Source: an uncultured Pseudomonadales bacterium
GTDB lineage: Bacteria; Pseudomonadota; Gammaproteobacteria; Pseudomonadales; Cellvibrionaceae
Direction of reading: 5' to 3'
Assembly (NCBI GenBank): GCA_947487765.1
Contig: CANKXO010000007.1
Location: 22,180 to 86,179, forward strand
Length of the DNA: 64,000 bases
Shown: in pieces, positions 1-64,000 of the stretch
How the letters are laid out: each line of letters begins with the position of its first letter
Position numbering within the stretch: the stretch's first letter is position 1
Translations under genes and position numbers: made by a program
The notes under the pieces: model-generated
Database searches by the model: none
Told to the model about the DNA's origin: nothing
Seen by the model: only the letters and a program-made list of their open reading frames with translations

Positions 1-1
1 T

Positions 2-253
2 GCAACTGGAATCGAAGAATCTAAGAAAATAGGTGACCTTACTGAAGGTCAAATGGATGAGTTACGTGCTGAAGTTGGCAAAGTTACCGTTGAGGGTGAC
101 TTACGTCGTGAAGTATCCATGAACATTAAGCGTTTAATGGATTTAGGTTGCTTTCGTGGTATCCGTCATCGTCGTAATCTACCACTACGTGGTCAACGGA
201 CTAAAACTAATGCCCGTACCCGTAAAGGTCCTCGTAAACCCATCAAGAAATAA
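2..253 (+). CDS. rpsM: 30S ribosomal protein S13, C-terminal part (5' end lies outside the window)
   Basis: Frame-2 translation ...[54 protein letters not shown] matches the S13 C-terminus; followed by rpsK-rpsD-rpoA-rplQ. Confidence 0.9.
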
Positions 254-301
254 TCTCTCTTGAATTTCTACTTTCACAGTAAAAAAGGTTAGGTATTTGC
301 T

Positions 302-694
302 ATGGCTAAGCCAGGTAAACAAACAACAAAGAAAAAAGTTAAAAAGACGGTGGTCGATGGCGTTGCCCATGTCCATGCATCTTTCAACAACACAATTGTA
401 ACAATCACTGATCGCCAAGGTAATGCTCTTTCTTGGGCAACTGCAGGTGGCTCTGGCTTCCGTGGTTCTCGTAAAAGCACACCATTTGCTGCACAGGTTG
501 CTGCTGAGCGCGCTGGTCAAGCTGCGCTAGATTATGGTTTGAAAAACTTAGACGTTGAGGTTAAAGGTCCAGGACCTGGCCGTGAATCAGCTGTTCGTGC
601 ACTGAACAATGTCGGTTACACTATTACTAATATCACTGATGTGACGCCCATTCCTCATAATGGCTGCCGTCCACCTAAAAGACGCAGGGTATAG
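302..694 (+). CDS. rpsK: 30S ribosomal protein S11
   Basis: [15 protein letters not shown]...[12 protein letters not shown], full-length S11 signature. Confidence 0.96.
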
Positions 695-704
695 GGGAAT
701 ATAA

Positions 705-1322
705 ATGGCTCGTTATCTTGGACCTACTTGTAAATTAGCTCGCCGTGAAGGTACAGATCTGTATCTGAAAAGCGGTGTTCGTCCTTTGGACTCAAAATGT
801 AAAATTGAAACAGCGCCTGGTATGCATGGTGTTCGTCGTGGTCGCTTATCTGACTATGGTGTTCAGTTACGTGAAAAGCAAAAAGTACGTCGTATGTACG
901 GTGTTCTTGAAAAGCAATTCCGTGGCTACTATAAAGAAGCTGCTCGTCGTAAAGGCGCAACAGGTGAAAACTTGTTACAACTTCTAGAATCTCGTCTTGA
1001 TAATGTTGTTTATCGCATGGGCTTCGGCGCTACACGTGCTGAATCTCGTCAATTGGTATCTCATAAAGCAATATTGATTAATGGTAGCACCGTTAATATT
1101 CCTTCTTATCAGGTACAAGTTAACGATGTTATCTCTATTCGTGAGAAAGCTAAAAATCAATTGCGTATTAAAAGTGCATTAGATTTGTCCGCTCAGCGCG
1201 AAGTAGAATGGGTAGAAGTTAATAATGGCAAGCTTGAAGGTACATTTAAACGTGTTCCTGATCGCGCTGATTTGCCAGCCGAAATTAACGAAAACTTAAT
1301 TGTTGAACTTTACTCAAAATAA
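705..1322 (+). CDS. rpsD: 30S ribosomal protein S4
   Basis: MARYLGP..LSRREGTDL...LIVELYSK typical S4. Confidence 0.96.
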
Positions 1323-1403
1323 TTAGCTATATTTTTATATTCGCTATTATTTATGTAAGTTTTTATAAAAGTTAAAACTAAACTATTACCGGAAAAAGTA
1401 GGT

Positions 1404-2402
1404 ATGTCTATGCAAGCTGTGAACGAATTTTTGACACCACGTCATATTGATGTAACTGAAAATTCACCCACGCACGCCAAGGTTGTGTTGGAGCCTTTAG
1501 AACGAGGCTTCGGGCATACCTTAGGTAATGCATTACGCCGTATTTTATTGTCCTCAATGCCTGGTTGCGCCATTATCGAAGTAGAGATCGATGGTGTAGA
1601 GCATGAGTACAGTGCGATAGAAGGTGTACAAGAAGATGTTATTGAGATATTGCTAAACTTAAAAGGTGTAGCAGTAGTCATGAATGACGAAGAGAAGGTT
1701 CAAGCAACTGTTTCTCTAAGCAAAAGTGGCCCTGGTGTTGTGACGGCTGGCGATATTATTGTTGATCATGGTGTTGAAATTAAAAACCCTGATCATGTTA
1801 TCGCTACTATCACAGGCAAGGTTGATCTTAACATGCATATTACCATTGCTCGTGGGCGTGGTTATCAGCCAGCTGATGCACGAGTGAGTGATGAAGAAGA
1901 AACTCGTACAATTGGTCGTTTGCAGTTAGATGCATCATTTAGTCCAGTTAAACGATTAGCTTATTCTGTTGAGAGTGCACGTGTTGAGCAACGTACGGAC
2001 TTGGATAAATTGGTACTTGATCTAGAAACTGACGGTACAATTGATCCTGAAGAAGCTATTCGTCGTTCTGCTACTATCCTGCAGCAGCAGCTTGCAGTGT
2101 TTGTTGATCTTGAGCATGAGAAGTCATCTGAGCCAGAAACGAAAGAAGTCGAAATCGATCCAATTCTTTTGCGACCTGTTGATGACTTAGAGCTAACAGT
2201 TCGTTCGGCGAATTGCTTGAAAGCAGAAAATATTTATTACATTGGTGATCTAGTTCAGCGCACAGAAGTTGAATTGTTGAAAACACCAAACTTAGGTAAA
2301 AAATCTCTTACAGAGATTAAAGATGTTCTAGCCTCTCGTGGATTATCACTAGGCTTGCGTCTAGAAAATTGGCCACCAGCCAGTTTACGTAACGAAGATT
2401 AA
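1404..2402 (+). CDS. rpoA: DNA-directed RNA polymerase subunit alpha
   Basis: [28 protein letters not shown] ... [31 protein letters not shown]; start may be 1410. Confidence 0.96.
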
Positions 2403-2486
2403 TATTGTTAAAATTGAATGTGCTAACGATTAGTTAGCCTTTATAAATTATTGCTGTGAAGCAGGAAATACGGAAGGGTTAAAGTC

Positions 2487-2882
2487 ATGCGTCATCGTCA
2501 AAGCGGACGTCAGCTGAATCGTAACAGTTCTCATCGTAAAGCTATGTTTAAAAACATGAGTATATCTCTTGTTGAACATGAATTGATTAAGACAACTGTA
2601 CCTAAAGCTAAAGAATTACGTCGTCATATTGAGCCATTAATTACTTTGGCTAAAAAAGATAATGTAGCTAACCGTCGTTTAGCGTTTAGTCGCTTAAACT
2701 CTAAAGAAGCTGTTGGTAAACTATTTAGTGACTTAGGGCCTCGTTACGAGTCACGCCCAGGTGGTTACGTACGTATTTTGAAGTGTGGTTACCGCACGGG
2801 TGATAAAGCACCAATGGCTTATGTTGAGTTGGTGGATCGTCAAACTGATGTTGCTGAAGATGAAGTGGCAACTGAAGAGTAA
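2487..2882 (+). CDS. rplQ: 50S ribosomal protein L17
   Basis: [24 protein letters not shown]... typical L17. Confidence 0.96.
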
Positions 2883-2898
2883 AAATTATCAAGTATCA

Positions 2899-2927
2899 AA
2901 AAGCCAGCATTAGCTGGCTTTTTTTTG
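2899..2927. terminator. Rho-independent terminator (bidirectional) after rplQ and after the convergent GGDEF-EAL gene
   Basis: aagccagc-atta-gctggctt stem-loop followed by a T6 tract; an A-tract precedes it. Confidence 0.8.
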
Positions 2928-2928
2928 C

Positions 2929-4791
2929 CTACAATTTATAGGATCTTTGTGAATTGTAGTTCTTGTTGTAGTTTATAAAATTATCCGCCGGTAGAGGTTT
3001 ACTGAAATAGAACCCTTGTATTATTTTGCAGCCTAAGTCTTCTAATAAATTTAATTTTTCTTGGCTATCTACACCCTCTGCGATCAAGTTAACTCCGATT
3101 TTATTGCATAGCTCAATCATGGCTTCTGCAATGGCCGCGTCTTTTGGTGAATCAATAATATCTTTCACAAATATTCTGTCGAGTTTTAAACAATCGATGG
3201 GAAATGCTTTCAAATACCCTAGTGATGAATAGCCGCTACCAAAGTCATCGATGGCTAACCGAAATCCATCTTCTTTAAGGTTTTTTAAGGCCTCTAAATT
3301 TTTAGGTGTTATATCGATAAAAGCATCTTCTGTTAATTCAAATTCTATTTGGTGTTTCTGAAGAGAGAAATTGCTACAAATTTCAGAAATGGTTTCATAA
3401 GCTTTTTGCTGACGAATAAATTTGGGCGGGATGTTGATAGAAACATGCATGTCTTCATTAACGATTCCTTGCTTCAGCCATTGTTCCCAAAGCCCTAGTG
3501 CGTTAGCGATGATCCACTCTGTTGCGGGTATGATTAAGCCTGTATCGTCGAGTGCAGGGATAAAACCATTTGGCGGTATGATACCGTAATCGGGGTGGCT
3601 CCAGCGTACTAACGCTTCAGCTCCATATAGTTTACCTGTTTGGATATCTATTTGTGGTTGAAAATAGAGTTCTAATTGGTCTTCTTCGATTGCTACTCGT
3701 AAATTCTTTTCTAAATTATTTCGAATCTGAGCGGTTACTTGTAACTCGCGGGTAAAGAAGCCAACTTGGTTACCTCCTTTTTTCTTCGCAGCGTACATGA
3801 CAATATCAGAGTTTTTCAGAATGCTTTCGGCATTAACATCTTTTTCATCGTTGGAGCTGGATACTCCGATGCTGCATGTAGTGAAAATAGGCCTGTTATC
3901 GATAATAAATGGTTCGGCAAGCGTATTGATAATTTTATTTGCAATGGCATTGACAGTACTTAAATCTTTGACGTTTTCGTAGAGAATAGTGAACTCATCG
4001 CCGCCCAATCTTGCAACAGTGTCAGTATCTCTCACACAATTTTTTAGCCTATTAGCAACCTGTATTAAAAGAGCATCACCAACAGCATGCCCCATGGTGT
4101 CATTAATTGTTTTGAAGTTATCAAGGTCAAGCAGCATGACAACAACGTGATTCTCTATGACTTGGCGTTTGGTATTTTCGAGAGCATGTTTTAATCGATC
4201 CATAAAAATGGGACGATTAGATAGCTTAGTCAGTGCATCATGATGTGCTAATAGCTGTAATTCCTTTTCTGTTTTTTTACGCTCAATAGCATAACGAATG
4301 GTGCGATCTATAATTTTTAGACTGAATTCGTCTTTATGAATATAGTCTTGTGCACCATAGTGAATGACTTCATTGATAATGGTTTCATCATGACTTCCAG
4401 TAAGGACAATAATCGGTGTGTCGCGGTTGCAACGGCGGACTTTTTCTAAGGTGTCAATGCCTGTGCTATCAGGAAGTGAAAGGTCTAAGAAGATAATGTC
4501 ATAACTATGATCTTTTAGCTTTTCAATTGCTGTAGATAGAGTACTGCTATTTTCAATTTTATAGTTTGTACGGCTTTTTCTGTGGAGTTGCTCGGTAACA
4601 AGGTGGATGTCTGCCTCGCTATCTTCAATATGTAAAATTGAGATGTGCTGGGCTGGGTCTGGTCCTTTGACCATATTTATATCGCGTGTTTCTGCCGTCA
4701 TAACTGCTCTTGATAGCTTTTTACGTATAGGTAATGCTAGAAGTATCCCTGACGAGATAGATACAGTTAAGTATAGATGAGGTTTCGACAA
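2929..4791 (-). CDS. Response-regulator receiver + GGDEF + EAL domain protein (c-di-GMP turnover)
   Basis: REC-like DIIFLDLSLPD, GGDEF motif RLGGDEFTIL, EAL motif YGAEALVRW; the annotated start is a TTG and an internal ATG near 4700 (MTAETRD...) is an alternative start. Confidence 0.85.
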   Translation of the reverse strand: MSKPHLYLTVSISSGILLALPIRKKLSRAVMTAETRDINMVKGPDPAQHISILHIEDSEADIHLVTEQLHRKSRTNYKIENSSTLSTAIEKLKDHSYDIIFLDLSLPDSTGIDTLEKVRRCNRDTPIIVLTGSHDETIINEVIHYGAQDYIHKDEFSLKIIDRTIRYAIERKKTEKELQLLAHHDALTKLSNRPIFMDRLKHALENTKRQVIENHVVVMLLDLDNFKTINDTMGHAVGDALLIQVANRLKNCVRDTDTVARLGGDEFTILYENVKDLSTVNAIANKIINTLAEPFIIDNRPIFTTCSIGVSSSNDEKDVNAESILKNSDIVMYAAKKKGGNQVGFFTRELQVTAQIRNNLEKNLRVAIEEDQLELYFQPQIDIQTGKLYGAEALVRWSHPDYGIIPPNGFIPALDDTGLIIPATEWIIANALGLWEQWLKQGIVNEDMHVSINIPPKFIRQQKAYETISEICSNFSLQKHQIEFELTEDAFIDITPKNLEALKNLKEDGFRLAIDDFGSGYSSLGYLKAFPIDCLKLDRIFVKDIIDSPKDAAIAEAMIELCNKIGVNLIAEGVDSQEKLNLLEDLGCKIIQGFYFSKPLPADNFINYNKNYNSQRSYKL

Positions 4792-4846
4792 TTTCAGGGA
4801 AATTGCCGAGATTGTAGAAAGGAGCTTTTATAGACCTAAATGTTAT

Positions 4847-7666
4847 TTATAGTAACTTTTTTAAAAACGCTCCAGTATGAGACAGTTTAACTTCACAAAT
4901 GGCTTCTGGAGTACCTTCGGCGATGATTTGGCCGCCACCACTGCCACCTTCGGGGCCTAGGTCAATAATCCAATCAGCTGTTTTAACAACGTCTAAATTG
5001 TGCTCGATGACGACAATAGTATTGCCGTGGTCGCGCAATCGATGCAGAACAGTTAAGAGTTGTTGGATATCATGGAAGTGGAGCCCTGTTGTGGGTTCGT
5101 CCAATATATAGAGCGTCTGGCCAGTATCTCTTTTAGAGAGTTCTTTTGATAACTTAACACGTTGAGCTTCACCACCCGAAAGGGTCGTTGCAGACTGCCC
5201 TAAACGAATATAAGAGAGGCCAACATCAATCAAGGTTTGCAGTTTGCGTGCAATCGCGGGTATGGCATCAAAAAACTCACGAGCATCCTCAATCGTCATA
5301 TCTAAGACTTGATGGATATTTTTCCCTTTGTAAAGAATCTCTAATGTCTCGCGGTTATAGCGTTTACCATGACAAACATCGCAAGCCACATAGACATCCG
5401 GTAGAAAATGCATTTCTACTTTAACAACACCGTCGCCTTGGCAGGCTTCGCAGCGTCCGCCTTTAACATTGAAGCTAAACCTCCCCGGCTTATAACCACG
5501 AGAGCGTGCTTCCTGTGTGCCAGAAAATAGCTCCCTGATGGGAGTAAAGATACCTGTATAGGTCGCTGGGTTTGATCGTGGCGTTCGGCCAATTGGGCTT
5601 TGGTCAATATCGACACACTTGTCAGCATGTTCCAGCCCTGTTATCTCTTTATAAGGAGCTGGCTTTAGAGTAGTTGCGCCATTCAATTCTGTTGCGACAA
5701 TGGGGTAAAGAGTCCCGTTAATCAATGTTGATTTTCCTGAGCCTGAAACACCGGTGATACACGTCATTAAGCCAAAAGGAATCGTCAGCGTTACATCTTG
5801 TAGATTATTGCCTGTGGCTCCACTTAAGACGAGCTGCTTTTCTGGATCCGCTTGGTGGCGCTTTTCAGGAACAATAATTTTCTTCTTTCCTGATAAATAC
5901 TGGCCAGTAAGCGAATGCTTACTTTTTGTAATATCCTTCAATTTACCTTGGGCGATAATCTCGCCACCGTGAACGCCCGCTCCCGGACCGATATCGATCA
6001 CGTGGTCTGCTTCACGAATAGCATCTTCATCATGTTCTACAACGATTACGGTATTGCCTAGGTCGCGTAAATGAATCAGTGTTTTCAATAGCCGCTCGTT
6101 ATCGCGCTGATGTAAGCCAATGGATGGTTCATCGAGAATATACATAACCCCAACTAAGCCCGCACCAATTTGGCTAGCTAAACGAATACGTTGTGCCTCG
6201 CCACCAGATAACGTCTCTGCACTGCGGTTCAATGTTAAATAGTTCAGGCCAACATCGTTAAGAAATCGAAACCGATCGCCAATTTCTTTCAATATTTTGT
6301 CAGCAATTTCGCCTTTGGCGCCCGTTAGTGTTAATTGCTGAAAATAATCATAGGCTTCGCCAATAGGGTAGGTGCAGATGTCGGGTAGTATTTTATTATC
6401 GATAAATACATTGCGTGCTTCTTCTCGTAATCGAGTCCCATTACAGCTGGGGCAATGTTGAGTTGACAATAGTTTGGCTAGATCTTCTCGTACTGTCTGG
6501 GATTCGGTATCCCTGTAGCGTCTCTCTAAGTTAGGAATTACACCTTCGAATGTATGTTTGCGCTTATAAGTATCGCCACGGTCATTAACATACGTAAAAT
6601 TGATTTCAGTGTCTCCAGAACCGAAGAGAATCACGTCTCTTTGTGCTTTTTTTAATTTTTCCCATGGAGTATCGGTATTAAATTTAAAATGTTTGGCTAG
6701 AGATTCCAGCATATGGAAATAATAGATATTACGTTTATCCCAGCCTCTTATAGCTCCTTCGGAGAGTGACGACTCAGGGAATTGGACAATTTTGCTTTCG
6801 TCGAAGTATTGTTTGACGCCGAGACCATCACAGGCAGGGCACGCACCTGCTGGATTGTTGAACGAGAATAATCTGGGCTCTAGTTCTGTAAGTGAATAGT
6901 CACAAACTGGGCAGGCATGTTTTGTCGAGAATATCTGATCTTCTCGCTCACCATCCATATAGCTAATTGCGATCAGGCCGCTCGATAACGTAACGCCTGT
7001 TTCAATGGATTCGGCCAGCCTGAGTTGTAAGTCATCGCGGACTTTAAATCGATCAACAACCGCATCGATTGTGTGCTTTTTCTTTTTGTCGAGTTCGGGT
7101 ACTTCATCTAAATCAACAACAAGACCATCAACTCTGACTCGAACAAAACCATCACGTCGTAACTGTTCAAAGACATGAACATGCTCACCTTTACGGTCAC
7201 GGACTATCGGTGCTAAGAGCATTAGTTTCGTGCCTTCAGGTAAGGCCAAAATAGAATCAACAATTTCACTTACAGTTTGTGCGGCAAGTGGAACGCCATG
7301 AGTAGGGCAGCGGGCTTCGCCAACGCGAGCGAAGAGCAAGCGCAAATAGTCGTATATTTCTGTAATAGTTCCTACGGTTGATCGGGGGTTGTGAGAGGTT
7401 GATTTCTGTTCGATTGAAATTGCCGGGCTTAGTCCTTCAATATGATCGACATCGGGTTTTTCCATCATCGACAGAAATTGTCGTGCGTAAGTAGAAAGTG
7501 ATTCGACGTAGCGTCGTTGCCCTTCAGCATAAAGTGTATCAAATGCTAACGATGATTTTCCTGAGCCGGATAGTCCAGTGATAACAATAAATTTATCGCG
7601 AGGAATGTTGAGATCAATGTTTTTTAAATTATGGGTGCGTGCACCCCGAACAGTAATAGTATCCAC
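4847..7666 (-). CDS. uvrA: Excinuclease ABC subunit A
   Basis: [58 protein letters not shown]... two ABC ATPase modules and zinc-finger cysteines. Confidence 0.97.
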
Positions 7667-7945
7667 AAAAACGACTCAGTGACGGAATAAACAGCGAAGT
7701 ATAATTCATTAGGGTGAATGGGGGCAGGTTGTTTCCCTCAAAAAACTACTTTTAGATTCAGTATGAACAATATATTTCAGTATTGATTATTTCTCAGTCA
7801 TTTGAATGTATAAAGCAAAGTGATCCATTATTTTGAAACAACATTAAGCAGGTTCGCTATCCTATTATTTTTCGAGGGCTGATATTCCTTAACAGCGATG
7901 CACTCGCTTGATAGAATGCCGTGTTACTCATTATTTTAGGTCGTC

Positions 7946-9145
7946 ATGTCCGCAGTAAAAACCTCAGAATCTCGTGCCGTCTTCTCTCTTGCTTCTCTTT
8001 ATATAGTCCGGATGCTGGGCTTATTTATGGTTTTGCCTGTATTGACGTTATCAGGTGGGGAATATGCAGGAAGCAATGTGTTTTTATTGGGCGTCGCTTT
8101 AGGGGTTTATGGCTTGACGCAAGCTTGTTTGCAAATCCCCTATGGCATCCTCTCAGATCGATATGGCCGTAAACCCTTAGTTGTTATTGGGTTAATCGTG
8201 TTTGCACTTGGCTCAGTAGTAGCGGCATCAGCAGAGACCATTGAAGGATTAATTATCGGGCGTGCTCTGCAAGGTGCTGGTGCGATTGCAGGCGTCATTA
8301 TGGCAATGGTGGGTGACCTCACAACCGATACCAGTCGAACCAAAGCAATGGCGACCATTGGCGCTTCAATTGGTGTTGCCTTTGCTTTATCTCTCGTGAT
8401 TGGGCCGGTGATTACGGGCTTAGGCGGGATTCGTTGGGTATTCTGGATAACACTGATTTTGTCATTTATTGGTATTGTTATTTTGGTGTGGGGAGTGCCA
8501 GCAGTGCCAGAAGGCAAATCTCGCCGACTCCTTTCTATTACAGATTTGAAAGAGGTTGCCAGTGATTTCAACTTATTCCGGCTCAATGTTGGTATCTTTA
8601 TATTGCATGCTGTACTGATGGCTTTGTTTGTGGCTATTCCTTTATTGCTTGAGTTAGTAGGTATTGCTCAACGTCAGCATGCTTGGGTTTATTTAGGTGT
8701 AATGGGCATCGCTTTTGTATTGATGGTCCCTCTGATTATTATTGGCGAACGCCAGCAAAAACTGAAATCCATCTTTTTAGGTATGTTAGTTGTAGCCGCA
8801 GTGGCATTGATAGGGTTATTCCTTGTTGCCAGTCATATGATGCTAGTACTACTGTGCATCTTATTATTCTTTATCAGCTTTAATTATTTAGAAGCAACAT
8901 TACCGTCTCTGATGAGTAAAATCGTTCCGGAGCATGCCCGAGGCGCAGGTTCTGGTTTATTTTCAACCTGTCAATTTTTGGGTGCTGCGACAGGCGGCAT
9001 TCTGGGTGGCTGGCTATTTACCCACTTTGGCCTTTCGGGCCTGATGGTGGTTTGTGCGAGTGCATTTGTGGTTTGGTGGTTGTTAGCCCTTAAGATGATT
9101 GTGCCAAAACGAACCGCTATATCTGCCGAAAATGTGGTAGCATAA
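7946..9145 (+). CDS. MFS transporter (12-TM predicted)
   Basis: hydrophobic 399 aa, GxLaDrxGrkp-like MFS motif (SDRYGRKPL). Confidence 0.8.
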   Translation: MSAVKTSESRAVFSLASLYIVRMLGLFMVLPVLTLSGGEYAGSNVFLLGVALGVYGLTQACLQIPYGILSDRYGRKPLVVIGLIVFALGSVVAASAETIEGLIIGRALQGAGAIAGVIMAMVGDLTTDTSRTKAMATIGASIGVAFALSLVIGPVITGLGGIRWVFWITLILSFIGIVILVWGVPAVPEGKSRRLLSITDLKEVASDFNLFRLNVGIFILHAVLMALFVAIPLLLELVGIAQRQHAWVYLGVMGIAFVLMVPLIIIGERQQKLKSIFLGMLVVAAVALIGLFLVASHMMLVLLCILLFFISFNYLEATLPSLMSKIVPEHARGAGSGLFSTCQFLGAATGGILGGWLFTHFGLSGLMVVCASAFVVWWLLALKMIVPKRTAISAENVVA

Positions 9146-9181
9146 CGCCCTTGTAACATTAAAAAAATAGAGGAAAATCTA

Positions 9182-9712
9182 ATGGCTCGCGGAATCAATA
9201 AAGTCATTCTTGTCGGTAATTTAGGACAAGATCCAGAGGTACGTTATATGCCTTCTGGCGGTGCTGTCACTAACGTCAGCATTGCTACCTCCGAGAGCTG
9301 GAAAGATAAGCAAACCGGTCAGCCGGTTGATCGTACTGAATGGCATCGCGTTGTATTTTTCAACCGCTTGGCTGAGATTGCAGGCGAGTACCTTAAAAAA
9401 GGCTCTCAGATCTATATTGAAGGCAAGCTGCAGACTCGTAAATGGCAAGATCAATCGGGTTCAGATCGCTACACGACAGAAATTGTTGCGAATGAATTGC
9501 AAATGCTCGGTGGTCGTCAAGGTAGCGATATGAGCGGCGGTATGGGTGGTGATCCCGGTTACGGTGCAGACCAAAGCTATGGTGGTGCCCCAATGGGCGG
9601 TGCTCCAGCGCAAAAACCACAAGCAGCGCCTCGGCCTCAGGCTCCTCAACAAGCTCCAGCACCTGCTGCACCTCAAGGAATGGATAGCTTCGATGATGAT
9701 ATACCGTTCTAG
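9182..9712 (+). CDS. ssb: Single-stranded DNA-binding protein
   Basis: [31 protein letters not shown]..., Gly/Gln/Pro-rich tail ending DDDIPF. Confidence 0.95.
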
Positions 9713-9750
9713 GATTTTCCTAGTGCTAGTATTGTAAAATTTTTATTCTT

Positions 9751-9778
9751 AAGGCCCTGTTTTTACAGGGCTTTTTTG
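9751..9778 (+). terminator. Rho-independent terminator after ssb
   Basis: gccctgt-tttt-acagggc stem followed by a T6 tract. Confidence 0.8.
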
Positions 9779-9817
9779 TATTTTTTAGGGTTGCTTGTTT
9801 AGCCTCACAGAAAATGT

Positions 9818-11203
9818 TTACCAATGCCCCCCTAAGGCTAAATAAAGGTCTGTTCGTTGATCTAGTATTAAGCGTTTTATTGTCGTTAAGTTAGATTTAG
9901 CGCCAATTAATCGTTGCTGGATGGCAAGTACATCTAGCAGATTAATTTCACCCTCTTTATAACGTAAGCTGGAAATGCGATAAGCTTCTCGAGCCTGTTG
10001 TTCAACAATGACCAGTTCTTCTTTACGTTTGTCCAATACGACACCTTGATCAAGGGACGTTTCCACTTCGTTGAAAGCGTTGAGAGCCATTTGCCCATAA
10101 GTAAATAGGGTTTGTTTCTGCTCTGCCGTTGCAGCGTCTATTTGGGCTTGTTTGGCACCGCCATCAAAAATAGAGGCGAGCAGGTTTGCACCTAGACGCC
10201 AAGTCGTATTGGCGGGGTCTAGAACGCTTGATAGTGAATTAGACGCTCCCCCTAAATTGCCGGTTAAGCTCAGAGACGGCAATCGAGCAGCTTTGGCAAC
10301 TTCCCGTTTATTAAAGGCAGCGGCAACACGGCGTTCAGCAGCAACTAAATCGGGTCGTCGTTCCAATAGTTCAGAGGGAATACCTGCGGGTGGCGCCAGT
10401 GGTGTTTTGGGTAATGATGCTCGTACTTGTAACTCCGCATTGGGGTAACGACCGAGTAGCACTTCTAAGGCCCTGGTAGCACTTCGCTGTGCGCCTTCTA
10501 GGGTAATTAACTGTTCGCGAGCACTGGCTATATCCGAGCGAGTCAATGCAAGGTCTTGAGCAGAGACAATCCCATTTTTGTACTGCACATCGACGATACG
10601 CAAGGTTTCTTCCAGTATCTCTAAACGCTCCATCGCTACGGCAATCTGACTATTGGCATCAATCAATGCAAAATAAGCTTTGGCCGTTGTGGCAGCCAAT
10701 GAGTGTTGGGTATAGCGAAAATCTGCTTGTGCAGCTCGTGCACTATTTGCGGCGGCTTGTTCGTTACTGCGAATACGTCCCCACAAATCTACCTCCCAGC
10801 TGACTTGTAAACCAATGCTTCGACTGTCGATGGGGGCAGTCGAAGCATCACGGCTTCCGGTTCGACTCCCTTCTGTTGATAATCCCGCATTCGGTAATAA
10901 TGCAGCACCTGCTTGCTTTGCTAGCGCTTGTGCACTTTCTACACCTGCGGAAGCGGCCAGTAAATTACGATTATTCGCTTGTGCTTCGCTCACCAGTGCT
11001 GTTAATACATCATCATTGAATGACTCTAACCAATTAACTGTAATGTCATTGCGATTTGCTTGGCTACTCCATTCTGAAGCAGTGAACGTCGTTTGTCCCG
11101 CAAGCTTTTCTTTAACTGCTTGTTCCGTTTGCTTTGTTGAAGCCGTACCACAACTGAGTAAGGTCACCGCAATCATAGGTATTAATACTATTTTAATCGC
11201 CAT
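9818..11203 (-). CDS. RND efflux outer-membrane factor lipoprotein (NodT/OprM family)
   Basis: lipobox LLSCG; OMF family length and repeat organisation; last gene of the MFP-RND-OMF operon. Confidence 0.85.
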   Translation of the reverse strand: MAIKIVLIPMIAVTLLSCGTASTKQTEQAVKEKLAGQTTFTASEWSSQANRNDITVNWLESFNDDVLTALVSEAQANNRNLLAASAGVESAQALAKQAGAALLPNAGLSTEGSRTGSRDASTAPIDSRSIGLQVSWEVDLWGRIRSNEQAAANSARAAQADFRYTQHSLAATTAKAYFALIDANSQIAVAMERLEILEETLRIVDVQYKNGIVSAQDLALTRSDIASAREQLITLEGAQRSATRALEVLLGRYPNAELQVRASLPKTPLAPPAGIPSELLERRPDLVAAERRVAAAFNKREVAKAARLPSLSLTGNLGGASNSLSSVLDPANTTWRLGANLLASIFDGGAKQAQIDAATAEQKQTLFTYGQMALNAFNEVETSLDQGVVLDKRKEELVIVEQQAREAYRISSLRYKEGEINLLDVLAIQQRLIGAKSNLTTIKRLILDQRTDLYLALGGHW

Positions 11204-14200
11204 CTATATTTCCTCAGCTCTGATATTAAAGAAAATACTATAGAGTACGGGCACAACAATCAGTGTTAATACCGTGGCAAACAATAGACCAAAAATTAAC
11301 ACAATCGACATGGACTTAAAAAAGGCATCCAAGTAGAGGGGAAGGACACCAAGTACGGTCGTTAGTGTACCCATCATCACAGGGCGAACACGACTCGCAG
11401 CAGAATCAATAATCGCTGCATAGCGCGCTTTCCCCCGATTGATTTCAAAATCAATTTGATCCACTAATACAATGGCATTTTTAATGAGCAAGCCAGATAA
11501 CGACAATACGCCCAATATGGCCATAAATTCCATTGGCAACCCCATAACCAGTAAACCAATAACAACGCCAATGATTGCTAACGGTACAACCAGCCAAATA
11601 ATAAGCGGTTGTCTAACTTTACCAAATAAAACAAACACCACTAACACCATAGCGAGTAAGCCCAGTGGCAAAGTAGAGGCTAAATTGTCATTAGACTCTT
11701 TAGAGTCTCCATATTCGCCATCCCATTCCAAAGTGTACCCATCAGGAAGCGAGATCGACTCAATAGCAGGCCGTAAGCGTTGATGTAAGCTGGAAGCCAG
11801 TTCACCAGGGAAAGGGTCAGATTGCGCTTTAATGGTCCAGAGTCGATCTTCTCGACGTAGTACACCATCACGCCACACAGTATTAAAGCCATCGACGACT
11901 TGTAGGATGGGTACAAATTTCCCTGTTGCTGAACTTAATACTTGAATGCTACGAATATCATCAATGCCCACGCGTTCATCTGCCGGCGCACGCGAAATGA
12001 TCGGGATTAGCTCATCACCTTCACGGTACACCCCAACTGAGCGTCCGGAAAAATTGGTTTGTAAGGCAGCCGCTAAATCTTCTCGTGAGATACCAGCCCT
12101 TCGACCTTTTACCTCTGAATATAAAGGCTCAATGATACTGACTTGTTGACGCCAATCATCTTTAACGGATAAGGCTTTACCATCTTCAATCATAATGGCT
12201 TTGGCTTGATTGGCTAATTGTCGCAGTATCACCGGATCAGGCCCCTTAAATGTGGCTTCAATTTTTGAACCGCCACCAGGGCCTAATTGAAAGCGCCATA
12301 CTTTCGCTTGTGCATTCGCGTAGTTGCTGTCGAGATACGATTGAATTTTTGGAATCAGAGCATCAATCTTTTTGTAGTCATCGACTTTAATCAGTAACTG
12401 TCCGTAGGCTTCGTTACCAGACTCAGGAGAATAAACCAACATAAAGCGAATGCCACCGGCGCCGATACTGGTTTGTATATCTGCTACCCCATCTAATTGA
12501 CTAACAAACTGTTCAACCTTCTCAATATCGTTTTGGGTGGTTGCAATATTAGCTCCTTCCGGTAGCCAATAGTCGATAACGACTTGCGGTGTTGTCGATG
12601 CGGGGAAAAAACCTTCTTTAACAAACTGAAAGCCCCACGCAGATACGAAAAATACACCAATAACGGTTGCAACCGTTAACCAGCGTACCGCAATCGCTTT
12701 TTTAACACACTGCTTATAGAGTCGAATAAAATGACTTTCGGTTTTAGTTTTATTAGATGTGCTATCCACCTCTTTAAATAGCCAGTAACAAAATAACGGC
12801 GTCAAGGTGATCGCAAACAGCCAACTATATAACAATGAAATAAGAATCACCCAAAAGAGGTGCCCCGTAAACTCTGCTGTTGAACCTGGCGCAAAACCAA
12901 TCGGTGCAAAGGCGATAATGCCCACTAGGGTACCGCCCAATAAAGGCCACTTGGTTTGTGTCACAATATCTTTGGCAATGTTTAATTTTTTTCGACCCTG
13001 TTGAACACCGATTAAAATCCCTTCTGTGACCACAATGGCATTATCCACCATCATGCCCAGTGCGATTATTAACGCGCCGAGAGAAATGCGGTGCATAGGA
13101 ATATCAGTAATACTCATGGTTGCCAGCGTTGCTGCAATAGTGAGTAATAAAATTGCCCCAATAACAACGGCAGATTTAAGCCCCATGAAAATTAATAAAG
13201 TTGCGATTACAATAATTAGAGCAACCACAACATTGACGACAAAGTCTTGTACGGCAACATCAACGATATTGCCTTGGTGATAATATTCTTGTAACTCAAT
13301 GCCTAAGGGGCGACGGCTTTCAGATGCTTGTATTTTTTTATCAACAGCTTCACTAATGGCAACAATATTACCGCCTGATTGCCCTGCTATGCCGATTCCA
13401 ATCGCCGTTTTACCATTATACCGATGGAGTAAACGGGGTGGCGTTTGGTAACCACGCCAGACATAAGCGATATCCTTTAAATAAATCAATTGTGATGAAG
13501 TGTTTTGATTACTTGTAGAAACAACAACATTTTTAATGGCTTCGACAGAATCAATACCGCCAGAAGGATCAATAGTAATACGTTGTTCATCAATAACCAC
13601 ATTACCTGCAGCTGCAATGGTATTTTGCTGCTGCAACATTTGGTAAACACTGTTGAGTGACACACCTAAACTTTTTGCATCTTCTCGTGATATTTCTACA
13701 AAGATAGCTTCTTGTTGAGCACCGCTAAGAACAACCTTGGCAACACCATCGACTTGTAATAATTCGTCTTGTAAGGATTTGGCATAACGCTTTAATTCAG
13801 CCGGGGTATAACCTTCACCTGTAATAAAATAATACAGACCATACACATCGCCAAAATCATCATTCACGATTGGCGTTTGTACTCCAGGTGGCAACGATGA
13901 TTCGGCATCTTTAATTTTATTGCGTAGCTTTGTCCAAATTAGTTGTAAATCCGCTTTGGATGGTGAAAATTCATATTTAATATCGACGGTAATTTCGGAA
14001 ACGCCAGCACGGGATTTTGACGTAATAACATCGACTTCTTGCAACTGTTTAATGGATCGTTCTAAAGGCGATGTGACTTCTTCAGCAACTTGCTTGGGGC
14101 TTGCGCCGGGATACTGGGTAATGACCAAAGCACTACGTATGGTAAATTCCGGGTCTTCAAAGCGTGGCATACTTTGGTAAGCCGTCCATCCACCCATTAA

Positions 14201-14263
14201 CATAAGTAGAATAGCGATGACACTGATCACGGTATTTTTAATTGTAAATTCTGCAATATTCAT
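11204..14263 (-). CDS. RND multidrug efflux permease (AcrB/AcrD family)
   Basis: 1019 aa, 12-TM RND topology with two large periplasmic loops; its start abuts the OMF gene stop. Confidence 0.9.
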   Translation of the reverse strand: MNIAEFTIKNTVISVIAILLMLMGGWTAYQSMPRFEDPEFTIRSALVITQYPGASPKQVAEEVTSPLERSIKQLQEVDVITSKSRAGVSEITVDIKYEFSPSKADLQLIWTKLRNKIKDAESSLPPGVQTPIVNDDFGDVYGLYYFITGEGYTPAELKRYAKSLQDELLQVDGVAKVVLSGAQQEAIFVEISREDAKSLGVSLNSVYQMLQQQNTIAAAGNVVIDEQRITIDPSGGIDSVEAIKNVVVSTSNQNTSSQLIYLKDIAYVWRGYQTPPRLLHRYNGKTAIGIGIAGQSGGNIVAISEAVDKKIQASESRRPLGIELQEYYHQGNIVDVAVQDFVVNVVVALIIVIATLLIFMGLKSAVVIGAILLLTIAATLATMSITDIPMHRISLGALIIALGMMVDNAIVVTEGILIGVQQGRKKLNIAKDIVTQTKWPLLGGTLVGIIAFAPIGFAPGSTAEFTGHLFWVILISLLYSWLFAITLTPLFCYWLFKEVDSTSNKTKTESHFIRLYKQCVKKAIAVRWLTVATVIGVFFVSAWGFQFVKEGFFPASTTPQVVIDYWLPEGANIATTQNDIEKVEQFVSQLDGVADIQTSIGAGGIRFMLVYSPESGNEAYGQLLIKVDDYKKIDALIPKIQSYLDSNYANAQAKVWRFQLGPGGGSKIEATFKGPDPVILRQLANQAKAIMIEDGKALSVKDDWRQQVSIIEPLYSEVKGRRAGISREDLAAALQTNFSGRSVGVYREGDELIPIISRAPADERVGIDDIRSIQVLSSATGKFVPILQVVDGFNTVWRDGVLRREDRLWTIKAQSDPFPGELASSLHQRLRPAIESISLPDGYTLEWDGEYGDSKESNDNLASTLPLGLLAMVLVVFVLFGKVRQPLIIWLVVPLAIIGVVIGLLVMGLPMEFMAILGVLSLSGLLIKNAIVLVDQIDFEINRGKARYAAIIDSAASRVRPVMMGTLTTVLGVLPLYLDAFFKSMSIVLIFGLLFATVLTLIVVPVLYSIFFNIRAEEI

Positions 14264-14317
14264 AATGCGCCTTGTGGAATATAGTCATATCGTAGCGAGT
14301 TAAATACGGTGGGACAT

Positions 14318-15379
14318 TCACTCCCAAGGTCGGATTGTCATACCTTCGGCAAGGTAAGCTGCTCCAGCACCAGCGATGACATCACCGGGCGACAAACCAT
14401 TTTTGACAACGAGCGTATTACCAATTCCTGACTCTAGTTCCACGGCTCGTTTGGATACGGTCATTGATTGTTGGTTAACAAGCCAAACGAATTGCTGATC
14501 GCCATCGGATAAAATCGCCGCCAAAGGTAGCGCTACACTCGCGGTCTCAACCGTGCCCGATGATTCAAGAATCATAGTGGCATTCATGCCGGGAAGAATG
14601 AGTAAGTCTTCTGGTGCAGCAAATGAAAAGGTTACTTTATAGGTTTGAGAAAGTGCATCTGCGAGTAGTGTTGCTTCTTTGAACGTCGCTTCTACTCTAG
14701 TATCCGGTGCTGCATCTAACACAACAGAGGCTTGTTTATTCTGGCGCTGCTCCACCGTGGCAATAACACTGGCGGGCAAATCGATAGACGCTTCCAATGT
14801 CGTTAAATCGATAACCGACGCAACCACTGTACCCGGTTGTACGGTTTGTAATTTTTTAACGGGAAGTTCAGCAATAGCCCCATCGAAAGGTGCACGTAAG
14901 ACAGTGTCTTCTAACGCTTTTTTAGCCGAATCCAAACTGGATTTGGCAACATCTCGCTGAGCTTTACGTTGGTCCAGTACATTTTTGGCAATGGCGTTTT
15001 CTTTGGCGAGTCGGAGTGCTCGTTGGTATTCCGTATCTGCATTCTTAAACTGTGCCTGAGCTGAATCCAAATTGTTACGGAAATCTCGTTGACGCAATTT
15101 TGCAATAATTGCACCCTTTTTAATATCCTGAGACTCGGTCACAGGAACATCTTCAATCAAGCCACCGACTTCAAACGTGAGGTTGGACGATTGAGCGGCA
15201 TCAATCACAGCGGGGTAACGATTAGATAGTCGTGAACTCGCTTCTGCCACGGTAATGAGCTTAACTGGGCGAACCACAGTTTCTGTTGTTTGATCAGCGG
15301 TTTCATTCCCGCCACAAGCTGTTAATAATGCTGCGAGCGATAGAATGGGGACATAACGGGTAAAGACTTCGATAGGCAT
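14318..15379 (-). CDS. RND efflux periplasmic adaptor (membrane fusion protein) lipoprotein
   Basis: signal + lipobox LLTACGG, coiled-coil / HlyD-like organisation, first gene of the operon. Confidence 0.85.
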   Translation of the reverse strand: MPIEVFTRYVPILSLAALLTACGGNETADQTTETVVRPVKLITVAEASSRLSNRYPAVIDAAQSSNLTFEVGGLIEDVPVTESQDIKKGAIIAKLRQRDFRNNLDSAQAQFKNADTEYQRALRLAKENAIAKNVLDQRKAQRDVAKSSLDSAKKALEDTVLRAPFDGAIAELPVKKLQTVQPGTVVASVIDLTTLEASIDLPASVIATVEQRQNKQASVVLDAAPDTRVEATFKEATLLADALSQTYKVTFSFAAPEDLLILPGMNATMILESSGTVETASVALPLAAILSDGDQQFVWLVNQQSMTVSKRAVELESGIGNTLVVKNGLSPGDVIAGAGAAYLAEGMTIRPWE

Positions 15380-15521
15380 AAGAAAAGACCTTTGTTACCA
15401 TTGTTCGAATTAAGTGTGCCGAAATTGAAAAGTTGTAATAGAACGACGGAGAGTATTTAATCAAACTATTGTTCCAAATAACTAGTACCAATTATGCTTT
15501 TAATGTCAGTCAATTGCCACC

Positions 15522-15959
15522 ATGATTAATCAACTACTGCTAGGCTCTACCATTATTGTGATCACTGTGATTGTACAGGTGGTCTTTTTTAATATCGCCA
15601 TTGACCGATTAACACGTATTGGCCGATGGTTAAGCGATTCTGCCTCTTTTTTAAAAACCTCATTTATCATGGTGATTGTCGTATTATGGACATTATTGGG
15701 TATTACTGTGAGCACGTGGATATGGGCGGTTCTTTTTAAGGTAATCGGTGCACTAGCGACATTAGATGAGGCGATTTATTTTGCCACAGTCACATTTACC
15801 ACGTTAGGTTACGGTGATATTACACTGACGACAGAATGGCGTTTGCTTTCAAGTCTTGCAGCGGTTAATGGTTTAATTATCTTTGGTTTAAATACCGCAT
15901 TTTTAGTCCAGTTTGTGGAGAAAACCAGAGGCCTACATATGAAAAAAGACAAGCACTAA
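15522..15959 (+). CDS. Minimal two-TM potassium channel (ion_trans_2 family)
   Basis: K+ selectivity-filter signature TTLGYGD between two hydrophobic helices; 145 aa. Confidence 0.7.
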   Translation: MINQLLLGSTIIVITVIVQVVFFNIAIDRLTRIGRWLSDSASFLKTSFIMVIVVLWTLLGITVSTWIWAVLFKVIGALATLDEAIYFATVTFTTLGYGDITLTTEWRLLSSLAAVNGLIIFGLNTAFLVQFVEKTRGLHMKKDKH

Positions 15960-15974
15960 CTAGAGAAAAACAGA

Positions 15975-17180
15975 ATGAACAGCTATGTAGTGGATGACTT
16001 TTTAACGTATACACTCGGCATATTAGTGTTCTTTATTGGGGTGCACGTTAATCGACGAGTTGCCTTTCTACGTAACTACAATATTCCTGAACCTGTCACA
16101 GGTGGCCTGCTCGCAACGACGTTTACGTTTCTTATTTTCTTAACTACCAATACAGAAATTCAATTTCAACTCGATACCCGCGATACATTATTGGTCTATT
16201 TTTTTACAGCTATTGGTATTAATGCGCGTTTATCCGACTTGATCAGTGGCGGTAAGCCCCTACTGATTATGCTGGTACTAACGCTCTCGTATATATTTCT
16301 GCAAAATATCGTTGGCATTGCTGGTGCGACATTGGTTGATAGCCCTTCTGCGGTCGGTGTGTTAGCAGGGTCAGCATCATTGATTGGCGGTCACGGTACG
16401 ACGATTGCTTGGGCACCCGACATTGCGGGATTGGGTGTCGATAATGCTTTAGAAATTGGTATTGCCTGTGCGACCCTAGGGTTGATTATTGCTAGCTTAA
16501 TCGGCGGGCCTATTGCGAAGTTTTTACTGTCAAAACATAAGCTGAGTGGGCAAACAGGTGAGCAACCGATGGTGGGCATTGCTTATAAAGAGGCAGATAC
16601 TGACCAAGGCTCCATTAATCACATGAACCTAATGGCCGTTGTTTTAAGTTTGCATATAGCTATTATTATTGGCTATGTGCTTAATGAACAAATTACCGCG
16701 TTAGGATTTAAACTACCGCTGTTTGTTACTTGCTTGCTGACGGGTATTGTTCTATCCAATAGCATCCCTTACGTGCTTCCCCAGCTACATTGGCCTGCTC
16801 GAACACGAGCATTAGCATTAGTCTCTGATTTTTCGTTAGGTTTATTCTTGGCAATGTCCCTCATGAGTATGCAATTATGGACTATCGCTGGTCTTGCCGG
16901 TCCATTGTTAGTTATTCTGTTATTGCAAACCATTGCAGCAGTACTCTTTATTATTTTTATTCTTTTCCCGCTAATGGGAAAAAATTATCAAGCAGCGGTT
17001 CTGAGTGCTGGATTTGGCGGTTTTGCATTAGGTGCAACACCCACTGCGATTGCCAATATGACTGCTGTTACTAAATCACATGGACCAGCGCCTACGGCTT
17101 TTCTTATACTGCCCTTAGTCGCTGCTTTTTTTGTGGATATTGCCAATGCTTTTGTGATTCGATTTGCTCTTCAGTTGTGA
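15975..17180 (+). CDS. gltS: Sodium/glutamate symporter
   Basis: NIPEPVTGGLLATTF..., AGSASLIGGHGTTIAW, GltS-type motifs and 401-aa polytopic profile. Confidence 0.85.
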   Translation: MNSYVVDDFLTYTLGILVFFIGVHVNRRVAFLRNYNIPEPVTGGLLATTFTFLIFLTTNTEIQFQLDTRDTLLVYFFTAIGINARLSDLISGGKPLLIMLVLTLSYIFLQNIVGIAGATLVDSPSAVGVLAGSASLIGGHGTTIAWAPDIAGLGVDNALEIGIACATLGLIIASLIGGPIAKFLLSKHKLSGQTGEQPMVGIAYKEADTDQGSINHMNLMAVVLSLHIAIIIGYVLNEQITALGFKLPLFVTCLLTGIVLSNSIPYVLPQLHWPARTRALALVSDFSLGLFLAMSLMSMQLWTIAGLAGPLLVILLLQTIAAVLFIIFILFPLMGKNYQAAVLSAGFGGFALGATPTAIANMTAVTKSHGPAPTAFLILPLVAAFFVDIANAFVIRFALQL

Positions 17181-17361
17181 ATAGAAAATCAGCGTTGAAT
17201 GATTAAATTTTTATGTGTTGGATAGTAATTATTAAAAGGCTTCAAGCATTGCCAAAAGTATGTTTGTTAATGCGGGTGCAAGGCCAAGAGAGCAAGAACT
17301 TATTTTTGACTATCTTAGTAAGAATGCGAAAGATGCTGTGAAGTAAATCAAGGTTTTTATT

Positions 17362-18609
17362 ATGAAATTAGTTTTTTATATTTTTTTCACGGTGCTATGT
17401 GTTTCTGGTTGCACATCCTACAGTAGTATTTCGCAAATCACAGCGATGCCAGAGCCGATAATTTATCAGCAGCAAGTGCTGCGTGATCGTCTTTATACTG
17501 ATGGAATAAGTGAAAATAATACCATCTTTTATGCTACTGATAGAGAATCATCAAGTGATCAAGATGACGGACTGTTTTATACAAATCAAAGAGGCAGCTT
17601 TATACGGGTAGGCTTAGGGAATATTTCCCCCTCTACCTTTAATGATAAAAATAAAATTAAAGTATCAGACGTTAATGAATATGGATACTTATCAACAGCT
17701 TTACCTTATGGAAAACTTAGCTCACCGGAAGAGGCAAATGAACCTGGTCTGAAAATCGCAAATCAACAATTTTCTGAAGCGGTTGATGAAAAATTAGCAG
17801 CATCAAGGCAAAAAGATATTTTTATCTATGTTCATGGATATAAGACAGTTTTTGAAAACCCATTATTAGTATCCTCAGAGTTTTGGCAATACATGAATAA
17901 CGACGGAGTATTTATTGCCTATGCTTGGCCTGCAACCCCTAAACGACTTGCTTACTTTAAAGATGTTGAAACTGCACAACTCTCTGGCCACAACTTACGC
18001 TTGTTTATTGAATACTTAGCAAAAAATACAGAGGCTGAACGTATACACATTATTGGCTATAGCGCAGGCACTCGTGTTGTGATCACTGCCACACAACAGC
18101 TTGCTTTAAAATATTATGATCAGCCTCAGCAAAAGATTAAACAAGAATTACGTATCGGAAATATTATACTTGCTGCTAGTGATTATGATCCTAGAGTCTT
18201 TGCGGCTGCTATTGGTCACGAACTGCTTAATATTCCAGAAATGATGACAGTGTATATGTCAGCATCGGATGACGCTCTGGGCTTATCACGTTTTTTATTC
18301 GGCGAAGGGCGCCTCGGCCAATTCATTGATAAATCAGCTAGTATGGCAGATCACACAAAATCTTTTTTTAATAAAAATAAAAAGCTGTATTTTATCAATG
18401 CCAGTACCGCTAAAAAAGCGGCCATTGGAAATGGTCATGGATATTACTTCAGCAGTCCTTGGGTCAGTAGCGATTTGTTACTTATTCTGAGATACGGTTT
18501 AAAGCCTGGTCTTCGTGGCTTAATTAAGCCCGAAGGGAAGCTGCATTGGATATTTACCGACAATCATCCAAATACGTTGCAAGATAAGCTTTCATGGCTT
18601 GCTGAGTGA
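17362..18609 (+). CDS. Lipoprotein alpha/beta-hydrolase (DUF900-like)
   Basis: lipobox LCVSGC; nucleophile elbow IIGYSAGTRV (GxSxG); AT-rich gene. Confidence 0.6.
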   Translation: MKLVFYIFFTVLCVSGCTSYSSISQITAMPEPIIYQQQVLRDRLYTDGISENNTIFYATDRESSSDQDDGLFYTNQRGSFIRVGLGNISPSTFNDKNKIKVSDVNEYGYLSTALPYGKLSSPEEANEPGLKIANQQFSEAVDEKLAASRQKDIFIYVHGYKTVFENPLLVSSEFWQYMNNDGVFIAYAWPATPKRLAYFKDVETAQLSGHNLRLFIEYLAKNTEAERIHIIGYSAGTRVVITATQQLALKYYDQPQQKIKQELRIGNIILAASDYDPRVFAAAIGHELLNIPEMMTVYMSASDDALGLSRFLFGEGRLGQFIDKSASMADHTKSFFNKNKKLYFINASTAKKAAIGNGHGYYFSSPWVSSDLLLILRYGLKPGLRGLIKPEGKLHWIFTDNHPNTLQDKLSWLAE

Positions 18610-18944
18610 GATGGTAAAGCGAATATACTGATCTGACGTAGCCTCTATTGAAATATGAGGTGAAAATGATCGTAATTAAGGTGGTCATTTCCAGTGGGGA
18701 TAATCGGGTGTGGATAAAAATGCAACGTTGCTTTTTTGTTAACACTTAACGTTCCCAAGGCTCCAAATTAAAATTTACATTAACCTCGTTCTCCTCTGCA
18801 AAAATCTCACAATGTGCCTGCTTAATTCTTCTTGGTAGTTCTGTTGCCTTAATTCGAACAATAAATGCTATATTTGTTATTTTTTAAAACACAAAAACAA
18901 GTGAGAATAGCAAAAACAGTAAACATGGTGATTCCGGAGAAAGT

Positions 18945-19826
18945 ATGACCCAGAAAACAATAGGTATAGTTGGTCTAGGTAGTATGGGCAGTGGTATGGC
19001 TCAGACCTTATTGCGTGAAGGCTTTGAGGTTGTGGGTACAGACGTGAATAAGGCTCAACAACAAGTAGCTCGGGACCTCGGCGTTGAGGTTGTCCCTGAT
19101 ATTCAAACATTGTGTGGTAAAACCAATACCCTTTTATTATCGCTACCTATGGCAAAGCATGTACAGACGGTGATCAAGGGCAGTGGTGGCATTATTGAGC
19201 ATGCACAAATAGATACTTTAATCATTGATACCTCGACCTCTGAGCCAGAGGTAACCCGTATGTTAGCGGCTGAGCTTACTGAACAAGGCCATCACTTATT
19301 AGATGCTCCTGTCAGTGGGGGCCCGTCTGGTGCGGCAGCAGGCACAATGGTTATGGTCGTTGGTGGGGAAAAGCATGTACTGAACCGTGCCCAACCATAC
19401 CTTAATGCCTTGAGTGCAAAAGTGGTTCATTTGGGTCCGTCAGGTAATGGTCATGTGGCAAAGCTGATTAATAACTTATTGTGTGCGGCGCACTTAGTCA
19501 CGACAGCAGAAGCCGTTGCTTTGGGCAAAAAAGCAGGTTTAGATCCTGAGATGCTTATCGCAGGGTTAAACGCAGGGTCGGGGCGTAGTGCTGTCAGTGA
19601 AGTAAATTTCCCTCGCTGGGTTTTAAATGAAGCGTTTGATTCTGGTTTTACAATGCAATTAATGCGTAAAGATATTCGTTTGGCAAAAAACCTGATGAGC
19701 GAAATGGGGTTAGAGCTACCGATGTCAGAGCAAGTGGCTGCTATCTGGGCGCAGAGTGAGGAAAACTTGCCTGACCAAGATGACTTTAATTGTATCGTAA
19801 AAAATGCTGGCTTAGAGGAAAAGTAA
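18945..19826 (+). CDS. NAD(P)-dependent 3-hydroxyisobutyrate-dehydrogenase-family oxidoreductase
   Basis: GIVGLGSMGSGMA Rossmann motif; HIBADH-like catalytic region GNGHVAKLINNLL. Confidence 0.85.
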   Translation: MTQKTIGIVGLGSMGSGMAQTLLREGFEVVGTDVNKAQQQVARDLGVEVVPDIQTLCGKTNTLLLSLPMAKHVQTVIKGSGGIIEHAQIDTLIIDTSTSEPEVTRMLAAELTEQGHHLLDAPVSGGPSGAAAGTMVMVVGGEKHVLNRAQPYLNALSAKVVHLGPSGNGHVAKLINNLLCAAHLVTTAEAVALGKKAGLDPEMLIAGLNAGSGRSAVSEVNFPRWVLNEAFDSGFTMQLMRKDIRLAKNLMSEMGLELPMSEQVAAIWAQSEENLPDQDDFNCIVKNAGLEEK

Positions 19827-19827
19827 C

Positions 19828-21366
19828 ATGACGTTTACCGTTGAAAATAATGGCGAGAAGCAAGTTGAGCAATTGCTGAATGGTTTACTAGGTGACAGTC
19901 AATTTGGTAGTTGGATTGCAGGAAAAATAGTGGTTGGTGAAGGGGAAGAAATAAAACTAACAAACCCTGCAACTGGCCACACATTTATGACGTATTGTGA
20001 TGCAGGCAGCTCAGTTGTTGATAGTGCTGCCGAAGCAGCCGTTATTGCACAGAAGCAGTGGTGGGGAATGACAGCTACTGCCCGTGGACAGCTAATGTGG
20101 AAATGCGGTTTTTTAATTCGAGAAAATTTAGAACCTCTTGCCCGATTAGAATCTGTTTCGGCTGGTAAGCCTGTTAGAGACTGTCGCATTGAAGTGACAA
20201 AAGTGGCAGAGATGTTTGAATACTATGCGGGCTGGTGCGATAAAATAATAGGGCAGGTCATTCCTGTGCCGACAAGCCACCTCAATTATACGAGGCATGA
20301 ACCTTACGGTGTTGTGACACAAATTACGCCATGGAATGCGCCCATATTTACAGCTGGTTGGCAGATTGCTCCCGCTATTTGTGCGGGCAATGCAGTGTTA
20401 CTAAAACCGTCTGAATTAACACCGTTAAGTTCTACCGTGTTAGCTAAATTAATTGAAGAGGCAGGTATCCCTAAAAGCTTGGTCAATATTGTTAATGGGC
20501 TAGGGCATACAACGGGCGCATCAGCGATTGCCCATTCAGCAACTAAAAAAGTGGTCTTTGTCGGGTCACCAAAAACCGGAGGTCTTATTGCTGCAGCTGC
20601 TGCTCAACGTGTGATTCCCTGTGTTTTGGAGTTGGGCGGTAAGTCAGCCAATATTGTCTTTGATGATGCGGATTTAGACCGAGCTGTTGTGGGTGCGCAA
20701 GCAGCTGTATTTGCAGCGGCAGGTCAGAGCTGTGTATCTGGGTCGCGTTTACTGGTTCATCGCAACGTGTATGAACAAGTTGTAGAGCGAGTGGCGTCAG
20801 CAGCCAATAAAATTCCAGTAGGTATGCCATGGTTAGAGGATACAATGGTTGGGCCTATTAATAATCTACCACAATTTACTCATGTGAATAATTTAGTGTC
20901 TGGGGGTGTTGCTGAAGGTGCAGTCATTGCCTGTGGAGGATCCCGTGCAGATATTAAAGGCGGTGAGCAGGGATATTTCTTCCGCCCGACGGTACTGGCT
21001 GAGGTTAACAATAGGATGCAAGTGGCTCAGGAAGAAATCTTTGGTCCCGTCGTTTCTGTGATTCCATTTGAGGATGAAGAAGAAGCTGTTGCCATTGCTA
21101 ACGATAGCCGTTTTGGTTTGGCTGGTGCCGTATGGACGGCAGATGTGGGGCGAGCTCACCGCATGGCCGCGCAAATTAACGCAGGTACTTTCTGGATCAA
21201 TAGCTATAAAGCGATTAACGTTATGTCACCCTTTGGCGGCTTCGGCGAAAGTGGTTACGGTCGCTCTAGTGGTTATGATGGTTTGCTGGAGTATACGCAG
21301 GTAAAAAGTGTTTGGGTCGAAACCGCAAAAGATGCCGCTATTCAGTTTGGTTATTCAGTCGAGTGA
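19828..21366 (+). CDS. Aldehyde dehydrogenase (NAD(P)+)
   Basis: ELGGKSANIVF and GQSCVSGSR catalytic Cys/Glu motifs. Confidence 0.9.
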   Translation: MTFTVENNGEKQVEQLLNGLLGDSQFGSWIAGKIVVGEGEEIKLTNPATGHTFMTYCDAGSSVVDSAAEAAVIAQKQWWGMTATARGQLMWKCGFLIRENLEPLARLESVSAGKPVRDCRIEVTKVAEMFEYYAGWCDKIIGQVIPVPTSHLNYTRHEPYGVVTQITPWNAPIFTAGWQIAPAICAGNAVLLKPSELTPLSSTVLAKLIEEAGIPKSLVNIVNGLGHTTGASAIAHSATKKVVFVGSPKTGGLIAAAAAQRVIPCVLELGGKSANIVFDDADLDRAVVGAQAAVFAAAGQSCVSGSRLLVHRNVYEQVVERVASAANKIPVGMPWLEDTMVGPINNLPQFTHVNNLVSGGVAEGAVIACGGSRADIKGGEQGYFFRPTVLAEVNNRMQVAQEEIFGPVVSVIPFEDEEEAVAIANDSRFGLAGAVWTADVGRAHRMAAQINAGTFWINSYKAINVMSPFGGFGESGYGRSSGYDGLLEYTQVKSVWVETAKDAAIQFGYSVE

Positions 21367-21419
21367 TTAATTTTTTGATGATATAAAAATGAAATATTTT
21401 GTAATAAAGGTTACATTAC

Positions 21420-22223
21420 ATGGCTGATTATGAACGTGAAATAGATATTGAAAACGTATGGGAAATAATTTTACAAGAAGCTGAGGCGGTTGCTAATGCA
21501 TTCCCTTTGGTTGCTGACTTTTACCAGCGTAGTATCCTTCAGCATAATAGTTATGATGCGGCGCTGGCATATGTGTTGGCAGAAAAATTAAGTGACCCTA
21601 TTTCGCAATCTAATTTGTCTCAAACAAATTCTTCCAAAACTAATGCCTCAACAATCAAAGATTGGCAAGATTTTTTGTTAGCCATTATGTCTGAAGCTCC
21701 TGCTATTGGAAAAGCAGCAGTGAAAGACTTAGTTTGTCAGCTAAAAAGTAATGCATCTATTAAGGACCACTATACGCCATTGCTTTATTTTGGTGGTTAT
21801 CAAGCATTGCAAAGTTATCGTTTTTCGCATTACTGCTGGAACAATAATCAACACGCTATTGCAAATTATATACAGGCGAGAGTTGTTACTTTGCATGGTG
21901 TCGATATTCATCCGGGAGCAAAAATTGGCGAAGGTATTTTTATCGACCATGCTGTCGGTATTGTCATTGGAGAAACGGCAGTTGTTGAAAATGATGTGAC
22001 GCTATTTCAAAGTGTTACTTTAGGTGGCACAGGAAAAGGCGTTGGTGACAGGCACCCCAAAGTGCGCAAGGGCGCTTTTATTGGTTCTGGCGCAGTTATA
22101 TTTGGCAATATTGAAATTGGTAAAAACGCAAAAGTTGCCGGCGGCGCTGTCGTTGTTAAACCTGTCGCTGCAAATACAACGGTTGTTGGGCCTGCTGCGA
22201 AGGTAGTGGTCCCCCCCTCATAA
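21420..22223 (+). CDS. Serine O-acetyltransferase-like hexapeptide acyltransferase (CysE family)
   Basis: SATase N-domain plus DIHPGAKIGEGIFIDHAVGIVIGETAVV...GDRHPKVRKGAFIGSGAVIFGNIEIG left-handed beta-helix. Confidence 0.75.
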   Translation: MADYEREIDIENVWEIILQEAEAVANAFPLVADFYQRSILQHNSYDAALAYVLAEKLSDPISQSNLSQTNSSKTNASTIKDWQDFLLAIMSEAPAIGKAAVKDLVCQLKSNASIKDHYTPLLYFGGYQALQSYRFSHYCWNNNQHAIANYIQARVVTLHGVDIHPGAKIGEGIFIDHAVGIVIGETAVVENDVTLFQSVTLGGTGKGVGDRHPKVRKGAFIGSGAVIFGNIEIGKNAKVAGGAVVVKPVAANTTVVGPAAKVVVPPS

Positions 22224-22261
22224 ATAAATGAAAAGTTCATTGGGAGAGGTTATTAATAAAA

Positions 22262-23152
22262 ATGAAAAAAAATCATCTTGGTATTGATCATCCGCTTGTG
22301 GCTGTACGAGATATGGATAAAGCGAGTGAAGACTTCGCTCGCATAGGTTTTTTTATTAATCCACGCCATCATCATCCATGGGGTACTGATAATCACTTGT
22401 TGATGTTTCCTGAAAATTTTATTGAATTAATCAGTATTTATGATGACAGTAAGTTAGATTTAAAAAATGAGAAAGGCTTCGCGTTTGGACGCTTTATCAG
22501 TGATTCTATTGAGCGGCGAGAAGGCATTTCTCTCGTGGCGTTACACAGTGAAGATGCCCGTCAAGATCACCAGCTTATGAATGAGCGAGGCGTTGAAAAC
22601 CAAGGCATTGTCGATTTTCGTCGTGTGGCACATCGGCCTGATGGGACTGAAGAAGAAGCCGTTGTGTCTTTAGTCATGTTAGTGAACTCTAGTTGCCCGC
22701 CAGTCTCGAACTTTTTCTGCCATCAACATAAGCCGCATCTTGTTTGGGTTAAAGAATGGATGAATCACCCTAACGGTGCTAATGGTATTGCTGCTGTGAG
22801 TTATATTGCAGACAATCCAGCTGATTTTTTACCAAGGTTTGCAGGTATCTATGGTGAGGAAGCTGTCACTCTCGATAGCGATATATTGATAGCAAAAACT
22901 GACCGAGGTGTATTCGAAGTGTTAAGCCCTGATCGGGCTAATGATCGTTTCGCTGGTGTTGGTATTCCTGTAAGTGGAGCACAGCGTCCCAGTGGGGTCG
23001 CGATTAGAGTCAGTACACATTCAATGGCACAAGCTAAATCTCATTTAGATAAAAATCAGGTTATCTATATCGAGACTGATGATGGTGGCTTGCGTATTCC
23101 TGCTCATTACGCAGGCAATACAATTTTTGAAATTTACCCTGAGTCACTGTAG
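22262..23152 (+). CDS. VOC/glyoxalase-like domain protein
   Basis: weak glyoxalase-like pattern; sits in the catabolic operon. Confidence 0.45.
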   Translation: MKKNHLGIDHPLVAVRDMDKASEDFARIGFFINPRHHHPWGTDNHLLMFPENFIELISIYDDSKLDLKNEKGFAFGRFISDSIERREGISLVALHSEDARQDHQLMNERGVENQGIVDFRRVAHRPDGTEEEAVVSLVMLVNSSCPPVSNFFCHQHKPHLVWVKEWMNHPNGANGIAAVSYIADNPADFLPRFAGIYGEEAVTLDSDILIAKTDRGVFEVLSPDRANDRFAGVGIPVSGAQRPSGVAIRVSTHSMAQAKSHLDKNQVIYIETDDGGLRIPAHYAGNTIFEIYPESL

Positions 23153-23160
23153 GAGCGACT

Positions 23161-24333
23161 ATGTTGCCAATTTCCCAGGAAGATACGTTACACCAATTAA
23201 TGCGCGAGTGGCGACGTGATCTTCATGCTCACCCTGAAACCGCTTTTGAAGAGCATCGAACCTCTGCCAAAGTCATTGAATTGCTCAAGAGTTTTGGGCT
23301 GAATGTGAGTACAGGTTTGGCCACGACAGGTGTTGTGGCAACGCTTGAAGGCAAGCAGAAAAGTAATAAAGCTATTGGCTTAAGGGCAGATATGGATGCA
23401 CTTAATTTGCAGGAGTTAAATACCTTTTCACATTGTTCGAAACATAAAGGCAAGATGCACGGTTGCGGTCACGATGGCCATACAGCCATGTTATTAGGAG
23501 CTGCTAAATATCTTTCAGAGAATAGAGATTTTGCAGGTACTGTCGTTTTTATTTTCCAGCCTGCTGAAGAAGGGGGGGCTGGCGCTAAGGTCATGTGTGA
23601 ACAGGGGCTGTTTGAACAATTTCCTGTCGATGCTGTTTATGGCATGCATAATTGGCCAGGACTTGATGCCGGCTGTTTTGCTGTTAATTCAGGGCCAGTG
23701 ATGGCAGCTACCGACATATTTGATATTACAATTACGGGTAAAGGCTGTCATGCGGGTATGCCAAACATGGGGGTGGACCCTGTGGTAGTGGCAGCACAAT
23801 TAATCAGTGCTTTGCAAAGTATCATTAGTCGTACCCTCGACCCCCTTGAATCCGGTGTCGTCAGTGTGACTCAAATGCGCGGCGGCAACGCTTATAATGT
23901 TGTACCTGATAGCGTGACGTTATCAGGCACTTGCAGAACATTTTCTGACGATGTGCAAAAACTGATTGAAGAAAAAATACGAAGGCAAGTTCAAAGTCTA
24001 TGTCATGCCTTTGATGCAGAAGGCGTATTAGATTATCGACGTGTTTATCCTTCTACGGTTAATGATAAAACGCATGCGGGCATATGTGCTGATGTGGCAG
24101 ACTCGTTAGTTGGTAGTGATTATGTCAAGCGCGATTTACCTCCTAGTATGGGTGCGGAAGATTTTTCATTTATGTTACAGCAACGGCCAGGCGCATATCT
24201 CTGGCTTGGTAACGGCTCTAGGGATGACGGTAAAGGTTTGCATAATCCTTATTATGATTTTAATGACGAAGTGCTTTCTTTAGGTGCAAACTTTTGGATT
24301 AAGCTTGTGCAATCACAATTAATGTCAGGCTAG
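23161..24333 (+). CDS. M20D family amidohydrolase (aminoacylase / hippurate hydrolase-like)
   Basis: HAHPETAFEE, RADMDAL, GKMHGCGHDGHTAMLLGAA metal-binding motifs. Confidence 0.85.
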   Translation: MLPISQEDTLHQLMREWRRDLHAHPETAFEEHRTSAKVIELLKSFGLNVSTGLATTGVVATLEGKQKSNKAIGLRADMDALNLQELNTFSHCSKHKGKMHGCGHDGHTAMLLGAAKYLSENRDFAGTVVFIFQPAEEGGAGAKVMCEQGLFEQFPVDAVYGMHNWPGLDAGCFAVNSGPVMAATDIFDITITGKGCHAGMPNMGVDPVVVAAQLISALQSIISRTLDPLESGVVSVTQMRGGNAYNVVPDSVTLSGTCRTFSDDVQKLIEEKIRRQVQSLCHAFDAEGVLDYRRVYPSTVNDKTHAGICADVADSLVGSDYVKRDLPPSMGAEDFSFMLQQRPGAYLWLGNGSRDDGKGLHNPYYDFNDEVLSLGANFWIKLVQSQLMSG

Positions 24334-24356
24334 TGATAGCTTAGGCGCTAAAAAAT

Positions 24357-25265
24357 ATGAAAGAAATTAATGAGAAGCGAGTCGCTTATCTTTACGAAGC
24401 CGTGACAATGGGGACTATTCGTGCCGCAGCAGATAAGCTAAATGTTGCGCCTTCAGCTGTCAGTCGTCAAATAACATTATTGGAAGAAGAGCTCGCCAGT
24501 ACCTTGATTGAGCGTCACCGTAAGGGTGTCACAGCAACGGAGGCGGGTGAAGTCATTTTACGTTTTTATCGCGAAGCACTTTCCAGCGAAGAAACCTGCA
24601 TTTCTAAACTACAAGCATTACAAGGCCTGCAAAGCGGTCACATTAAATTAGCGATAGGCGAAGGCTTTGTGGGTGATTTAATGTCGGGCCCTCTACCTGA
24701 ATTTTCTCGACGGTATCCCTCGCTAACCTTATCGATTAGTATGGCGGGATCGAATGAAGTGATCCGCAAAGTAGAAGAGGATGAAGCTCATATCGGTTTA
24801 TTGTTTCATCCTGCATCACATCCGAATATTCGTTCTCAAGTTATCAGCTCTCAACCCATTTGTGCGATTGTCTCTCCAGAGCATGTATTGGCAAATAGGG
24901 CTAGTGCAATTACATTGGAAGAGCTGCTGGAATATCCCGTTGCATTACTCGAATCTCAATATGGTGTACGGCAATTACTAGGCATGGCCGAATTTAAGGA
25001 ACGTATTCGTTTCCGACCAATAGTAACTTCAGATTCAATTGCTGTTTTAAAATTTTTTGTGCGTTCTAATATGGGATTCGCCTTTCTTCCTGAATTTGTG
25101 GTGGCAAAAGAAATTGAAGATCAACAGTTAGTTGCAATTAAAATAGATCAAGAAATATTGGCTGGTGGCGAGGCGCATATGATTACTCGTTTAGGTCGTC
25201 AGCTTTCGGAAGGGCCACATTGTTTATTAGAGCATTTGAGAGCTTGGATGAAGGCATTTAGTTGA
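24357..25265 (+). CDS. LysR-family transcriptional regulator
   Basis: N-terminal HTH LNVAPSAVSRQITLLEEEL plus LysR substrate-binding domain. Confidence 0.85.
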   Translation: MKEINEKRVAYLYEAVTMGTIRAAADKLNVAPSAVSRQITLLEEELASTLIERHRKGVTATEAGEVILRFYREALSSEETCISKLQALQGLQSGHIKLAIGEGFVGDLMSGPLPEFSRRYPSLTLSISMAGSNEVIRKVEEDEAHIGLLFHPASHPNIRSQVISSQPICAIVSPEHVLANRASAITLEELLEYPVALLESQYGVRQLLGMAEFKERIRFRPIVTSDSIAVLKFFVRSNMGFAFLPEFVVAKEIEDQQLVAIKIDQEILAGGEAHMITRLGRQLSEGPHCLLEHLRAWMKAFS

Positions 25266-25520
25266 GGCTTTCAAAAATATATCGCTATATTTTGTATAAA
25301 TAATAAAAATAAGCTTGAAATTTATCGTTACAAGCCTAGAATGCACATCAAATTAATTAATGCAGAGACTTTATCTTTGAAGCATTTACTCATATTTACA
25401 AATTACAGCATCGCTTCTGGGGCCGATAGTGCCCAAGAGATACGCTGTGCGTCAATATAACCTGTCTAAGTAAATATAGCTGGCAGGTTTAGCCTTCCAG
25501 TTTTAAAAAGTTATTAAAAA

Positions 25521-25557
25521 CCCGGAAGGCATAACTGCTTTTCGGGTTTTTTTATGC
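25521..25557. terminator. Rho-independent terminator (A-tract / stem / T-tract, bidirectional)
   Basis: aaaaa-cccggaagg-cataactg-cttttcggg-ttttttt. Confidence 0.6.
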
Positions 25558-26127
25558 CCGAGTTTTAAAAGTAAATGATGAGAGTAATTAGAACTTTGCT
25601 CTTATAAAGTTGTTGGTAGTTGCAATTTTGACAAATGCATAAAAATAGGAGAGTTATTATTGAAAGTTAATCAGAGGCTTAGATCGTTTATTTATAGATG
25701 AATAGTGTCATTCCACGAGTAGGGAAAATTTATTTTACAGATAAGTTTTCCTCGCTAAATTATTGTCGAATTTTTGTGAATATAGCCGCAATGGCATCGC
25801 TCGCCTATTGATTGCTAATACAATATAACTTATTGATATATAGATATTATTTCAAAAAATACTATGCCTTGTTTTAATTTTTATTACGGGCTATTGTTTA
25901 AAAAGATTTACGAAACAACACATCCAAGTGTTAACAAAAAAGAGATTTAACCATGAACCGATTACTCGGAATAAATAACCATCATACAGCTTCAGAGTGG
26001 CCATTAAAGAGTCAGCTGCTGCCGTTTAGTAATTGTTATCGTCAAAATCAAGGCGATATGAGTTTAGAGATGTAATTTGCACTTTCCTTACCGGAAGGCT
26101 GCAAGGCCAACCGGATACGTTTTTTTG

Positions 26128-26160
26128 AAACCCGATTGGCTTTGCTTATCGGGTTTTTTT
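26128..26160 (+). terminator. Rho-independent terminator; the module ccggaaggc...tcgggtttttttatgccc repeats the 25521 element
   Basis: cccgat-tggctttgctt-atcggg followed by a T7 tract. Confidence 0.55.
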
Positions 26161-26497
26161 ATGCCCTTCATGGATGAAGGGTACATCGAAAATGCAGGTC
26201 GGCTTTTGCTCCTGCAAAACCGACATTCACGCCATCCATGGCGCTTGAGCAATTTTTTGAGTGCCCAAAGATGGAAGATGAACCCATAACGCTCGAGAAC
26301 CTTTCGAGTATTAAAGGATTAATTTTACATGGCAGTATTTTAGGAAGTTACTCCACAAGGATGTTTTTTAATAGTGCAATGCCCACTTACACGGCATTAG
26401 TTTTTTAACAATTTGGTCGCTTTTTCCGGCATATAAGAAAGGTAAATACATTCTCGGTAATCTCGATGAGTCGTATTTTTTACTTATATGCCAAGTA

Positions 26498-26653
26498 TGC
26501 CCCTATCGTCTAGTTGGATAGGACGCTGGGTTTTCAATTCAGTAACGTCGGTTCGCCGCAAGCGGACCGGTCCAAAGTTATAAACTTTGGCCGTTCAAGA
26601 AACGCAAAGCATGCTTTGCTTAACATGTTTCTTTCACCCATCTAGGGGCACCA
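26498..26653 (+). ncRNA. Long tRNA-like RNA L1. The 5' part is a canonical tRNA-Glu(TTC) (acceptor, D-arm, anticodon arm, start of the T-arm); an approximately 95-nt hairpin-rich insert follows, then a 3' strand complementary to the acceptor 5' strand + A + CCA
   Basis: gccccta (26498-504) pairs 7/7 with taggggc (26643-649), followed by a-cca; anticodon loop ttTTCaa; the insert holds three clean hairpins (ccgc-aa-gcgg; cgg.ccaaagtt-ata-aactttgg.ccg; aagaaac...gcaaagc-at-gctttgc...gtttctt). Confidence 0.55.
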
Positions 26654-26663
26654 ATAATTTGTT

Positions 26664-26740
26664 ACGTCGATAGCTTAACTGGCAAAAGCTCTGGCCTCCA
26701 AAACCAGGCGATGTAGGTTCGAACCCTACTCGGCGTGCCA
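26664..26740 (+). tRNA. tRNA-Trp (CCA)
   Basis: acceptor acgtcga/tcggcgt (one G-U), D-stem gctt/aagc, anticodon loop ctCCAaa (stem has a C-A mismatch), T-arm gtagg-ttcgaac-cctac, discriminator G + encoded CCA. Confidence 0.75.
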
Positions 26741-26749
26741 AACATAAAT

Positions 26750-26909
26750 GCAGTGATAGCCCCAATAGATCGGCAGATTTTTGTTTCATTGAAGATCAGG
26801 AGAGTGCTGGTTCGACAGCTTTGTAGGAGCAAAAGTTGGACGCTTGTATAGGCGGTCGAGAAGCGATTATGCACAAGGATGTGTATAACAATTCCGGCTC
26901 ACTGCACCA
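26750..26909 (+). ncRNA. Long tRNA-like RNA L2. Acceptor-like 7/7 pairing + discriminator + CCA encloses about 145 nt, including a degenerate T-arm-like hairpin and an internal module paralogous to the one in L5
   Basis: gcagtga (26750-56) pairs with tcactgc (26899-905), followed by a-cca; internal gctg-gttcga-cagc; the block tttgtaggagcaaaagttggacgc...ggcggtcgagaagcgattatgcacaagga aligns with the L5 insert. Confidence 0.5.
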
Positions 26910-26916
26910 GTTTTAT

Positions 26917-26993
26917 TTCGGTGTGAAGCAGAGTGGTAATGCGCCTGACTGTTAATCAGGAGTTCGTTGGTTCGACCCTAGCCGCCGGAGCCA
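26917..26993 (+). tRNA. tRNA-Asn (GTT)-like (non-canonical D-arm)
   Basis: anticodon arm cctga-ctGTTaa-tcagg, T-arm gttgg-ttcgacc-ctagc, acceptor ttcggtg/cgccgga (G-U pairs), G + CCA. Confidence 0.55.
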
Positions 26994-27001
26994 ATTTTAT
27001 T

Positions 27002-27083
27002 GAGGGTGTTGAGCAGGTGGTGAGCTCAGCGGACTGTAAATTCGCCGGAAACTATGTAGGTTCGATTCCTTCCACCCTCACCA
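27002..27083 (+). tRNA. tRNA-Tyr (GTA)
   Basis: acceptor gagggtg/caccctc 7/7, D-stem gagc/gctc, anticodon gcgga-ctGTAaa-ttcgc, 10-nt variable region, T-loop ttcgatt, A + CCA. Confidence 0.8.
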
Positions 27084-27090
27084 AATTTCC

Positions 27091-27168
27091 GGGCCAATAG
27101 CATAATCGGTAAATGCCCCGGCCTCATAAGCCGGAGAAGGAGCGGTTCGAATCCGCCTTGGCCTACCA
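27091..27168 (+). tRNA. tRNA-Met/Ile2 (CAT)
   Basis: acceptor gggccaa/ttggcct, D gcat/atgc, anticodon ccggc-ctCATaa-gccgg, T-loop ttcgaat, A + CCA. Confidence 0.75.
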
Positions 27169-27186
27169 ATTAAATGATTAGTTAAT

Positions 27187-27261
27187 AGCGGTGTTGAGCA
27201 ATGGCTGCTTTCGGGTTTCATATGCCCGAGCTTGTTGGTTCGATTCCAACCACCGCAACCA
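27187..27261 (+). tRNA. tRNA-Met (CAT), second copy
   Basis: anticodon cgggt-ttCATat-gcccg, perfect T-arm gttgg-ttcgatt-ccaac, acceptor 6/7 (A-A at 1:72), A + CCA. Confidence 0.7.
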
Positions 27262-27265
27262 AATT

Positions 27266-27356
27266 GGAAGTGTGGCCGAGTGGTAAGGCAGCGGATTGCT
27301 AATCCGTACAGTGATAAATCGTTGCTGCATGAGTTCGAATCTCATCACTTCCTCCA
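27266..27356 (+). tRNA. tRNA-Ser (GCT), long variable arm
   Basis: ggaagtg...ggccgagtggtaaggc, anticodon gcgga-ttGCTaa-tccgt, long variable arm, T-arm atgag-ttcgaat-ctcat, acceptor 7/7, T + CCA; 91 nt. Confidence 0.9.
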
Positions 27357-27382
27357 AAATACTCCGGTGATGCAATTGGAAG

Positions 27383-27486
27383 GCAGGTTAAGGCTCCTGC
27401 AAAACCTGCATTCCCACCATCCATGGTGGTCACATAGCCCACTTAAAATCGGTTTGTTGCGAGTTCGACTCTCGCCGTCTGCATCA
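27383..27486 (+). ncRNA. Long tRNA-like RNA L4. Acceptor-like 6/7 pairing, a Cys-type T-arm (gcgag-ttcgact-ctcgc), a GCA-containing loop and a covarying internal hairpin; no encoded CCA. A degenerate paralogue lies at 26189-26310
   Basis: gcaggtt (27383-89) vs cgtctgc (27476-82); cctgcaaaacc loop; ccacc-atccat-ggtgg hairpin corresponds to acgcc-atccat-ggcg in the 26196-26251 copy (compensatory changes). Confidence 0.45.
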
Positions 27487-27574
27487 GTTTTTCGTGAGGT
27501 AATTCAATTAGCAGAATGCGATTTTCATAAAATCGGCGATAGTGGTGCAAGTCCACTCTTCACGACCGGTTAAT

Positions 27575-27648
27575 AGCAGCGTGGTGTAACGGTAACACAC
27601 CGGACTTTGACTTCGGTATTTCAGGTTCGAATCCTGGCGCTGTTGCCA
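27575..27648 (+). tRNA. tRNA-Gln (TTG)
   Basis: acceptor agcagcg/cgctgtt, D gtgt/acac, anticodon ccgga-ctTTGac-ttcgg, T-loop ttcgaat, G + CCA. Confidence 0.75.
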
Positions 27649-27688
27649 AATAGTATGTTGAGTAGGGTTCTAAAAATATTTAATTTTT

Positions 27689-27763
27689 GTGCGAGTGGCA
27701 GAATGATGATGCGCGGAACTGCAACTTCCGTTTACGCCGGTTTGATTCCGGCCTCGCACTCCA
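27689..27763 (+). tRNA. tRNA-Cys (GCA)
   Basis: acceptor gtgcgag/ctcgcac 7/7, anticodon cggaa-ctGCAac-ttccg, T-arm gccgg-tttgatt-ccggc, T + CCA; 3-bp D-stem as in E. coli tRNA-Cys. Confidence 0.8.
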
Positions 27764-27769
27764 AATTTT

Positions 27770-27914
27770 CTGGATATAGCACAGCCTAGTAGCGTGTTGG
27801 GTTTAACTAAAATACATCCAAGTATTTTGCCCTTCGGGTTCTTCGAAGTTCAAAACGTTCCAGACGTTTTGTGGAGCTCAAAGTTTGTGGGTTCAAACCC
27901 TGCTATCCAGACCA
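27770..27914 (+). ncRNA. Long tRNA-like RNA L3. Canonical acceptor (7/7), D-arm and T-arm + A + CCA, with an approximately 85-nt structured insert replacing the anticodon region
   Basis: ctggata/tatccag; D gcac/gtgt; T-arm gtggg-ttcaaac-cctgc; the insert contains a cc-ttcg-gg tetraloop hairpin and aaaacgt-tccag-acgtttt hairpin. Confidence 0.55.
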
Positions 27915-27926
27915 ATTAATTTAAAC

Positions 27927-28000
27927 GCGGTGTTGACCGAATGGTTAGGTACCTGCCTTCCAAGCAGAGGAAATGGGTTCGATTCCCATACACCGCTCCA
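27927..28000 (+). tRNA. tRNA-Gly (TCC)
   Basis: acceptor gcggtgt/acaccgc 7/7, anticodon loop ctTCCaa (4-5 bp stem), T-arm atggg-ttcgatt-cccat, T + CCA. Confidence 0.75.
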
Positions 28001-28008
28001 AAATTTAA

Positions 28009-28082
28009 TGAAGGTTGGCTTAGTGGCTGAGCACCGGACTTTTAATCCGGCTAGATGGGTTCGATCCCCATACCTTCAACCA
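28009..28082 (+). tRNA. tRNA-Lys (TTT)
   Basis: acceptor tgaaggt/accttca 7/7, D gctt/gagc, anticodon ccgga-ctTTTaa-tccgg, T-arm atggg-ttcgatc-cccat, A + CCA. Confidence 0.85.
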
Positions 28083-28116
28083 ATTACAATAAAACAACTA
28101 AAAGGAGATCGTATTA

Positions 28117-29312
28117 TGGCGATTAAAAAAGTATTGGCGCCGCATAAAGATCAGCGGTTGCCTGTAAAAATTTGGACGGATGATATTGATTACAGCACGC
28201 AGGCTCAGTTGAGTCGTGTAGCGAACTTACCATTCGTTTATAAGCATGTAGCAGCGATGCCTGATGTACATCTCGGAAAAGGCGCCACTGTTGGTTCAGT
28301 GATTGCAACCGATAAAGCTATTATCCCTGCAGCTGTGGGTGTGGATATTGGATGTGGAATGAATGCAGTGAGATTATCTATTAAAGCAAAAGATTTGCCT
28401 GATAGCCTAAAATTGATTCGAAACGGAATTGAATCAGTTGTACCTTTAGGTCCCGGAGGTCAACATCGTGACCCCAAAATTGCTGGTGGTCATGATATAT
28501 CAATGCGTCTATGTACTATTTTTGAAAAACACCCGAAGTTAAGTAAGCGCGTTAAAGTGAATGGGTTTGCGAAACAATTAGGAACGCTGGGCTCAGGAAA
28601 TCATTTCATTGAATTATGTTTAGATGAAAATGATGACGTGTGGATTATGTTGCATTCAGGGAGTCGTGGAGTTGGCAATAAAATCGGTATGTACTTTATC
28701 GAAATTGCTAAACGAGAAATGGAAAAATGGATGATTCACTTACCTGATAAAGACTTGGCTTATCTATCTGAAGGGTCAGAATATTATGATGACTATATTG
28801 AAGCAGTTTCTTGGGGGCAAGATTATGCGGCATTGAATCGCACGCATATGATGAATGCAGTAATGCTAGAACTACGTAAGTATTTACCTGCGTTTACAAT
28901 CACACAAGAGGCTATCAATTGCCACCATAATTATGTTGAAAAGGAAAATCATTACGGCAAAAACGTATGGGTAACGCGTAAAGGCGCAATCCGTGCGAGA
29001 AAGGATGATCTTGGTATTATTCCCGGGTCCATGGGTGATAAAAGTTTTATTGTTCGTGGTAAAGGTGAATCTGAATCATTTTGTTCTTGTTCCCATGGTG
29101 CGGGTCGACGATTGAGTCGTACTGCAGCTGCAAAAACTTTTTCCGTTGCTGATCTCGTATCAGCTACTGAAGGAATAGAATGTCGTAAAGACAGGGGTGT
29201 CATTGATGAAATTCCAATGGCATATAAGCCTATCGATAGCGTGATGGATAACCAAACTGATCTAGTGGATATAGTTCATACACTTCGACAAGTCGTCAAT
29301 GTAAAAGGCTAG
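28117..29312 (+). CDS. rtcB: RNA ligase RtcB (3'-phosphate/5'-OH RNA-splicing ligase family)
   Basis: AMPDVHLGKGATVGSV, GCGMN, GSGNHFIEL, HSGSRGVG, CSCSHGAGR; RBS aaggag 9 nt upstream of the ATG at 28117. The tracked ORF from 27885 is an artefactual extension across two tRNAs. Confidence 0.9.
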
Positions 29313-29358
29313 AAAGGACTTAGCCTTTTCTTTCACCTCTTTCCTCATTTTTAATTTA

Positions 29359-29432
29359 GCCCAATTGGCATAGTGGTCGTGCAGCTGCTTTGTAAGCAGC
29401 AGAGACAGGTTCAATTCCTGTATTGGGCTCCA
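29359..29432 (+). tRNA. tRNA-Thr (TGT)
   Basis: acceptor gcccaat/attgggc 7/7, D gcat/gtgc, anticodon gctgc-ttTGTaa-gcagc, T-arm acagg-ttcaatt-cctgt, T + CCA. Confidence 0.85.
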
Positions 29433-29441
29433 GTTTACATC

Positions 29442-29593
29442 GCCTGATTAGTTCAATTGGACTTAGAGCATCCGCCTACGACAATTTTGCAGGAGCAAAA
29501 ATTGGGCGTCTATAGAGGCGATCGTGAAACGATAATGTGCAGGACGCATATTACAAACGGGAAGATGCGGGTTCGAATCCTATTCAGGTGCCA
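29442..29593 (+). ncRNA. Long tRNA-like RNA L5. Acceptor 6/7 + G + CCA, canonical D-arm, T-arm-like gcggg-ttcgaat, and an approximately 95-nt insert paralogous to the L2 insert
   Basis: gcctgat vs ttcaggt; D gttc/gagc; insert aattttgc-agga-gcaaaaatt hairpin, atcgt-gaa-acgat hairpin; aligns with L2 (tttgYaggagcaaaaRttggRcg...ggcgRtcgNgaaRcgatWatg). Confidence 0.5.
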
Positions 29594-29601
29594 AATTTAT
29601 T

Positions 29602-29678
29602 ACTCTCGTAGCTTAATTGGATAGAGCGTCTGTCTTCGAAACAGAACGGTGTTGGTTTGATTCCAACCGAGAGTGCCA
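29602..29678 (+). tRNA. tRNA-Arg (TCG)
   Basis: acceptor actctcg/cgagagt 7/7, D gctt/gagc, anticodon tctgt-ctTCGaa-acaga, T-arm gttgg-tttgatt-ccaac, G + CCA. Confidence 0.85.
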
Positions 29679-29917
29679 ATAATTATTATTAATAAACCCG
29701 AGAATCTTTAGGTGTGGCCGTGGCAGATTGATAAATTTACCGGGAGTAAATTTAGACGCGGGAGAGAAGCGACGGCGCCCGTAGGGGTTGTAACATGGAT
29801 GTTACAAACCAATGTGCGCTTAACTTTGGCTTAAGTGCCCTTGGTTTTTGGAAAGGGGAGTTCAGGTCGCATCGGTCACCCCTAAAGGTTTTTACTAATA
29901 GAAAAGGAGGTCAAGCA

Positions 29918-30211
29918 ATGAGACTTGCTATAACGCGATCAGGTTTTTATAACGCTGATCTTTATTGCGCTGATACTCGTACAGCTAAAAGAGTGTTGCG
30001 TGAAAAAAATATTTCCATATTGGCTATCGACTATTATCTAGTTGGCCAGGGAAATGGTTGCGATATTATTGATTGGGCTAAAAGAAATGCAGTTTTGCCT
30101 AATTTTATCGTTGTTATTGAACGTAATCGCAACAAACGAGCCTTATTATCGAATACATTACGAAATATAGGTTATCGCTCTGGTGATGATACTACCTTTA
30201 TAAGGCATTAA
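29918..30211 (+). CDS. Hypothetical small protein (97 aa), alternating beta/alpha pattern (receiver/Rossmann-like?)
   Basis: RBS aaaggagg 7 nt before ATG 29918; MRLAITRSGFYNADLY...ISILAIDYYL...NFIVVIERN; the longer tracked ORF from 29795 lacks an RBS. Confidence 0.5.
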   Translation: MRLAITRSGFYNADLYCADTRTAKRVLREKNISILAIDYYLVGQGNGCDIIDWAKRNAVLPNFIVVIERNRNKRALLSNTLRNIGYRSGDDTTFIRH

Positions 30212-30250
30212 ATTTAGTTAAAGCGACCACTATGATTAATTGAGAATAGG

Positions 30251-30814
30251 ATGATGAATATTCAAATTTTGCAGCTATCGAAGTCAGGTCACCCAATGTC
30301 TTGGGTGAACCGTGAAGAAGCCGCAACACTGTATGCAAAAAATAGGGTGTTATGGGAGCTGGGTGACGAAGTTATTCCAATTGTCGGCGGTATTAATCGC
30401 TTGGGCATTCAAAGTCGCTTCGATATGGCACCAATTATTGCTTGTGATGGTGATGTGAAACAACCTCGTTTACGACCATCGTTAAGTAATCGTATGCTGT
30501 TTCGCCGAGACGATTACCGATGCTTGTATTGTGGTGTTCAGTTTAATCACGACGGATTAACGCGGGACCATATTGTGCCGCGTATTCAAGGTGGTTTAGA
30601 TCGTTGGGAAAATGTGGTTGCTGCTTGTAAACGCTGTAATCACAGTAAGGGTGGTCGAACGCCAGAGCAGGCAGGGATCAAGCTATTGGCCATTCCATTT
30701 GTGCCGAATCCGTTTGAGTTTCTGTTTTTGGCAAATCGACATATTCTGGCTGACCAGATGGATTATCTTGCGACAAGCTTTTCGTCAAAGCGAGACTGGA
30801 AAAAAGTGGCTTAA
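30251..30814 (+). CDS. HNH endonuclease-domain protein
   Basis: CLYCG...DHIVPRIQGG...WENVVAACKRCNHSKGG (HNH with zinc-ribbon cysteines). Confidence 0.8.
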   Translation: MMNIQILQLSKSGHPMSWVNREEAATLYAKNRVLWELGDEVIPIVGGINRLGIQSRFDMAPIIACDGDVKQPRLRPSLSNRMLFRRDDYRCLYCGVQFNHDGLTRDHIVPRIQGGLDRWENVVAACKRCNHSKGGRTPEQAGIKLLAIPFVPNPFEFLFLANRHILADQMDYLATSFSSKRDWKKVA

Positions 30815-30834
30815 CTATTAAGCCACCCACATAT

Positions 30835-30862
30835 TTGGAATACAGGTATTAACCTGTATTCC
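30835..30862 (+). terminator. Strong hairpin after the HNH gene (11-bp stem, weak U-tract)
   Basis: ggaatacaggt-atta-acctgtattcc. Confidence 0.5.
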
Positions 30863-30991
30863 ATACCGATGTTTATACGTATGTTGGCGAAACAGCGGCT
30901 CTGGTTCTGAATGCCAGGCTGGCACAGTCATGTTTTATGTCCTGTGTACCGATTCACTAACACGTTAAACAGTATGCTCTGAAAAAGCATA

Positions 30992-31064
30992 GTTTTTGTA
31001 GCTCATAGGGTAGAGCAATCGACTCATAATCGATGGGTAGCAGGTTCGATTCCTGCCTCAAACA
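30992..31064 (+). tRNA. Degenerate tRNA-Met (CAT)-like gene (weak acceptor 5/7, no CCA)
   Basis: D gctc/gagc, anticodon atcga-ctCATaa-tcgat, perfect T-arm gcagg-ttcgatt-cctgc. Confidence 0.4.
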
Positions 31065-31084
31065 CAGTCAGTTTTAATAAACTG

Positions 31085-31127
31085 AAGGAAAAGCCGAGAG
31101 GCTGAGGTTCGAATCCTCATTTGGTCT
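31085..31127 (+). other. Isolated tRNA 3'-half fragment (variable arm + T-arm + 3' acceptor strand)
   Basis: gccgagaggc...tgagg-ttcgaat-cctca-tttggtc with no upstream 5' partner. Confidence 0.45.
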
Positions 31128-31424
31128 ACTAAACCAAATATAAAACAAGAGGCTCATAGCAACGTAATGCTGTTATAGATTATGTTGCGTTGACATTAAT
31201 ACCGTTAATGATGGGTTAAGGTATTGCGTAGTAAATAATAAGTTTACCTCACTATCAACAGCTAAGGATGGTGTCCTAGGGATGGGGATAATCAAGAGTG
31301 ATTAGGTTAGTGTGGAGCAACCGCTGTATTTGTCTACCCATTACATTTAAGTTATTTACCGTACTCATGGCAAATGGGCCTCGCCATTATAGTCATTGGA
31401 AGAAATAAATAAGGGAGAATAATA

Positions 31425-32576
31425 ATGATTCTTTGGAAAACAATCGATATTGCGGAACATGAACGTGTATTACTTTATGTCCGTGATCAATTTAAACAAG
31501 TGCTAGGCCCAGGTCGGCATCGTGTCTCGACCTTGAAGGGAAAAGTTCGCCAGGAAACCTATGATATTACCGAAGTAGTATTCAGGCATCCTAAAGAAAA
31601 ATTTTTGCTGTCACACTACCCAGAAAAACTGGCAATGCACCTTGAGCAGTTTGACTTAAAAGATACTGAAGTGGGCTTGTTATATCGAAATGGCCATTTA
31701 ATGAATGTGTTGGCACCTGGTAGTTTATTTACAGTTTGGAAAGGTGTTGAGGATATTCGTGTTGACGTTATCGATATTAATAACCACTATCAGATAGAAG
31801 AGTCTTTAATTGGCTTATTGGGGCGAGGCATTAAAATTGGTCAAAGCCGAGAAGTCGTTAATGCGATTGCTTATGCAGAGGTAGTTGATGAGCATGTAGG
31901 TTTATTGCTGGTTAACGGTAAGCTAGAAAAGATCTTGCAACCGGGTAGTTACGGCTTCTGGAAATATAACCGTTCAATTGCGGTTAAAATGCTTGATCTT
32001 CGTTTACAAGCAATGGAGGTTAGTGGCCAAGAGATTCTGACCAAAGATCGCGTGAGTTTGCGTATTAACTTAACTGGTAGTTATAAAATTAAAGATCCTC
32101 AAATTGTTGCCTCTAAGGTGAATGATTACGCAGGTTTTATCTATCGTGAGTTGCAATTAAGTTTGCGAGAAATTGTAGGCACACAATCATTAGATGGATT
32201 GTTAGAAGATAAAGATGCTTTAAATTCTGTAATTACTCAGAGTACACGAGAAAAATTAGCGGAATACGGTATTCAGTTAATGAGTGTCGGGGTTAAAGAT
32301 ATTATTTTACCTGGTGAAATGAAGCAGATTCTGAATCGAGTAGTAGAGGCGCAAAAAGAGGCTGAAGCTAATTTGATTAAGCGTCGTGAGGAAACTCAGG
32401 CAATGCGTTCATTACATAATGCTGCCAAGATGATGGAAAACAACCCTGTGTTGTTACGTTTAAAGGAATTAGAAGCATTAGAAAGAGTGACTGGGAAAAT
32501 CGATAAGATTTCTGTCTATGGTGGCCTTGATAGTGTTCTTAATGACTTGGTAAAACTGGCGCCGGTCAAAACCTAA
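31425..32576 (+). CDS. SPFH/band-7 domain protein (cytoplasmic, duplicated N-terminal beta-domain)
   Basis: SPFH core TKDRVSLRINLTGSYKIKDPQIVASKV...QLMSVGVKDIILPGEMKQILNRVVEAQKEAEANLIKRREETQAM; no N-terminal TM. Confidence 0.7.
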   Translation: MILWKTIDIAEHERVLLYVRDQFKQVLGPGRHRVSTLKGKVRQETYDITEVVFRHPKEKFLLSHYPEKLAMHLEQFDLKDTEVGLLYRNGHLMNVLAPGSLFTVWKGVEDIRVDVIDINNHYQIEESLIGLLGRGIKIGQSREVVNAIAYAEVVDEHVGLLLVNGKLEKILQPGSYGFWKYNRSIAVKMLDLRLQAMEVSGQEILTKDRVSLRINLTGSYKIKDPQIVASKVNDYAGFIYRELQLSLREIVGTQSLDGLLEDKDALNSVITQSTREKLAEYGIQLMSVGVKDIILPGEMKQILNRVVEAQKEAEANLIKRREETQAMRSLHNAAKMMENNPVLLRLKELEALERVTGKIDKISVYGGLDSVLNDLVKLAPVKT

Positions 32577-32580
32577 AGAA

Positions 32581-32611
32581 AGCTGCTAGGTTATTTAGCA
32601 GCTTTCTTTGA
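32581..32611. terminator. Bidirectional terminator hairpin between the convergent SPFH and RT genes
   Basis: aaagctgcta-ggttatt-tagcagcttt (10-bp perfect stem). Confidence 0.6.
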
Positions 32612-32749
32612 TGAGAAGTTTACCTTTTAAATGACTGTTTCATGCAATGATGAAACAATAGCAATATCGAACATCATTTGTTATTAATGAGTTAATTTTT
32701 TTATAATTGAATGCTAGGGTTGAAGTTCATAAGATGTTTTTATTGAGCG

Positions 32750-34531
32750 CTAGCGAAAAGATACAATCAAAAATATAAGTACAGCAATTGCCGCAAAAAT
32801 CATTACGCGAGCGAAGGGTTGCATAGAATCTGTATTAGATGCATCCGATAGCCATGGTGATTGAGATTCTTTCTGTTGTTGTGACTTAGTTTCTTCCTTT
32901 TTTGTTTGTTTTTTTGCGGTCGCTATTTGTTTAAGCTCTTCTGTAGTATTCTCTTTAACAGGTGGTGCTGGTGGCTCAGCTTGCCACCAGTTTTCGCGTG
33001 GTGCTTCACCGGCAGCGGCCTTTAAGCGTAAAAGTTTATTATTTAATTTGCCAATGCGACTTGGATTAACTTGATAACTGTATTTTTGTTTTAGTTGTAC
33101 TATTTGCTTTTGTAAAGGAATGCCCTTGCTAGGGTTAACCATTGCGACAAAGTTGGCGTAACCTTCTATGGAGCACAATAAATTGCTACTGCTATTGTGA
33201 GAACGATGAGCCCAGTGCTTACCCTCTAGCCCGCTTTTGTCAATTTGATGTAGTAAGGCTCTGAAGCGCTTTAAGGTCTTGCGATCAACGCTAAGGTTAT
33301 TATTCACTACCACGCCGGTCACTTCTTGTTTTTTATGCTTGCGCATAATGCGTGTTTTTTCGGGGTGAACAATAAAACCTTCATCCTTAATAATACTATG
33401 ACAACGCCACAATAGTTTTTTTACAATGCTGTCGTCAATATTCTGTGGATTAATATCATCGCCCTTGTTGGAGCTTGCCGAAAAAGTAACATCGTCAGCA
33501 TATCGCGTATAAGTAAAGCCTAATTTTTTAGCCATCCCTTGTAAGCGAGCATCCAATTTTCTACAGATGATATTGCTAATATTAGGGCTAGTTGGCGCTC
33601 CTTGCGGTAAAAAGCGCTCTCCGTTACTAACAAACCAAGACTGACTATCTAGTTCAACCTCCTGTGTATTCGCTTCGGTGCAAAGTAAGGCTAGTACTGT
33701 TGCAATGTGTTCACTGTAACCTAGAGCTTTAAACATCCCCTTAACTCTTGGATAGCTAATTGTTGGAAAGAAGTTTTTAAGGTCGAGGTTAATAACAATA
33801 TCTTTGCCTACATGAGGCGCAGCATTGGTTACGATAGAGCGCGTGCGTACAAAGCCATGAGCGGCATCATGTAATGCCAGCGGCTCTAAAATATTGGATA
33901 AAACCCAATACTGGGCAAGTTTCAACCGTGGCATAGGGGCAGATATTAGGCGAGTTCCACCGGTTTTCTTGGTCATTTGGAAGCGTTGATAATGACTAAT
34001 CGTGCAGACATCTTTTTGGTAGACTAAAAAACGTAGCTCATTAACGGTAATGCCCATGGCTCTGGCCAACATTTGGCTGTCGTGCAGTAGTGGTAACTGT
34101 TGGGCTTGGAGTTTGTCTTCATCGCTGTTAACTTTTGATAGCCCTATCGATAAACCTTCCCCTACGAAGGTAATAAATTTCTTTTGGATGTCGTACCAAT
34201 TCTTTGCTCGTTGGTATCGTGTTTCATTGCGTTCTTTACGCTTTTCTTCTCTACGAATAAGTGCTTCTTTTTTACGCTGTTTGTGTAACTCCTTTAGTGC
34301 TTGCTCTGGGTCTTGATACAATTGCTGTTGCTTTCCTAATTCACGCAGTTGCTTTTGTAACTGCCCGCGCTTTTCAATAAAGGTTTCTGTTAGTGTTGGC
34401 TGTTCACTATTTTTTGGCCAAAACCCAAGACGTTTCATCTCTGCTAAAATATAAACTTCTTTACCACCTGTTTCGCGTACGCGCTGGTAGAGTTCTTGGC
34501 GGCTTAATTTTTTAGTGCTTTCGTCAGACAT
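32750..34531 (-). CDS. Retron-type reverse transcriptase with a long N-terminal extension and a C-terminal transmembrane anchor
   Basis: RLISAPMPRLKLAQYWVL, NAAPH (NAxxH), NLDLKNFFPTI, QGAPTSP, YADD, VTGVVV (VTG); collinear with Ec86 RT; C-terminus MIFAAIAVLIFLIVSF is hydrophobic after a Lys/Gln-rich low-complexity linker. Confidence 0.85.
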   Translation of the reverse strand: MSDESTKKLSRQELYQRVRETGGKEVYILAEMKRLGFWPKNSEQPTLTETFIEKRGQLQKQLRELGKQQQLYQDPEQALKELHKQRKKEALIRREEKRKERNETRYQRAKNWYDIQKKFITFVGEGLSIGLSKVNSDEDKLQAQQLPLLHDSQMLARAMGITVNELRFLVYQKDVCTISHYQRFQMTKKTGGTRLISAPMPRLKLAQYWVLSNILEPLALHDAAHGFVRTRSIVTNAAPHVGKDIVINLDLKNFFPTISYPRVKGMFKALGYSEHIATVLALLCTEANTQEVELDSQSWFVSNGERFLPQGAPTSPNISNIICRKLDARLQGMAKKLGFTYTRYADDVTFSASSNKGDDINPQNIDDSIVKKLLWRCHSIIKDEGFIVHPEKTRIMRKHKKQEVTGVVVNNNLSVDRKTLKRFRALLHQIDKSGLEGKHWAHRSHNSSSNLLCSIEGYANFVAMVNPSKGIPLQKQIVQLKQKYSYQVNPSRIGKLNNKLLRLKAAAGEAPRENWWQAEPPAPPVKENTTEELKQIATAKKQTKKEETKSQQQKESQSPWLSDASNTDSMQPFARVMIFAAIAVLIFLIVSFR

Positions 34532-34638
34532 CTGCCTGTCTCCCTAATATAAATAAGGATAAATGTTGAGTGTTAAAAAAATGGATAATGATAGTTGTTA
34601 CAAGAACAAATAAAGAAGAGAAGTGCGCAAGATAAAAG

Positions 34639-34868
34639 GGTGCCAGCGTGCTCAATGTTTCCTTCGTAGAGCTCTTAGTACTGGATTGATCAACTCGACG
34701 CGGCACGCCCCTACTATCGCTCATTGACTTCATGGAAGTCATACCGCAATAGCGATAGTAGGGGCTGTGCCGCCCTATGAAGATCAGGCCAGTGACGCGT
34801 GTGTAGTCTATAAACCAGAACGGCGATGCACCGCTCAAATTGCAAGGTAGATAAGTCACGCTGACACC
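34639..34868 (-). ncRNA. Retron msr-msd non-coding RNA (a1/a2 inverted repeats flanking a long msd hairpin)
   Basis: a1 ggtgtcagcgtg (minus strand, plus coords 34857-34868) pairs with a2 cacgctggcacc (34639-34650) over 12-14 bp; about 72-nt near-perfect palindrome at 34701-34772 (cggcacgcccctactatcgct...agcgatagtaggggctgtgccg with inner gacttc-atg-gaagtc). Confidence 0.7.
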
Positions 34869-34931
34869 TGTGCTAGTATAGCAGTGTTGTTAGGTTTTAA
34901 AAGAGCGCTATTAAAATTCTTCATGATCTCT

Positions 34932-36572
34932 TTAACCGTTTGCTAAGGAATATTGTTTTCTGATCGCTAATATATGTTCGCATGGCCCCATGCGCAGTAA
35001 ATTCGTTCGATAAAAATAACAGTCGCAGCTAGCCTCTTTTAAACGTTGATCGCCGTCAATTTTAATCTCAGTGTTCAAATGGTGTCCGTCATCAATGACT
35101 GTTCCTTGAATTTGAGCACCTCTTTCATTTTCTAGCTTATGATGAATTGTCACCAAGTTGGCGGCCACAAATCGAGCAGACTTTTCATCGCGCTCATTAG
35201 CAAAACGCAATGAGTCCATCGGTAAAGGTTGTTGGCTAAGTTCACGGATACGATAAACACTTCCGGCTAAATCATAAAGCACTTGCCCCTGTTGGCTATA
35301 GGCAGCCAATGCAGATTTCACTACTGACTCATCTAAATGCAGTCGTCGTGCCAGTGAGTCACTGGATTCTTGCCATGTCTCTGATAGTGCTTGGTAAACA
35401 CGTTTAAGTGTTACTTCGTCAACATCACCTCTAGGCGCTAATAGATCAAAGTTACCCATTCGTGACCAATCATTTGCTGACCAGCCCGACAAACCTAAGG
35501 TAAATGTCATATCGCCTAAATCGGCAACGTAAAAACTAGGTAAGCCATTACCTAATAGATGTACCGTAAATTTTTTGGCGATAGGGATTAAACGCTCCAA
35601 TATATGCAGGCGACGGCGCCCCCATATACGAATTGATCTAGCGTCATTTCCTGTATAAATGCTTCTGGCTAATATTAATTCTGTGCCCCATGGCTCTAAG
35701 ATAATTTTAATAGGCTCATCTGATGCCAGTTCAAATCGTATTGCCCGAGGGCCTACGCGCTCTCTTTTACGCCGCAACATATAACAAATATTGTGAATAT
35801 CCATTGGGTGCAATGTTAATGTGGTCATGGGTAAGGTCATAGCTGAGCTTACCTGTAAAAAACCACGCACCCAGCTTTCAGGAAGATCAATTTTCTTTTC
35901 GTCAAATTGTTCCTCATGGCTGGTTTGCATACTGAAACCATCGGGGTCAATTGCCAATGCTGTTTGGCGATACTCTCTTATTTTTTGAAATTCGTTGTAT
36001 AAACCTTCCGAGTAATCAATATTTGTGGTGCCGTAAGAAGTATCGGTTATATTATCAAATACGTCATAGCTACAGCTAAGTTTTCCGTAACTTGATTCAT
36101 CTTCAGAAAAACATTCAAAAAAAACTTCGTCGGGATGGACGGTAATTACTGGGTCAAGTACATACCAAGCATCCATATCGGTTTTATAAAGATGTTTGAA
36201 ATATTTGTTCTGAGCTGTATAAAAAGGCCCCATTAATGCTTGGCTTTGCTTGCTAAGTTCAGATAGTTCTTTGCGCACAAGCTCAATTTCGCCTTCCACC
36301 TGTGACTTGCGACCAATAAATTCTGCCAATAGCCGCTCTTCTTCTTCAGCTAGCCAGCGCTCGTATTCGCTGCGATCTTTTGGCTGAAAGCGCATATCAG
36401 AAATCACAACATTGTGTAGTGCCGATATCGCCTCACGAAAAGCTATTTTCTGCTTAAGCTGTCCTACAAAATAAGTAGGTAGGCGCAAACTGTCAGGCAC
36501 AAAAGATACATCTGTACTCGCTGCATTGCTCGCAACATGGCTCTGCCCATGATATCGATAACGAAATTCCAT
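34932..36572 (-). CDS. SWIM zinc-finger protein (retron accessory / putative effector)
   Basis: C-terminal CxCx(n)CxH: EASCDCYFYRTNLLRMGPCEHILAI; 546 aa. Confidence 0.7.
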   Translation of the reverse strand: MEFRYRYHGQSHVASNAASTDVSFVPDSLRLPTYFVGQLKQKIAFREAISALHNVVISDMRFQPKDRSEYERWLAEEEERLLAEFIGRKSQVEGEIELVRKELSELSKQSQALMGPFYTAQNKYFKHLYKTDMDAWYVLDPVITVHPDEVFFECFSEDESSYGKLSCSYDVFDNITDTSYGTTNIDYSEGLYNEFQKIREYRQTALAIDPDGFSMQTSHEEQFDEKKIDLPESWVRGFLQVSSAMTLPMTTLTLHPMDIHNICYMLRRKRERVGPRAIRFELASDEPIKIILEPWGTELILARSIYTGNDARSIRIWGRRRLHILERLIPIAKKFTVHLLGNGLPSFYVADLGDMTFTLGLSGWSANDWSRMGNFDLLAPRGDVDEVTLKRVYQALSETWQESSDSLARRLHLDESVVKSALAAYSQQGQVLYDLAGSVYRIRELSQQPLPMDSLRFANERDEKSARFVAANLVTIHHKLENERGAQIQGTVIDDGHHLNTEIKIDGDQRLKEASCDCYFYRTNLLRMGPCEHILAIRKQYSLANG

Positions 36573-36643
36573 ATTTTTGCCTGAGAAATTTTTCTGAAAA
36601 TTATGAATCTAATGCGTTTTTGTATAATTTTTATATAGCGTTT

Positions 36644-39600
36644 TTAAACACCCAGCGATGCAGGTTGTTTAATGGGTACCTTTTTGGCTGTTAAGGGTGA
36701 TGCTATATCTGGATACAATGATTGTAATTTAAGCATAGCTTTTATCAAAGCGGCTTTATCTTTATGTACCATAGTTAACGAAATTCGTTCCAATAAAGGC
36801 ATTACCATAGTGGCAACACTTATATCTTTTTCTGCTTCTCTTAATAAAAACAGTAGAATCCTATCTTTACAAACGCGACCCTTATTAATTTGTGATAACG
36901 CTGTTGTAAAATAAGCTTGTAATGAAAGTATATGGCTAGGAATACCCGCCGCGTATTCTTCTAAAAAACTGCTGACAAAAAGCTGTACATTATTTGACGG
37001 ATGCTGGCTTAACTTAAGCAAGTATTCTGGGCCATACTCAGCTTTAAAAAAAGATTGTAGTATTTCGCGTCCAAAGCTTTGTACGTCATCTCTGATGCTG
37101 TCGCAAATAAAAATAACAATTTCAGGGCTCCAATCTTCTTGGCTGTATTGTTGTCGAAAAAAATCAAAGCCAAAGGTTCTTGCATCGTCCCAGTTGCTAT
37201 TTAGAATTCGAAGAGCATCACGACTGTATTGTTTAATTTCATCTACATTTTTCTCGTAAGCCTGAAATGCAAACTGCCTGACAGATACATCGCTATGCTG
37301 GCCTAATATTGCCCATTGTTTGACTGAAAATATATCTGCATTACGTTCAGTTAAGGTTATGGCGCCCACTCGTTGAGCACAGATAGATTGTGCCTGTAAT
37401 AAGCGCCATAGCATATCATTGTCTAGTTTCGTTAAATGTGATTGTGCCAATGAAGTAAAAAAGGCAATTAATTCTTCATGTTGCCCAGGCTGCTCTTCAG
37501 ACTTAAATGTCAGCGCTAATAATGTATTTTCAATCTGCTCGGATCCCTGTTGAGAGTTGGTCATTAGGCGGGAAAAAATAGAAAGTAGGGAGGCGCGCTC
37601 TTGAGTATCGCCCTTGCAATACAAGCCGACTAATAAGTCTAATTGTTTGATTAAGTCTTTATCGGCTTGTTTGCCTAGTAATGCAGCACCTATCCCTCTA
37701 ACTTCGGCTGAGGATGAATCATGAATTGCCTGTAATAAGCTGTCGGGAATATCTCCATAAGATATTTTGTGTCCAAGCAATAATTTTGCACCTAATATTT
37801 TTCTGGGTACTTTCTCGTCATGAATTAAACGTTGCAAACTAGTAAGAGGGAAGTGTTTAATTGCATCATTTAGGTTCTCAAGTGCAAAATCGGCCAAATA
37901 CTCTGCATGCTTTTCGCTTAAGTTGCTGTTCTCTAAAAAGATAGAATCAACTATAGCTTGCAATAGTTTCTCAGCATTTCTACCAGAAATCTTTTGCTGG
38001 CAAACAGCCGTTTTAATGTCACTTTGTACATCACTATGAAGAATCAATAGTAGTGATGTTAATAGTGAAATATCATCATTAATTTTGAACCTTAGTAAAG
38101 ATTGCTTACCTAATACTCTAGCCTCAGTCAGCGAGCTACTTAGTAGAGCGATTAATAATTCACTACTTAAATCGTCTTGTTTAATGCGTTCGCGAACAAT
38201 TGCTAGTGCAAATTCACAAGTACTCGCATAGTTGCTGTTCAGTAAAAGAGCTAAATCTACAGGGCTGATTTTCTGGCAAAAACTCGGTTGATTTTCTAAT
38301 ATCCGACGAGCGAAAGGATGAACCAGCTCGCATCGACTTGTTTTTAATAAGCGTAGTGCATGGCTAGGCTTTTGATCCCAAAGTTCAGCAAAGCATTCGG
38401 TACGAGATCCATTTATCAAGGAAGTACCGTCGGTATTCGACTCATCACTTTTTATCCAGACGCGGCCACTAGGTGCAAGTTGATACCCTGGATGATGTTC
38501 GAAGAGGATATGATTTAAGCTTAAGAAGCTGGCAAAAGGGCCATATTCATTGCTGGATATCAACTGGCGTTGCCAATTGTCGCCACTATTATCCCAGCGA
38601 TAAACCTCTGATGTTCGAGGCTTGCTACCATGCTCATCATTAATCGCAAGCAATGATTCTGTTGCCATATCAACATAACGGAGATCACCGGCCTGTCCTA
38701 TACGCCTGAGTACTCGCCAGCTACGACGGCGAAAGTAATCTCGTGTACGATGCGAGAAGGTCAATTTTGCATTGGCCTTTTTCAGTTCTTTAGATGGTTT
38801 AATACTGCCTTCACCGGGAAGCCATGCCCAATCCCAATCATTACGAAAAAATGCGGGTGCTGTTTCTATACGCTGCGCTAATAAGCCAAATACAGACCCG
38901 TCAAGACGTAGCTCGGATGCTTTATAAATTGATCTAATGCCCCGAAAATATCCTGGGGTTAGGGGAATAATAGCCAGTTGACTTAATAATGCTTGATGCA
39001 ATATGGGGTAAGCTAGCGATAGCTGATAACAAAGTACCAATAGCTGATTAGTATTGTTAACGTTGTCACTAGCCCCATGACTGAGCAACGCGCCAAGTTG
39101 CTGATGAGCAGTGCTACTATTTCCTTCCATAACAGCAGATTTAAACTGTGCAGGAAAGTGCTGCCAATGGCTGCCTAACAAGGCTTTGCGCGATGTTTGG
39201 TCGCTGATTAATAGTTGCGATTCAAAGGCTATATGACAAACTTGTGCTTGTTTGTGTTGCCTCAAGGTTTCTAAAACCGCCTTGTGTTGCGTGGCAACCA
39301 TCCGCCCCAAGGCCCAAGCAATAGAGTAATCCTCTAACCAATGGCCTTTCTTAATATAGGGCACAATTGCATTGGCAATAGGTTCACAATCTCGGTGCCC
39401 TAATTCCCCGAGTCGCCATATCATGCGGCTGCGAGATTTAGTCTCTTTTTCATTGGGTAAATGATTGAGTATCTGTTCAATTAGTTTAAAAGGAAAGTCA
39501 TCGGAGGCAAGATTGCTAGAAGGGACGCCTGCAAGTGTAGGCGAGGTAGTAGTAGGGGACTGTTTTGCTTGTTCTCTATCCCAATAGCCTTTATTGACTT

Positions 39601-39820
39601 TGGATACAACAACACTATCAAATAGCTTCTCTGCTTTGCTAAGCTCAACAGCTTCAGGGGTTTTAGTGCCTTCTCTTAATTGATTGCCGCGACGCCCGTA
39701 TCGAAAATTAACGAGATAACGTTCATCTTTTCGGCTTGCTAACTCACATAAATCAACTTCATAAACTTTGTCGGAATTGCCTTCCTGATACACCAATCGA
39801 GATTGCTTGATTAGTCGCAT
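36644..39820 (-). CDS. Large WGR-like + alpha-helical repeat protein (MolR/DUF4132-like), retron accessory
   Basis: N-terminal KVYEVDL...YLVNFRYGRRGNQLREGTKT resembles a WGR domain; the remaining roughly 950 aa are Leu-rich helical repeats. Confidence 0.55.
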   Translation of the reverse strand: MRLIKQSRLVYQEGNSDKVYEVDLCELASRKDERYLVNFRYGRRGNQLREGTKTPEAVELSKAEKLFDSVVVSKVNKGYWDREQAKQSPTTTSPTLAGVPSSNLASDDFPFKLIEQILNHLPNEKETKSRSRMIWRLGELGHRDCEPIANAIVPYIKKGHWLEDYSIAWALGRMVATQHKAVLETLRQHKQAQVCHIAFESQLLISDQTSRKALLGSHWQHFPAQFKSAVMEGNSSTAHQQLGALLSHGASDNVNNTNQLLVLCYQLSLAYPILHQALLSQLAIIPLTPGYFRGIRSIYKASELRLDGSVFGLLAQRIETAPAFFRNDWDWAWLPGEGSIKPSKELKKANAKLTFSHRTRDYFRRRSWRVLRRIGQAGDLRYVDMATESLLAINDEHGSKPRTSEVYRWDNSGDNWQRQLISSNEYGPFASFLSLNHILFEHHPGYQLAPSGRVWIKSDESNTDGTSLINGSRTECFAELWDQKPSHALRLLKTSRCELVHPFARRILENQPSFCQKISPVDLALLLNSNYASTCEFALAIVRERIKQDDLSSELLIALLSSSLTEARVLGKQSLLRFKINDDISLLTSLLLILHSDVQSDIKTAVCQQKISGRNAEKLLQAIVDSIFLENSNLSEKHAEYLADFALENLNDAIKHFPLTSLQRLIHDEKVPRKILGAKLLLGHKISYGDIPDSLLQAIHDSSSAEVRGIGAALLGKQADKDLIKQLDLLVGLYCKGDTQERASLLSIFSRLMTNSQQGSEQIENTLLALTFKSEEQPGQHEELIAFFTSLAQSHLTKLDNDMLWRLLQAQSICAQRVGAITLTERNADIFSVKQWAILGQHSDVSVRQFAFQAYEKNVDEIKQYSRDALRILNSNWDDARTFGFDFFRQQYSQEDWSPEIVIFICDSIRDDVQSFGREILQSFFKAEYGPEYLLKLSQHPSNNVQLFVSSFLEEYAAGIPSHILSLQAYFTTALSQINKGRVCKDRILLFLLREAEKDISVATMVMPLLERISLTMVHKDKAALIKAMLKLQSLYPDIASPLTAKKVPIKQPASLGV

Positions 39821-40200
39821 AGCTTCCTTAAACTCTTTTATTTTTTGATAAACTTATTTTTTTGAGTATAGCATTATCCTAATAATGGACAAGACTACAT
39901 GGCTATATTATATCTAGAGTTTACACTCGCTCTATCGTAAAGACTATGCTTCTATATACTTCATTCACGTTTTATTAGATAGCAATTATAACCTTTACCC
40001 CTTTCCCTGACGTGATTGTAAAGTGTTAATTTCATATTTGGGTTTACGGCGGTGCTATAATTTTGGTTGCTGTGTCAGGAAGTGTCGCGTTATTTTCAAT
40101 TCTAAAGGTTATCTTGATGAATGTGTTACCTAGCCCGATGACAAATATGTAATTACTATATTTTAAACAATTTTTAAATGCTTAACTGGTAGTAAAGTAT

Positions 40201-41460
40201 ATGCAATTAAATAATAAAAAAGTTTACTTAGTTGGCGGAGCTGTCCGTGACGAACTATTGAATCGCCCAGTTTCAGATCGAGACTGGGTGGTGATTGGTG
40301 TGACTCCAGAAATGTTGATTAAGCAAGGCTATCGGCAAATCGGTAGTGACTTTCCTTGCTTTTTGCATCCTGAAACCAAAGATGAATATGCACTGGCACG
40401 TACGGAGAAAAAATCAGGAAGCGGCCATACAGGGTTTGTGTGTGATTTTAGTCCTGAGGTAACTCTCGAAGAAGATTTATCTCGGCGCGACCTCACCATC
40501 AATGCCATTGCTAAAACAGTAGAGGGTGAATATGTTGATCCTTATGGAGGCAGAGAAGATTTAGAGAATCGAATATTGCGCCATGTATCAGATGCATTTG
40601 CTGAAGACCCATTGCGTGTGTTACGCGTTGCTCGTTTTGCCGCTCGCTACGCAGAGTTAGGTTTTACGGTACACCCAAGTACATTAGCCTTAATGGCTCA
40701 GTTAGTCAGTTCTGGTGAACTATCAGAATTAACACCAGAGCGAGTCTGGAAAGAAATGTCTCGTGCATTAACAGAGCCTCGTCCTAGTGAGTTCTTTCGT
40801 GTGCTTCGTGCCTGTGGTGCTTTGTCGGTACTATTACCCGAAGTAGATTGCTTATTCGGTGTTCCTCAGCCACCCCAACATCATCCTGAAATTGATACCG
40901 GCGATCATGTAATGATGGTGGTTGATATCGCTAAAGAGCGCTTTGATTCTATTAATATCACTTGGGCTGCCTTAATGCATGATTTAGGAAAAGGGCTGAC
41001 GCCTGAAGAGGAGTGGCCCAAGCATATCCGTCATGAAATTAAAGGTGTGCCATTAGTTGAGGCTGTTTGCGAGCGTTATAAAGTTCCGCGTGATTTTAAA
41101 ACATTAGCAATGTTAGTTTCTGAGCACCATTTGCGTTGCCATAAATTATTAGAGATGAGACCAAAATCCATTATGCGCTTATTAGAAGCGCTGGATGCTT
41201 TTAGGCGGCCAGAGAGGGTTAAATATTTTGCGCAAGCCTGCGAAGCCGACGCCAGAGGTCGCTTAGGTTTAGAAGATAGAGATTACCCACAATCGTCACT
41301 ATTAATAAAATGCGGTGAAGTGGGGAAGGATATAGATATTAAGCCTTTACTGGATGAAGGCTACCAAGGCTTGAAGCTGGCGGAACAGATTCGCCGTTTA
41401 CGACTAGGGGCGATTAAGAGGTTTATGGCAAATTATCGAAAAGAAATATTAGGGAAATAA
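40201..41460 (+). CDS. cca: CCA-adding tRNA nucleotidyltransferase with HD domain
   Basis: LVGGAVRDELLNRPVSDRDWVV, TERKSGSGHTGF, RRDLTINAIA, LRVLRVARFAARY, HHPEIDTGDH, collinear with E. coli Cca. Confidence 0.9.
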   Translation: MQLNNKKVYLVGGAVRDELLNRPVSDRDWVVIGVTPEMLIKQGYRQIGSDFPCFLHPETKDEYALARTEKKSGSGHTGFVCDFSPEVTLEEDLSRRDLTINAIAKTVEGEYVDPYGGREDLENRILRHVSDAFAEDPLRVLRVARFAARYAELGFTVHPSTLALMAQLVSSGELSELTPERVWKEMSRALTEPRPSEFFRVLRACGALSVLLPEVDCLFGVPQPPQHHPEIDTGDHVMMVVDIAKERFDSINITWAALMHDLGKGLTPEEEWPKHIRHEIKGVPLVEAVCERYKVPRDFKTLAMLVSEHHLRCHKLLEMRPKSIMRLLEALDAFRRPERVKYFAQACEADARGRLGLEDRDYPQSSLLIKCGEVGKDIDIKPLLDEGYQGLKLAEQIRRLRLGAIKRFMANYRKEILGK

Positions 41461-41464
41461 TAAG

Positions 41465-42367
41465 ATGAGCAGTAAAACTCAGCATTTAATTAAACAAGGT
41501 TTACTCAAGTCTCCGCCTAAGTTTTTGGAAACCGGGGTACAGTATGAAGTGGTTATGGGCTCTATTGCCTATGGTGTTGCTGAAGATCACTCTGATATGG
41601 ATATTTATGGTTTTGCCATTCCACCACGAGACTGGGTATTTCCTCACTTAAGAGGAGAAATTTCAGGTTTTGATGAATCTGGCCCTCAATTTGAGCAAGT
41701 GCAGCAACATCATATGTTGGATAAGTCTGCACGTGGAGGTAAAGGCAAGGAGTATGATTTGGTCATCTATTCGATTATTAAATACTTTCGCTTACTGATG
41801 GATAATAACCCTAATATTATTGATTCTTTATTTGTGCCGCGCAATTGTGTGCTTTATAGCACTGCTGTTGGTGAGATGGTCCGCGAAAACCGTCATCTAT
41901 TCTTGCATAAAGGTTGTTGGGCAAAGTTCAAAGGTTATGCTTATTCACAAGTACATAAAATGCGAACAAAGGTTCCAGAAGGTGGCCGTCAAGCGATCAT
42001 TGATGAATATGGTTATGATGTAAAATTTGCCTATCATGTTGTTCGGTTACTGAATGAAGTCGAGCAAATATTAATTGAAAAAGACCTTGATTTGGCACGA
42101 AATAAAGAGCAATTAAAATCGATACGCCGTGGCGAATGGACACAGCAAGCCATTGAAGAATATTTTACTAATAAAGAAAAACAACTTGAGCAAACTTATC
42201 TGGACAGTGCCTTGCCTGCGTTACCGGATAAAGCAGCTATTAAAAAGTTATTGTTGGAATGCTTGGAGCATCATTACGGCTCATTATCTGAATGTATTGT
42301 TCAGGAAGATGAGGCTTTGATCGCTATTCGAGAAATTGAAACGATAGTGCAACGCTTGAAAAAGTAA
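41465..42367 (+). CDS. Pol-beta superfamily nucleotidyltransferase (predicted RNA-repair NTase)
   Basis: GS-x10-D-x-D motif MGSIAYGVAEDHSDMDIYGF; start is 4 nt after the cca stop (likely co-transcribed). Confidence 0.6.
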   Translation: MSSKTQHLIKQGLLKSPPKFLETGVQYEVVMGSIAYGVAEDHSDMDIYGFAIPPRDWVFPHLRGEISGFDESGPQFEQVQQHHMLDKSARGGKGKEYDLVIYSIIKYFRLLMDNNPNIIDSLFVPRNCVLYSTAVGEMVRENRHLFLHKGCWAKFKGYAYSQVHKMRTKVPEGGRQAIIDEYGYDVKFAYHVVRLLNEVEQILIEKDLDLARNKEQLKSIRRGEWTQQAIEEYFTNKEKQLEQTYLDSALPALPDKAAIKKLLLECLEHHYGSLSECIVQEDEALIAIREIETIVQRLKK

Positions 42368-42864
42368 GCCTTTATTTTTTAATTGAACCACTTTGTATTT
42401 GTTAACCTATAAAAATACTCATTAATATAGTTGTAGTTAATTTTTGTAAGGAAATGTTATAAAAATTATGAATAAAGATATTGATATATAATTTTAATAT
42501 GACTATAGTGCGCGCAGTTTTTACAAATCACCTTTAATCAATACTCTACAGGAGGCTCAAGTATGTTGTATCTAAATAATCAAATCGCATTGTTGGGTTT
42601 GTCTGTATCTTGTTCTTATAGCTAACATTTTTGTTAACGCTATAGCTATCTTTCAGATAAATCCTCTTAGCTAAACGTCTTAACTGTACGTTATAGGTAG
42701 TTTTGCGTAATTTTTTAAGCTAATTCTTGTTGGTCAAATTCTATCGACCATACATTTGCATTTTTTTATGCGGTTAGCGATTAATCTGTATCGCCTTTTG
42801 TTTCAACTCGAAAATATTTTTTGAGGGGGCAATGTCGTGCCTAAAAACATGAGTAGAAATTTTA

Positions 42865-44091
42865 ATGGACACTTATATTAAAAAAATTAATACGCTGGTT
42901 GATCGGCAGGCGAGAGTTGTTATCTTTGATGATAATTGGCTTGAAGATTCTGCTGTTGAGCAGTTGAAAAGAACAATGGAATTAGACGGCATGTTGAGAG
43001 GTATCGGTATGCTTGACCTGCACCCAGGTAAGGGGCAACCAATTGGTGCAGCGTTTGTAACGTGTAATGCCATCTATCCTCACCTTGTCGGGAGTGATAT
43101 CGGTTGTGGTATGGGATTATGGGATTTAGATATTCCAGTCCGAAAAGTTAAATTGGATAAATGGGAGAAGCAATTAGTTGGCCTTGATGAATTTTGGGAT
43201 GGATATCCAAATGATCGGTTACAGAAAAAAGATATTGATACAACTGATACTTTTTTATTATCTGAAAACGGTAAGTTAGGAACCATCGGTGGTGGTAATC
43301 ATTTTGCAGAGCTACAGAAAATTGACAGTATTATTGATTCTGTTGCGTTTAAGCAGTCAGGTCTCAATCATCAGTCTGTTAAATTACTAGTGCATAGTGG
43401 TTCGAGAGGTCTGGGCCAAAAAATTCTCAGGCGCTATGTTGATGATTTTGGCTCAAGCGCTATTTCGACAAATGAACAACCTGAACTTGGTCAACATTAT
43501 ATTCAGCAACATAACTACGCTATCAGATGGGCTGAAGTGAATCGTGATGTCATTGCAGACCGGTTCTGTGAACAGCTCAAAGCGCAGCGGAGATTGGTAT
43601 TGGATGTTGCTCACAACAGGGTTGACCCATTGGCTGAGGAATACGCTGAAGCGATGGGGTTATTAACAAAGAGGCTGCCAGGAAATGGCAACAAAAAATA
43701 CTGGATACACCGTAAAGGCGCAAGCCCAACTAATGAAGGGTTGGTCATGATACCGGGGTCTCGTGGTAGCTTGAGCTACCTTGTTAAGCCTCGTTTGTCG
43801 AATATTCATAGTCTTTCTCAAGGTGGTTTTTCATTGGCCCATGGTGCAGGACGTAAATGGAAGCGAAGTGATGTTCGAGGACGATTAGAAAGCCGCTATA
43901 AAGTAAAAGATTTGGAAAAAACAGCCTTGGGTAGTCGAGTTATTTGTAAGCAACGCGACTTACTGTATGAGGAAGCACCTCAGGCTTACAAAAATATAAG
44001 TCATGTAATAAGTGATTTGGTTGGCGCTGGTCTTGTCGATATTGTTGCAACATTTAAACCGTTACTGACTTATAAGACACGGAGGGTATAA
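42865..44091 (+). CDS. rtcB: RtcB-family RNA ligase, second copy (RtcB2-type, paired with PrfH)
   Basis: GSDIGCGMG, GGGNHFAELQ, HSGSRGLG, AHGAGRKW. Confidence 0.85.
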   Translation: MDTYIKKINTLVDRQARVVIFDDNWLEDSAVEQLKRTMELDGMLRGIGMLDLHPGKGQPIGAAFVTCNAIYPHLVGSDIGCGMGLWDLDIPVRKVKLDKWEKQLVGLDEFWDGYPNDRLQKKDIDTTDTFLLSENGKLGTIGGGNHFAELQKIDSIIDSVAFKQSGLNHQSVKLLVHSGSRGLGQKILRRYVDDFGSSAISTNEQPELGQHYIQQHNYAIRWAEVNRDVIADRFCEQLKAQRRLVLDVAHNRVDPLAEEYAEAMGLLTKRLPGNGNKKYWIHRKGASPTNEGLVMIPGSRGSLSYLVKPRLSNIHSLSQGGFSLAHGAGRKWKRSDVRGRLESRYKVKDLEKTALGSRVICKQRDLLYEEAPQAYKNISHVISDLVGAGLVDIVATFKPLLTYKTRRV

Positions 44092-44093
44092 AT

Positions 44094-44789
44094 ATGAAAA
44101 TAGTGAAAGGAGAAAATGAAAAAAATATTGCATGGTTGCAAGTAACCTCTGGTCAAGGGCCGAAAGAATGCGCTTGGGTTGTCGCACGATTAGAGCCGAT
44201 CATTTTGCAAGAGGCTAAAAAGGCTGATCTGTCTGCTGAGCGCATTGAAGCTTTGGCTTTTGATAAATTGCTACGGAAGCAAAATCTTATCGAGACTGAT
44301 GCTTATTTATCGATATTAATCCGCTTGCAAGGGAGGGGAGTCGACGAGTTTGTTCAATCTTGGCAGGGAACGATTAAATGGCAAGGCGAAAGCCCCTATC
44401 GTCCCAAGCATAAGCGATTTAACTGGTTTGTCGGTGTTGCAACACTTGCTATACCAGAGAAGCAAAACGTTGAGTTAAGTAGTTTATCTAAAGATATTGA
44501 TTTTGAATCAATGCGAACAAAGGGGCCAGGTGGGCAACATGTAAATAAAACGAATAGCGCGATTCGTGCGACGCATCGACCAACAGGTTTGCAAGTACGG
44601 GTTGAAACGGACCGTTCTCAGCATAGGAACAAGCAAATAGCATTGGAGCGTTTGCAAATGTTGCTAGCTCAAAGAGGTAGTAATGAGAAAAAATCAATAG
44701 AGCATGCACGCTGGCTGCAACACTATGATGTGAAAAGGGGCAGTCCTACACGCATATTTTATGGGAAAGGATTTACCGAAAACCATTGA
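44094..44789 (+). CDS. prfH: Peptide-chain-release-factor homologue PrfH
   Basis: GGQ motif RTKGPGGQHVNKTNSAIRATHRPTGLQV, short RF lacking full codon-recognition domains, immediately downstream of rtcB2. Confidence 0.8.
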   Translation: MKIVKGENEKNIAWLQVTSGQGPKECAWVVARLEPIILQEAKKADLSAERIEALAFDKLLRKQNLIETDAYLSILIRLQGRGVDEFVQSWQGTIKWQGESPYRPKHKRFNWFVGVATLAIPEKQNVELSSLSKDIDFESMRTKGPGGQHVNKTNSAIRATHRPTGLQVRVETDRSQHRNKQIALERLQMLLAQRGSNEKKSIEHARWLQHYDVKRGSPTRIFYGKGFTENH

Positions 44790-44917
44790 TCTATTAAAAA
44801 ACTGGAGTAATGAAATGAATAATCAACAAACCCCGTTGGGCATTTATCGAAATAAGAAGCGAATTTTTACGCCTTCCAAATGGCAGGTTGCTGTAATGAA
44901 CGAAAGAGAATACGAAG

Positions 44918-45874
44918 ATGAAACAGGAAGAGTTAAGCGAGGTGTTGGATTGCCTAGGGAATGAAAGAACACTTTTTTACTACTTTAAAGATCGCTATTG
45001 CTTAGATTTAATTGGCTGGTATATGGATAAAACAAAAAGTCGGTCATTGTTGATTAGGGATTTAAATAAAAGCGGCTTGAAAAATATTCTTCAGAAACCA
45101 GTCATGAGAGAGATTATTAAAAATTGCGGCCATGGTTTTTTGACAAAAGAAATCATAAAAGCCTTCTGGTTCCATGACTTTTTAACGTTCACTTTAACAT
45201 TGGATCATTGGGGAGAAGGGGATAGAGGTTATGACCAAACCTCCAGAAACCAAAAGAATTTAGTGTTGCAGCTGAATTTTGACAATAAACATACGAGTGA
45301 ATATCAGCGTTTATTAAAGCCTGACGACCACTATGGGCCTTTTGAGTGCTGGTGTCACCCTGTTAGGCAGGATGCTAAAAAGACGATGTCGTGGGTAAGA
45401 ATGGATTTCGACTTTACAACCAATGAAGCGCTAATCGAAGAGGTTCAAAATGATTGGTTGCGACAGGCAAATGGAGGATTAACTCGTGTTAAAAAAAGTT
45501 TATCGAGAAAATCAACGCTTAAGCCAGGTGATATTGTTAGCGGCATTCATTGTGAATATAAAGACTTGGAATATTATGTTGAAGAAGTACTGAAGCCTTA
45601 TCGAAAGCTATGGGCAGAAGCTTCTATGCTGGCAGCCATACAATTTATACGTAATGAGTTAGGTATTAATACGATTTACTATCATAGCTTCAGTACAGGT
45701 AATAAGTTGAAGAAGGTTTATGGTTTGCCACCTAGATCAATGTATACACAATTGCCTAAAAAATTTGGTTTTGAATTGACTGAAGAAGCACCTGAGTTTT
45801 TAGCAAGAGATAAACATGCTAAGCGTTACATTAAGGCCATTGAAAACCCGCGATGGTATCGTATGGCGTTATAA
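44918..45874 (+). CDS. Hypothetical protein (318 aa) downstream of prfH
   Basis: intact ORF with no recognisable motif by eye. Confidence 0.5.
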   Translation: MKQEELSEVLDCLGNERTLFYYFKDRYCLDLIGWYMDKTKSRSLLIRDLNKSGLKNILQKPVMREIIKNCGHGFLTKEIIKAFWFHDFLTFTLTLDHWGEGDRGYDQTSRNQKNLVLQLNFDNKHTSEYQRLLKPDDHYGPFECWCHPVRQDAKKTMSWVRMDFDFTTNEALIEEVQNDWLRQANGGLTRVKKSLSRKSTLKPGDIVSGIHCEYKDLEYYVEEVLKPYRKLWAEASMLAAIQFIRNELGINTIYYHSFSTGNKLKKVYGLPPRSMYTQLPKKFGFELTEEAPEFLARDKHAKRYIKAIENPRWYRMAL

Positions 45875-45907
45875 GTGCATTAAACAACCTAATTAAGGAG
45901 AAATGCT

Positions 45908-46087
45908 ATGAATACTTACAATGAAAATCAAAAGAGCTTTCGAGGTCACTAGCAAACGACGTAAAGGTTACCCTTCAGAAACACAGGTTATGAAGGGAGA
46001 CCGCGTGGTTCACGGAGACAAAGAGCTCATCGAAAAGCTGGGCAGGAATGACCCTTGCCCTTGTGGCTCCAGGAGGTTATTTTAAAA
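45908..46087 (+). pseudogene. Frameshifted SEC-C-motif (CPCGS...KKCC) small-protein remnant
   Basis: frame [15 protein letters not shown]; frame B ...[40 protein letters not shown]. Confidence 0.5.
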
Positions 46088-46251
46088 AGTGCTGTCTTAA
46101 ATCAGGTTGCTTTTGACGGTGCCAATCGTGATTACTACTACCGTTAGCGAATACTCTCCGCCTCCATTTTCGTGGAAGTGGAGAGTGAATAAAAGTTTGA
46201 GATGAGAGTAACAAGGTATACTTTGTCAACATGTTCCTAATTGATAAAATG

Positions 46252-47946
46252 CTAGACCGCTATAGAACTATCCAGTATTTCTTGTGGCAGTGTAAACCAG
46301 CGCAGTTTTTCAGCTGCATCTGATAGCTCTAAACAGTATGTGTTTTCAGTGCGATTTTTTTTAGATATTTCTTTTTCAGCAGCAACAATATATTGTTCAA
46401 GTAATGCTGTATCTTGCGATGGTAATTGTGTTTCCTCTTGATCTTTTAGCGATAAAAAATTAATAAATTTCAAATGGCCATTTAATTCCATGGCTGAGTT
46501 TTGATAGCGCCATACACCATTGACGAAGTTATAATAAGGTAAAAGTTGCCATCCATGCTCTGCTACTAATTCTATTGCCCGTACGATGTATTCAAACGTT
46601 GGTTCATCAATAAAGTAATTGAAATTAACTCGTACCCAGCCTGGGCGTAAAATTATTTCTCCTTTTAGTAACTGTTTTTCCAGTGCGCGACTATATTCCA
46701 TCGTCATTCCTAGTAGTGTGTGCCCGTAAGGGCCAGCACAGGAGCAACCTCCTCTTGCTTGAATGCCAAAAAAATCATTCAGTAACGCGACGACAAAACC
46801 ATAGTGAAGGTCTTTCCTTTGATGCTTTATGCGAAGAGAGGCGATGGATAAACGAGGTAACTCAGGGTTGCCGAGAATTTCTATGTTGTCGCAACTTGAC
46901 CAGCGAGCTATAGCTCTTTCAATAAAATCCTTCTCACGATGCTCAATATTTCCTGTGCCAACCTGTTGTTGTAATTTGAAAACAAGCCCTGCTCGAATGG
47001 ACTCAACAATTGCTGGAGTGCCACCTTCTTCACGTCGTTCAGAGTCATTAATATATTGATGATCTTCTGGTGTGACATACATTACTGTGCCGCCTCCTGG
47101 CATAGCGGGTACGCGGTTTTTTAGCAGCTGTTTTTTTACCGCCAATATACCAGGTGTGCCCGGACCTCCTATAAATTTATGAGGGGAGATAAATACAGCA
47201 TCTTTGCTGGTCTCTTTTGATGTTGACATAGTAATGTTTACATAAGGCGCTGCTGCTGCATAATCCCAAAAAGCAAATGCGCCATAGCGATGCAGTAATT
47301 GAGAAACACTATTCGTATCTGTTTTAATGCCTGTCACGTTTGAGGCAGCTGAAAAACTGCCTATTTTAAAAGGTCTATCTTGATAGCGTTGTAACTGTGC
47401 TTCCAGTGCATTGATATCCAAAGTACCCTCTTTATCAAGAGGGATGCTCACCAGTGTTGCGATAGTTTCTCTCCAAGGTAATTCATTGGAATGGTGCTCA
47501 TAAGGTCCAATAAATATTACGGGGCGACCCTCTAAAGGGATATGTTGCTCGAGTTGATAGCGGTCGTTTAAGTCGGCCGGCAGGCGTAAGTTGAGGATAT
47601 CGATAAGCTTGTTAATCGCGGCTGTGGCACCGGAGCCACAGAAAATAATATCGTAATCCTCATAGGCATTAATGGCTTTGCGAATTTCCTGTCTAGCCTC
47701 TTCTCGATATGTAGACGTTTGAGCACCGGTATAAGAGGTCTCCGTATGAGTGTTGGCATAATAAGGCAGTACGTTTTTCTGAATAAAATCTTCTATCATT
47801 TTCAGGGAACGACCCGAAGCAGTGTAGTCAGCATAGACTAAGGGTTTGTTTCCAAAAGGGGTTTTAATTAGTTGATTATTGCCAATAACATCTTCTCGAA
47901 TAGATTGGACGAGTTGTTCATTACACATAAGCTTGCACCACTTCAA
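46252..47946 (-). CDS. Class-V aminotransferase / cysteine-desulfurase-like PLP enzyme (long form)
   Basis: 564 aa, class-V fold pattern (SFSAASNVTG..., SPHKFIGGPG). Confidence 0.75.
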   Translation of the reverse strand: MKWCKLMCNEQLVQSIREDVIGNNQLIKTPFGNKPLVYADYTASGRSLKMIEDFIQKNVLPYYANTHTETSYTGAQTSTYREEARQEIRKAINAYEDYDIIFCGSGATAAINKLIDILNLRLPADLNDRYQLEQHIPLEGRPVIFIGPYEHHSNELPWRETIATLVSIPLDKEGTLDINALEAQLQRYQDRPFKIGSFSAASNVTGIKTDTNSVSQLLHRYGAFAFWDYAAAAPYVNITMSTSKETSKDAVFISPHKFIGGPGTPGILAVKKQLLKNRVPAMPGGGTVMYVTPEDHQYINDSERREEGGTPAIVESIRAGLVFKLQQQVGTGNIEHREKDFIERAIARWSSCDNIEILGNPELPRLSIASLRIKHQRKDLHYGFVVALLNDFFGIQARGGCSCAGPYGHTLLGMTMEYSRALEKQLLKGEIILRPGWVRVNFNYFIDEPTFEYIVRAIELVAEHGWQLLPYYNFVNGVWRYQNSAMELNGHLKFINFLSLKDQEETQLPSQDTALLEQYIVAAEKEISKKNRTENTYCLELSDAAEKLRWFTLPQEILDSSIAV

Positions 47947-48105
47947 TACGGTTACTAATGTGGAATAGTGTAGGTTAAGGCGTGGAAAACAATGTGCCTA
48001 TTTTTATGATTTTTGGTTTTATGTTGGCATTTTGTTCCTTAATTTGTTTAAATTTTGAGAAATTATTTCTATTTTGGTGTTTTTAACTATTTTTTTGTTT
48101 TTTAG

Positions 48106-48588
48106 GTGGGTGCTATGTCTACACGTTGGGGAAAATATGATCGACAAATTCTAGAGCTTCTACAGCGGGATGCATCGCTATCAGTGGGTGAGGTGGCTGA
48201 GCGAATTGGTGTATCAAAATCTGCCTGTTGGCGACGAATACAAAAGTTAGAGCAAGAGAATGTCATTAGAGAAAAAGTGGCATTGCTAGATCAAGAACAA
48301 CTTAACTTACCCCTTACCGTTTATATTGTTGTGCGGACAAACCAGCACAATGATCAATGGTCACAGCAATTCCAAGAGGTTATAGATTCTCTCCCTGAAA
48401 TCCTTGAAGCATACCGTATGAGTGGTGATCTCGATTACCTGATTAAGGCGGTGGTGACTGATATGCCTGGATATGACAGGCTCTATAAAAAAATTATTAA
48501 AGCCAATTTGTTTGATGTAAGTTCTAGCTTTGTGATGGAAACGATGAAAAGTACTACACAACTTCCTTTAAATTATCTTAAAACTTAA
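48106..48588 (+). CDS. Lrp/AsnC-family transcriptional regulator
   Basis: HTH LSVGEVAERIGVSKSACWRRIQKLE plus RAM domain. Confidence 0.85.
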   Translation: MGAMSTRWGKYDRQILELLQRDASLSVGEVAERIGVSKSACWRRIQKLEQENVIREKVALLDQEQLNLPLTVYIVVRTNQHNDQWSQQFQEVIDSLPEILEAYRMSGDLDYLIKAVVTDMPGYDRLYKKIIKANLFDVSSSFVMETMKSTTQLPLNYLKT

Positions 48589-48754
48589 ATAAAAAAATAT
48601 ACCCTCTCTCAATATCACCTTTCTAATATCCTGCTTTTTACACGATTGTTATTGACATCTTTTTTTTGTTGTGAAACTATTTAAACATTAAATAGTTTAA
48701 TGAAAAAATAATTACAAAAAATTCTCGATACACTTTACTGATAGTGGGTGACCT

Positions 48755-49540
48755 ATGAGCCTTCAGGCTGAAGTTTCTCCTGTATCACGATTTAATGATG
48801 CTGGCCGTGCCCCGCTTTTATTAGTATGTGAGCATGCATCAAACTTTATTCCGGCGGAATTGGATAACTTACAACTTTCTGATGAAGTGCTGCATAGCCA
48901 TGTAGCGCTTGATCTTGGCGCATTCGATCTTGCGAAAAAAATAAGTGATTTATTAGATGCTCCATTAATCACAAGCGCTATATCCCGGTTAGTGTATGAC
49001 TGTAATCGTTCGTATGGTCTGGCTGATACGATTCCAGAGCGTAGCGAAGCGTTTCAGATCCCAGGCAATCGACACTTGAATAGCACTGACTCTAGAGATA
49101 GATACAATAAATATTATGTGCCATTTGAGGAAGCAATTTCTAGTCGCTTATTGGTATTTTCTAAGCCACCTATATTACTGACTATTCATAGTTTTACTCC
49201 AGTATATTTAGGTGAAGAAAGAGCAGTGGATATAGGGATTATTGACGACGAGGATGAGCGCTTTAGCTTTGAAATGATTAATGTGGCTCGAAAGCAGCCC
49301 CATTTTTGTATAGAGCATAATCAACCCTACGGTAATGGAGATAACACAACCTACACGTTGTCATTGCACGGTGTTAAAAATGGTTTTTTGAATGCCATGA
49401 TTGAAGTAAAAAATAATTTACTAGAAACAATGGATCAACGTAAAGAAATGGCTTTGTTGCTTGCAAAAATAATATCCGAGACTGCCGAAAAATTCGATTA
49501 CGTTATACCAATAAAGGTCGATGATGCTAGCGATCATTAG
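48755..49540 (+). CDS. N-formylglutamate amidohydrolase-family hydrolase
   Basis: LLLVCEHASNFIP, YDCNR, LLTIHSF FGase motifs. Confidence 0.75.
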   Translation: MSLQAEVSPVSRFNDAGRAPLLLVCEHASNFIPAELDNLQLSDEVLHSHVALDLGAFDLAKKISDLLDAPLITSAISRLVYDCNRSYGLADTIPERSEAFQIPGNRHLNSTDSRDRYNKYYVPFEEAISSRLLVFSKPPILLTIHSFTPVYLGEERAVDIGIIDDEDERFSFEMINVARKQPHFCIEHNQPYGNGDNTTYTLSLHGVKNGFLNAMIEVKNNLLETMDQRKEMALLLAKIISETAEKFDYVIPIKVDDASDH

Positions 49541-50030
49541 AAAGTATGTTTTATTTGTCGAAGCGATTAACTATCGTGTTGGTCGCATTGTTATGTACGG
49601 TATTTTTGTCATGGTTGGTGTTCTTTTGTGGTCATCAATATCGAAAACATTTTTCCTACCTTCACTTTGGACATTGGAAACCGCTCAGTTTCTAATGGTT
49701 GGGTACTATATGTTAGGTGGTGCCTATTCTCTTCAGCTGGGCTCAAATGTTCGAATGGATCTCTTTTATTCAAATTGGTCTGTAAAGAAAAAAGCATGGT
49801 TTGATGCAATTACTATCTTATTCCTTATTTATTTTCTCGGAGTTTTACTGTGGGGAGCGATTGATAGTACTCAATATGCAATTCAATATGGAGAGCGAAG
49901 TTATTCCAGTTGGCGCCCTTATATGTGGCCGATAAAAGTGACTATGTGCACTGGTATCATTTTAATGCTACTGCAATCAACCTGTGAACTGATTAAAGAT
50001 ATTGCAACCATTCGTGGAGTGGAACTTTAA
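49521..50030 (+). CDS. TRAP transporter small permease (DctQ)
   Basis: 4-TM 169 aa, overlaps the following DctM start. Confidence 0.75.
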   Translation: MMLAIIRKYVLFVEAINYRVGRIVMYGIFVMVGVLLWSSISKTFFLPSLWTLETAQFLMVGYYMLGGAYSLQLGSNVRMDLFYSNWSVKKKAWFDAITILFLIYFLGVLLWGAIDSTQYAIQYGERSYSSWRPYMWPIKVTMCTGIILMLLQSTCELIKDIATIRGVEL

Positions 50031-51352
50031 TGCCGTATGAAATGATTGCACTACTGATGTTTTCTTCAATGATGTTGATGTTGCTGACAGGACAAAGAGT
50101 ATTTGGTGCTATCGGTGCCGTTGCTGCAATAGCGGGTGTGACTCTCTGGGGAACTGGTGGGTCAGATATCCCATTCGCATCCGCTATGAAATTAATGAAG
50201 TGGTATCCATTGCTGACTTTGCCGATGTTTATTTTTATGGGGTACATTTTATCGGAGTCAAAAATTGCAGATGACCTCTATAAAATGTTCCATGTTTGGA
50301 TGGGAAATGTTCGCGGCGGTTTAGCAATTGGCACCATTGGTTTGATGGTGCTTGTATCTGCTATGAATGGTTTGTCTGTTGCGGGAATGGCCATTGGAGC
50401 CACTATTGCGCTGCCAGAATTACTTCGCAGAAATTACGACAAGCGTATGGTAACGGGGGTGATTCAGGCGGGCTCTTCTCTCGGTATTTTAGTGCCGCCT
50501 TCAGTTGTCTTAGTGCTGTATGCCATGATTGCTAGACAACCTGTAGGGCAGTTATGGTTGGCAGGTATTGTGCCTGGTCTAATGATGGCAGGATTATTCA
50601 TTGCGTATATTGCGATTCGATGTCACTTGCAGCCTGAGTTAGGCCCAACGCTGTCAAAAGAAGAGCGCGACGTCCCTCTGTCAGAAAAAATTCGCTTACT
50701 CGGCGCAGGCTTTTTGCCGATATTGATCTTCGCTGCGATGATGGTGCCCTTTGTTAATGGTTGGACAAGTTTAGTTGAGAGCTCTGCTATTGGAGCGATG
50801 ACCGCTTTTTTGGTGGCGGTAATAAAAGGGCGCATGACACGCCTTGTTTTTGAAACATCCGTGCGCCAGACGTTAGCGATTTCTTGCATGTTTATGTGGA
50901 TTATTCTGGCCGCACTAGGTTTTGGTGCAGTGTTTGATGGTTTAGGTGCAGTTAAAGCAATCGAAGAATTGTTTACCGGTCAACTTGGCCTAGATCCTTG
51001 GACGATTTTAATTCTAATGCAATTGTCGTTTATTTTAATGGGTACTTTTTTAGATGATACGGCAATGTTGGTGATTGTTGCTCCATTGTATGTACCATTG
51101 GTTGACTCGTTAGGCTTTGATCTGATTTGGTATGGTGTGCTCTATACCATTACGACACAAATTGCTTATATGACCCCACCTTTTGGTTACAACTTATTTT
51201 TGATGCGGGCTATGGCGCCCCCTGAAATAAATATGAAAGATATTTACAGCTCAGTTTTTCCCTTTGTTATAGCCATGATCTTCGCGCTAATGTTGGTAAT
51301 GATATTTCCGCAGATCGCTCTATGGCTACCCGAATCTATTTACGCACGTTAA
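50030..51352 (+). CDS. TRAP transporter large permease (DctM)
   Basis: 440 aa polytopic, DctM-like. Confidence 0.85.
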   Translation: MPYEMIALLMFSSMMLMLLTGQRVFGAIGAVAAIAGVTLWGTGGSDIPFASAMKLMKWYPLLTLPMFIFMGYILSESKIADDLYKMFHVWMGNVRGGLAIGTIGLMVLVSAMNGLSVAGMAIGATIALPELLRRNYDKRMVTGVIQAGSSLGILVPPSVVLVLYAMIARQPVGQLWLAGIVPGLMMAGLFIAYIAIRCHLQPELGPTLSKEERDVPLSEKIRLLGAGFLPILIFAAMMVPFVNGWTSLVESSAIGAMTAFLVAVIKGRMTRLVFETSVRQTLAISCMFMWIILAALGFGAVFDGLGAVKAIEELFTGQLGLDPWTILILMQLSFILMGTFLDDTAMLVIVAPLYVPLVDSLGFDLIWYGVLYTITTQIAYMTPPFGYNLFLMRAMAPPEINMKDIYSSVFPFVIAMIFALMLVMIFPQIALWLPESIYAR

Positions 51353-51414
51353 TTAAAATTGGCGGTGAGTAGAGTAGTAGTAGCGATTTATGAATAAACC
51401 AAGCGGAGTAATTT

Positions 51415-52476
51415 ATGACTATCAATGAAAAGAGTACGAGAAGAAAGTTTTTAAAAACAGCGGGCGCTGGTCTTGCGGGTGCTGCAATAATGGGGGCGCC
51501 AGCGGTACATGCAGCAAAAAAATCAACGATTAAATGGAGAATGCAAACTTACGCAGGAGCATCTTTAGCCGCGCATGTAATTAAACCTGCTATTGAGTCT
51601 TTTAACAAAGTTGCTGGTGGAGAGATGCAAATTGAATTGTATTACGGTGATCAATTAGTGCCTACTGGTGAGTTGTTCCGCGCCATGCAAAAAAGCACCA
51701 TTGATGCAGTTCAATCAGATGATGATTCTATGGCATCGCCAACAGAAGTGACTGTATTTGGTGGGTATTTTCCTTTTGGTAGTCGTTATTCTCTTGATGT
51801 CCCTGTTTTATTTAATCAATATGGTTTGAATGAAATTTGGGATGCGGAGTATTCTAAAGTAGGCATTAAACATATTTCTGCCGGTGCGTGGGACCCTTGC
51901 CATTTTGCAACCAAAGATCCTATTCGCAGCCTTGCTGATATGAAAGGCAAGCGAGTGTTTACCTTTCCAACTGCTGGCCGTTTTCTTAAACAATTTGGTG
52001 TGGTGCCCGTAACATTGCCTTGGGAAGATATTGAAGTAGCCGTGCAAACGGGCGAGCTGGACGGTGTTGCCTGGTCAGGCATTACTGAAGACTATACTGT
52101 TGGTTGGGCAGATGTGACTAATTACTTTTTGACAAATAATATATCGGGGGCATGGGCTGGCTCTTTCTTTGCAAATATGGATCGTTGGAATTCGTTGCCT
52201 GATAGAATGCAAGAGTTATTGAAAATAACGATGGATAGCTCGCATTATTACCGTCAATGGTGGTATTGGGGTGGAGAAGCATCCTTACGTGTCAACGGAA
52301 CAAAAATGGAGTTGACAACGATACCTGATGAAGAGTGGGCAACTGTTGAAAATGCAGCGGTTAAATTCTGGGATGAAATTGCTAAAGAATCCAAAACAAA
52401 AGAAAAAATTGTTAATATCTTTAAAAAATATAACGAAGATATGAATAAGGCTGGGCGGCCATATCGGTACAGTTAA
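51415..52476 (+). CDS. TRAP transporter substrate-binding protein (Tat signal)
   Basis: RRKFLKTAGAGLAGAAIMGAPAVHA twin-arginine signal; DctP-like. Confidence 0.75.
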   Translation: MTINEKSTRRKFLKTAGAGLAGAAIMGAPAVHAAKKSTIKWRMQTYAGASLAAHVIKPAIESFNKVAGGEMQIELYYGDQLVPTGELFRAMQKSTIDAVQSDDDSMASPTEVTVFGGYFPFGSRYSLDVPVLFNQYGLNEIWDAEYSKVGIKHISAGAWDPCHFATKDPIRSLADMKGKRVFTFPTAGRFLKQFGVVPVTLPWEDIEVAVQTGELDGVAWSGITEDYTVGWADVTNYFLTNNISGAWAGSFFANMDRWNSLPDRMQELLKITMDSSHYYRQWWYWGGEASLRVNGTKMELTTIPDEEWATVENAAVKFWDEIAKESKTKEKIVNIFKKYNEDMNKAGRPYRYS

Positions 52477-52568
52477 TTACCTTTTAATCCGTAAAAAGGC
52501 GCATTTTGCGCCTGCTTTTGGGCACTATTGGCTATGTTGCATGGTAGAAATAAATAACAGAGAAAATA

Positions 52569-53939
52569 ATGATGACTGGTTTACTTTCGTTTGAAGAATT
52601 AAAACAACAGGTTAAACAAGGCGCTATCGATACTGTTATTGTCGCTTGCCCAGATATGCAAGGAAGGCTTATGGGTAAGCGTATGCAAGCGGAGTTTTTT
52701 GTTGAGACTGCATGGGAAGAAACGCATTGCTGTAATTATTTGCTCGCAACGGATTTAGAAATGAATACAGTAGATGGATATGTTTCCACAAGCTGGTCTG
52801 CTGGTTATGGCGATTATGTGATGCGCCCAGATATGGGGACGTTACGTAGGCTGCCATGGCTAGAGGGAACGGCAATGGTTCTGTGTGATTTTCTGGATCA
52901 TCATGACCATTCTTTTATTCCTCATTCCCCGAGAGCTATCTTAAAGCGCCAAGTTGAGCGGCTTGAAAAGTTAGGCTTTCGATCTGCTGTGGCGACTGAA
53001 TTGGAGTTTTTTGTTTTTGACGAAACCTATAGCCAAATGCGACATGGCAATTATCAAAAAATGACAACGATCAGCCCTTATAATGAGGACTACCACATCT
53101 TTCAGACAACCAGAGAAGAAGGATTAATGCGGCAGATTCGTAATGGGCTGCAGGGAGCGGGTATTCAAGTAGAAAATACTAAAGGCGAAGCGGCTGCCGG
53201 GCAGGCTGAAGTTAATGTGCGTTATAGCGATGCGATTAATATGGCCGACTCACACAGTATTATAAAAAATGCGGTGAAGGAAATCGCCTTCTTAAATGAT
53301 AAATCAGTAACTTTTCTAGCCAAGTGGAGCCATAACACGGCAGGTTCGTCGAGCCATATTCACCAATCTTTAGTATCTCTAAAGGGGGATTCCGTTTTTC
53401 AAGATAGCAATGGTCAGTATGGTATGTCCGATACTATGAAGCATTATTTAGCGGGGTTATTAAAATATGCTGATGACAATACATATTTTCTAGCACCTTA
53501 TGTTAATTCCTATAAGCGATTTTCAGAGAGTACATTTGCGCCAACAAAAGCAATCTGGTCGCTCGATAATCGAACGGCAGGATTTCGTATTGTAGGGGAA
53601 GGTACATCCGCTGTGCGTATTGAGTGTCGTATTGGGGGTAGTGACCTTAACCCTTATCTGGCAATTGCTGCACAACTGGCAGCTGGTATTGCGGGTATAG
53701 AACAAAAGCTCGAATTAGAAGATGAATTTGTCGGTGATGCTTATCAATCTGAACAGGCTCGCAGTATTCCTATTAATTTAGTAGCGGCAACCAAGGCATT
53801 AAAATCGTCATCGATGTTACGTGATGCGTTTGGCTCTGAAGTAATTGATCATTATGTTAATGCTGCAGAGTGGGAGCAAAAAAGCTTTGAGCAAGTGGTT
53901 ACTGACTATGAAGTGAAGCATGGGTTTGATCAGGCATAA
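52569..53939 (+). CDS. Glutamine-synthetase-family gamma-glutamyl-amine ligase (PuuA-like)
   Basis: GS catalytic-domain pattern, 456 aa. Confidence 0.75.
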   Translation: MMTGLLSFEELKQQVKQGAIDTVIVACPDMQGRLMGKRMQAEFFVETAWEETHCCNYLLATDLEMNTVDGYVSTSWSAGYGDYVMRPDMGTLRRLPWLEGTAMVLCDFLDHHDHSFIPHSPRAILKRQVERLEKLGFRSAVATELEFFVFDETYSQMRHGNYQKMTTISPYNEDYHIFQTTREEGLMRQIRNGLQGAGIQVENTKGEAAAGQAEVNVRYSDAINMADSHSIIKNAVKEIAFLNDKSVTFLAKWSHNTAGSSSHIHQSLVSLKGDSVFQDSNGQYGMSDTMKHYLAGLLKYADDNTYFLAPYVNSYKRFSESTFAPTKAIWSLDNRTAGFRIVGEGTSAVRIECRIGGSDLNPYLAIAAQLAAGIAGIEQKLELEDEFVGDAYQSEQARSIPINLVAATKALKSSSMLRDAFGSEVIDHYVNAAEWEQKSFEQVVTDYEVKHGFDQA

Positions 53940-54022
53940 GCTTGAGAGGCCGTTTAGCTGCCAAATTAATTGTTATGATGAAATATGTGAATAAAAGAGA
54001 AATAAAGGCATGAAAGAGAGTA

Positions 54023-54907
54023 ATGAAAGATAAATCAATTTCTGATAACGATAGTGTTTTCAATGCACTCAAACAAGTTTCTGATTCCTTAACTCGTTCA
54101 GAACGAAAAGTAGCGAATGCTATTTTAGAAAACTACCCAATATCAGGTTTGGGATCCATTACCCAGATCGCAGATAAGTCTGGAGTGTCTTCGCCAACGA
54201 TTGTGCGATTGGTAAAAAAAATTGGTTTCAATGGTTTTTCAGAATTTCAGAATTCACTACGAAATGAATTAGAAGCTAAAGGTACAGGGCCTATAGCAAA
54301 GCACGATGTGTGGGCGCAAAAAGCACCAGAAAGTCATATTTTAAATCGCTTTACCGAAGTGGTTATTGACAATATTCATAAATCATTAAGGCAAATAGAA
54401 ACAGAAAGTTTTGATGCCAGTTGTAAGCTGTTATCTGATACGAATCATTCTTTATATATTATTGGTGGTCGAATTACCCGTTCTTTAGCGGATTATCTCT
54501 ATCTGCATATGCAGGTTATTCGTAAAGGGGTAACTCATATCAGGCCGATTTCTAATTCCTGGCCACATTATATGCTCGATATTGATGAGGGCGATGTGGT
54601 TGTTATTTTTGATATTCGCCGTTATGAGAATAGTACCTTGAGGCTTGCTGAAATTGCTCATGAAAGAGGCGCAAATATTATTCTTTTTACTGATCAATGG
54701 CGCTCGCCGGTAGAAAAATATTGTCACTATTGTTTTAGTGCAAAAACGGAAGTGCCATCAGCGTGGGACTCAACGGTAGAAATAATGTTGTTGATAGAAA
54801 TATTTGTTGCCGCTGTTCAAGAACTTATCTGGCCAGAGACACGTAGACGGATGGAAGATCTTGAAGATCTATTTGATCGTACACGTTTTTTTCAAAAGTT
54901 CAGTTAG
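54023..54907 (+). CDS. MurR/RpiR-family regulator (HTH + SIS)
   Basis: SGVSSPTIVRLVKKIGFNGFSEFQ plus SIS domain. Confidence 0.8.
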   Translation: MKDKSISDNDSVFNALKQVSDSLTRSERKVANAILENYPISGLGSITQIADKSGVSSPTIVRLVKKIGFNGFSEFQNSLRNELEAKGTGPIAKHDVWAQKAPESHILNRFTEVVIDNIHKSLRQIETESFDASCKLLSDTNHSLYIIGGRITRSLADYLYLHMQVIRKGVTHIRPISNSWPHYMLDIDEGDVVVIFDIRRYENSTLRLAEIAHERGANIILFTDQWRSPVEKYCHYCFSAKTEVPSAWDSTVEIMLLIEIFVAAVQELIWPETRRRMEDLEDLFDRTRFFQKFS

Positions 54908-54922
54908 TTTTAGTGAGTTGTT

Positions 54923-56332
54923 TTGCATTATGGAAAATTATTAATTATGACAATTATTCAATGTATATCACCGGTCGATAATAGTCTCTATGTAGAACGT
55001 CAAACAGCTAGCGCTGAAGAGATTGAAAAAGTTCTAGATGCTGCTGTTCTGGCGCAAAAAAAATGGAAAAATATGCCCATTAAGGAGCGTCAAGCTCTAT
55101 GCAATAAAGCTGTCGATGCTTTTGTGAGTATGAAAGAGGATATTTCTGAAGAATTAACATGGCAAATGGGGCGGCCTATCTCTCAAGCAGCAGGTGAAGT
55201 CAGCGGCTTTGAAGAGCGGGCTCGTTATATGATTGATATCGCAGAGGATTCGCTTGCTGATATCAGACCTTCCGAAAAAGAAGGCTTCAATCGTTATATT
55301 AAGCGCGAGGCATTGGGCGTTGCTTTTATCATTGCGCCTTGGAATTTCCCTTATTTAACATCGGTAAATGCCATTATACCTGCATTGTTAGCGGGTAATA
55401 CTGTGATACTTAAACATTCGGCACAAACTCCATTATGTGCAGAACGGTTAGAGCAAGCCTTTGTGACCGCAGGGTTTCCCCTAGGTGTTTTTCAATATTT
55501 ACATTTAAGCCATGTTGATACTGAAGCTGTTATTCAGTCTCCTAAAATAAATTTTGTTGCGTTTACCGGATCGGTTCCTGGGGGGAAAATGGTTGAACGC
55601 GCAGCAGTTGGTCGTTTTATTGGTGTTGGTCTTGAATTAGGCGGGAAAGACCCTGCTTATGTAAGAAAGGATGCTGATCTGCAATATGCGATAGAAACAA
55701 TTACGGATGGAGCAATATTTAATACGGGGCAATCTTGCTGTGGTATCGAACGTGTTTACGTTGATCAATCAATTTATCAGGTATTTGTTGATGGCGTCGT
55801 TTCTCTGGTTAAGCAGTACAAATTTGGCAGGCCGGAAAATCCATCGACTAACCTTGGACCGATGGTCAAAGCGAGTTCAGCTGAATTTGTACGTAGTCAA
55901 ATAGATGAAGCAATTGTAGCCGGTGCAAAATCGTTGGTTGATGCAAACAGTTTTGATGCGGATCAGCTTGGTTTGCAATATCTTGCTCCTCACGTGTTGA
56001 TTGATGTTGATCACTCTATGCGTATTATGAATGAAGAGACCTTTGGCCCAGTGATTGCCATTATGTCTGTTAGTAGTGATGATGAAGCTATTCGTTTAAT
56101 GAATGATAGTGAGTTTGGTCTAACTGCTGCCGTGTTTACACAAGATGAGCAAGCGGCTATTGAGATTGGTAATCAAATTGAAACAGGTACGTTGTTTATG
56201 AATCGTTGTGATTACCTTGACCCTGCTTTGGCATGGACCGGCGTTAAAAATTCGGGGCGCGGTTGTACACTATCGTCAGTTGGCTTTGAAAGTATGACAA
56301 GACCTAAGTCATATCACTTGAAGAGAGTATGA
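54923..56332 (+). CDS. Aldehyde dehydrogenase
   Basis: LELGGKDPAYV, GQSCCGIER; alternative start at 54947. Confidence 0.85.
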   Translation: MHYGKLLIMTIIQCISPVDNSLYVERQTASAEEIEKVLDAAVLAQKKWKNMPIKERQALCNKAVDAFVSMKEDISEELTWQMGRPISQAAGEVSGFEERARYMIDIAEDSLADIRPSEKEGFNRYIKREALGVAFIIAPWNFPYLTSVNAIIPALLAGNTVILKHSAQTPLCAERLEQAFVTAGFPLGVFQYLHLSHVDTEAVIQSPKINFVAFTGSVPGGKMVERAAVGRFIGVGLELGGKDPAYVRKDADLQYAIETITDGAIFNTGQSCCGIERVYVDQSIYQVFVDGVVSLVKQYKFGRPENPSTNLGPMVKASSAEFVRSQIDEAIVAGAKSLVDANSFDADQLGLQYLAPHVLIDVDHSMRIMNEETFGPVIAIMSVSSDDEAIRLMNDSEFGLTAAVFTQDEQAAIEIGNQIETGTLFMNRCDYLDPALAWTGVKNSGRGCTLSSVGFESMTRPKSYHLKRV

Positions 56333-56335
56333 AAA

Positions 56336-57487
56336 ATGAATGCAAATTGGAATTACCCAACGAACGTTCGTGCCGGCGCTGGCAGAATTAATGAATTAGT
56401 CAATATTTGTCAGGAGCTAAACATACAAGCCCCTCTGTTTGTGACAGACCCTGGCCTGGCTATAATGCCAATGGTGATGAATATTATTCGTGACTGCGAA
56501 GAAGCTAATTTAGCGATTGGAATGTTCAGTGATATTAAACCAAACCCAACGGGGCAAAATATTAATGATGGCATTGCTGCTTATCGTGCAGGAAAGCATG
56601 ATGGTGTTATTGCATTTGGGGGTGGTAGCGGAATAGATGCGGGTAAAGCGATTGCGGTTGTTGTTAATCAAACGTGTTCAGTTTGGGATTTAGAGGATAT
56701 TGGTGATAATTGGTTGAATGCAGACCCGGATAGAATCCCACCGATTATTGGTATTCCAACCACAGCAGGAACCGGTTCAGAAGTTGGGCGAGCATCGCTT
56801 ATCATTAATGAAGATGAGCGCAAAAAAGCAATTATTTTTCATCCCAAAATGTTGCCCACTTGCGTTATTTTAGATCCAGAGTTAACCATTGGTTTGCCTC
56901 CTGTTTTGACAGCGGCAACAGGAATGGATGCTCTCTCTCATAATTTAGAAGCCTACTGCTCGCCAAGTTATCACCCGATGGCTAAAGGCATTGCGATTGA
57001 AGGTATTCGTCTGGTGAAAGACTATTTGCCCACCGCTGTTGCAGATGGTGTAAATATTGATGCACGGACACAAATGATTGTTGCGTCATCAATGGGTGCG
57101 ACTGCTTTTCAGAGAGGGTTGGGTGGAATGCATGCGCTTGCTCATCCCTTAGGTGCTATATACGATGCTCACCATGGCATGTTGAATGCTATTTTGATGC
57201 CTTATGTATTAAAAGCAAATTATAAAGCAATTGATTCAGACATTGCTAAACTAGCACAGTATCTTGATCTTGATGCAACTTTTGATGCCTTTCTTGAATG
57301 GATTTTATCGATAAGGCAAGAGATAAAAATTCCCCATGCGCTGTCTGCAATTATTCCTGAGGACTCTCGCCTTGCTGAAATTGGTGAAATGGCTGTGCTC
57401 GATCCTTCCGCTGGCACCAACCCGATTGCGCACGATGTCGCTACGTATACCCGCATTGCTCAAAATGCTTATAATGGAAGCTTGTAG
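56336..57487 (+). CDS. Iron-containing alcohol dehydrogenase
   Basis: GGGSGIDAGKAIA, His-rich metal site GGMHALAHPLGAIYDAHHG. Confidence 0.85.
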   Translation: MNANWNYPTNVRAGAGRINELVNICQELNIQAPLFVTDPGLAIMPMVMNIIRDCEEANLAIGMFSDIKPNPTGQNINDGIAAYRAGKHDGVIAFGGGSGIDAGKAIAVVVNQTCSVWDLEDIGDNWLNADPDRIPPIIGIPTTAGTGSEVGRASLIINEDERKKAIIFHPKMLPTCVILDPELTIGLPPVLTAATGMDALSHNLEAYCSPSYHPMAKGIAIEGIRLVKDYLPTAVADGVNIDARTQMIVASSMGATAFQRGLGGMHALAHPLGAIYDAHHGMLNAILMPYVLKANYKAIDSDIAKLAQYLDLDATFDAFLEWILSIRQEIKIPHALSAIIPEDSRLAEIGEMAVLDPSAGTNPIAHDVATYTRIAQNAYNGSL

Positions 57488-57509
57488 AATAATTTAACGG
57501 CTCCAGCTA

Positions 57510-57998
57510 ATGACTCCAGTATTTGTGTACGGAACCTTGAAACAAGGGTTCCCTAATTTTCATGTTAATAAAGGCACGCGGGTTGCCGGTATTTTCTATA
57601 CTAAAAATTGTTACCTGTTTTATTTGGTTGGTGAGCGTCATACACCGTGGTTAATCTTTGATGAAAATAAAGGTTATCAGGTGAGGGGGCAGCTATATAT
57701 GGTTGATGATGAGACGTTGGCTGGTATGGATATCTTGGAAGGGATTGGTCAACCTGATGGTTATCAAAAGATACAGATTCCTATCATCCCTGAAAAAAAC
57801 AGTTCAAAAGAAAAAATTTCACAAAAAAGCGTTTTGAACAACGGTGTTGTAGCTGAGACAAAGAGCGAAATTTTTGCAACGGTGTATGTGAAATCAATAG
57901 AGCAATTAAAAAATGCGGATATTCAGCTAGGGCCACTTAAAGAATATGAAGTTAAGCATACATTGCTCTATAAGCCTCGTAGTACCTTAGTTGGATGA
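57510..57998 (+). CDS. Gamma-glutamylcyclotransferase (AIG2/GGCT-like)
   Basis: VFVYGTLKQGFPN N-terminal signature. Confidence 0.7.
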   Translation: MTPVFVYGTLKQGFPNFHVNKGTRVAGIFYTKNCYLFYLVGERHTPWLIFDENKGYQVRGQLYMVDDETLAGMDILEGIGQPDGYQKIQIPIIPEKNSSKEKISQKSVLNNGVVAETKSEIFATVYVKSIEQLKNADIQLGPLKEYEVKHTLLYKPRSTLVG

Positions 57999-58883
57999 GT
58001 TGTCTAAGGCGTTAAAAATTTCTAAAACGGCAGGGTGCTTCAATCGCCTTTCTGGTGAAATAGCGTAATAATTATCTTTTATTGTTTCGGTATTTCCGAT
58101 GGCGATAACATTGTATTGGCTAACAATGTTTTTTTCGATAATCGTTGGGCCTATAAAGATCCCATAACCTGCTTGTGCAAAGGATTTGAGCATGGCACTG
58201 TCATCAAACTCGGCAACAATCTGCGGTATAATATTGTGCTGCTCAAACCATGCCAGCAAACTTTGCCGAATAACAGAACGTTTCCCTTGTAGTAAAAAGG
58301 GTTGACCTGATAAGCTTTCGGGGAAATTTTTTTTACATGATTTAGCTAATGACGGCGGAGCAAAAAAGGTAAATCCACTCTCTGTGAGGTTGTGATTATA
58401 GGCTTTAACTTGGCTGCTCGGAGGAAGTGGTTGATCTGAGATAATCATATCTAGTTTGTCGATGGCAAGGTCGGCTAACAAACTCTCTTGTTCGCCTTCG
58501 TGGCAAATTAACTTAATTGGGCCTGCCATCGCCAGAACAGGTTGTAATAATTGGCAGGTTAAAATTTTAGGAATAACATCAGTGATGCCAACATGAAATT
58601 TTTGCCATGTCGAGTGTTGCTGTGTTTTGAGTACATTTTTTAGTTCATCTCCTAGTTGAAATATCTCGTCCGCATATTCGTAAATTAATCGCCCCATTTC
58701 TGATAAGTACAATCGCTTACCTTTTCGCTCAAATAACTCTGAACCTATTTGTGTTTCAAAACTACTGATTTGGCCGCTAATGGTTTGTGGTGTCAAATGC
58801 AGTCGATCGCTTGCCTTGCTAATACTGCCATCTTTGGCGACAGCATAAAAATAATATAAGTGGTTGTAATTAAGCTTTGACAT
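57987..58883 (-). CDS. LysR-family transcriptional regulator
   Basis: N-terminal HTH YFYAVAKDGSISKASDRLHLTPQTISGQI. Confidence 0.85.
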   Translation of the reverse strand: MSKLNYNHLYYFYAVAKDGSISKASDRLHLTPQTISGQISSFETQIGSELFERKGKRLYLSEMGRLIYEYADEIFQLGDELKNVLKTQQHSTWQKFHVGITDVIPKILTCQLLQPVLAMAGPIKLICHEGEQESLLADLAIDKLDMIISDQPLPPSSQVKAYNHNLTESGFTFFAPPSLAKSCKKNFPESLSGQPFLLQGKRSVIRQSLLAWFEQHNIIPQIVAEFDDSAMLKSFAQAGYGIFIGPTIIEKNIVSQYNVIAIGNTETIKDNYYAISPERRLKHPAVLEIFNALDNSSN

Positions 58884-59022
58884 AGCATTTTCTCAGTTAT
58901 TCGATTTTTTCGATGTATAAGGCAATATTATTCGAATTTACTTGATTTATGCAAATGGTATATAAAGGTGATCGTAAATAAAAGTGAGCTCCAACCAATA
59001 GTCGTTTCATCACATTCTAAGC

Positions 59023-59544
59023 ATGAACTTAACTAGAGAGGTCAATATTATGCAGATAGCTATTTATTCAAACGATTTTGCCATTACAGAGGGTATTAGA
59101 GAGCATATTAACCGTAAATTACGTTTTGCTCTGGCGCGAGTGAGGTCTCATATTAAATCAGTCTCTATAAGGCTGGGCGATATTAATGGCCCTAAAGGCG
59201 GAAGAGATAAGCGCTGCCTCCTAACGGTATCTATCAGTAATACTCAGGAATTAGTGATTTATGATGTTCAAGTCGATATGTACCACGCCATCGATAATGC
59301 GCTAAGTCGATTAAGCCGCGTCGCGGTGAGAAAAATCGATCGTCTACAAAAACGAAAAAGGCAAGCAATGAAAATGATTCGATCAAGAGAACCTCAAGAA
59401 GATGATATGCAGCTCAATCATAACGATATTGAACCCTATTACTATGACCGGCTACAGGGGGAAGAAGGCTTGCTGCAGCATGACAGCTATGGGCAGGCTC
59501 TAGAGGAAATGGATCAAGTCACTGATAAAAAAACGCAACAATAA
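59023..59544 (+). CDS. Ribosome hibernation factor / RaiA (HPF) family protein with C-terminal extension
   Basis: MQIAIYSNDFAITEGIREHINRKL...YHAIDNALSRLSRVAVRKIDRLQKRK beta-alpha-beta-beta-beta-alpha pattern of HPF; likely start at 59050. Confidence 0.6.
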   Translation: MNLTREVNIMQIAIYSNDFAITEGIREHINRKLRFALARVRSHIKSVSIRLGDINGPKGGRDKRCLLTVSISNTQELVIYDVQVDMYHAIDNALSRLSRVAVRKIDRLQKRKRQAMKMIRSREPQEDDMQLNHNDIEPYYYDRLQGEEGLLQHDSYGQALEEMDQVTDKKTQQ

Positions 59545-59580
59545 ACGAAAGTTTATATAAATACTGTAGAGAGGTTTACT

Positions 59581-60267
59581 ATGTTGAATTCTAATTCTCA
59601 TCAAGAGACTCAGATAAAAAGTGCTGTTTATGATGTTTCTTATGAGCCCGCATCGAAAGTGTTGCGTAATACCTACGCTTTGTTATCGATGACATTGTTG
59701 TTTAGTGCTGTTGTGGCAGGCATCACGGCTTCACTTAACTTACCGCATCCAGGCTTGATTATTACTTTAGTTGGGTATTTCGGATTGCTGTTTTTAACCA
59801 CTAAATTCCGCAATAGCGCAAAAGGCATACTCTGTATTTTTGCTCTAACAGGTTTTATGGGGTACACCATCGGCCCTATTGTTAATGCTTATCTCAGTAT
59901 GAGTCATGGTCCACAGTTAGTGATGATGGCAATGGCATCAACTGGGCTCATCTTCTTGTCTCTCTCAGCCTATGCTCTCATGAGTAAAAAAGATTTCAGT
60001 TTTATGGGGTCTTTTTTAATGGTCGGTATTTTAGTTGCTTTCCTTTTGGGGCTGGGCGCATTGCTTTTTGATGTATCTGGGTTGTCTCTAGCTGTTTCGG
60101 CAATGTTTGTGTTATTGATGAGTGGGCTTATCCTGTACCAGACTAGCCAAATTATTCATGGTGGCGAGACGAATTACATCATGGCGACGACCACATTATT
60201 TGTCTCTATCTTTAATCTGTTTACCAGTCTTCTGCACTTGCTTGGTTTTATGGGGAGTAGCGAATAG
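59581..60267 (+). CDS. Bax-inhibitor-1/YccA-family membrane protein
   Basis: 7-TM 228 aa, BI-1 pattern. Confidence 0.75.
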   Translation: MLNSNSHQETQIKSAVYDVSYEPASKVLRNTYALLSMTLLFSAVVAGITASLNLPHPGLIITLVGYFGLLFLTTKFRNSAKGILCIFALTGFMGYTIGPIVNAYLSMSHGPQLVMMAMASTGLIFLSLSAYALMSKKDFSFMGSFLMVGILVAFLLGLGALLFDVSGLSLAVSAMFVLLMSGLILYQTSQIIHGGETNYIMATTTLFVSIFNLFTSLLHLLGFMGSSE

Positions 60268-60369
60268 AAAGCATTAAATGATACCCTTTTGCCCATGTCA
60301 GATCCCTCTCGTCCTGACATGGGCTTTTTTACGCCTGAAAATTCATTATAGAAGTAGATAAAAGCAAAT

Positions 60370-61305
60370 ATGGATCCCATTATATTATTCTTCTTGTTCG
60401 GCATTCTTGCCGGAGTTGCCCGCTCTCCGCTACGTCTACCAAGCCAAGTGTACGACTTTATCACTCTAGTTTTATTAATATCTATTGGGTTAAAAGGCGG
60501 TGTAGAGCTTTCTAAGTTATCCTTTTCAGCTCTTCTTCCACAAATAACAACTGTCTTGTTAATGGGGTTTATCTTACCTCTAGTCGCTTTTCCCATCTTA
60601 TTTTCAATGGGGCGATTTAAGCGGGCAGATGCTGCATCAATTGCGGCGCATTATGGCTCTGTCAGTGTCGGTACTTTCGCCGTGGCGGTTGCGTATATGA
60701 GTTCCCAAGCAATACCTTTTGAGGAACATGTTGCATTATTTGTCGTCTTGCTTGAAATCCCCGCCATTCTTGTTGGTATTGTGTTAGCAAAAGGCTTAAA
60801 TAGTGAGACACATTGGGGAAAGATTGCCCACGAAGTTTTTTTGGGCAAAGGTGTTATTCTATTAGTTGGCGGGCTTATCATTGGTTGGATTGCCGGTCCT
60901 CAAGGTGTTGCTTCGATAGAACCTCTATTCTTTGATTTATTTAAAGGAATTCTGGCGCTATTTTTATTGGAGATGGGGCTGATAACTTCTAGCCATCTTA
61001 GTAGCTTAAAAAAGCATGGAGTATTTTTGGTGTGTTTTGGAATAATCATGCCAGTGGCTTCTTCAGTTGTTGGTGCCTTAGCTGGTGTGTTCCTCAATCT
61101 GTCGATAGGTGGCACGGCAATTCTAGCGACACTTGCCGCAAGTGCGTCTTATATCGCCGTGCCTGCGGCTATGCGCATTTCTGTTCCTGAAGCGAATCCT
61201 ACGCTGTCGTTAACCGCATCTTTAGGTATTACTTTTCCGTTTAATATCGTATTTGGCATACCGCTCTATTATTATTTGAGTGGATATCTTCATACTATCA
61301 TTTGA
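60370..61305 (+). CDS. SbtA-like (DUF897) sodium-dependent bicarbonate-transporter-family permease
   Basis: polytopic 311 aa followed directly by a PII-like gene. Confidence 0.5.
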   Translation: MDPIILFFLFGILAGVARSPLRLPSQVYDFITLVLLISIGLKGGVELSKLSFSALLPQITTVLLMGFILPLVAFPILFSMGRFKRADAASIAAHYGSVSVGTFAVAVAYMSSQAIPFEEHVALFVVLLEIPAILVGIVLAKGLNSETHWGKIAHEVFLGKGVILLVGGLIIGWIAGPQGVASIEPLFFDLFKGILALFLLEMGLITSSHLSSLKKHGVFLVCFGIIMPVASSVVGALAGVFLNLSIGGTAILATLAASASYIAVPAAMRISVPEANPTLSLTASLGITFPFNIVFGIPLYYYLSGYLHTII

Positions 61306-61342
61306 TCGCCATCGATAGCTTAATTTAGGAGGCAACTGTTCA

Positions 61343-61660
61343 ATGAATACGCTTAATCCACAATCATCCGATCATCAGTTACTCACGATTATTACGGAGG
61401 CTGTATTAGAAAGTACGCTTGTTGAAGAAATAGAGAAGCTGGGTGCGAATGGCTATACCATTATGGATGTGCGAGGCAAAGGCCATAAAGGCGTGCGCAA
61501 TGCTGGATGGGATGCCAATGCCAATATTCGTATTGAAGTCATTTGCGGTAGTGACGTTGCTGAGTCCATTTCTGTTTATTTAAAAGAAAAGTACTATAAC
61601 GATTATGCGATGGTCATTTTCACTGTTGATGTGAACGTTATGCGGCCCGAAAAATTCTAA
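61343..61660 (+). CDS. PII-like (SbtB-like) small regulatory protein
   Basis: 105 aa, GYTIMDVRGKGHKG PII-like core. Confidence 0.55.
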   Translation: MNTLNPQSSDHQLLTIITEAVLESTLVEEIEKLGANGYTIMDVRGKGHKGVRNAGWDANANIRIEVICGSDVAESISVYLKEKYYNDYAMVIFTVDVNVMRPEKF

Positions 61661-61717
61661 GGTATACTTTTCTCCTCTATATCTTCATCTTAAATCACAT
61701 ACACCTAAACGGATCTA

Positions 61718-62563
61718 ATGAAAAAAACAATACTAGTCACCGGTTGTTCCAGCGGCATAGGCAAATGTGTCGCCTATGGTTTACGTGATAAAGGGTATGT
61801 TGTCTATCCTACCGCGAGAAGGGCAGACGATGTACAGCAACTAATTGACGATGGTTTTGACGCAATTCAACTGGATTATGCCGATAGCGAGAGTGTCCAA
61901 AGTGCTTTTGCATCATTAATGCAAAAAACAAACAACGAGCTATATGCTGTGTTTCATAACGGCGCTTATGGGCAGCCAGGTGCAGTAGAAGATCTCACAA
62001 GAGAAACCTTAGAAAAACAATTCTCTACCAATGTGTTTGGTTGGCATCAGCTAAATAATTTACTCTTGCCCATTATGAGAAAACAAAGCTATGGGCGAAT
62101 ACTGATAAACAGTTCTGTGCTGGGTATTATTGCGTTTCCTATGCGTGGTGCATACAACGCCTCTAAATTTGCCTTGGAGGGTTTGTTTGACACATTGCGT
62201 TTGGAGTTGAAAAACACGGGTATTTTTATTTCCTTAATTGAACCAGGTCCCATAACCAGTGATTTTAGAAAAAATGCTAAAAAGGCATTTGAAAACAATG
62301 TGTATACTAATAAGGCTGTAATGGAAAAAAGCGCTCATAAAAATCATTATCAGCAAGTGTTAGAGCGACTCAATAAAGAAGGTCATGTTGACCCTTTTAC
62401 CTTACCGCCCGAAGCTGTACTCAAAAGAGTCGAACATGCTCTTACTAGTTCGAGGCCAAGTATTCGGTATCCTGTGACTTTCCCTACTTATTTTTTAGGT
62501 TTTTTAAAAAGAATCTTGCCTCATCGTTGTTTGGATTGGGTACTGTTAAAAGCCTCTAAGTAA
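61718..62563 (+). CDS. SDR-family oxidoreductase
   Basis: TGCSSGIGK, YNASKFAL (YxxxK). Confidence 0.85.
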   Translation: MKKTILVTGCSSGIGKCVAYGLRDKGYVVYPTARRADDVQQLIDDGFDAIQLDYADSESVQSAFASLMQKTNNELYAVFHNGAYGQPGAVEDLTRETLEKQFSTNVFGWHQLNNLLLPIMRKQSYGRILINSSVLGIIAFPMRGAYNASKFALEGLFDTLRLELKNTGIFISLIEPGPITSDFRKNAKKAFENNVYTNKAVMEKSAHKNHYQQVLERLNKEGHVDPFTLPPEAVLKRVEHALTSSRPSIRYPVTFPTYFLGFLKRILPHRCLDWVLLKASK

Positions 62564-62963
62564 AATACCTAATAAAAAGCATAAGCGAATATAACGGATA
62601 GTTAATAAAACGGCTGTTGTGTTGTGCTCTATTGGTTTATCGCCTGTAAATGTTTGCCTATAACTATTTTTATAGGTGAATCCTTCTAGAAATTCCAAAT
62701 TGCTATTCCCTTGGTTATATCAAAGAACGTGCTCGTTGAGATGCTGTTTGGGGAGGTATAGACTACTCGCATATCAGATTGAATACGCGAAAGTGCCCAA
62801 CAAATTTTCTTTGTGTGTCAGGTTGCCAGAAAAATAATAGTACCTGACAGCACTCAATAACTTTGTTTGTATTCGTTGTTTGGTTAATGTCTATTCTATT
62901 AATAGTTTATAAAACATATTTATAACAATAGTAACGCTACATAAAATATTTAAGGAGTGAACG

Positions 62964-63965
62964 ATGAAATCACTAAAATTAATAGCTCTTGCATCTGCAA
63001 TAGCGCTTGTCGCATGCGGTAAGTCTCCAGAACCAAAAGCTGAACAAGCAGCAGCACCACAAGAATCCCAAGCGCGATTTGTCACAATTGGTACGGGTGG
63101 TGTCACAGGGGTTTACTATCCAACAGGTGGTGCCATTTGTCGCTTAGTTAATCAAAAACGCAGTGAACATGGTATTCGGTGTTCTGTAGAGAGTACGGGT
63201 GGTTCGGTTTATAACATTAATACGATTCGCGGTGGCGAGTTAGATATGGGTGTGGCCCAATCTGATTGGCAGTATCACGCTTATAATGGAACCAGCAAAT
63301 TTAAAGATGCAGGTGCGTTTAAAGACTTGCGCGCAGTCTTTTCTGTTCATGCTGAGCCATTCACCGTTGTTGCTAGAGCGGATGCAGGTGTGAAAACATT
63401 CGATGACCTAAAAGGTAAGCGTGTTAATGTTGGCAACCCTGGTTCTGGACAACGCGGAACAACTGAAGTGCTATTGGATGCACTAGGCTGGACATTAGAT
63501 GATTTTTCTCTGGCATCAGAATTGAAAGCCGCTGAGCAATCGAAAGCCTTATGTGATAACAAAATTGACGCCATGGTATATGTAGTAGGGCACCCAAGTG
63601 GCTCTATCAAAGAAGCAACCACATCATGTGATAGTGTACTTGTTGAAGTCTCGGGTTCTGCTGTTGACGGTTTAGTGAATGACAATAGCTTCTACCGTAA
63701 AGCAACCGTTCCTGGTGGCATGTATTCTGGTAATGCAAATGATGTAGCAACCTTTGGTGTTGGTGCAACCTTTGTGTCTTCTGCTGCTGTTCCAGACGAT
63801 GTTATCTATGAAGTAGTTAAAGCAGTCTTCGAAAACTTTGAAGCATTTACAAAGTTTCACCCTGCGTTTGCTAACTTGAAAAAACCAGAAATGATTAAAG
63901 ACAGTCTTTCTGCTCCATTACACCCTGGCGCTGCTAAATATTATAAAGAAGCCGGTTTAATGTAA
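62964..63965 (+). CDS. TAXI-family TRAP solute-binding lipoprotein
   Basis: lipobox LVACG; [29 protein letters not shown] signature. Confidence 0.8.
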
Positions 63966-64000
63966 TCGTTGTTCAAAACAAGCCAGCATTTGCTGGCTTG

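Follow-up and report, generated by a model that had tools for sequence, protein, structure and literature searches.

What are the short, mutually similar inserts that interrupt a tRNA-Phe-derived gene and a tRNA-Arg gene in this stretch of DNA, and how are they to be understood in such hosts? The whole stretch analysed (64,000 nucleotides, hereafter the window) is bacterial chromosome and not phage. The two inserts and their hosts (termed L2 and L5) belong to an accessory tRNA array interleaved with genes for the RNA ligase RtcB, a cREC-like protein, an HNH endonuclease and a Band-7 protein. The insert itself is referred to as module A, and the related loci used for comparison are designated L001, L002, L003, L070, L074, L076 and L077. 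The features of the window are collected in Table 1.

Table 1. Features of the module-bearing region of the window
Feature	Position	Strand	Basis or remarks
Module B, solitary copy, upstream of array	26194-26248	+	nhmmer E = 9e-15
Third insert family	26499-26653 (tRNA-Glu)		80-nt insert
L2 host, tRNA-Phe-derived gene	26750-26909	+	Alignment with L001 orthologue
Module A, copy 1 (L2)	26816-26891	+	Covariance-model match, 91.2 bits, E ~1e-17
L2 P1	26816-26838	+	Loop AGGA, 26825-26828
L2 P2	26841-26854	+
L2 P3	26855-26867	+
L2 P4	26868-26887	+	Loop AGGA, 26876-26879
L2 tail	26888-26891	+	ACAA
Module B copy	27379-27434	+	Repeat search; nhmmer E = 3e-16; alignment with L001
RtcB RNA ligase gene	28116-29312	+	Pfam PF01139, E = 7.5e-128; between L2 and L5
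L5 host, tRNA-Arg(ACG)	29442-29593	+	Interrupted between positions 37 and 38
Module A, copy 2 (L5)	29482-29555	+	Covariance-model match, 92 bits
L5 P1	29482-29504	+	Loop AGGA, 29491-29494
L5 P2	29507-29520	+
L5 P3	29521-29533	+
L5 P4	29534-29552	+	Loop AGGAC
L5 tail		+	ACA
Copy 3 host, degenerate His-derived gene	~29714-29883		Module in D-loop region; alignment with uninterrupted L001 tRNA-His
Module A, copy 3, diverged	29731-29812	+	Covariance-model match, 29.3 bits, E ~2e-4
cREC-like protein, 97 aa	29918-30211	+	Weak match to cyclic-phosphate-processing receiver domain, Pfam PF20274 (cREC_REC), E = 7e-4, below curated cut-off
HNH endonuclease gene	30251-30814	+	Pfam HNH_5 and HNH
Second RtcB	42865-44091

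Copies and distribution of module A

A preliminary description of this DNA had reported a block of about 65 nt common to L2 and L5, and had taken the inserts for paralogous modules. The block is present at both places: a repeat search of the window yields an ungapped direct repeat of 59 nt (26813-26871 and 29479-29537) with 78% identity, and in a MAFFT alignment the similarity reaches about 77 nt. The covariance-model scores of 91-92 bits likewise bear out the second claim, and on this comparison L2 and L5 are confirmed as paralogous copies of one module, 74-78 nt in length. The model alone places them at 26815-26892 and 29481-29557. The search for further homologues that had been suggested found module A again at 60-94 bits in six other loci, with E-values between 1e-11 and 1e-18 across independent genomes.

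The full set comprises 16 copies from seven related Cellvibrionaceae-like loci (one to four copies per locus), the six loci outside the window having been retrieved through their RtcB gene only. By comparison, no covariance-model score above 25 bits was obtained in 759 kb surrounding 80 viral RtcB genes, and none above 31 bits in about 300 kb of unrelated loci retrieved by the search pattern only. Since the module recurs in the RtcB-retrieved loci and not in the control DNA, the similarity is far beyond chance. Scanned with a strict pattern, 185,579 species genomes yielded only array copies, in the two carrier genomes included there, and whole-collection pattern scans gave no copies elsewhere. 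All copies lie in array tRNA loops, with the exception of one degenerate remnant. The carriers are a few marine-type bacteria, of which Aurantivibrio infirmus (L003) has a species name. We found no description of module A in the literature.

A four-hairpin fold under selection

Module A consists of four consecutive hairpins (P1-P4), the first of which begins with the first inserted base and the last of which is followed by an A/C-rich tail of 3-5 nt. When the L5 module is folded alone, its minimum-energy structure is composed of the same four hairpins; copy 3 has a P1 loop CGGGA, an enlarged middle and a P4 loop UGGA. The hairpins project from the T-loop or anticodon loop of the host, thus giving a five-way junction that the T-stem or anticodon stem closes. 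GGA occupies the P1 loop in 14 of the 16 copies and the P4 loop in 13, the two loops being separated by approximately 50 nt.

Two helices had been proposed earlier, with P2 and P4 absent. The first (P1) is correct, and at one of its pairs L2 and L5 differ by a true double change, C-G versus U-A. The second (P3) exists, but its supposed compensatory change does not, as L2 has a mismatch, A x G, at the inner pair. It is in P4 that L2 and L5 show their three clearest double changes. Two copies alone are too few to establish covariation, whereas 16 suffice: across the 16-copy alignment, 94.4% of 413 cells are paired, such that the added copies keep the base pairing, and compensatory changes on both sides occur in 23 of the 26 pairs. 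None of 500 shuffles matches the observed pairing and covariation, and partner-slid controls reach only 32-47% pairing. G.U cells outnumber A.C cells by 31 to 6, which marks the tRNA-sense strand as the selected one. Selection on the fold of this strand is well supported, in agreement with the earlier proposal that RNA structure, and not a protein, is under selection.

Single-base indels and differing loop lengths rule out a conserved reading frame. Hardly any weight can be given to the views that the resemblance is due to chance, that the block is left over from a coding sequence or that it is a DNA site for a protein. An open reading frame called mechanically on the minus strand (26662-26874) does overlap L2, but the matches in independent genomes, the one-base indels between copies and the compensatory pairs stand against all such readings, and the L5 frame that follows the SD-like P1 loop encounters a stop within five codons. 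The counts of pairing, covariation and strand specificity refute all three.

Host genes and insertion sites

The tRNA-loop setting in an RtcB-linked array, like the polymorphism between sister genomes described below, was absent from the preliminary description. A host is recognisable for 15 copies, and in 14 of these the module is located inside a tRNA loop in the orientation of the tRNA, such that it is expected to be transcribed within the pre-tRNA. Nine of the 14 are in the T-loop directly after U-N-N-R-A (bases U54-A58), four are between positions 37 and 38 of tRNA-Arg genes, and one is in a D-loop. The 15th copy is inverted relative to its host (L077), and the 16th has no surrounding tRNA. 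Wherever the flank was read, an A precedes the module (…CGA, …CAA or …TAA), and an A/C-rich tail, e.g., ACAA, terminates the high-scoring copies.

Deletion of the exact module in silico yields a tRNA with a sensible anticodon, according to ARAGORN, in nine of the 16 hosts (Phe, Tyr, Leu-TAG, Lys, three Arg-ACG, Arg-TCG and Glu). In the case of L5, removal of the insert leaves a tRNA-Arg(acg) of 78-79 nt that resembles the uninterrupted L070 orthologue but differs from it by a C31 x A39 mismatch; a 31-39 mismatch occurs in all four interrupted Arg genes and in neither of the two uninterrupted ones. The other seven copies are in degenerate hosts that cannot be tRNAs. The L2 host, for example, retains its acceptor stem (GCAGTGA/TCACTGC-ACCA) and T-stem (GCTGG/CCGGC), with the module inserted in the T-loop after UUCGA (A58), but its D and anticodon arms are scrambled and ARAGORN detects no tRNA after module removal; its L001 orthologue is a clean tRNA-Phe(GAA) plus module. 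The anticodon of the copy 3 host is now TTG. The best-preserved modules (62-94 bits) are found mostly in intact hosts, and the three weakest (29-34 bits) in degenerate hosts or without a host. Several of the seven nevertheless score 60-91 bits despite their dead hosts (window L2, L002 Phe, L070 and the inverted L077 copy). The 5' flanks in L077 are exchanged, TACGA being found in a T-loop and TTCGA in an anticodon loop, which shows copying at the DNA level regardless of host function.

The same tRNA genes occur without an insert in sister genomes, and module A is thus polymorphic. Empty sites were identified for Arg-ACG (L070 and L074), Phe (L003, L070, L074 and L076), Tyr (the window and L001), Lys (the window) and His (L001 and L070). 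Its presence or absence at the same gene, together with its occurrence in at least eight tRNA species, indicates that the module moves. The interrupted Arg gene still forms a cloverleaf across a split over which RtcB third codon positions are just 56% identical; the Arg exons are 84% identical over the same split, with an invariant anticodon loop CUACGA, and are therefore under purifying selection.

Other inserts and neighbouring genes

A second element, module B, is composed of two hairpins with the loops UCCU and AUCCAU, which are complements of the GGA loops of module A. One copy in the window occupies the D-loop of a chimeric Leu(TAA)-derived gene (L3). The first hairpin of the solitary copy, TTTTGCTCCTGCAAAA, is the exact reverse complement of P1 in module A copy 2 (16 nt, 100%, by repeat search). 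Between genomes the two stems, A-P1 and B-H1, do not covary, and only the loop complementarity of 3-5 nt is kept. Modules A and B share a host in L002 Phe and in L077 (4050-4262), and a remnant of module B is present in window L2. A third insert family, of 80 nt, resides in tRNA-Glu, so that with module B at least two unrelated families besides module A occupy other tRNA loops of these arrays. Several unrelated families in array tRNA loops indicate a general tolerance or a removal route. Degeneration is visible in many array genes, among them the L3 chimera, the His-derived gene, L2 and L002 Phe.

RtcB is encoded in every module-bearing locus, and its orthologues (84-95% identity) are in the same kind of array. 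Some related RtcB operons are devoid of any tRNA array, and RtcB is therefore not there for the inserts only. In most related loci, and in all module carriers, the gene after RtcB encodes a protein of 97-98 aa. The HNH domain is nearest to those of IscB and Cas9d, and its gene is found in every related locus that bears a tRNA array. RtcB acts on cyclic-phosphate and 5'-OH ends and cannot join the 5'-phosphate and 3'-OH ends that HNH enzymes produce.

Comparison with known systems

Group I introns range from over 200 to several hundred nt, and contain a P3-P9 catalytic core, a U at -1 in the G.U pair of P1 and a G as the last intron base. Like them, module A interrupts bacterial tRNA genes, where group I introns are often at 37/38, but it is far shorter, lacks the P3-P9 core, is preceded by A and ends in A. 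No Rfam RF00028 match was obtained at gathering thresholds or at E <= 10, and this class was rejected. Group I introns are also known from the tmRNA T-loop (bioRxiv 10.1101/2020.01.27.920355).

In the Thermoproteales, where splicing is protein-based, related introns occupy different positions in different tRNAs, and similar intron sequences across tRNA species have been read as transposition (PMC4033280). Module A resembles these introns in its length below 100 nt, its location at 37/38 and at non-canonical positions that include D- and T-loops, the possibility of several inserts per tRNA, the similar sequences across tRNA species and the RtcB-type ligase at hand, two of which are encoded in the window. 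Archaeal introns are spliced by EndA and RtcB and are defined by their junction motif only, whereas module A is bacterial, lacks a bulge-helix-bulge and has its own four-hairpin fold with GGA loops. EndA has no match among the scanned island proteins (64-kb window, 8-11 kb flanks). Neither a bulge-helix-bulge nor an hBH is present at the junctions, where the 5' junction abuts the first P1 pair, and the archaeal/eukaryal type of tRNA intron was therefore rejected. In all 10 copies compared, base pairing between the exon 1 terminus and the 3' part of the insert extends over at most 2-5 bp, which does not exceed that of shuffled sequence. As for the canonical tRNA expected on removal of a protein-spliced intron, the nine restored tRNAs are to be set beside the mismatch kept in the Arg hosts and the seven degenerate hosts.

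YrlA is a tRNA-like RNA encoded beside RtcB, with a tRNA-shaped part and an extra module (PMC4201824). The hosts of module A are also tRNA-like RNAs that adjoin RtcB and carry an extra module; that of YrlA, however, replaces the anticodon arm and binds Ro, whereas module A interrupts the T-loop or anticodon loop. The sole Rfam RF02553 match (27434-27545) scores 24 bits against a threshold of 69 and lies off the module, such that a Y RNA was rejected, and the scanned ORFs contain no TROVE/Ro domain. CsrA/Rsm RNAs contain at least two GGA sites at a spacing of 10-63 nt. Module A shares the apical-loop GGA motifs with CsrB, RsmY and RsmZ, but has only two sites per module, embedded in tRNA genes. 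Seven P4 hairpins resemble the CsrA SELEX consensus RUACARGGAUGU, in which GGA is in the hairpin loop (PMC4347634). No Rfam match, no Gac/Csr gene link and no csrA in the island were observed.

Small self-cleaving ribozymes yield ends that RtcB can ligate, and the hatchet and HDV-like types cleave at their very 5' end, which is where P1 of module A begins. The size range is similar to that of the hammerhead, twister, twister-sister, pistol, hatchet and HDV-like ribozymes, but module A is built of four independent hairpins without an internal-loop or pseudoknot core, and two cuts would be needed. The known small ribozymes were rejected, as cmscan of 26000-31500 with relaxed filters returned no such Rfam family at E <= 10. 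A MITE/REP-type repeat finds little support either, as the general repeat search, the alignments and the pattern scans disclosed neither the terminal inverted repeats or target duplication nor the many dispersed intergenic copies of that class.

Excision, retention or selfish repeat

We tentatively favour, with somewhat less than even confidence, the view that module A is a mobile intron-like intervening sequence, which would be excised and resealed by RtcB. The insert would be cut at both junctions in a metal-independent manner, leaving a 2',3'-cyclic phosphate and a 5'-OH, either by a putative RNase that reads the twin GGA hairpins or by the RNA itself. The adjacent RtcB would then seal the halves, with ends processed by the cREC-like protein, to restore a usable tRNA. 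Spread to new loops might proceed by recombination in which the 5' flank U(U/A)CGA is carried with the module, or by a reverse cut-and-ligate reaction. The selected sense-strand fold, the position in loops, the empty sites, the restored tRNAs, the conserved interrupted Arg cloverleaf, the best modules in mostly intact hosts, RtcB inside the array and its presence in every module-bearing locus, the other insert families and the precedent of the Thermoproteales introns all argue for excision. Against it are the seven hosts that cannot be tRNAs, several with well-preserved modules, the 31-39 mismatch of all four interrupted Arg genes, the swapped flanks of L077, the inverted copy and the RtcB operons without arrays, as are the missing bulge-helix-bulge and known-ribozyme match and the search of the island genes, which produced no endonuclease candidate, the ends left by HNH enzymes being unsuited to RtcB. 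A broader proposal, that the clade possesses a tRNA splicing route, protein- or RNA-catalysed, independent of the group I and bulge-helix-bulge mechanisms, is a long shot. Mini-introns (modules A, B and others) would be released from anticodon, D- and T-loops, perhaps through self-cleavage or the action of a stress or toxin RNase that recognises the two GGA hairpins, and RtcB would rejoin the exons; the same chemistry, reversed on nuclease-nicked tRNA loops, would let modules hop between tRNAs.

A close rival to excision, albeit a somewhat doubtful one, is that module A is retained as a working RNA domain on a tRNA or tRNA-like scaffold. The scaffold would provide RNase P and 3'-end processing and stability, and the GGA hairpins would bind a dimeric CsrA/Rsm-type or other island protein or, alternatively, kiss the UCC loops of module B in D-loops. 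The arrangement would be analogous to bacterial Y RNAs (YrlA), with a tRNA-like domain and an effector-binding module, in rsr-rtcB operons. Such a role is consistent with the GGA loops, about 50 nt apart and kept while the stems covary, and with the P4 apex ACA-N-GGA of seven copies (UGU next in four), near the SELEX consensus. Retention also fits the high scores in tRNA-dead hosts that keep acceptor and T stems (window L2, 91 bits; L002 Phe, 77 bits), the five-base T-loop motif left whole by insertion after A58, the complementary module B loops, sometimes in the same host, and the established theme of RtcB-linked tRNA-like non-coding RNAs (PMC4201824). It does not explain, however, the insertion in the invariant anticodon loop of a conserved tRNA-Arg; the scanned island genes include none of CsrA or Ro type, and the nearby YrlA match is weak and outside the module. 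Moreover, the ACA of the CsrA consensus is missing from the Arg-type P4 loops (GCAGGACGC), the A-P1 and B-H1 stems do not covary between genomes, and with so few copies per genome the GGA sites are far fewer than in CsrB/RsmZ sponges.

It is rather unlikely that the copies of module A represent small selfish repeats (MITE-, REP- or PATE-like DNA) in a decaying, weakly selected tRNA array, whose hairpins would be kept for a transposase or recombinase that reads one DNA strand, the RNA having no role and the interrupted genes being pseudogenes. The inverted copy, the flanking pentanucleotide that moves along with the module, the many degenerate array genes and the several unrelated insert families side by side would fit such elements. 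Single-stranded DNA hairpins also tolerate G.T pairs, and P3 often reads GCGAAGC, an unusually stable DNA mini-hairpin. Nevertheless, a general repeat search and the alignments, which were not aimed at these features, disclosed no terminal inverted repeats or target duplication, and no transposase was found among the scanned island ORFs. The copy number is tiny and limited to tRNA loops of one island, the orientation is biased 14:1 toward the tRNA sense, the sites are RNA loops and not a DNA sequence class, and the Arg exons are under purifying selection.

Conclusions

Module A may represent a novel type of tRNA intervening sequence in bacteria. According to reviews, bacterial tRNA genes are interrupted by self-splicing group I introns only (PMC4033280), and short, structured, position-hopping inserts in T-, D- and anticodon loops would constitute a second kind. 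If module A is spliced, it would provide bacterial RtcB with a physiological substrate for splicing, and there would be a bacterial parallel to archaeal intron transposition. If it is retained, its hosts would be natural tRNA-scaffolded RNAs, with paired GGA/UCC kissing or protein-binding loops, in an RNA-repair island. Either way, the module A family offers a clean, testable entry to the role of accessory tRNA arrays and RNA-repair genes.

Fold and covariation of the insert

Two over-long tRNA-like genes of the window array, L2 and L5, share an insert of 74-78 nt, here called module A, which the preliminary description had outlined as a common block of roughly 65 nt; the block is an ungapped 59-nt repeat with 78% identity, or about 77 nt with gaps. 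The module is composed of four hairpins (P1-P4). P1 has 9 bp, mostly with a bulged A, and an AGGA or CGGGA loop, and is separated by a 2-nt joiner from P2 (5-6 bp), which is followed by P3 (5 bp; triloop GAA or AAA), P4 (7-8 bp; loop (A/C)NGGA(U/C)) and an A/C-rich 3' tail of 3-5 nt, mostly ACAA. The GGA sequence is found in the P1 loop of 14 of the 16 copies and in the P4 loop of 13. The first of the two helices originally proposed (P1) was correct. The second (P3) is a real hairpin, but its inner pair in L2 is broken and not compensated. P2 and P4 had been overlooked, and P4 is where L2 and L5 differ by the clearest double changes.

Over eight copies, 96% of the cells are paired and 15 of the 26 pairs show both-sided changes; over all 16 copies the values are 94.4% and 23 of 26. 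None of 500 shuffles paired as highly, and slid controls were only 32-47% paired. G.U cells outnumber A.C cells in the stems (31 versus 6), indicating that the tRNA-sense strand is the one under selection. The covariation, both sets of controls and the G.U excess together support the early proposal of paralogous modules selected for RNA structure, and a coding origin is rejected by the indels and compensatory changes.

Comparison with the relatives' loci L001 and L002, fetched around RtcB orthologues, places these changes on a scale of divergence. Between the window and L001, identity is 69% at RtcB third codon positions, 95.6% in uninterrupted tRNAs, 92-96% in module A and 87-92% in the Arg exons; for L002 the corresponding values are 56% (third codon positions), 69-77% (module A) and 84% (Arg exons). 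Since these identities exceed those of the third codon positions in both comparisons, the host tRNA-Arg body and the module A fold are under purifying selection, and the module conserves structure more than sequence. The notion that module A evolves more slowly than its exons was dropped, as it is true versus L001 (96% against 87-92%) and reversed versus L002 (69% against 84%).

Distribution of module A

Copies were sought in loci fetched around RtcB orthologues, first with a profile built from two sequences and subsequently with a covariance model (R1). Further homologues, which the preliminary description had proposed to seek in this way, were recovered in six related loci besides the window. 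R1 matched 16 copies, 13 of them scoring 60-94 bits: three in the window, four in L077, three in L002, two each in L001 and L003, and one each in L070 and L076. L002 contains one further variant that R1 overlooked.

The module is phylogenetically narrow, occurring in seven loci whose RtcB proteins are all at least 86% identical to that of the window. The 759 kb around 80 viral RtcB genes contained no R1 match above 25 bits, and tRNA arrays were nearly absent from the 40 of these loci scanned for tRNAs; approximately 300 kb of unrelated loci fetched merely by search pattern gave no match above 31 bits. A strict P1-gap-P3 pattern, applied to species genomes, JGI metagenomes and IMG/VR, returned no carrier genomes beyond the two already known, and all of the remaining matches failed the covariance model. 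A dispersed repeat is therefore rejected, as whole-collection scans place module A in these arrays only. A 56-nt partial R1 match of 30.6 bits (L046, 1161-1216, minus strand) lies on an unrelated 344-kb metagenome contig, Ga0105250_10000008. This contig was fetched by the pattern search, and the match is probably due to chance, as its score derives from the segment that the pattern prescribes.

Genomic setting

The accessory tRNA array (26490-31065) comprises 14 tRNAs called by ARAGORN and five over-long tRNA-like genes (L1-L5), interleaved with genes for RtcB, a cREC-like protein and an HNH endonuclease (see table). The proteins closest to this RtcB (84-95% identity) are from Cellvibrionaceae-like gammaproteobacteria, among them Aurantivibrio infirmus and a Cellvibrionaceae MAG. 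Aurantivibrio infirmus, the carrier of locus L003, has its interrupted tRNA-Leu(TAG) at 4490-4639. All eight loci with a tRNA array have the HNH gene, and four array-less RtcB loci (L004, L006, L010, L072) lack it; L078 has the HNH gene and a single tRNA. A small gene for the alternative ribosome-rescue factor ArfA lies inside the array in L003 (4162-4302), L074 (2641-2796) and L076 (3272-3412). Upstream of the window array, a repeat search revealed a duplicated terminator-like hairpin followed by GGGTTTTTTTATGCCC (25516-25560 and 26120-26170, 607 nt apart).

Further RNA-repair genes follow downstream, where a second, divergent RtcB and an RF-1-domain protein resemble the PrfH-RtcB ribosome-repair pair. 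Between the Band-7 and CCA-adding-enzyme genes, on the minus strand (32750-39820), lies a type XIII retron-like defence cassette (RT_XIII, a 111-aa ORF, SWIM_XIII and WGR_XIII; PADLOC E-values between 1e-188 and 0), which is missing from the syntenic L001. Other nearby ORFs encode UvrA, an AcrB/OEP efflux pump, glutamine-synthetase-like (GlnA-like) and aldehyde-dehydrogenase proteins, and GGDEF-EAL and LysR regulators. A phage origin of the window is rejected, as the flanking genes are chromosomal and phage and plasmid collections gave no megablast or blastn match.

Features of the tRNA array, its inserts and the neighbouring RNA-repair genes
Feature	Locus	Position	Remarks
Module A, L2 copy	window	26816-26891	T-loop of Phe-derived gene, directly after UUCGA (A58)
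Module A, L5 copy	window	29482-29555	tRNA-Arg(ACG), host gene 29442-29593, between positions 37 and 38
Module A, third copy	window	29731-29812	diverged; R1 match
Module A, inverted copy	L077	2059-2135	minus strand; 61 bits; anticodon loop of Met(CAT)-like gene
His-derived gene	window	29714-29883	anticodon GTG to TTG versus L001 tRNA-His (6605-6678)
Module B (~55 nt, two hairpins)	window	27379-27434, 26194-26248
Module B	L002	3872-3926
Module B	L070	2794-2847, 4352-4406
Module B	L074	3621-3661
Module B	L077	3693-3730, about 4067-4135
L1	window	26499-26653	tRNA-Glu(TTC); unrelated structured ~80-nt insert in T-loop between G57 and A58
L3	window	27357-27492	chimera: tRNA-Leu(TAA) 5' part with module B in D-loop, Leu(CAA)-like 3' part
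L4	window	27770-27914	over-long tRNA-like gene
L4	L001	4692-4801
RtcB	window	28116-29312	Pfam E = 7.5e-128
cREC-like protein	window	29918-30211	97 aa; weak PF20274 match
HNH endonuclease	window	30251-30814
Band-7 gene	window		downstream of array
RNA-repair cluster, continued	window	40201-44789	CCA-adding-type nucleotidyltransferase with HD domain, RlaP, second RtcB, RF-1-domain protein
Second RtcB	window	42865-44091	divergent
RF-1-domain (PrfH-like) protein	window	44094-44789	partner of second RtcB

Host tRNA genes and insertion sites

Hosts were defined by alignment with the syntenic L001 array and the other loci. Besides the Phe-derived L2, module A occupies the T-loop of Phe, Tyr, Leu(TAG), Lys and Glu genes and of two odd tRNA-like genes; Arg(ACG) and Arg(TCG) genes are further hosts at position 37/38, and a single copy lies in the D-loop region of a His-derived gene. 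Directly 5' of every sense-oriented module in a T-loop or anticodon loop is U-N-N-R-A, such that T-loop hosts keep the five-base T-loop motif whole. Counterparts without an insert occur in sister genomes for Arg-ACG (L070, L074), Phe (L003, L070, L074, L076), Tyr (window, L001), Lys (window) and His (L001, L070).

In silico deletion of module A yielded an ARAGORN tRNA in 9 of 16 hosts. Where no tRNA was restored, the host is degenerate (window L2, L002 Phe, the His-derived gene of the window, two genes in L077 and an odd one in L070) or, for one remnant in L003, missing altogether. L2 has lost the 3' strand of its D-stem and the 5' strand of its anticodon stem, and the sequence remaining there looks like a module B remnant. 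The window His-derived gene carries its diverged module in the D-loop region, and its T-arm is disrupted by a second insertion. In the case of the double-insert hosts (L002 Phe and L077 4050-4262), removal of modules A and B with many boundary choices never yielded a tRNA.

An array transcript would carry UCC-loop hairpins at the site of the inverted L077 copy. Two other L077 copies (1622-1695 and 5747-5823) have swapped flanks, with UACGA before the module in a Glu T-loop and CUUCGA in an Arg anticodon loop, which suggests that copying of module A drags the 5' pentanucleotide along. The interrupted L077 Arg gene has anticodon TCG, versus ACG in the seemingly orthologous L074 gene.

Module B and other inserts

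A second insert family, module B, has UCCU and AUCCAU loops that are complements of the module A GGA loops. All copies share the strand of the array, and almost all lie in a D-loop, following G18-G19 (Leu-TAA, Phe, Thr, Met, Ala-TGC). Within the window, L5 P1 is matched by an exact 16-nt reverse complement in the first module B hairpin; an extended A-B antisense duplex is nevertheless rejected, as the 16-nt perfect complementarity is lost in other genomes and only the GGA/UCC loops are kept.

The L001 orthologue of L1 (3520-3595) is uninterrupted. L3 has lost acceptor-strand pairing, and its L001 counterpart consists of three separate Leu genes (4299-4543). L4, in which ARAGORN called no tRNA, has two hairpins, one with an AUCCAA loop and one with UUCG, separating the anticodon region from the T-arm; an additional stretch of 35 nt (about 27843-27877) is present in the window copy and absent from that of L001.

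Possible functions of module A

Known elements do not account for the insert. Rfam at gathering thresholds identified tRNAs only, and at E <= 10 gave no ribozyme, intron or small-RNA match on module A, whereby known Rfam ribozymes are rejected. A group I intron is likewise rejected (too small, no core, no Rfam match, and position -1 occupied by A instead of U), as is a BHB intron, since P1 begins directly at the 5' junction and pairing of the exon 1 end with the insert 3' end does not exceed that of shuffled sequence. MazF-like cutting at ACA triplets at both ends was set aside, since such cuts would presumably not regenerate a 7-nt loop.

We tentatively place first, at less than an even chance, an intron-like reading in which module A would be excised from the tRNA loops and RtcB, a ligase of cyclic-phosphate and 5'-OH ends whose gene lies inside the array, would reseal them. 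Consistent with this, 14 of the 15 copies whose host can be recognised lie in tRNA loops in tRNA-sense orientation, the interrupted Arg gene is still a cloverleaf after long divergence, with its anticodon loop invariant, degenerate or absent hosts account for all three of the weakest copies, and unrelated insert families likewise occupy tRNA loops. Against it, no RtcB-compatible endonuclease was found among the genes near the array, and HNH cleavage chemistry is incompatible with RtcB ligation; cleavage would thus be by the RNA itself or by an unlinked RNase reading the twin GGA hairpins. Somewhat unlikely, yet close to excision, is retention of module A as a domain on a tRNA scaffold. Covarying stems carry conserved GGA loops, the apex of P4 in seven copies is similar to the CsrA SELEX consensus RUACARGGAUGU, and high-scoring copies persist in tRNA-dead hosts that keep the acceptor and T stems. 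Furthermore, module B, with its complementary loops, co-occurs with module A in two hosts (a module B remnant occurs in a third), and RtcB is already known to have tRNA-like RNAs with effector modules as neighbours (PMC4201824). That module A is selfish DNA is the least probable of the three and distinctly unlikely: one copy is inverted and the 5' flanks travel with the module (in L077, TACGA in a T-loop and TTCGA in an anticodon loop), but its tiny copy number, confinement to RNA loops, orientation bias and the selection on its exons argue otherwise.

Reviews and a dedicated survey list group I introns as the only interruptions of bacterial tRNA genes (PMC4033280; bioRxiv 10.1101/2020.01.27.920355), and our literature searches found no description of such inserts. 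Module A represents a family, not previously described, of structured modules that interrupt bacterial tRNA genes in an RtcB-linked array.

Follow-up and report, generated by a model that had tools for sequence, protein, structure and literature searches.

An rtcB-cRec-HNH gene group inside a tRNA array belongs to the 5' arm of a larger predicted RNA-repair cluster in a Cellvibrionaceae bacterium

The window, a 64,000-nt stretch of DNA from an uncultured Pseudomonadales bacterium of the Cellvibrionaceae, contains rtcB, a gene for a 97-aa protein and an HNH endonuclease gene, all inside a plus-strand array of 14 canonical tRNA genes and six tRNA-derived genes (elements A to F; Table 1). A sequence-only reading had described this embedding, which was borne out with one-base coordinate corrections. 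The 20 tRNA and tRNA-derived genes occupy 26499-29880 on one strand, with about one gene per amino acid, a linked HNH endonuclease gene and rtcB nearby, as in L-type arrays; the tRNA arrays of related loci (L numbers below) hold 8-27 genes. Several of the array tRNAs score low in Rfam (41-49 bits). Three tRNA or tRNA-like genes had been counted past rtcB; tRNA-Thr, element E and tRNA-Arg(UCG) are there, but a fourth, element F, had been missed.

Table 1. Features of the tRNA array, its leader region and the genes downstream (window positions).
Feature	Position	Strand	Evidence or detail
Sigma-70-type promoter candidate for the whole operon, TTGAAA-16-TAGAAT	25315..25342	+	best promoter-like site in 25200-32700
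Leader ORF 1 and predicted attenuator 1	25377..25553	+	ORF 1 at 25377-25460, 27 codons
Attenuator 1 segments	1, 25459-25466; 2, 25482-25489; 3, 25492-25498; 4, 25524-25530	+	
Attenuator 1 terminator hairpin	25516-25551	+	followed by a U-run
Leader ORF 2 and predicted attenuator 2	25953..26160	+	ORF 2 at 25953-26075, 40 codons; terminator ~26128-26160
GGA-loop hairpin, then RNA module b	26163..26252	+	hairpin 26163-26197; module b 26190-26252
Element A, tRNA-Glu(UUC) with ~80-nt T-loop insert	26499..26653	+	insert 26556-26637
tRNA-Trp(CCA)	26664..26740	+	ARAGORN, Rfam
Element B, tRNA-like, acceptor stem and ACCA, module a in T-loop	26750..26909	+	module a 26812-26893; R1 89.6 bits
tRNA-Asn, Tyr, Met(CAU), Met(CAU), Ser(GCU)	26917..27356	+	tRNA search
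Element C, tRNA-Leu(UAA)-derived, module b in D-arm	27361..27487	+	module b 27375-27437; R2 70 bits
tRNA-Met(CAU), Gln(UUG), Cys(GCA)	27493..27763	+	tRNA search
Element D, tRNA-like, CTGGATA/TATCCAG acceptor and ACCA, T-arm	27770..27914	+	~55-65 extra nt
tRNA-Gly(UCC), tRNA-Lys(UUU)	27927..28082	+	tRNA-Lys(UUU) at 28009-28082
rtcB (RtcB1), 3'-phosphate/5'-OH RNA ligase	28116..29312	+	Pfam RtcB 7.5e-128; motifs intact
tRNA-Thr(UGU)	29359..29432	+	canonical
Element E, Arg(ACG)-like tRNA, module a 3' of anticodon	29442..29593	+	module a 29478-29558; R1 100.5 bits
tRNA-Arg(UCG)	29602..29678	+	canonical
Element F, tRNA-His(GUG)-derived, a-like module in D-loop	29714..29880 (about)	+	module 29728-29813; alignment with L222
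97-aa cRec-like protein, predicted 2',3'-cyclic-phosphate/cADPr phosphoesterase	29918..30211	+	receiver fold
HNH endonuclease	30251..30814	+	HNH_5 at 6e-15; alternative start 30254
Band-7-associated tRNA-like RNA (b7a-tRNA) and extra T-arm-like hairpin	30992..31119	+	
SPFH/Band-7 protein	31425..32576	+	Pfam Band_7 9e-31
Type XIII retron: RT, small ORF, SWIM, WGR/HEAT	32750..39820	-	PADLOC RT_XIII 9e-188, SWIM_XIII, WGR_XIII
Multifunctional CCA addition/repair enzyme (Cca)	40201-41460	+	
RlaP nucleotidyltransferase	41465-42367	+	
RtcB2	42865-44091	+	
PrfH	44094-44789	+	

RtcB joins RNA ends carrying a 3'-phosphate or 2',3'-cyclic phosphate to 5'-OH ends, and it is the splicing ligase of archaea and metazoa. 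The rtcB gene in the array starts with an ATG at 28116, has a stop codon ending at 29312 and encodes 398 aa. It begins 33 nt past tRNA-Lys(UUU), with a GGAG Shine-Dalgarno sequence between; the gene had been recognized before, but its start had been placed at 28117, 35 nt after the tRNA. RtcB1 scored 427.8 bits against PF01139 (cut-off 27), covering profile positions 1-426, and alignment with P. horikoshii RtcB showed MPDVH, GVDIGCGM, GSGNHF, HSGSRG, HHN and SHGAGR all to be present. These motifs presumably supply the metal-binding Asp, Cys and His residues and the His-GMP nucleophile (HGAGR), residue roles that we take over from published structures. Equivalog model scoring placed RtcB1 in neither the E. 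coli nor the PrfH-linked equivalog. Its closest relative, from a Cellvibrionaceae MAG, is 80% identical, and neither the window's RtcB nor P0001 was on record when looked up by exact sequence. From its sequence, RtcB1 is predicted to be a ligase that reseals tRNA breaks. No PADLOC defence model matched RtcB, the cRec-like protein or the Band-7 protein. The proposed association of RtcB with tRNAs is seen repeatedly, as tRNAs lie upstream in about 10 of 80 loci with relatives of the window's RtcB, and it has been published for long tRNA arrays (PMC8421152); the HNH partnership proposed together with it found no support.

The 97-aa protein folds as a CheY-like receiver, its acidic residues are conserved and no histidine kinase accompanies it, in agreement with the receiver- or Rossmann-like fold suggested before. 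Against PF20274 (cREC_REC) it scored 20.6 bits (E = 7e-4), which is under the gathering cut-off of 27. A profile built from 12 close homologues gathered 51 clusters; 39 of the 50 scanned matched PF20274 at E<=0.01 (best 1.3e-26), and the homologue P0158 has a precomputed PF20274 match. Because these intermediate sequences match PF20274, we assign the protein to cRec as a divergent domain, a predicted cyclic-phosphate esterase. The cRec-like subfamily is tiny and divergent, with 51 representative clusters among 1.84 billion proteins, and no relatives were found in viral contigs. Members of the cRec family are predicted to resolve cyclic phosphates and occur in operons with RNA ligases (PMC7824862, PMC9503650); the family is experimentally uncharacterized (PMC9503650). 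The 97-aa gene adjoins rtcB in L081, L089, L091 and L222, adjoins the HNH gene in L089, L090, L094, L097, L222 and L223, and lies within tRNA arrays in L094, L097, L098 and L099; in L090 it is near Macro/RtcR/RtcB. Together with the HNH gene it forms a tight two-gene cassette that is found elsewhere beside RtcB or in tRNA arrays, inside them or at their end, and that is kept down to ~33% identity (distant L223). Its recurrence beside rtcB, the HNH gene and tRNAs indicates that the arrangement is not due to chance.

The gene after it encodes an HNH endonuclease, as the earlier reading had it, with an N-terminal beta-rich domain, a CxxC...DH...N...CxxC-N HNH/Zn domain that has the catalytic His and Asn and a CxxC...CxxC zinc site, and C-terminal helices. 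The HNH domain is nearest to those of Cas9, IscB, McrA and the Gme nickase, its structural neighbours are all DNA nucleases, and PADLOC gave generic PtuB/Cas9-type domain matches only. The family comprises more than 5,300 proteins at ~60% identity, often with no RtcB nearby, as in L092, L093 and a Methylibium megaplasmid, where a homologue ends a 27-tRNA array. Matches on Nostoc and Acaryochloris plasmids were weak (33-45% identity, partial coverage), and no tRNAs were found at the Acaryochloris pREB6 HNH locus. Judged from its domain, the HNH protein most likely acts on DNA, whether in array maintenance, in mobility or against invading DNA, a role that is a guess by exclusion.

The six tRNA-derived genes were compared with their counterparts in related loci. 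ARAGORN called element A as tRNA-Glu only when 26556-26634 was deleted; its T-stem and T-loop carry further changes, and the close relative L222 has an uninterrupted tRNA-Glu gene. Element B has a non-standard anticodon arm and is conserved in L222, where part of element D is 100% identical; no amino-acid identity could be assigned to either B or D. In element C, alignment showed the 3' acceptor strand and CCA to be replaced relative to the intact tRNA-Leu(UAA) of L222 and L097. Element E, which carries a structured insert of 74-81 nt, has orthologues in L222, L097 and L099, and its acceptor stem and CCA are intact in distant loci; it was the only element found by ARAGORN in intron mode, with an odd parse. 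Element F, just upstream of the cRec gene, has an 80-nt D-loop insert and a disrupted T-arm compared with the intact tRNA-His of L222, and gave a weak R1 match (25 bits), with an equivalent match upstream of the L090 cRec gene. A scan for acceptor stems with CCA was not diagnostic, as about 30 chance matches per strand per 64 kb were obtained.

Module b at 26190-26252 consists of two hairpins with UCCU and UCCA loops, matches model R2 with 74 bits (E = 1e-15) and has nine pairs with compensatory changes; L222 carries the complementary (GGA-type) version at the position of this module after attenuator 2. The cores of modules a and b are reverse complements at the DNA level. Module a has seven G.U cells and no A.C cell, which points to strand-specific selection at the RNA level. 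Not all modules lie in tRNAs; some are in 5' leaders (L090; after attenuator 2). A model search found none in ~1 Mb of other RtcB loci, and thus they do not appear to be generic REP-like repeats. The inserts matched no known ribozyme or Rfam family beyond tRNA at E<=10. A YrlA-like Rfam match (24 bits, cut-off 69) was disregarded, and at least 120 matches of the 14-mer TTTGCAGGAGCAAA in viral contigs were attributed to chance, none being module-like by HMM.

The promoter candidate upstream of the array matches at 10 of 12 positions, and its block is conserved upstream of homologous operons in L081, L090 and L094. L081 and L090 keep the length and frame of leader ORF 1, which in L094 has 33 codons; the stop codon of this ORF abuts segment 1 in the window and in all three loci. 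Folding of the leader RNA minus the 3' half of the terminator gave pairings 1:2 and 3:4 in four loci, and the full-length leader 1 RNA folded as 2:3 plus the terminator. The terminator form of the full-length RNA was the thermodynamic minimum whether or not segment 1 was masked, so antitermination would have to be kinetic. The attenuator 2 block is kept in L081 and L094, where the alternative pairings follow the same logic; attenuator conservation is read from only four to five sequences. Neither leader terminator was listed by a generic terminator scan, and attenuator 1 is absent from L089 and L091. We infer that these regions are leader-peptide transcription attenuators. In addition, the operon is preceded by the same leader block irrespective of what it contains, which argues for a single regulated unit.

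Downstream of the HNH gene, the b7a-tRNA (30992-31065) lacks CCA and has a mismatched acceptor stem; the T-arm-like hairpin beside it (31103-31119) is conserved. The Band-7 gene has the matching position in L093, L094 and L222, and the b7a-tRNA/Band-7 pair seen in the window is found upstream of rtcB in L010, L023, L046 and L065, among others. The Cca-RlaP-RtcB2-PrfH block (40201..44789) is syntenic in L094 and L222. The type XIII retron is absent from these two loci, where Band-7 abuts cca; it is an insertion into the repair cluster and not part of it. The RNA-repair cluster measures ~13 kb, or ~20 kb counting the retron. The sequence-only reading had missed the leader attenuators, Band-7 with the b7a-tRNA, Cca, RlaP, RtcB2-PrfH and the retron insertion.

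Parts of this arrangement resemble known systems. RtcB-centred RNA-repair neighbourhoods with SPFH/Band-7 and b7a-tRNA, RlaP and RtcB-PrfH were reportedly described by Burroughs and Aravind in 2016. RtcB/Band-7/b7a-tRNA neighbourhoods are also described, and the b7a-tRNA name is used with citation of Burroughs & Aravind 2016, in 10.1101/312249. With these neighbourhoods the window shares a Band-7 gene preceded by a CCA-less tRNA-like RNA, RlaP and a second RtcB with PrfH, and differs in that RtcB1 lies among true tRNAs and is parted from Band-7 by cRec and HNH. Long tRNA arrays are associated with HNH and rtcB, and translational stress induces them (PMC8421152). With the Anabaena PCC 7120 trn operon (Santamaria-Gomez et al. 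2021, PMC8421152) the array shares a long one-strand operon, about one tRNA per amino acid and pseudogenes; with L-arrays of that study it shares the HNH gene conserved alongside, rtcB nearby and a link to translational stress, which in the window would follow from the leader attenuators. In contrast to those arrays, the window has rtcB and a cRec gene inside the array, apparently leader-peptide attenuators instead of repeats bound by a TrcR-type repressor, structured inserts in several tRNAs, and a fusion to the Band-7/Cca/RlaP/RtcB2-PrfH cluster. The 97-aa protein shares with cRec proteins (PF20274; Iyer et al. 2021, 2022) the stand-alone receiver fold, conserved aspartates, lack of a histidine kinase and link to RNA-ligase operons, but it is chromosomal, not phage-borne, and has as its partner an HNH nuclease, of which PMC7824862 and PMC9503650 make no mention. 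The E. coli/Salmonella rtcBA-RtcR (and rsr-yrlA) operon likewise combines an RtcB repair ligase with tRNA-like ncRNA companions and is induced when the translation apparatus is damaged, as the window's operon may be. However, the window's rtcB is not under sigma-54/RtcR control, RtcB1 (172 bits) falls below the E. coli equivalog cut-off of 407, and the proposed sensor is a translated leader and not a CARF domain. RtcR and RtcA were not found within the window; L090 and L094 have them.

Taken together, these results indicate that the locus forms the 5' arm of a larger chromosomal RNA-repair cluster, most of which had already been predicted, and not a toxin/antidote pair. As a whole, an attenuator-controlled tRNA array joined to an RNA-repair cluster is probably the right explanation, including the following mechanism. 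A single plus-strand transcription unit would start from the promoter near 25315, pass two leader-peptide attenuators and enter the L-type array with rtcB, the cRec-like gene and the HNH gene; Band-7 with its tRNA-like RNA, Cca, RlaP and RtcB2-PrfH would follow downstream. During healthy translation, the ribosome at the leader stop codon would cover segment 1, so that 2:3 and the terminator form, keeping the operon silent. Damage to tRNAs or ribosomes, such as that caused by anticodon nucleases or other metal-independent ribotoxins, would make the ribosome lag; 1:2 and 3:4 would then form and read-through would result. The induced operon would provide a spare or decoy tRNA set, RtcB would reseal tRNA breaks with 2',3'-cyclic-phosphate and 5'-OH ends, and cRec may process cyclic-phosphate ends or by-products. 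The HNH protein would be the constant partner of cRec and long tRNA arrays, most likely acting on DNA and generating no RtcB substrates.

Other readings were weighed against this one. Beta-beta-alpha-Me nucleases leave 3'-OH and 5'-phosphate ends. That bears on the earlier idea that the HNH protein is the nuclease or toxin matching RtcB, cutting tRNAs or tRNA-like RNAs that RtcB reseals as antidote or processing partner. The two genes are adjacent within one operon, and rtcB, cRec and HNH are found together again in L089 and L222, but by textbook enzymology RtcB could not seal such ends, and the idea is thus unsupported. Moreover, the domain is of the DNA-nuclease type, family members frequently lack a neighbouring RtcB, and the family at its size looks housekeeping-type and not toxin-like. 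L081 has rtcB and the 97-aa gene but no HNH gene, which would be odd for an antidote lacking its toxin; we regard such a pair as very improbable. Protein-dependent tRNA splicing, with the inserts as introns cut to cyclic-phosphate and 5'-OH ends, exons joined by RtcB and HNH as the homing endonuclease that spreads them, would fit inserts in the T-loop, the D-loop and position 37/38 of otherwise recognizable tRNA genes, positions also used by archaeal introns. It would also fit their presence or absence between the window and L222, as expected of mobile introns, the role of RtcB as archaeal and metazoan splicing ligase, and the likeness of a free-standing HNH gene in tRNA clusters to phage homing endonucleases. 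However, the exons are damaged (C without the 3' acceptor strand and CCA, F without the T-arm, A with T-stem and T-loop changes), no bulge-helix-bulge motif was seen by eye at the junctions, and a search at Rfam E<=10 turned up neither a splicing endonuclease nor a known ribozyme. The modules also lie in leaders outside tRNAs, and L081 has rtcB and cRec but no tRNAs, all of which makes splicing a most improbable reading.

Some of the array may be in decay and not functional, since three of its tRNAs are disrupted compared with L222. In the full form of this idea, the array was horizontally acquired and is decaying, its protein genes only travel along or serve mobility, and the inserts are selfish mini-elements whose RNA has no function. 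Array content varying between close relatives, the low Rfam scores, the DNA-level complementarity of the module cores and the known horizontal transfer and pseudogenes of L-arrays all suit it. The distant conservation of the cRec-HNH pair, the conserved leader block, the G.U pattern of module a, the intact acceptor stem and CCA of element E in distant loci and the restriction of the modules argue against it, and we consider it unlikely. It is possible, though doubtful, that the array is a display platform for undescribed small structured RNA modules, the GGA-loop a and the exactly complementary UCC-loop b, grafted into D-, anticodon- and T-loops and 5' leaders. Such modules would come and go between close relatives, accompany the cRec-HNH cassette and, with the attenuators, form an RNA-based sensing or regulatory layer. 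They may be CsrA-type or Shine-Dalgarno/anti-Shine-Dalgarno mimics, or serve as decoys that draw off nucleases directed at tRNAs; in the most far-reaching version, they could be mobile introns that RtcB splices and the HNH nuclease spreads.

Within the preferred reading, an attenuator-controlled array with a repair cluster, L-type tRNA arrays, RtcB/Band-7 neighbourhoods and cRec are already in the literature. The cRec-HNH pairing, the two upstream leader-peptide attenuators, which could sense translation failure, and the covarying GGA-loop and UCC-loop modules that sit in tRNA loops and that one close relative has and another lacks appear to be new. To our knowledge, bacterial RtcB has no clear physiological substrate yet in most species, and all that we know of long tRNA arrays, cRec, Band-7/b7a-tRNA and the large HNH family comes from comparative genomics or from one study in a cyanobacterium. 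The locus described here gathers the last four in one compact, apparently co-regulated unit, which has natural variants that include or lack tRNAs, HNH, RtcB and inserts. The questions of whether translation failure switches on tRNA replacement and repair via a leader peptide, whether cRec prepares or clears cyclic-phosphate ends for RtcB, what target the array-associated HNH nuclease cuts, and whether the tRNA-embedded RNA modules are functional thus become directly testable.

We identified 14 tRNA genes on one strand of the window by using ARAGORN and Rfam, and three protein genes, rtcB, a 97-aa ORF and an HNH ORF, sit within this tRNA run. The sequence-only reading had singled out this arrangement, which proved to be real and non-random; the genes lie where they had been placed, although each start is shifted by one base, and rtcB is followed by four tRNA or tRNA-like genes, not three. 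The start of rtcB is 33 nt from tRNA-Lys. When the RtcB encoded in the array (RtcB1) was aligned with the Pyrococcus RtcB, every metal-ligand motif and the His-GMP motif were present, and a link between tRNAs and RtcB is reasonable and has a precedent. The locus is a variant of known, computationally defined systems, namely L-type tRNA arrays, RtcB/Band-7 repair neighbourhoods and cRec, and its functions are inferred throughout; what looks new is the pairing of cRec with HNH in a cassette, the proposed control by leader peptides, and the complementary RNA modules embedded in tRNAs.

Features of the tRNA array and its surroundings, in window positions
Feature	Position	Strand	Remarks
Putative attenuator 1	25377-25553		leader ORF + terminator
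Motif TATTGTTTAAAAAGAT	25885-25905 (approximate)		between the attenuators
Putative attenuator 2	25953-26160		leader ORF + terminator
GGA-loop hairpin	26163-26197
Module b	26190-26252, 27375-27437
14 tRNA genes	26664-31065	+
Module a	26812-26893, 29478-29558, 29728-29813
rtcB	28116-29312	+	398 aa; Pfam RtcB end to end, 7.5e-128
tRNA-Thr			between rtcB and 97-aa gene
Element E, tRNA-like gene	29442-29593		between rtcB and 97-aa gene
tRNA-Arg(UCG)			between rtcB and 97-aa gene
Element F, broken tRNA-His	~29714-29880		between rtcB and 97-aa gene
97-aa ORF (cRec-like)	29918-30211	+
HNH ORF	30251-30814	+	187 aa
tRNA-like gene	30992-31065		CCA-less, acceptor stem mismatched; downstream of HNH
Extra hairpin (TGAGGTTCGAATCCTCA)	31103-31119		T-arm-like; ~40 nt 3' of the Band-7-associated tRNA-like gene
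SPFH/Band-7 gene			downstream of HNH and tRNA-like gene
Type XIII retron, complete	32750-39820	-	PADLOC; RT, small ORF, SWIM protein, WGR/HEAT protein
318-aa ORF	44918-45874		after PrfH

The 97-aa protein had been described as receiver-like, and this call was right. Its sole direct family match was PF20274 cREC_REC, at 20.6 bits and thus below the cut-off of 27. Searching a database of 5.8 billion proteins returned 12 close homologues, all unnamed, and a profile of these 12 recovered 51 representative clusters from 1.84 billion proteins. Because cREC_REC was matched by 39 of the 50 clusters scanned (best 1.3e-26), we filed the 97-aa protein as a probable divergent cRec. The predicted activity of cRec is the opening of 2',3'-cyclic phosphates, either on RNA or on molecules of the cADPr type, and operons that pair cRec with RNA ligases have been noted (PMC7824862, PMC9503650).

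More than 5,300 proteins of ~185 aa make up the family of the HNH protein; they are ~60% identical across gammaproteobacteria, and their CxxC...DH...N...CxxC-N site is intact. Profile and fold searches grouped its catalytic domain with the HNH domains of Cas9/IscB, McrA and the Geobacter nicking HNH, all of which are DNA enzymes, and gave no clear match for the N-terminal beta-rich domain. It is established that HNH enzymes produce 3'-OH/5'-P ends, whereas RtcB acts on a 3'-P or cyclic phosphate plus a 5'-OH, which makes the HNH protein an unlikely source of the damage mended by RtcB. The earlier proposal that it is the matching nuclease of RtcB thus found no support, the domain being of DNA type and the ends wrong for RtcB.

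The neighbourhoods of homologues in comparison loci from other genomes (L-numbers) form a modular system. Leader, rtcB and cRec occur together in L081, rtcB, cRec and HNH in L089, and tRNA-Gln, rtcB and cRec in L091; L090 runs from Macro to the leader, cRec and HNH beside RtcR/RtcB. The series in L094 comprises RtcR/RtcB/RtcA, the leader, seven tRNAs, cRec, HNH, a tRNA-like RNA, Band-7, Cca, RlaP, RtcB2 and PrfH. In L097-L099, cRec lies within arrays of 10-16 genes (L099 is a 2-kb fragment with three tRNAs), and a 186-aa, HNH-sized ORF follows cRec in L097. HNH is still the next gene in L223, where cRec is ~33% identical to that of the window, and on the Methylibium petroleiphilum megaplasmid an array of 27 tRNAs ends in a full-length HNH homologue. 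The latter array (L220, strain PM1 plasmid RPME01, 243300-248700) also has embedded HD-domain and AlkB genes, and a NADAR gene lies near it. Among 80 loci encoding relatives of RtcB1, ~10 have tRNAs just upstream, and in many Band-7 and its tRNA-like RNA take that place. A search of viral contigs returned no relatives.

Downstream of the HNH gene, the tRNA-like gene and the Band-7 gene are the 'b7a-tRNA'/Band-7 pair, which is credited to Burroughs & Aravind 2016 as quoted in 10.1101/312249. In an alignment, the hairpin 3' of the tRNA-like gene was also kept in L094, L093, L046, L065 and L045. The retron is placed between Band-7 and cca, and beyond it lie the genes of the multifunctional CCA addition/repair enzyme, of RlaP, of RtcB2 (the second RtcB, PrfH-linked in type) and of PrfH. 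L222, from a close relative with a 4.38-Mb genome, has the same order with only 59 nt from Band-7 to cca, so that the retron (~32600-40200) is a later insertion into the RNA-repair cluster and lies outside the system; it is absent from both L222 and the syntenic L094. The 318-aa ORF had no Pfam or NCBIfam match, and it may be part of the RtcB2-PrfH module because an ORF of equal size also follows PrfH in L094.

Six gaps in the array fold into multi-branched RNAs closed by an acceptor stem. Compared with L222, three of the six tRNA-derived genes (A-F) are ordinary tRNA genes with insertions in the window: the T-loop of Glu(UUC) contains ~80 extra nt; Leu(UAA) is interrupted in the D-arm by a 49-nt module, and its 3' end is replaced; in His(GUG) the D-loop carries 80 nt and the T-arm is damaged. 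Inserts of two types recur. Module a consists of four hairpins, two with AGGA loops, and is found within B at the T-loop and within E 3' of the anticodon; E has orthologues in L222, L097 and L099. Over the 25 pairs of module a, pairing holds in 98% of cells, and both sides have changed in 8 of the pairs; the occurrence of seven G.U cells and no A.C cells suggests that selection acts on the transcribed strand. Module b consists of two hairpins with loops UCCU and UCCA, shows compensatory change in nine pairs, follows attenuator 2 and is also set in C; L090, L097 and L099 have it as well. The cores of the two modules, TTTGCAGGAGCAAA in module a, are exact reverse complements of each other, and the AGGA loops are complementary to the UCCU/UCCA loops. 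The GGA hairpins may resemble CsrA-type sites or Shine-Dalgarno mimics. Neither module was matched by any Rfam family or found in ~1 Mb of other RtcB loci.

That the inserts are introns whose exons are joined by RtcB is an attractive but weak explanation: the exons are damaged, no bulge-helix-bulge motif was seen, neither a splicing endonuclease nor a known ribozyme was found, and the modules also occur outside tRNAs. As RNA modules, the inserts sit in tRNA D-, anticodon- and T-loops and in 5' leaders, and their presence or absence differs between the window and L222. In L090 they lie outside tRNAs, in the 5' leaders that precede cRec and rtcR. Weak matches upstream of rtcR in L090 (6189-6357, - strand; module b 26.5 bits, module a 19 bits) hint that the modules may act at sigma-54/RtcR-controlled repair operons too.

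A ~900-nt upstream block is conserved before homologous operons, whatever their gene content, and contains the region's best sigma-70-like promoter candidate and the two putative attenuators, tandem units of a short leader ORF and a terminator/antiterminator that are kept in L081, L090 and L094. The leader peptides vary in sequence, but their length and stop-codon position are kept; leader ORF 1 is 27 codons long in the window as well as in L081 and L090, and 33 codons long in L094. The motif between the attenuators is near-invariant in the window, L081, L089, L091 and L094 and may serve as a second promoter or as a binding site for a regulator. The stop codon of leader ORF 1 directly abuts segment 1 (AACCUGUC), which is able to pair with segment 2, and segment 3 can pair with either segment 2 or the 5' half of the terminator. 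When the RNA was folded without the 3' half of the terminator, all four loci gave 1:2 and 3:4 pairing; folding of the complete RNA gave 2:3 pairing and the terminator. The simplest reading of these alternative folds, modelled on 4-5 sequences and requiring kinetic control, is that a ribosome at the leader stop codon would block segment 1 and favour termination, and that slow or failed translation would favour read-through. With such a mechanism the operon would sense translation capacity, in agreement with the stress induction reported for the Anabaena tRNA array (PMC8421152).

What the first reader, a model, noticed from the sequence alone, without database searches (positions are those of the whole stretch)
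32750..34531. Retron reverse transcriptase with about 170-aa N-terminal extension and a C-terminal TM anchor
The protein carries unambiguous retron-RT hallmarks (NAxxH before RT motif 1; YADD; VTG downstream) and is collinear with Ec86 RT. It ends in a low-complexity Lys/Gln/Glu-rich linker followed by a single hydrophobic helix, suggesting membrane tethering. From memory this matches no well-studied retron RT architecture.
Basis: partly seen in the sequence, partly recalled or inferred. Interest (0 to 1): 0.75.

Follow-up and report, generated by a model that had tools for sequence, protein, structure and literature searches.

The report
Membrane-anchored type XIII retron reverse transcriptase
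This gene is the reverse transcriptase of a complete, already catalogued "type XIII" retron (the family of the classical Myxococcus Mx162 retron); its long N-terminal extension is a known family hallmark, while its C-terminal membrane anchor is a conserved but apparently undescribed feature of the proteobacterial branch.

Summary
It is a retron RT, and more precisely a type XIII (clade 10) RT: PADLOC RT_XIII scores E 9e-188. The two upstream genes are the type XIII accessory proteins, SWIM_XIII and WGR/HEAT_XIII. The 400-bp gap before the RT holds a ~230-nt retron ncRNA with strong covariation, found in about 70 related loci.

The N-terminal extension is about 130-145 aa, not 170. It is conserved across phyla and is the known "extended N-terminus" of the Mx162/Mx65/Sa163/Ne144 RTs, so the architecture is not unprecedented.

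The C-terminal anchor is not a one-off. 97 of the 120 closest homologues, and about 20 of 54 family representatives, carry 1-4 TM helices after a non-conserved linker. Other phyla end in KKxWWKxF, in amphipathic helices, or have no tail. I found no paper describing this.

Verdict: a new member of a known kind, with an undescribed membrane tether. The function (probably anti-phage) is untested.

The parts
32750..34531 (-). Retron type XIII reverse transcriptase, 593 aa (stop codon 32750-32752)
   Evidence: ORF. PADLOC RT_XIII E 8.8e-188, 623 bits, against 323 bits for the next model. Pfam RVT_1. Best solved relative is Ec86 RT.
34127..34531 (-). N-terminal extension, aa 1 to about 135: two short helices (11-21, 24-34, with the conserved EMxRLGFW motif), then a long charged helical hairpin (46-73, 75-118)
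   Evidence: Invariant R11 K24 E31 M32 R34 L35 G36 W38 P45 L58 R86 W112 G124. AF2 helices, pLDDT 90+ from about aa 80. tblastn matches start at query residues 1-11 in loci from Myxococcota, Bacteroidota, Cyanobacteria, Acidobacteriota and Planctomycetota. No solved structure covers it.
33077..34126 (-). Retron RT core (fingers, palm, thumb), aa about 136-485, with NAAPH 236-240, QGAPTSP 310-316, YADD 344-347 and VTG 404-406
32960..33076 (-). Conserved post-thumb segment, aa 486-524 (LNKKLxRxKAAxGExPRxxWWQ), with the near-invariant W515 W516
   Evidence: Conservation. Fixed spacing of 58 aa after GYANFVAMV in the gamma clade. AF2 pLDDT 85-91 without regular secondary structure. tblastn aligns the terminal WW of other phyla to this position.
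32822..32959 (-). Non-conserved low-complexity K/E/Q/T/S linker, aa 525-570 (partly modelled as a single charged helix, 530-556)
   Evidence: Composition. No conservation beyond P524. Linkers in homologues vary in length and sequence.
32753..32821 (-). C-terminal tail anchor: single TM helix, aa 571-592 (hydrophobic core 576-592), followed only by R593
   Evidence: Kyte-Doolittle 2.65. Summed Hessa-scale energy -4.3, the only negative segment in the protein. AF2 helix with pLDDT 81-93. An equivalent tail is present in 97 of the 120 closest homologues.
34633..34876 (-). Retron ncRNA (msr-msd). a1 is 34857-34867 and a2 is 34640-34650. The inner a1/a2 stem is CCUU/AAGG. The invariant G at 34843, in CCUUGCA, is the inferred branching G. 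The msr hairpin is about 34818-34836. The long msd hairpin is 34680-34793. The inferred msDNA template runs from about 34665 back to about 34795 (roughly 130 nt).
   Evidence: RNA fold -106.9 kcal/mol, z = -6.95. Alignment across Gamma-, Beta- and Alphaproteobacteria has 34 of 63 pairs with compensatory changes. Covariance model R1 scores 214 bits here and hits just upstream of the RT in about 70 of 80 loci. 91.6% of cells are paired against about 40% in slid controls. G-U pairs make up 1.1% in the upper msd stem against 15.7% in the msr hairpin.
34932..36572 (-). Type XIII accessory protein, 546 aa: N-terminal helices, a PCNA-like double domain (about aa 140-365, carrying invariant D140 D148 E153 D186 E225), a winged helix (about 386-445) and a SWIM zinc finger C516-x-C518-x12-C531-x-H533
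36644..39820 (-). Type XIII accessory protein, 1058 aa: N-terminal WGR domain plus HEAT/ARM repeats
   Evidence: PADLOC WGR_XIII E 0, 1030 bits; HEAT-ARM_XIII models also hit. Pfam WGR E 7.8e-5 at aa 12-85; HEAT_2.
39865..39892 (-). Promoter-like site upstream of the WGR/HEAT gene (TTGTCC-16-TATACT with an extended TG). It is a candidate operon promoter. A weaker TATACT -10 box at 34875-34880 lies just before the ncRNA.
   Evidence: Consensus scan only; sequence read. The scan found no more sites than in shuffled sequence, so this is weak evidence.

Best explanation
This is the RT gene of a complete type XIII retron: WGR/HEAT protein, then PCNA-like/SWIM protein, then ncRNA, then RT, all on the - strand at 32750-39820.

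Shown:
- The RT belongs to the type XIII clade and has an intact catalytic core.
- A conserved, covarying retron-type ncRNA of about 230 nt lies immediately upstream.
- Both type XIII accessory genes are present in the canonical order.
- The N-terminal extension is a family-wide, conserved module.
- The C-terminal hydrophobic helix behind a variable linker is conserved as an architecture throughout the proteobacterial branch.

Inferred:
- The RT binds the folded ncRNA and primes from the 2'-OH of the invariant G at 34843, just 3' of the a1/a2 stem. It copies the msd arm into a long-stemmed msDNA of about 130 nt, as shown biochemically for Mx162.
- The N-terminal extension provides extra surface for the long msDNA and/or the WGR/HEAT partner. 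The RT was reported to co-evolve with that partner.
- The tail anchor inserts into the inner membrane with the enzyme in the cytoplasm. The RT-msDNA complex and its partners would then be held on a flexible leash of about 45 residues at the membrane.
- By analogy with characterised retrons, the complex acts as a phage-sensing guard that controls its accessory proteins.
For: Family placement:
- RT_XIII E 8.8e-188, SWIM_XIII E 1.3e-232 and WGR_XIII E 0.
- The same gene order occurs in about 60 of 80 loci from eight or more phyla and in the three closest contexts.
- Ec86 RT is the best solved relative by sequence and by fold.

ncRNA:
- z = -6.95.
- 34 of 63 pairs are compensatory among 8 proteobacterial sequences.
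- The covariance model hits directly upstream of the RT in about 70 loci.
- 57 of 63 pairs show double changes; the covariation score is 0.69 against 0.07-0.10 when partners are slid.
- G-U pairs are almost absent from the upper msd stem but common in the msr hairpin. That fits a stem that must also pair as DNA.
- The model length of 242 matches the 241-nt Mx162 primary transcript (PMC6868368).

N-terminal extension:
- Invariant residues; conserved across phyla.
- Published for the Mx162 group.
- RT and cluster-216 (WGR/HEAT) co-evolution is reported in PMC7736814.

Tail:
- Hydropathy and AF2 helix.
- 97 of 120 close homologues have a terminal TM behind an unconserved linker.
- About 20 of 54 representatives at 50% clustering have 1-4 TM helices.
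- Some relatives carry instead an amphipathic terminal helix with a hydrophobic moment of 0.65-0.81, similar to the FtsA membrane-targeting sequence at 0.78.
Against: - No msDNA, membrane localisation or phage phenotype can be shown here.
- No experimental work on type XIII function was found.
- PMC7736814 notes a correlation with 16S rRNA and raises a domesticated, non-defence role.
- Rfam has no matching family, so the ncRNA call rests on my own model.
- The covariation alignment was fitted to that model.
- TM prediction used hydropathy scales, not a trained predictor.
- Cyanobacterial and several other type XIII RTs have no tail at all, so membrane attachment cannot be essential to the family's core chemistry.
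- The branching G and the msDNA limits are assigned by analogy only.
Confidence: 0.75

Rival explanations
1. The C-terminal tail is mainly a partner-docking device. Its aromatic element (W515-W516 here; terminal KKxWWKxF in other phyla), at the end of a flexible linker, would be a clamp-interacting peptide, in the style of a PIP box or beta-clamp motif, that binds the PCNA-like domain of the SWIM protein. The TM helix would be a later, secondary addition in Proteobacteria.
For: - From general knowledge, clamp partners typically carry short aromatic motifs at the extreme C-terminus behind disordered linkers.
- The WW motif is near-invariant in the gamma clade.
- It recurs at the C-terminus in Myxococcota, Bacteroidota, Acidobacteriota and Planctomycetota.
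- WW tails are not amphipathic helices.
Against: - The motif does not fit the PIP consensus Qxx[LIM]xx[FY][FY], nor QL[SD]LF.
- In the monomer model the WW segment already has pLDDT 85-91, which suggests packing in cis.
- Cyanobacterial RTs keep the SWIM gene but lack any WW tail.
- No complex could be modelled.
- It does not explain why 1-4 TM helices or amphipathic helices are maintained at the terminus.
Confidence: 0.3
2. The TM helix is itself the toxic effector. On phage-induced disturbance of the RT-msDNA complex the tails oligomerise and damage the membrane, as proposed for retrons with separate 2-TM effector proteins.
For: Other retron types are associated with membrane proteins: clade 3 with 2-TM proteins and type II with a bitopic NDT protein (PMC7736814). 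The number of TM helices varies from 1 to 4 among relatives.
Against: - A single tail-anchor helix with one exoplasmic residue is a poor pore former.
- In relatives it is replaced by amphipathic helices or WW peptides, or is absent, while the two large accessory proteins stay constant.
- The helix sequence is not conserved; only its hydrophobicity is.
Confidence: 0.1
3. The element is a vertically inherited, domesticated retron with a housekeeping role in DNA or RNA metabolism at the membrane, not an anti-phage system.
For: Type XIII shows a moderate correlation with host 16S (0.78), and the authors suggest domestication (PMC7736814). A clamp-like partner and a WGR domain recall DNA repair and replication factors. 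No defence phenotype has been published.
Against: - Flanking genes differ completely between the closest relatives and across loci, as expected of a mobile island gene set.
- Distribution across phyla is patchy.
- PADLOC and DefenseFinder list it as a defence candidate.
- All characterised retron types defend against phage (general knowledge).
Confidence: 0.2
4. It is not a retron RT but another defence-associated or mobile RT (DRT/UG, Abi or group II intron).
For: Weak cross-hits to group II intron RT and Drt2 models, and structural similarity to all RTs.
Against: - Those hits are far below their cut-offs: 57 bits against 300, and 37 against 390.
- Retron models score 200-620 bits.
- The retron-specific NAxxH and VTG motifs are invariant.
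- A covarying msr-msd RNA is adjacent.
- There is no intron RNA, maturase or endonuclease domain.
Confidence: 0.02

Closest known systems
Retron type XIII / RT clade 10 (Mestre et al. 2020), including Retron-Mxa1 (Mx162), Mxa2 (Mx65), Sau1 (Sa163) and Nex2 (Ne144)
   Same: The RT clade is the same (RT_XIII model), as is the extended N-terminus. Both accessory proteins, SWIM and WGR/HEAT, sit in the same order. The ncRNA is about 240 nt with a long msd stem, and one covariance model recognises it in myxobacterial loci too (L014, L025, L031, L059).
   Different: The host is a gammaproteobacterium-like chromosome. The RT carries a further 77 aa after the WW motif: a linker plus a tail-anchor TM. 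Myxobacterial relatives end in ...KKKWWKLF. The priming G lies in UUGC rather than CAGC or GAGC. I did not have the Mx162 sequence itself to compare.
Retron-Eco1 (Ec86) RT, the closest solved structure (7v9u, 7v9x, 8qbk)
   Same: Retron RT fold: target-normalised TM-score 0.79-0.81 at 32% identity. It is collinear over Ec86 residues 8-316. It shares the NAxxH, YADD and VTG motifs.
   Different: Ec86 RT is 320 aa. It has no N-terminal extension, no post-thumb WW segment and no TM. Its partner is a nucleoside deoxyribosyltransferase-like effector, and its msDNA is short (86 nt).
Retrons with membrane-protein effectors (clade 3 2-TM proteins such as Ec48; the type II bitopic NDT protein)
   Same: A membrane-spanning element is part of the retron system (PMC7736814).
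   Different: In those systems the TM segments are on a separate effector protein. Here the TM is on the RT itself, as a C-terminal tail anchor, and the accessory proteins are soluble (no TM helix seen).
Retron-Eco2 (Ec67) RT-Toprim fusion
   Same: A retron RT of nearly 600 aa with extensions at both ends. It is the second-best solved relative.
   Different: The Ec67 C-terminal extension is a Toprim nuclease effector. Here it is a linker plus a TM helix with no enzymatic domain. The N-terminal extensions are unrelated (the match starts at aa 144).
PCNA / 9-1-1 / beta sliding clamps (for the SWIM partner)
   Different: Sequence identity is 8-14%. The domain is fused to N-terminal helices, a winged helix and a SWIM zinc finger. 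It carries five invariant acidic residues. Ring assembly, a loader and DNA encirclement are all unknown.

Membership tests
Retron (RT + msr-msd ncRNA) | RT of the retron clade with retron-specific NAxxH and VTG motifs plus YADD | tested here: met
   NAAPH at 236, YADD at 344 and VTG at 404, all invariant. Retron HMMs score 200-623 bits. Ec86 RT is the best solved match.
Retron (RT + msr-msd ncRNA) | Adjacent ncRNA whose ends pair (a1/a2), with msr hairpin(s) and an msd stem-loop | tested here: met
   a1 at 34857-34867 pairs with a2 at 34640-34650. Fold z = -6.95. 34 of 63 and 57 of 63 pairs show compensatory changes. The position immediately upstream of the RT is conserved in about 70 loci.
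Retron (RT + msr-msd ncRNA) | Conserved priming guanosine at the 3' end of the a1 stem | tested here: inconclusive
   An invariant G (34843) lies in the invariant CTTGCA directly after the inner CCUU/AAGG stem. This fits the xxGC context listed in PMC6868368, but the branch point cannot be mapped in silico.
Retron (RT + msr-msd ncRNA) | Production of 2'-5' branched msDNA | not testable with these tools
   Only indirect support: G-U pairs are depleted to 1.1% in the upper msd stem against 15.7% in the msr hairpin.
Retron type XIII (Mestre 2020) | RT in clade 10 | tested here: met
   PADLOC RT_XIII at 623 bits over aa 3-552, against 323 bits for the next model. No tree was built.
Retron type XIII (Mestre 2020) | Cluster-114 protein: DEDE motif, winged helix and C-terminal SWIM CxCx12CxH | tested here: met
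   [not shown]
Retron type XIII (Mestre 2020) | WGR plus HEAT/ARM repeat protein (cluster 216) upstream | tested here: met
   WGR_XIII E 0. Pfam WGR and HEAT_2.
Retron type XIII (Mestre 2020) | Type XIII-specific ncRNA structure | tested here: met
   A covariance model built from proteobacterial copies finds full-length matches next to type XIII RTs in Myxococcota, Cyanobacteria, Bacteroidota, Acidobacteriota, Planctomycetota and Verrucomicrobia. It was not compared with the published consensus drawing.
Mx162-group RTs | Extended N-terminal region | tested here: met
   About 135 aa precede the first residue that aligns to Ec86. The region is conserved in myxobacterial loci from query residue about 10. 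Described in PMC6868368.
Tail-anchored inner-membrane protein | Single hydrophobic helix within the last ~30 residues, no N-terminal signal or other TM | tested here: met
   aa 576-592: Kyte-Doolittle 2.65 and Hessa-scale sum -4.3. No other segment falls below +5. AF2 helix. No trained TM predictor was available.
Tail-anchored inner-membrane protein | Actual membrane insertion with the catalytic domain in the cytoplasm | not testable with these tools
   Needs fractionation, fusion reporters or microscopy.
Anti-phage defence system | Protection against phage that depends on the RT, the ncRNA and the accessory genes | not testable with these tools
   No published test of any type XIII retron was found.
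DDE/DEDE transposase-like nuclease (proposed for the SWIM partner) | RNase H-like catalytic fold carrying the acidic residues | tested here: not met
   [not shown]
Sliding clamp (PCNA family), for the SWIM partner | Two-domain processivity fold | tested here: met
   [not shown]
Sliding clamp (PCNA family), for the SWIM partner | Ring oligomer that encircles duplex DNA | not testable with these tools
   No multimer prediction was available.
Group II intron RT / DRT (UG/Abi) RT | Score above the family cut-off; intron RNA or DRT-type partner | tested here: not met
   group_II_RT_mat scores 57 bits against 300, and Drt2 scores 37 against 390. No intron RNA family in Rfam.

The most novel reading that the evidence does not exclude
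Type XIII retrons, the family of the founding Mx162 retron and one of the most abundant retron types, may work as membrane-tethered nucleoprotein machines. The RT-msDNA complex would be held at the inner membrane by its C-terminal tail: a TM helix in Proteobacteria, amphipathic or cationic-Trp peptides elsewhere. It would be coupled, possibly through the WW peptide, to a PCNA-like clamp (the 'SWIM' protein) that rides on the long msDNA duplex or on incoming DNA, with the WGR/HEAT protein sensing DNA ends. This would be a retron mechanism unlike any solved so far, and would replace the proposed transposase-like nuclease effector.
Probability: 0.3. Interest if true: 0.7.

Novelty: new member of a known kind. 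Interest (0 to 1): 0.4.

Why it matters
Type XIII is one of the commonest retron types. It was the third most abundant group in a 2026 metagenome survey, and it contains the first retrons ever found. Even so, I found no structure, no effector mechanism and no phenotype for it.

This locus and its relatives give two concrete, testable handles:

- In a whole proteobacterial branch the RT is built as a tail-anchored membrane protein.
- Its constant partner has a sliding-clamp fold rather than a nuclease fold.

If both hold, they point to where (the membrane) and on what (duplex DNA) the system acts. For the narrower question asked, the result is sobering. The 'unprecedented architecture' is largely the known Mx162-type architecture, and standard defence-system annotation would already label the locus.

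Tried and rejected
- **Rfam.** Scans at gathering and at E<=10 found no retron RNA family in 32000-41000, only tRNAs elsewhere. This reflects library content, not absence, because my own model finds the RNA.
- **Source organism.** The look-up of encoding contigs found nothing for the identical protein. The listing of cluster members gave no name.
- **SPFH/Band7 gene 31425-32576 as part of the system.** Rejected. It is convergent, absent from the three closest contexts, and present in only 2 of 80 loci, in other arrangements.
- **tRNA array and RNA-repair genes as part of the retron.** Rejected for the same reason.
- **Flanking direct or inverted repeats marking an insertion.** None convincing.
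- **A sigma-70 promoter for the ncRNA.** Only a TATACT -10 box with a poor -35. It was not reported by the scan, which found fewer sites than in shuffled sequence.
- **ORF 34524-34859 (111 aa, GTG).** Rejected as spurious, because it lies on the ncRNA.
- **Hydrophobic-moment test of the WW tails as amphipathic membrane helices.** Not supported. The test also fails on the MinD control, so it is weak.
- **An extra membrane protein replacing the missing tail in cyanobacterial loci.** Not found. The inserted genes are an RNase III and an unknown 302-aa protein.
- **A DDE-transposase-like fold for the SWIM protein.** Not supported.
Full report
**1. The observation.**

The ORF at 32750-34531 (- strand) is real: ATG start, 593 aa, with an AGGGAGA ribosome-binding site. 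They are invariant in an alignment of 40 homologues.

The protein ends with a 44-aa K/E/T/Q/S-rich stretch and then VMIFAAIAVLIFLIVSF-R. That helix has Kyte-Doolittle 2.65. Its summed Hessa-scale insertion energy is -4.3, while the next best segment in the protein scores +5.1. AlphaFold models it as a helix (571-592, pLDDT 81-93).

One correction. Other retron RT models and Ec86 itself start aligning at aa 135-155. The N-terminal extension is therefore about 130-145 aa, not about 170.

**2. What it is.**

PADLOC models place the three consecutive - strand genes in one catalogued system:

| Gene | Best model | E-value | Note |
|---|---|---|---|
| RT, 32750-34531 | RT_XIII | 8.8e-188 | 623 bits; next model 323 bits |
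| 34932-36572 | SWIM_XIII | 1.3e-232 | |
| 36644-39820 | WGR_XIII | 0 | |

This is retron type XIII of Mestre et al. 2020 (RT clade 10). That type contains the classical Mx162, Mx65, Sa163 and Ne144 retrons (PMC7736814).

Non-retron RT models are far below threshold. Group II intron RT scores 57 bits against 300, and Drt2 scores 37 against 390. The closest solved structures are retron RTs, Ec86 first: profile E 4e-65 and Foldseek target-normalised TM-score 0.8. No solved structure covers the N-terminal extension or the tail.

**3. The ncRNA.**

The 400-bp gap between the SWIM gene and the RT contains a retron-type RNA.

- Its ends pair: a1 at 34857-34867 with a2 at 34640-34650.
- An invariant CCUUGCA follows the inner stem.
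- There is one small msr hairpin and a long msd hairpin at 34680-34793.
- It folds at -106.9 kcal/mol, z = -6.95.
- The same RNA aligns across Gamma-, Beta- and Alphaproteobacteria. 34 of 63 pairs keep pairing through changes on both sides.

A covariance model built from those eight sequences finds a full-length match immediately upstream of the RT in about 70 of 80 type XIII loci from many phyla. On that alignment 91.6% of cells are paired, against about 40% when partners are slid. 57 of 63 pairs show double changes. The alignment is fitted to the model, which inflates these figures somewhat.

G-U pairs make up 15.7% of the msr hairpin but 1.1% of the upper msd stem. That is what one expects if the msd stem must also pair as DNA. 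The model length of 242 matches the 241-nt Mx162 primary transcript (PMC6868368).

By analogy, G34843 is the priming G and the msDNA is about 130 nt. This is inferred, not shown.

**4. The N-terminal extension.**

It is strongly conserved, with invariant R11 K24 E31 M32 R34 L35 G36 W38 P45 L58 R86 W112 G124. tblastn matches in Myxococcota, Bacteroidota, Cyanobacteria, Acidobacteriota and Planctomycetota begin at query residues 1-11.

AlphaFold models two short helices followed by a long charged helical hairpin (46-73, 75-118), with pLDDT above 90 from about aa 80.

[quoted passage not shown] This part of the architecture is therefore the hallmark of the oldest-studied retrons, not something new.

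**5. The C-terminal tail.**

This is the part that seems undescribed. Neither Mestre 2020 nor the 2026 SPIRE survey mentions a TM segment in type XIII RTs, and a full-text search found nothing. It is not peculiar to this gene.

- **Closest homologues.** Among the 120 closest database homologues (48-70% identity; Citrobacter, Vibrio, Enterovibrio, Photobacterium, Hahella and others), 97 have a terminal 19-aa window with Kyte-Doolittle at least 1.6. In each case it lies behind a linker with no sequence conservation. Several of the rest have Trp-rich hydrophobic ends.
- **Family representatives.** Among 54 representatives at 50% clustering that cover the N-terminal extension, about 20 have 1-4 TM helices after the RT.
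- **Tail classes across 80 genomic loci**:
  - Proteobacteria carry TM helices.
  - Myxococcota, Bacteroidota, Acidobacteriota, Planctomycetota and Verrucomicrobia have a variable P/A/S/T/K linker ending in KK[KP]WWK[LF][FW] or KPWW[DN]VV.
  - Cyanobacteria stop right after the thumb.
  - A few relatives end in an amphipathic helix, such as ...KLFNFIGSLVKGKK. Their hydrophobic moment is 0.65-0.81, against 0.78 for the FtsA membrane-targeting sequence.
- **The WW motif.** In the gamma clade a WW pair (W515-W516) sits in a conserved segment at a fixed 58 aa after GYANFVAMV, before the linker and TM. tblastn aligns the terminal WW of other phyla to it.

Conservation of hydrophobicity, without conservation of sequence, at the extreme C-terminus argues for a selected membrane anchor. 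The role of the WW motif is open.

**6. The partners.**

The gene order WGR/HEAT, then SWIM, then ncRNA, then RT is kept in about 60 of 80 loci and in the three closest contexts. Flanking genes differ completely between them. The module is therefore these three genes plus the RNA.

The SWIM protein has the published motifs: invariant D140 D148 E153 D186 E225, and C516-x-C518-x12-C531-x-H533.

Its AlphaFold model has mean pLDDT 76, and 80-94 in the core. The region carrying the acidic residues is a PCNA-like double domain.

- Foldseek independently puts human PCNA first, at E 2.4e-10 and target-normalised TM-score 0.74-0.77.
- No RNase H-like or transposase fold appears among the top hits. The proposed transposase-derived nuclease is therefore not supported by fold.

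I found no paper linking this protein to sliding clamps. Whether it forms a ring is unknown.

**7. How it most likely works.**

Shown: a complete type XIII retron with an intact RT active site, a covarying template RNA and both accessory genes.

Inferred from established retron biochemistry: the RT primes from the 2'-OH of G34843 and copies the msd arm into a long-stemmed msDNA.

Inferred from anatomy:

- The N-terminal extension adds binding surface for the long msDNA and/or the WGR/HEAT protein. The RT was reported to co-evolve with that protein.
- The tail anchor fixes the complex to the cytoplasmic face of the inner membrane on a leash of about 45 residues.
- The clamp-like SWIM protein and the WGR/HEAT protein act on DNA, either the msDNA stem or foreign DNA.

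Inferred by analogy with characterised retrons: the assembly guards against phage.

Rivals:

- The WW and tail element is a clamp-interacting peptide.
- The TM helix is itself the effector.
- The element is domesticated rather than defensive.

No experimental study of type XIII function was found.

**8. Verdict.**

The retron interpretation is confirmed and sharpened. The claim of an unprecedented architecture is only partly right.

The locus is a new, unstudied member of a known and already catalogued kind. What is worth taking forward is the conserved membrane anchor of the proteobacterial branch and the clamp fold of the partner protein. Both are cheap to test.

Noticed in passing
[not shown]
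   Followed up: partly
window 26664-31065 (+), 40201-44789 (+): The retron sits inside a tRNA and RNA-repair neighbourhood. On one side is an array of 14 tRNA genes interrupted by an RtcB ligase (28119-29312), a weak cREC_REC-like ORF (29795-30211) and an HNH endonuclease (30251-30814). On the other side are the CCA-adding enzyme (40201-41460), an RlaP nucleotidyltransferase (41465-42367), and a second RtcB (42865-44091) with PrfH (44094-44789). Close relatives of the retron lack these neighbours.
   Followed up: partly
L035 2232-3079; L019 7237-7979; L042 5054-5563; L052 883-1542; L055 7313-7903; L032 1007-1545; L006 2923-3425; L012 7244-7840; L011 7349-7906: Nine type XIII loci from other phyla carry two or three tandem copies of the ncRNA upstream of a single RT. 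The copies are only 75-86% identical, and in six of the nine loci the msd core is more diverged than the msr part. One RT would then make several different msDNAs.
   Followed up: partly
L049 7232-7945; L066 7271-7948: In two cyanobacterial type XIII loci a complete RNase III gene (Ribonucleas_3_3 E 1.7e-30, plus a dsRNA-binding motif) is inserted between the ncRNA and the RT. L026 and L038 have an unknown 302-aa ORF at the same place.
   Followed up: partly
alignment A4 (window 34633-34876 and about 80 loci): G-U pairs are almost absent from the upper msd stem (1.1%) but common in the msr hairpin (15.7%). This sequence-only signature fits the msd stem being used as DNA as well as RNA.
   Followed up: yes
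L012 4610-5050; L050 5385-5927: Small predicted membrane-protein ORFs (146 and 180 aa; Kyte-Doolittle maxima 2.2 and 3.0; no Pfam match) sit between the WGR/HEAT and SWIM genes in two Bacteroidota loci whose RTs lack a TM helix.
   Followed up: no
window 31425-32576 (+); L069 4740-5786; L078 11189-12304: An SPFH/Band7 protein without an obvious TM helix lies convergent to the RT here. A similar one lies within about 2 kb of the RT in two distant loci that lack SWIM and WGR genes. That is three of 81 loci, in three different arrangements, so it is probably coincidence.
   Followed up: partly
window 34524-34859 (-): The 111-aa GTG ORF listed here overlaps the ncRNA and is almost certainly not a gene.
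   Followed up: yes
window 32575-32609: A perfect 14-bp inverted repeat with a 7-nt loop lies directly after the SPFH stop codon, between the convergent SPFH and RT genes. It is a likely bidirectional terminator.
   Followed up: no

Follow-up and report, generated by a model that had tools for sequence, protein, structure and literature searches.

On the minus strand of the window (the whole 64,000-nt stretch of DNA that was analyzed), we found three consecutive protein genes, encoding a 1058-aa WGR plus HEAT/ARM-repeat accessory protein (positions 36644 to 39820), a 546-aa SWIM zinc-finger accessory protein (34932 to 36572), and a 593-aa retron reverse transcriptase (RT; 32750 to 34531), with a gap of 400 nt between the SWIM and RT open reading frames and a Shine-Dalgarno-like AGGGAG (34545 to 34540) ahead of the RT. 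Each product matched a type XIII profile in PADLOC (WGR_XIII, E = 0; SWIM_XIII, 1.3e-232; RT_XIII, 8.8e-188), and the remaining top PADLOC matches of the RT were all retron RT profiles. The RT also matched Pfam RVT_1 (3.7e-24), while in the WGR/HEAT protein the Pfam WGR domain passed its cut-off (23.1 bits versus 22) and HEAT_2 fell below its own (23.4 versus 27.7). The NAxxH, YxDD, and VTG motifs of the retron RT clade are present as NAAPH, YADD, and VTG, which are invariant across 25 homologues (N236, A237, H240, Y344-D347, and V404-G406 in alignment A1). The C terminus of the SWIM protein reads CDC-x12-CEH, matching the CxCx12CxH motif that defines the type XIII SWIM accessory protein (Mestre et al. 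2020), and together with the WGR/HEAT-ARM protein it makes up the accessory pair of that type. Among the proteins found, and leaving aside its own database entry, the window RT was at best 70% identical to another protein (P0002).

Type XIII includes the earliest discovered retrons, Mx162 among others. In the classification of Mestre et al. (2020), it corresponds to RT clade 10 and contains Mx162, Mx65, Sa163, and Ne144, and Table 1 of that work gives an RNA structure family for it (Firmicutes/Mx162/Mx65/Ne144). A recent preprint (10.64898/2026.04.27.721009) counts type XIII among the retron types without an identified msr-msd; this is contradicted by that table and by the RT-DNA sequenced from homologous RNAs in a retron census (see below). 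Our literature searches for functional work on type XIII accessory proteins found none. The RT C terminus (32750 to 32900) has a Lys/Gln-rich stretch followed by a hydrophobic segment, FARVMIFAAIAVLIFLIVSF, which from its sequence looks like a candidate membrane anchor; the final ~60 columns of the RT alignment are weakly conserved.

The retron lies within an apparent RNA-repair island (26664 to 31065 and 40201 to 44789). One flank contains 14 tRNA genes within ~4.4 kb, together with genes for an RtcB ligase (27885 to 29312), an HNH endonuclease (30251 to 30814), and an SPFH/Band-7 protein (31425 to 32576). Because the listed TTG start of this RtcB overlaps two tRNA genes, translation probably begins further downstream. 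The other flank carries genes for a CCA-adding enzyme (40201 to 41460), RlaP (41465 to 42367), a second RtcB (42865 to 44091), and a PrfH-like RF-1 domain protein (44094 to 44789).

In the gap between the SWIM and RT genes, an earlier note made from the sequence alone had proposed an a1-msr-msd-a2 unit on the RT-coding strand, in which an inverted repeat brackets about 200 nt and an inner palindrome with a nested hairpin. These elements are present. The 5' arm, a1 (GGTGTCAGCGTG / GGUGUCAGCGUG; 34857 to 34868), pairs with the 3' arm, a2 (CACGCTGGCACC / CACGCUGGCACC; 34639 to 34650), over 12 bp including one G-U, with 206 nt between the arms and 107 nt from the end of a2 to the RT ATG (34531), the distance given in the note. 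The palindrome (34700 to 34773) forms a ~30-bp msd hairpin that consists of a perfect 15-bp core (34765-34751 / 34721-34707), a 7-bp extension (34773-34767 / 34706-34700), and an apical 7-bp hairpin, UGACUUC/GAAGUCA (34741 to 34725). Between a1 and the msd lies an 8-bp msr hairpin, GAGCGGUG-CAU-CGCCGUUC (34818 to 34836). Covariation supports the msd hairpin as well as the msr hairpin. In the folding check that the note had suggested, the 271-nt region reached -110 kcal/mol (z = -6.2), an energy equaled by none of 200 shuffled sequences. Searches of Rfam at gathering and permissive thresholds returned tRNAs and chance miRNA-like hairpin matches only, with no family for this RNA; the missing Rfam family does not count against it.

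We looked for relatives with an RT-alignment profile scan, keeping one genome per species, and obtained 80 loci with RTs that are 45 to 61% identical; an earlier genome scan with the single RT protein as the query had found no relatives, and the homologue alignment was required. These loci span six phyla (Gamma-, Beta-, and Alphaproteobacteria, Bacteroidota, Verrucomicrobia, Myxococcota, Desulfobacterota, and Chloroflexi). In most of the 80 loci, an nhmmer search with the window RNA gave a match immediately 5' of the RT and in the same orientation, with E values down to 1e-35; three closer relatives matched at 1e-40 to 1e-44. An alignment of 75 sequences contains several near-invariant elements, CCTTGCA, the GGTGGATCGCC hairpin, CGCGTCACTGG, CTCTTCACTG, and TCGAGTTGA...CCAGTCC...CGAAGG, while the inner msd stem varies through compensatory change. 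In the Thiodiazotropha ncRNA (L027:4641-4920), a 19-nt tandem duplication of CCCGCGTCGAGTTGAGCGG in the msd 3' arm appears as an insertion in the alignment.

The 45-pair structure derived from this alignment was paired in 89% of cells, compared to 34 to 45% when the partners were slid by 1 to 3 columns, and its covariation score was 0.51, compared to 0.08 to 0.14 for slid partners and 0.17 for shuffles. Changes on both sides were seen in 38 of the 45 pairs. Compensatory changes were found in all 13 pairs of the main msd helix, in all 5 pairs of the apical hairpin, and in 5 of the 8 pairs of the msr hairpin, for which 99.7% of cells are paired; by analogy with other retrons, this conserved msr hairpin is probably the RT recognition element. 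The a1/a2 arms were missed by MAFFT plus RNAalifold because they vary in sequence and length. When each sequence was searched separately with one mismatch allowed, nearly all 75 homologues proved to have a1/a2 stems, mostly of 9 to 22 bp. The a1 strings were of 60 different kinds; the sequence of the arms changes among lineages while their complementarity is kept. The longest perfect stem had a median length of 13 bp, compared to 7 bp in shuffles; perfect stems of at least 9 bp were present in 96% of the 75 homologues (17% of shuffles), and those of at least 12 bp were present in 69% (0.8% of shuffles).

Five retrons labeled 'Terminal' in a census of RT-DNA production in Escherichia coli (1718, 1687, 1703, 1710, and 1673; Khan et al., PMC10849725, Supplementary Data 1) share this RNA architecture. 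Their RNAs are 76% (1718) or 50 to 60% (1687, 1703, 1710, and 1673) identical to that of the window and have in common with it CCTTGCA, the GGTGGATCGCC hairpin, CGCGTCACTGG, and TCGAGTTGA...CGAAGG, whereas their a1/a2 arms and inner msd stems are unlike those of the window in sequence. RT-DNAs of 139 to 151 nt were sequenced for 1673, 1687, 1703, and 1710, the RT-DNA of Mestre-1673 keeps its 2'-5' branch, and RT clade 10 was among the top RT-DNA producers (PMC10849725). The census assays used an inverted, synthetic gene order and omitted the accessory genes (PMC10849725), and they are therefore uninformative on native transcription or function. Thus, the window RNA is homologous in sequence both to RNAs located 5' of clade-10-like RTs and to census ncRNAs, and the a1-msr-msd-a2 layout put forward in the earlier note is borne out by the flanking type XIII proteins and by the RT-DNA obtained from homologous RNAs (PMC10849725). 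We assign a probability of about 0.9 to the reading that a type XIII retron with the order WGR/HEAT, SWIM, ncRNA, RT has its msr-msd RNA gene at positions 34868 to 34639 of the minus strand.

The alignment and the census RT-DNAs also allowed us to predict the priming site and the ends of the msDNA. The earlier note had suggested looking for a conserved branching G after a1. A conserved G is present, at position 34843, though not directly after a1; it sits 14 nt 3' of a1, beyond a second helix. This G belongs to the CTTGC (CCUUGCA) element and is invariant in 75 of 75 sequences, and we infer that it is the branch point. Next to it, CCUU (34844 to 34847) pairs with AAGG (34664 to 34661) in the minimum-energy fold, and one pair of this helix, 59:275 in the alignment, is C-G in 41 sequences and U-A in 27. 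The helix places G34843 opposite G34665, which with the AAGG strand (34661 to 34665) is part of the conserved CGAAGG motif. The RT-DNAs of 1687, 1703, and 1710 start with the complement of the C in a conserved (A/T)C|GA(A/T/C)G motif (PMC10849725), and G34665 lies one base 3' of the corresponding template base, so the invariant G34843 facing G34665 agrees with the RT-DNA 5' ends of three homologues. For 1673, a one-base difference at the 5' end of the printed RT-DNA keeps the start from being placed exactly. The RT-DNAs of 1673, 1687, 1703, and 1710 all terminate ~11 nt 5' of CGCGTCACTGG, with an AU-rich stretch lying immediately 5' of the end point.

Transferring by homology the ends of 1687 (142 nt), 1703 (151 nt), and 1710 (139 nt), with which the 3' end of 1673 (139 nt) is consistent, gives a predicted msd of 34666 to 34807, with C34666 as the first templated base and approximately A34807 as the last. 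The predicted msDNA would be 142 nt long, would equal the plus strand from 34666 to 34807, and would begin with GTAGAGCTC; as DNA, it is predicted to fold at -38 kcal/mol (z = -7.1). An msDNA of 70 to 80 nt, as the earlier note had it, does not agree with these ends, from which the palindrome emerges as the central hairpin only of a product of ~142 nt, about double the length given in the note.

The note had also drawn attention to the position of the ncRNA between the accessory genes and the RT instead of at the 5' end of the operon. The position is as it described, but it is the norm of the family and therefore not unusual, since the order WGR, SWIM, ncRNA, RT is shared by 66 of the 80 loci with one copy of the RNA and by 2 more loci with two copies. 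Five further loci have the same gene order and an RNA match under the cut-off used. The sole locus with the ncRNA and RT ahead of the accessory genes (ncRNA-RT-WGR-SWIM) is that of a Cocleimonas metagenome-assembled genome (L069), which shows that the ncRNA-RT cassette can change its place with respect to the accessory genes as one unit. Two tandem ncRNA copies 5' of one RT were observed at L080:7444-7898, L060:2953-3397, L071:254-681, and L064:7385-7814, in hosts from the Anaerolineales, Verrucomicrobiales, Saprospiraceae, and Bacteroidota. The tandem copies differ from each other in their inner msd stems and a1/a2 arms, and a single RT may therefore produce two distinct msDNAs.

Just upstream of a1 in the window there is an extended -10 promoter-like element, TGcTATACT (34875 to 34883). 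The last T of its -10 box is 6 nt upstream of a1, which places the predicted transcription start at ~34868. Of 69 homologues, 45 have a TAnnnT box that ends 3 to 12 nt upstream of a1, compared to 23% in shuffles, and in 22 of these 45 the TG extension is present. A consensus promoter scan of the region did not call the -10 box because it requires a -35 element, which is absent here. The recurrence of the TAnnnT box upstream of a1 argues that the RNA gene probably has its own promoter inside the operon.

Taken together, these features suggest the following pathway. A transcript starting at approximately a1 from the extended -10 promoter would carry the ncRNA and the RT gene. In the folded RNA, for which covariation provides support, a1 would pair with a2, the CCUU/AAGG helix would set G34843 opposite G34665, and the conserved 8-bp hairpin and the long hairpin would form the msr and the msd, respectively. 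By homology to the sequenced RT-DNAs, the RT would then prime at the 2'-OH of G34843, copy the template from C34666 back to approximately A34807, and halt just 3' of the AU-rich stretch, so that the product would be a branched msDNA of ~142 nt. This msDNA presumably works with the SWIM and WGR/HEAT proteins, and a role in phage defense may be proposed by analogy with other retron types.

During this analysis, we also found that a stop-free reading frame crosses the whole ncRNA of the window (34524 to 34859, minus strand; open from 34889). It comprises 111 codons from a GTG at 34859, and its TGA overlaps the RT start (ATGTCTGA). Upstream of it is a short leader ORF of 22 codons (34856 to 34924) with an ATG at 34924, 7 nt after the SWIM stop codon (TAA, 34934 to 34932), and a TGA at 34858 to 34856 that overlaps the GTG at 34859 (GTGA). 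The window thus contains a chain in which the leader ORF is joined through GTGA to the ORF at 34859 to 34524 and the latter through ATGTCTGA to the RT. Only the RT-side overlap is canonical, and the chain is split into ORFs of 22 and 111 codons, whereas in relatives the start codon corresponding to that of the leader ORF opens one continuous bridging ORF. The split may reflect a one-base frameshift or sequencing error in 34889 to 34858, a two-step relay, or a decayed frame.

Among the 75 homologous RNAs, one fixed frame is stop-free over ~261 nt in 46, including all those from Gammaproteobacteria, while the other two frames have 2 to 9 stops in Gammaproteobacteria and 1 to 9 stops in most homologues and are stop-free in just 3 and 4 sequences, all of them GC rich. 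The frame also stays open through the unconserved, length-variable spacer to the RT start, where it ends in ATGA at 19 loci, in ATGNNTGA/TAA at 17, and at +8 in 2. Codon 2 of the RT is variable (TCT, CGT, TTT, or GCT) but always has T as its last base and is followed by GA or AA, which points to selection for a stop codon. On the SWIM side, an ATG or GTG in the bridging frame is usually found one base before the SWIM TGA (ATGA or GTGA), and between the SWIM stop and the conserved CTTGC lie 36 to 243 nt, a number that is usually divisible by three. One open frame bridges the SWIM stop and the RT start in 53 of 77 loci, 48 of which have a start codon -4 to +15 nt from the SWIM stop. At loci with an intergenic GC content below 0.55, the frame bridges 21 of 36, compared to ~1% in per-locus shuffles; it is these shuffles, the spacer multiples of three, and the stop/start overlaps that support the open frame, as the column-shuffle null ignores relatedness.

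All three closest relatives with DNA available carry the bridging frame, which is uninterrupted in Hahella sp. HN01 (L082) and was annotated by a gene caller in L083. The frame is absent from the Bacteroidota loci, Undibacterium, and most Variovorax; two Variovorax loci were scored as bridged, without a nearby start codon. Substitutions within the frame show no codon periodicity, with column entropies of 0.98, 1.00, and 0.97 at codon positions 1 to 3. The encoded peptide had no NCBIfam match and no homologue among 5.8 billion proteins. Thus, from these sequences, the frame appears to be kept open while its peptide is unconserved.

We considered whether the palindrome or the open frame could be explained without a retron RNA. 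The palindrome is a very stable hairpin 160 to 230 nt downstream of the SWIM stop codon and could in that respect act as an intrinsic transcription terminator of the SWIM gene, the outcome that the earlier note had named as its refutation. However, an intrinsic terminator is a GC-rich hairpin with an immediate U-run, and no U-run follows the palindrome, whose 3' flank is GUCGAGUUGAUCAAUCC. A terminator scan left the palindrome uncalled and called only the small msr hairpin (34836 to 34818), which is conserved with covariation in the msr. The palindrome is also embedded in a 230-nt unit that has the covarying a1/a2 arms at its ends and a conserved -10 box ahead of it, and the same region is reverse transcribed in homologues (PMC10849725). 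In addition, the frame that runs open across the palindrome to the RT start, as it does in 53 of 77 loci, argues for read-through. On these grounds, we rejected a SWIM terminator as highly improbable.

An ordinary gene for a small protein, of 111 aa in the window and up to ~180 aa in relatives, with the RNA structure incidental, would account for the single stop-free frame in 46 of 75 homologues beside two frames with 1 to 9 stops in most, for start and stop codons that overlap the neighboring genes, and for the gene-caller annotation in L083. A conserved coding gene is recognized by codon-position bias and protein homologues, though, and here the third-position bias is absent, the peptide lacks any match in the databases given above, and the variation tracks base-pair covariation instead of codons; homologues of this RNA have, moreover, been demonstrated as RT templates (PMC10849725). 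We consider this explanation very unlikely, if somewhat less so than a terminator. In DRT2 systems, the template is a stop-free ncRNA. Rolling-circle reverse transcription of such a template would yield a concatemeric cDNA encoding a new gene, and the stop-free frame carried by the window ncRNA would suit that scheme. Yet the window RT scores as a retron RT (RT_XIII) and has retron motifs, the RT-DNAs of homologues are single units of 139 to 151 nt with defined ends, and the open frame does not end at a2 but extends as far as the RT start codon, as would be expected if the mRNA, and not a concatemer, were translated. Of the three alternatives, a DRT2-like template is to our minds the least probable.

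Within the retron reading, the bridging frame is most simply explained if translation through it has to remain possible whatever peptide results, which would amount to serial translational coupling from the SWIM gene through the bridging ORF to the RT on an operon-length mRNA. On such an mRNA, ribosomes would translate through the RNA gene and unfold the msr-msd, which would either couple RT synthesis to SWIM synthesis or shield the ~400-nt gap from polarity. A short transcript from the internal -10 promoter would not contain the bridging start codon and would therefore be free to fold, so that it could be the one that is reverse transcribed. We see roughly even odds that, in the type XIII retrons of Proteobacteria and at one Verrucomicrobia locus, a selectively maintained stop-free frame crosses the msr-msd in this way and gives one DNA sequence two transcript fates.

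Compared to known systems, the window locus shares with the type XIII retrons Retron-Mxa1/Mx162, Mxa2/Mx65, Sau1/Sa163, and Nex2/Ne144 (Mestre et al. 2020) the RT profile family, both accessory proteins (SWIM, with CxCx12CxH, and WGR plus HEAT/ARM), and an msr-msd immediately 5' of the RT. A Nannocystaceae locus (L077) has a homologous RNA in common with the window. In contrast to the myxobacterial members of the type, the window comes from a lower-GC host, and its nearest RT relatives are in Gammaproteobacteria. Kinship with Mx162 and Ne144 themselves is drawn from protein profiles and accessory genes.

In Retron-Eco1 (Ec86), the priming G is directly after a1, following UUA, and the msDNA is 86 nt long. 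The window shares with it the a1/a2 arms, a priming G that faces a G, the msr hairpin(s), the msd hairpin, and an RT with NAxxH and VTG. It differs in that a1 and the G are separated by an internal loop and another helix of 4 bp (CCUU-G), in its predicted msDNA of ~142 nt, in N- and C-terminal RT extensions totaling ~250 aa, and in its effectors. As in translationally coupled ORFs, the bridging frame in most loci begins on the SWIM stop (ATGA/GTGA) and ends on the RT start (ATGA or ATGNNTGA/TAA), whereas the intermediate ORF here has no conserved product and coincides with a structured ncRNA that is a reverse-transcription template. A literature search for retrons combined with translational coupling found no paper, and the literature searched held no description of a coupling ORF that coincides with a reverse-transcription template RNA.

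The kind of element found here is already known, the type XIII retron ncRNA family, to which we add a member with more precise predicted positions for its priming G and msDNA; of the whole finding, only the bridging frame may be new. The value of the analysis is mainly one of annotation: for a previously unannotated type XIII retron, it locates the RNA gene and gives a probable priming G and a probable msDNA of 142 nt. The clade 10 relatives are among the better RT-DNA producers in the census, and the coordinates should therefore be usable for expression tests or for retron-based editing. If true, the bridging frame would reconcile a structured template RNA in the middle of an operon with translation of the RT downstream of it, and it would offer a switch, open to testing, by which one sequence is used either as "mRNA" or as "template."
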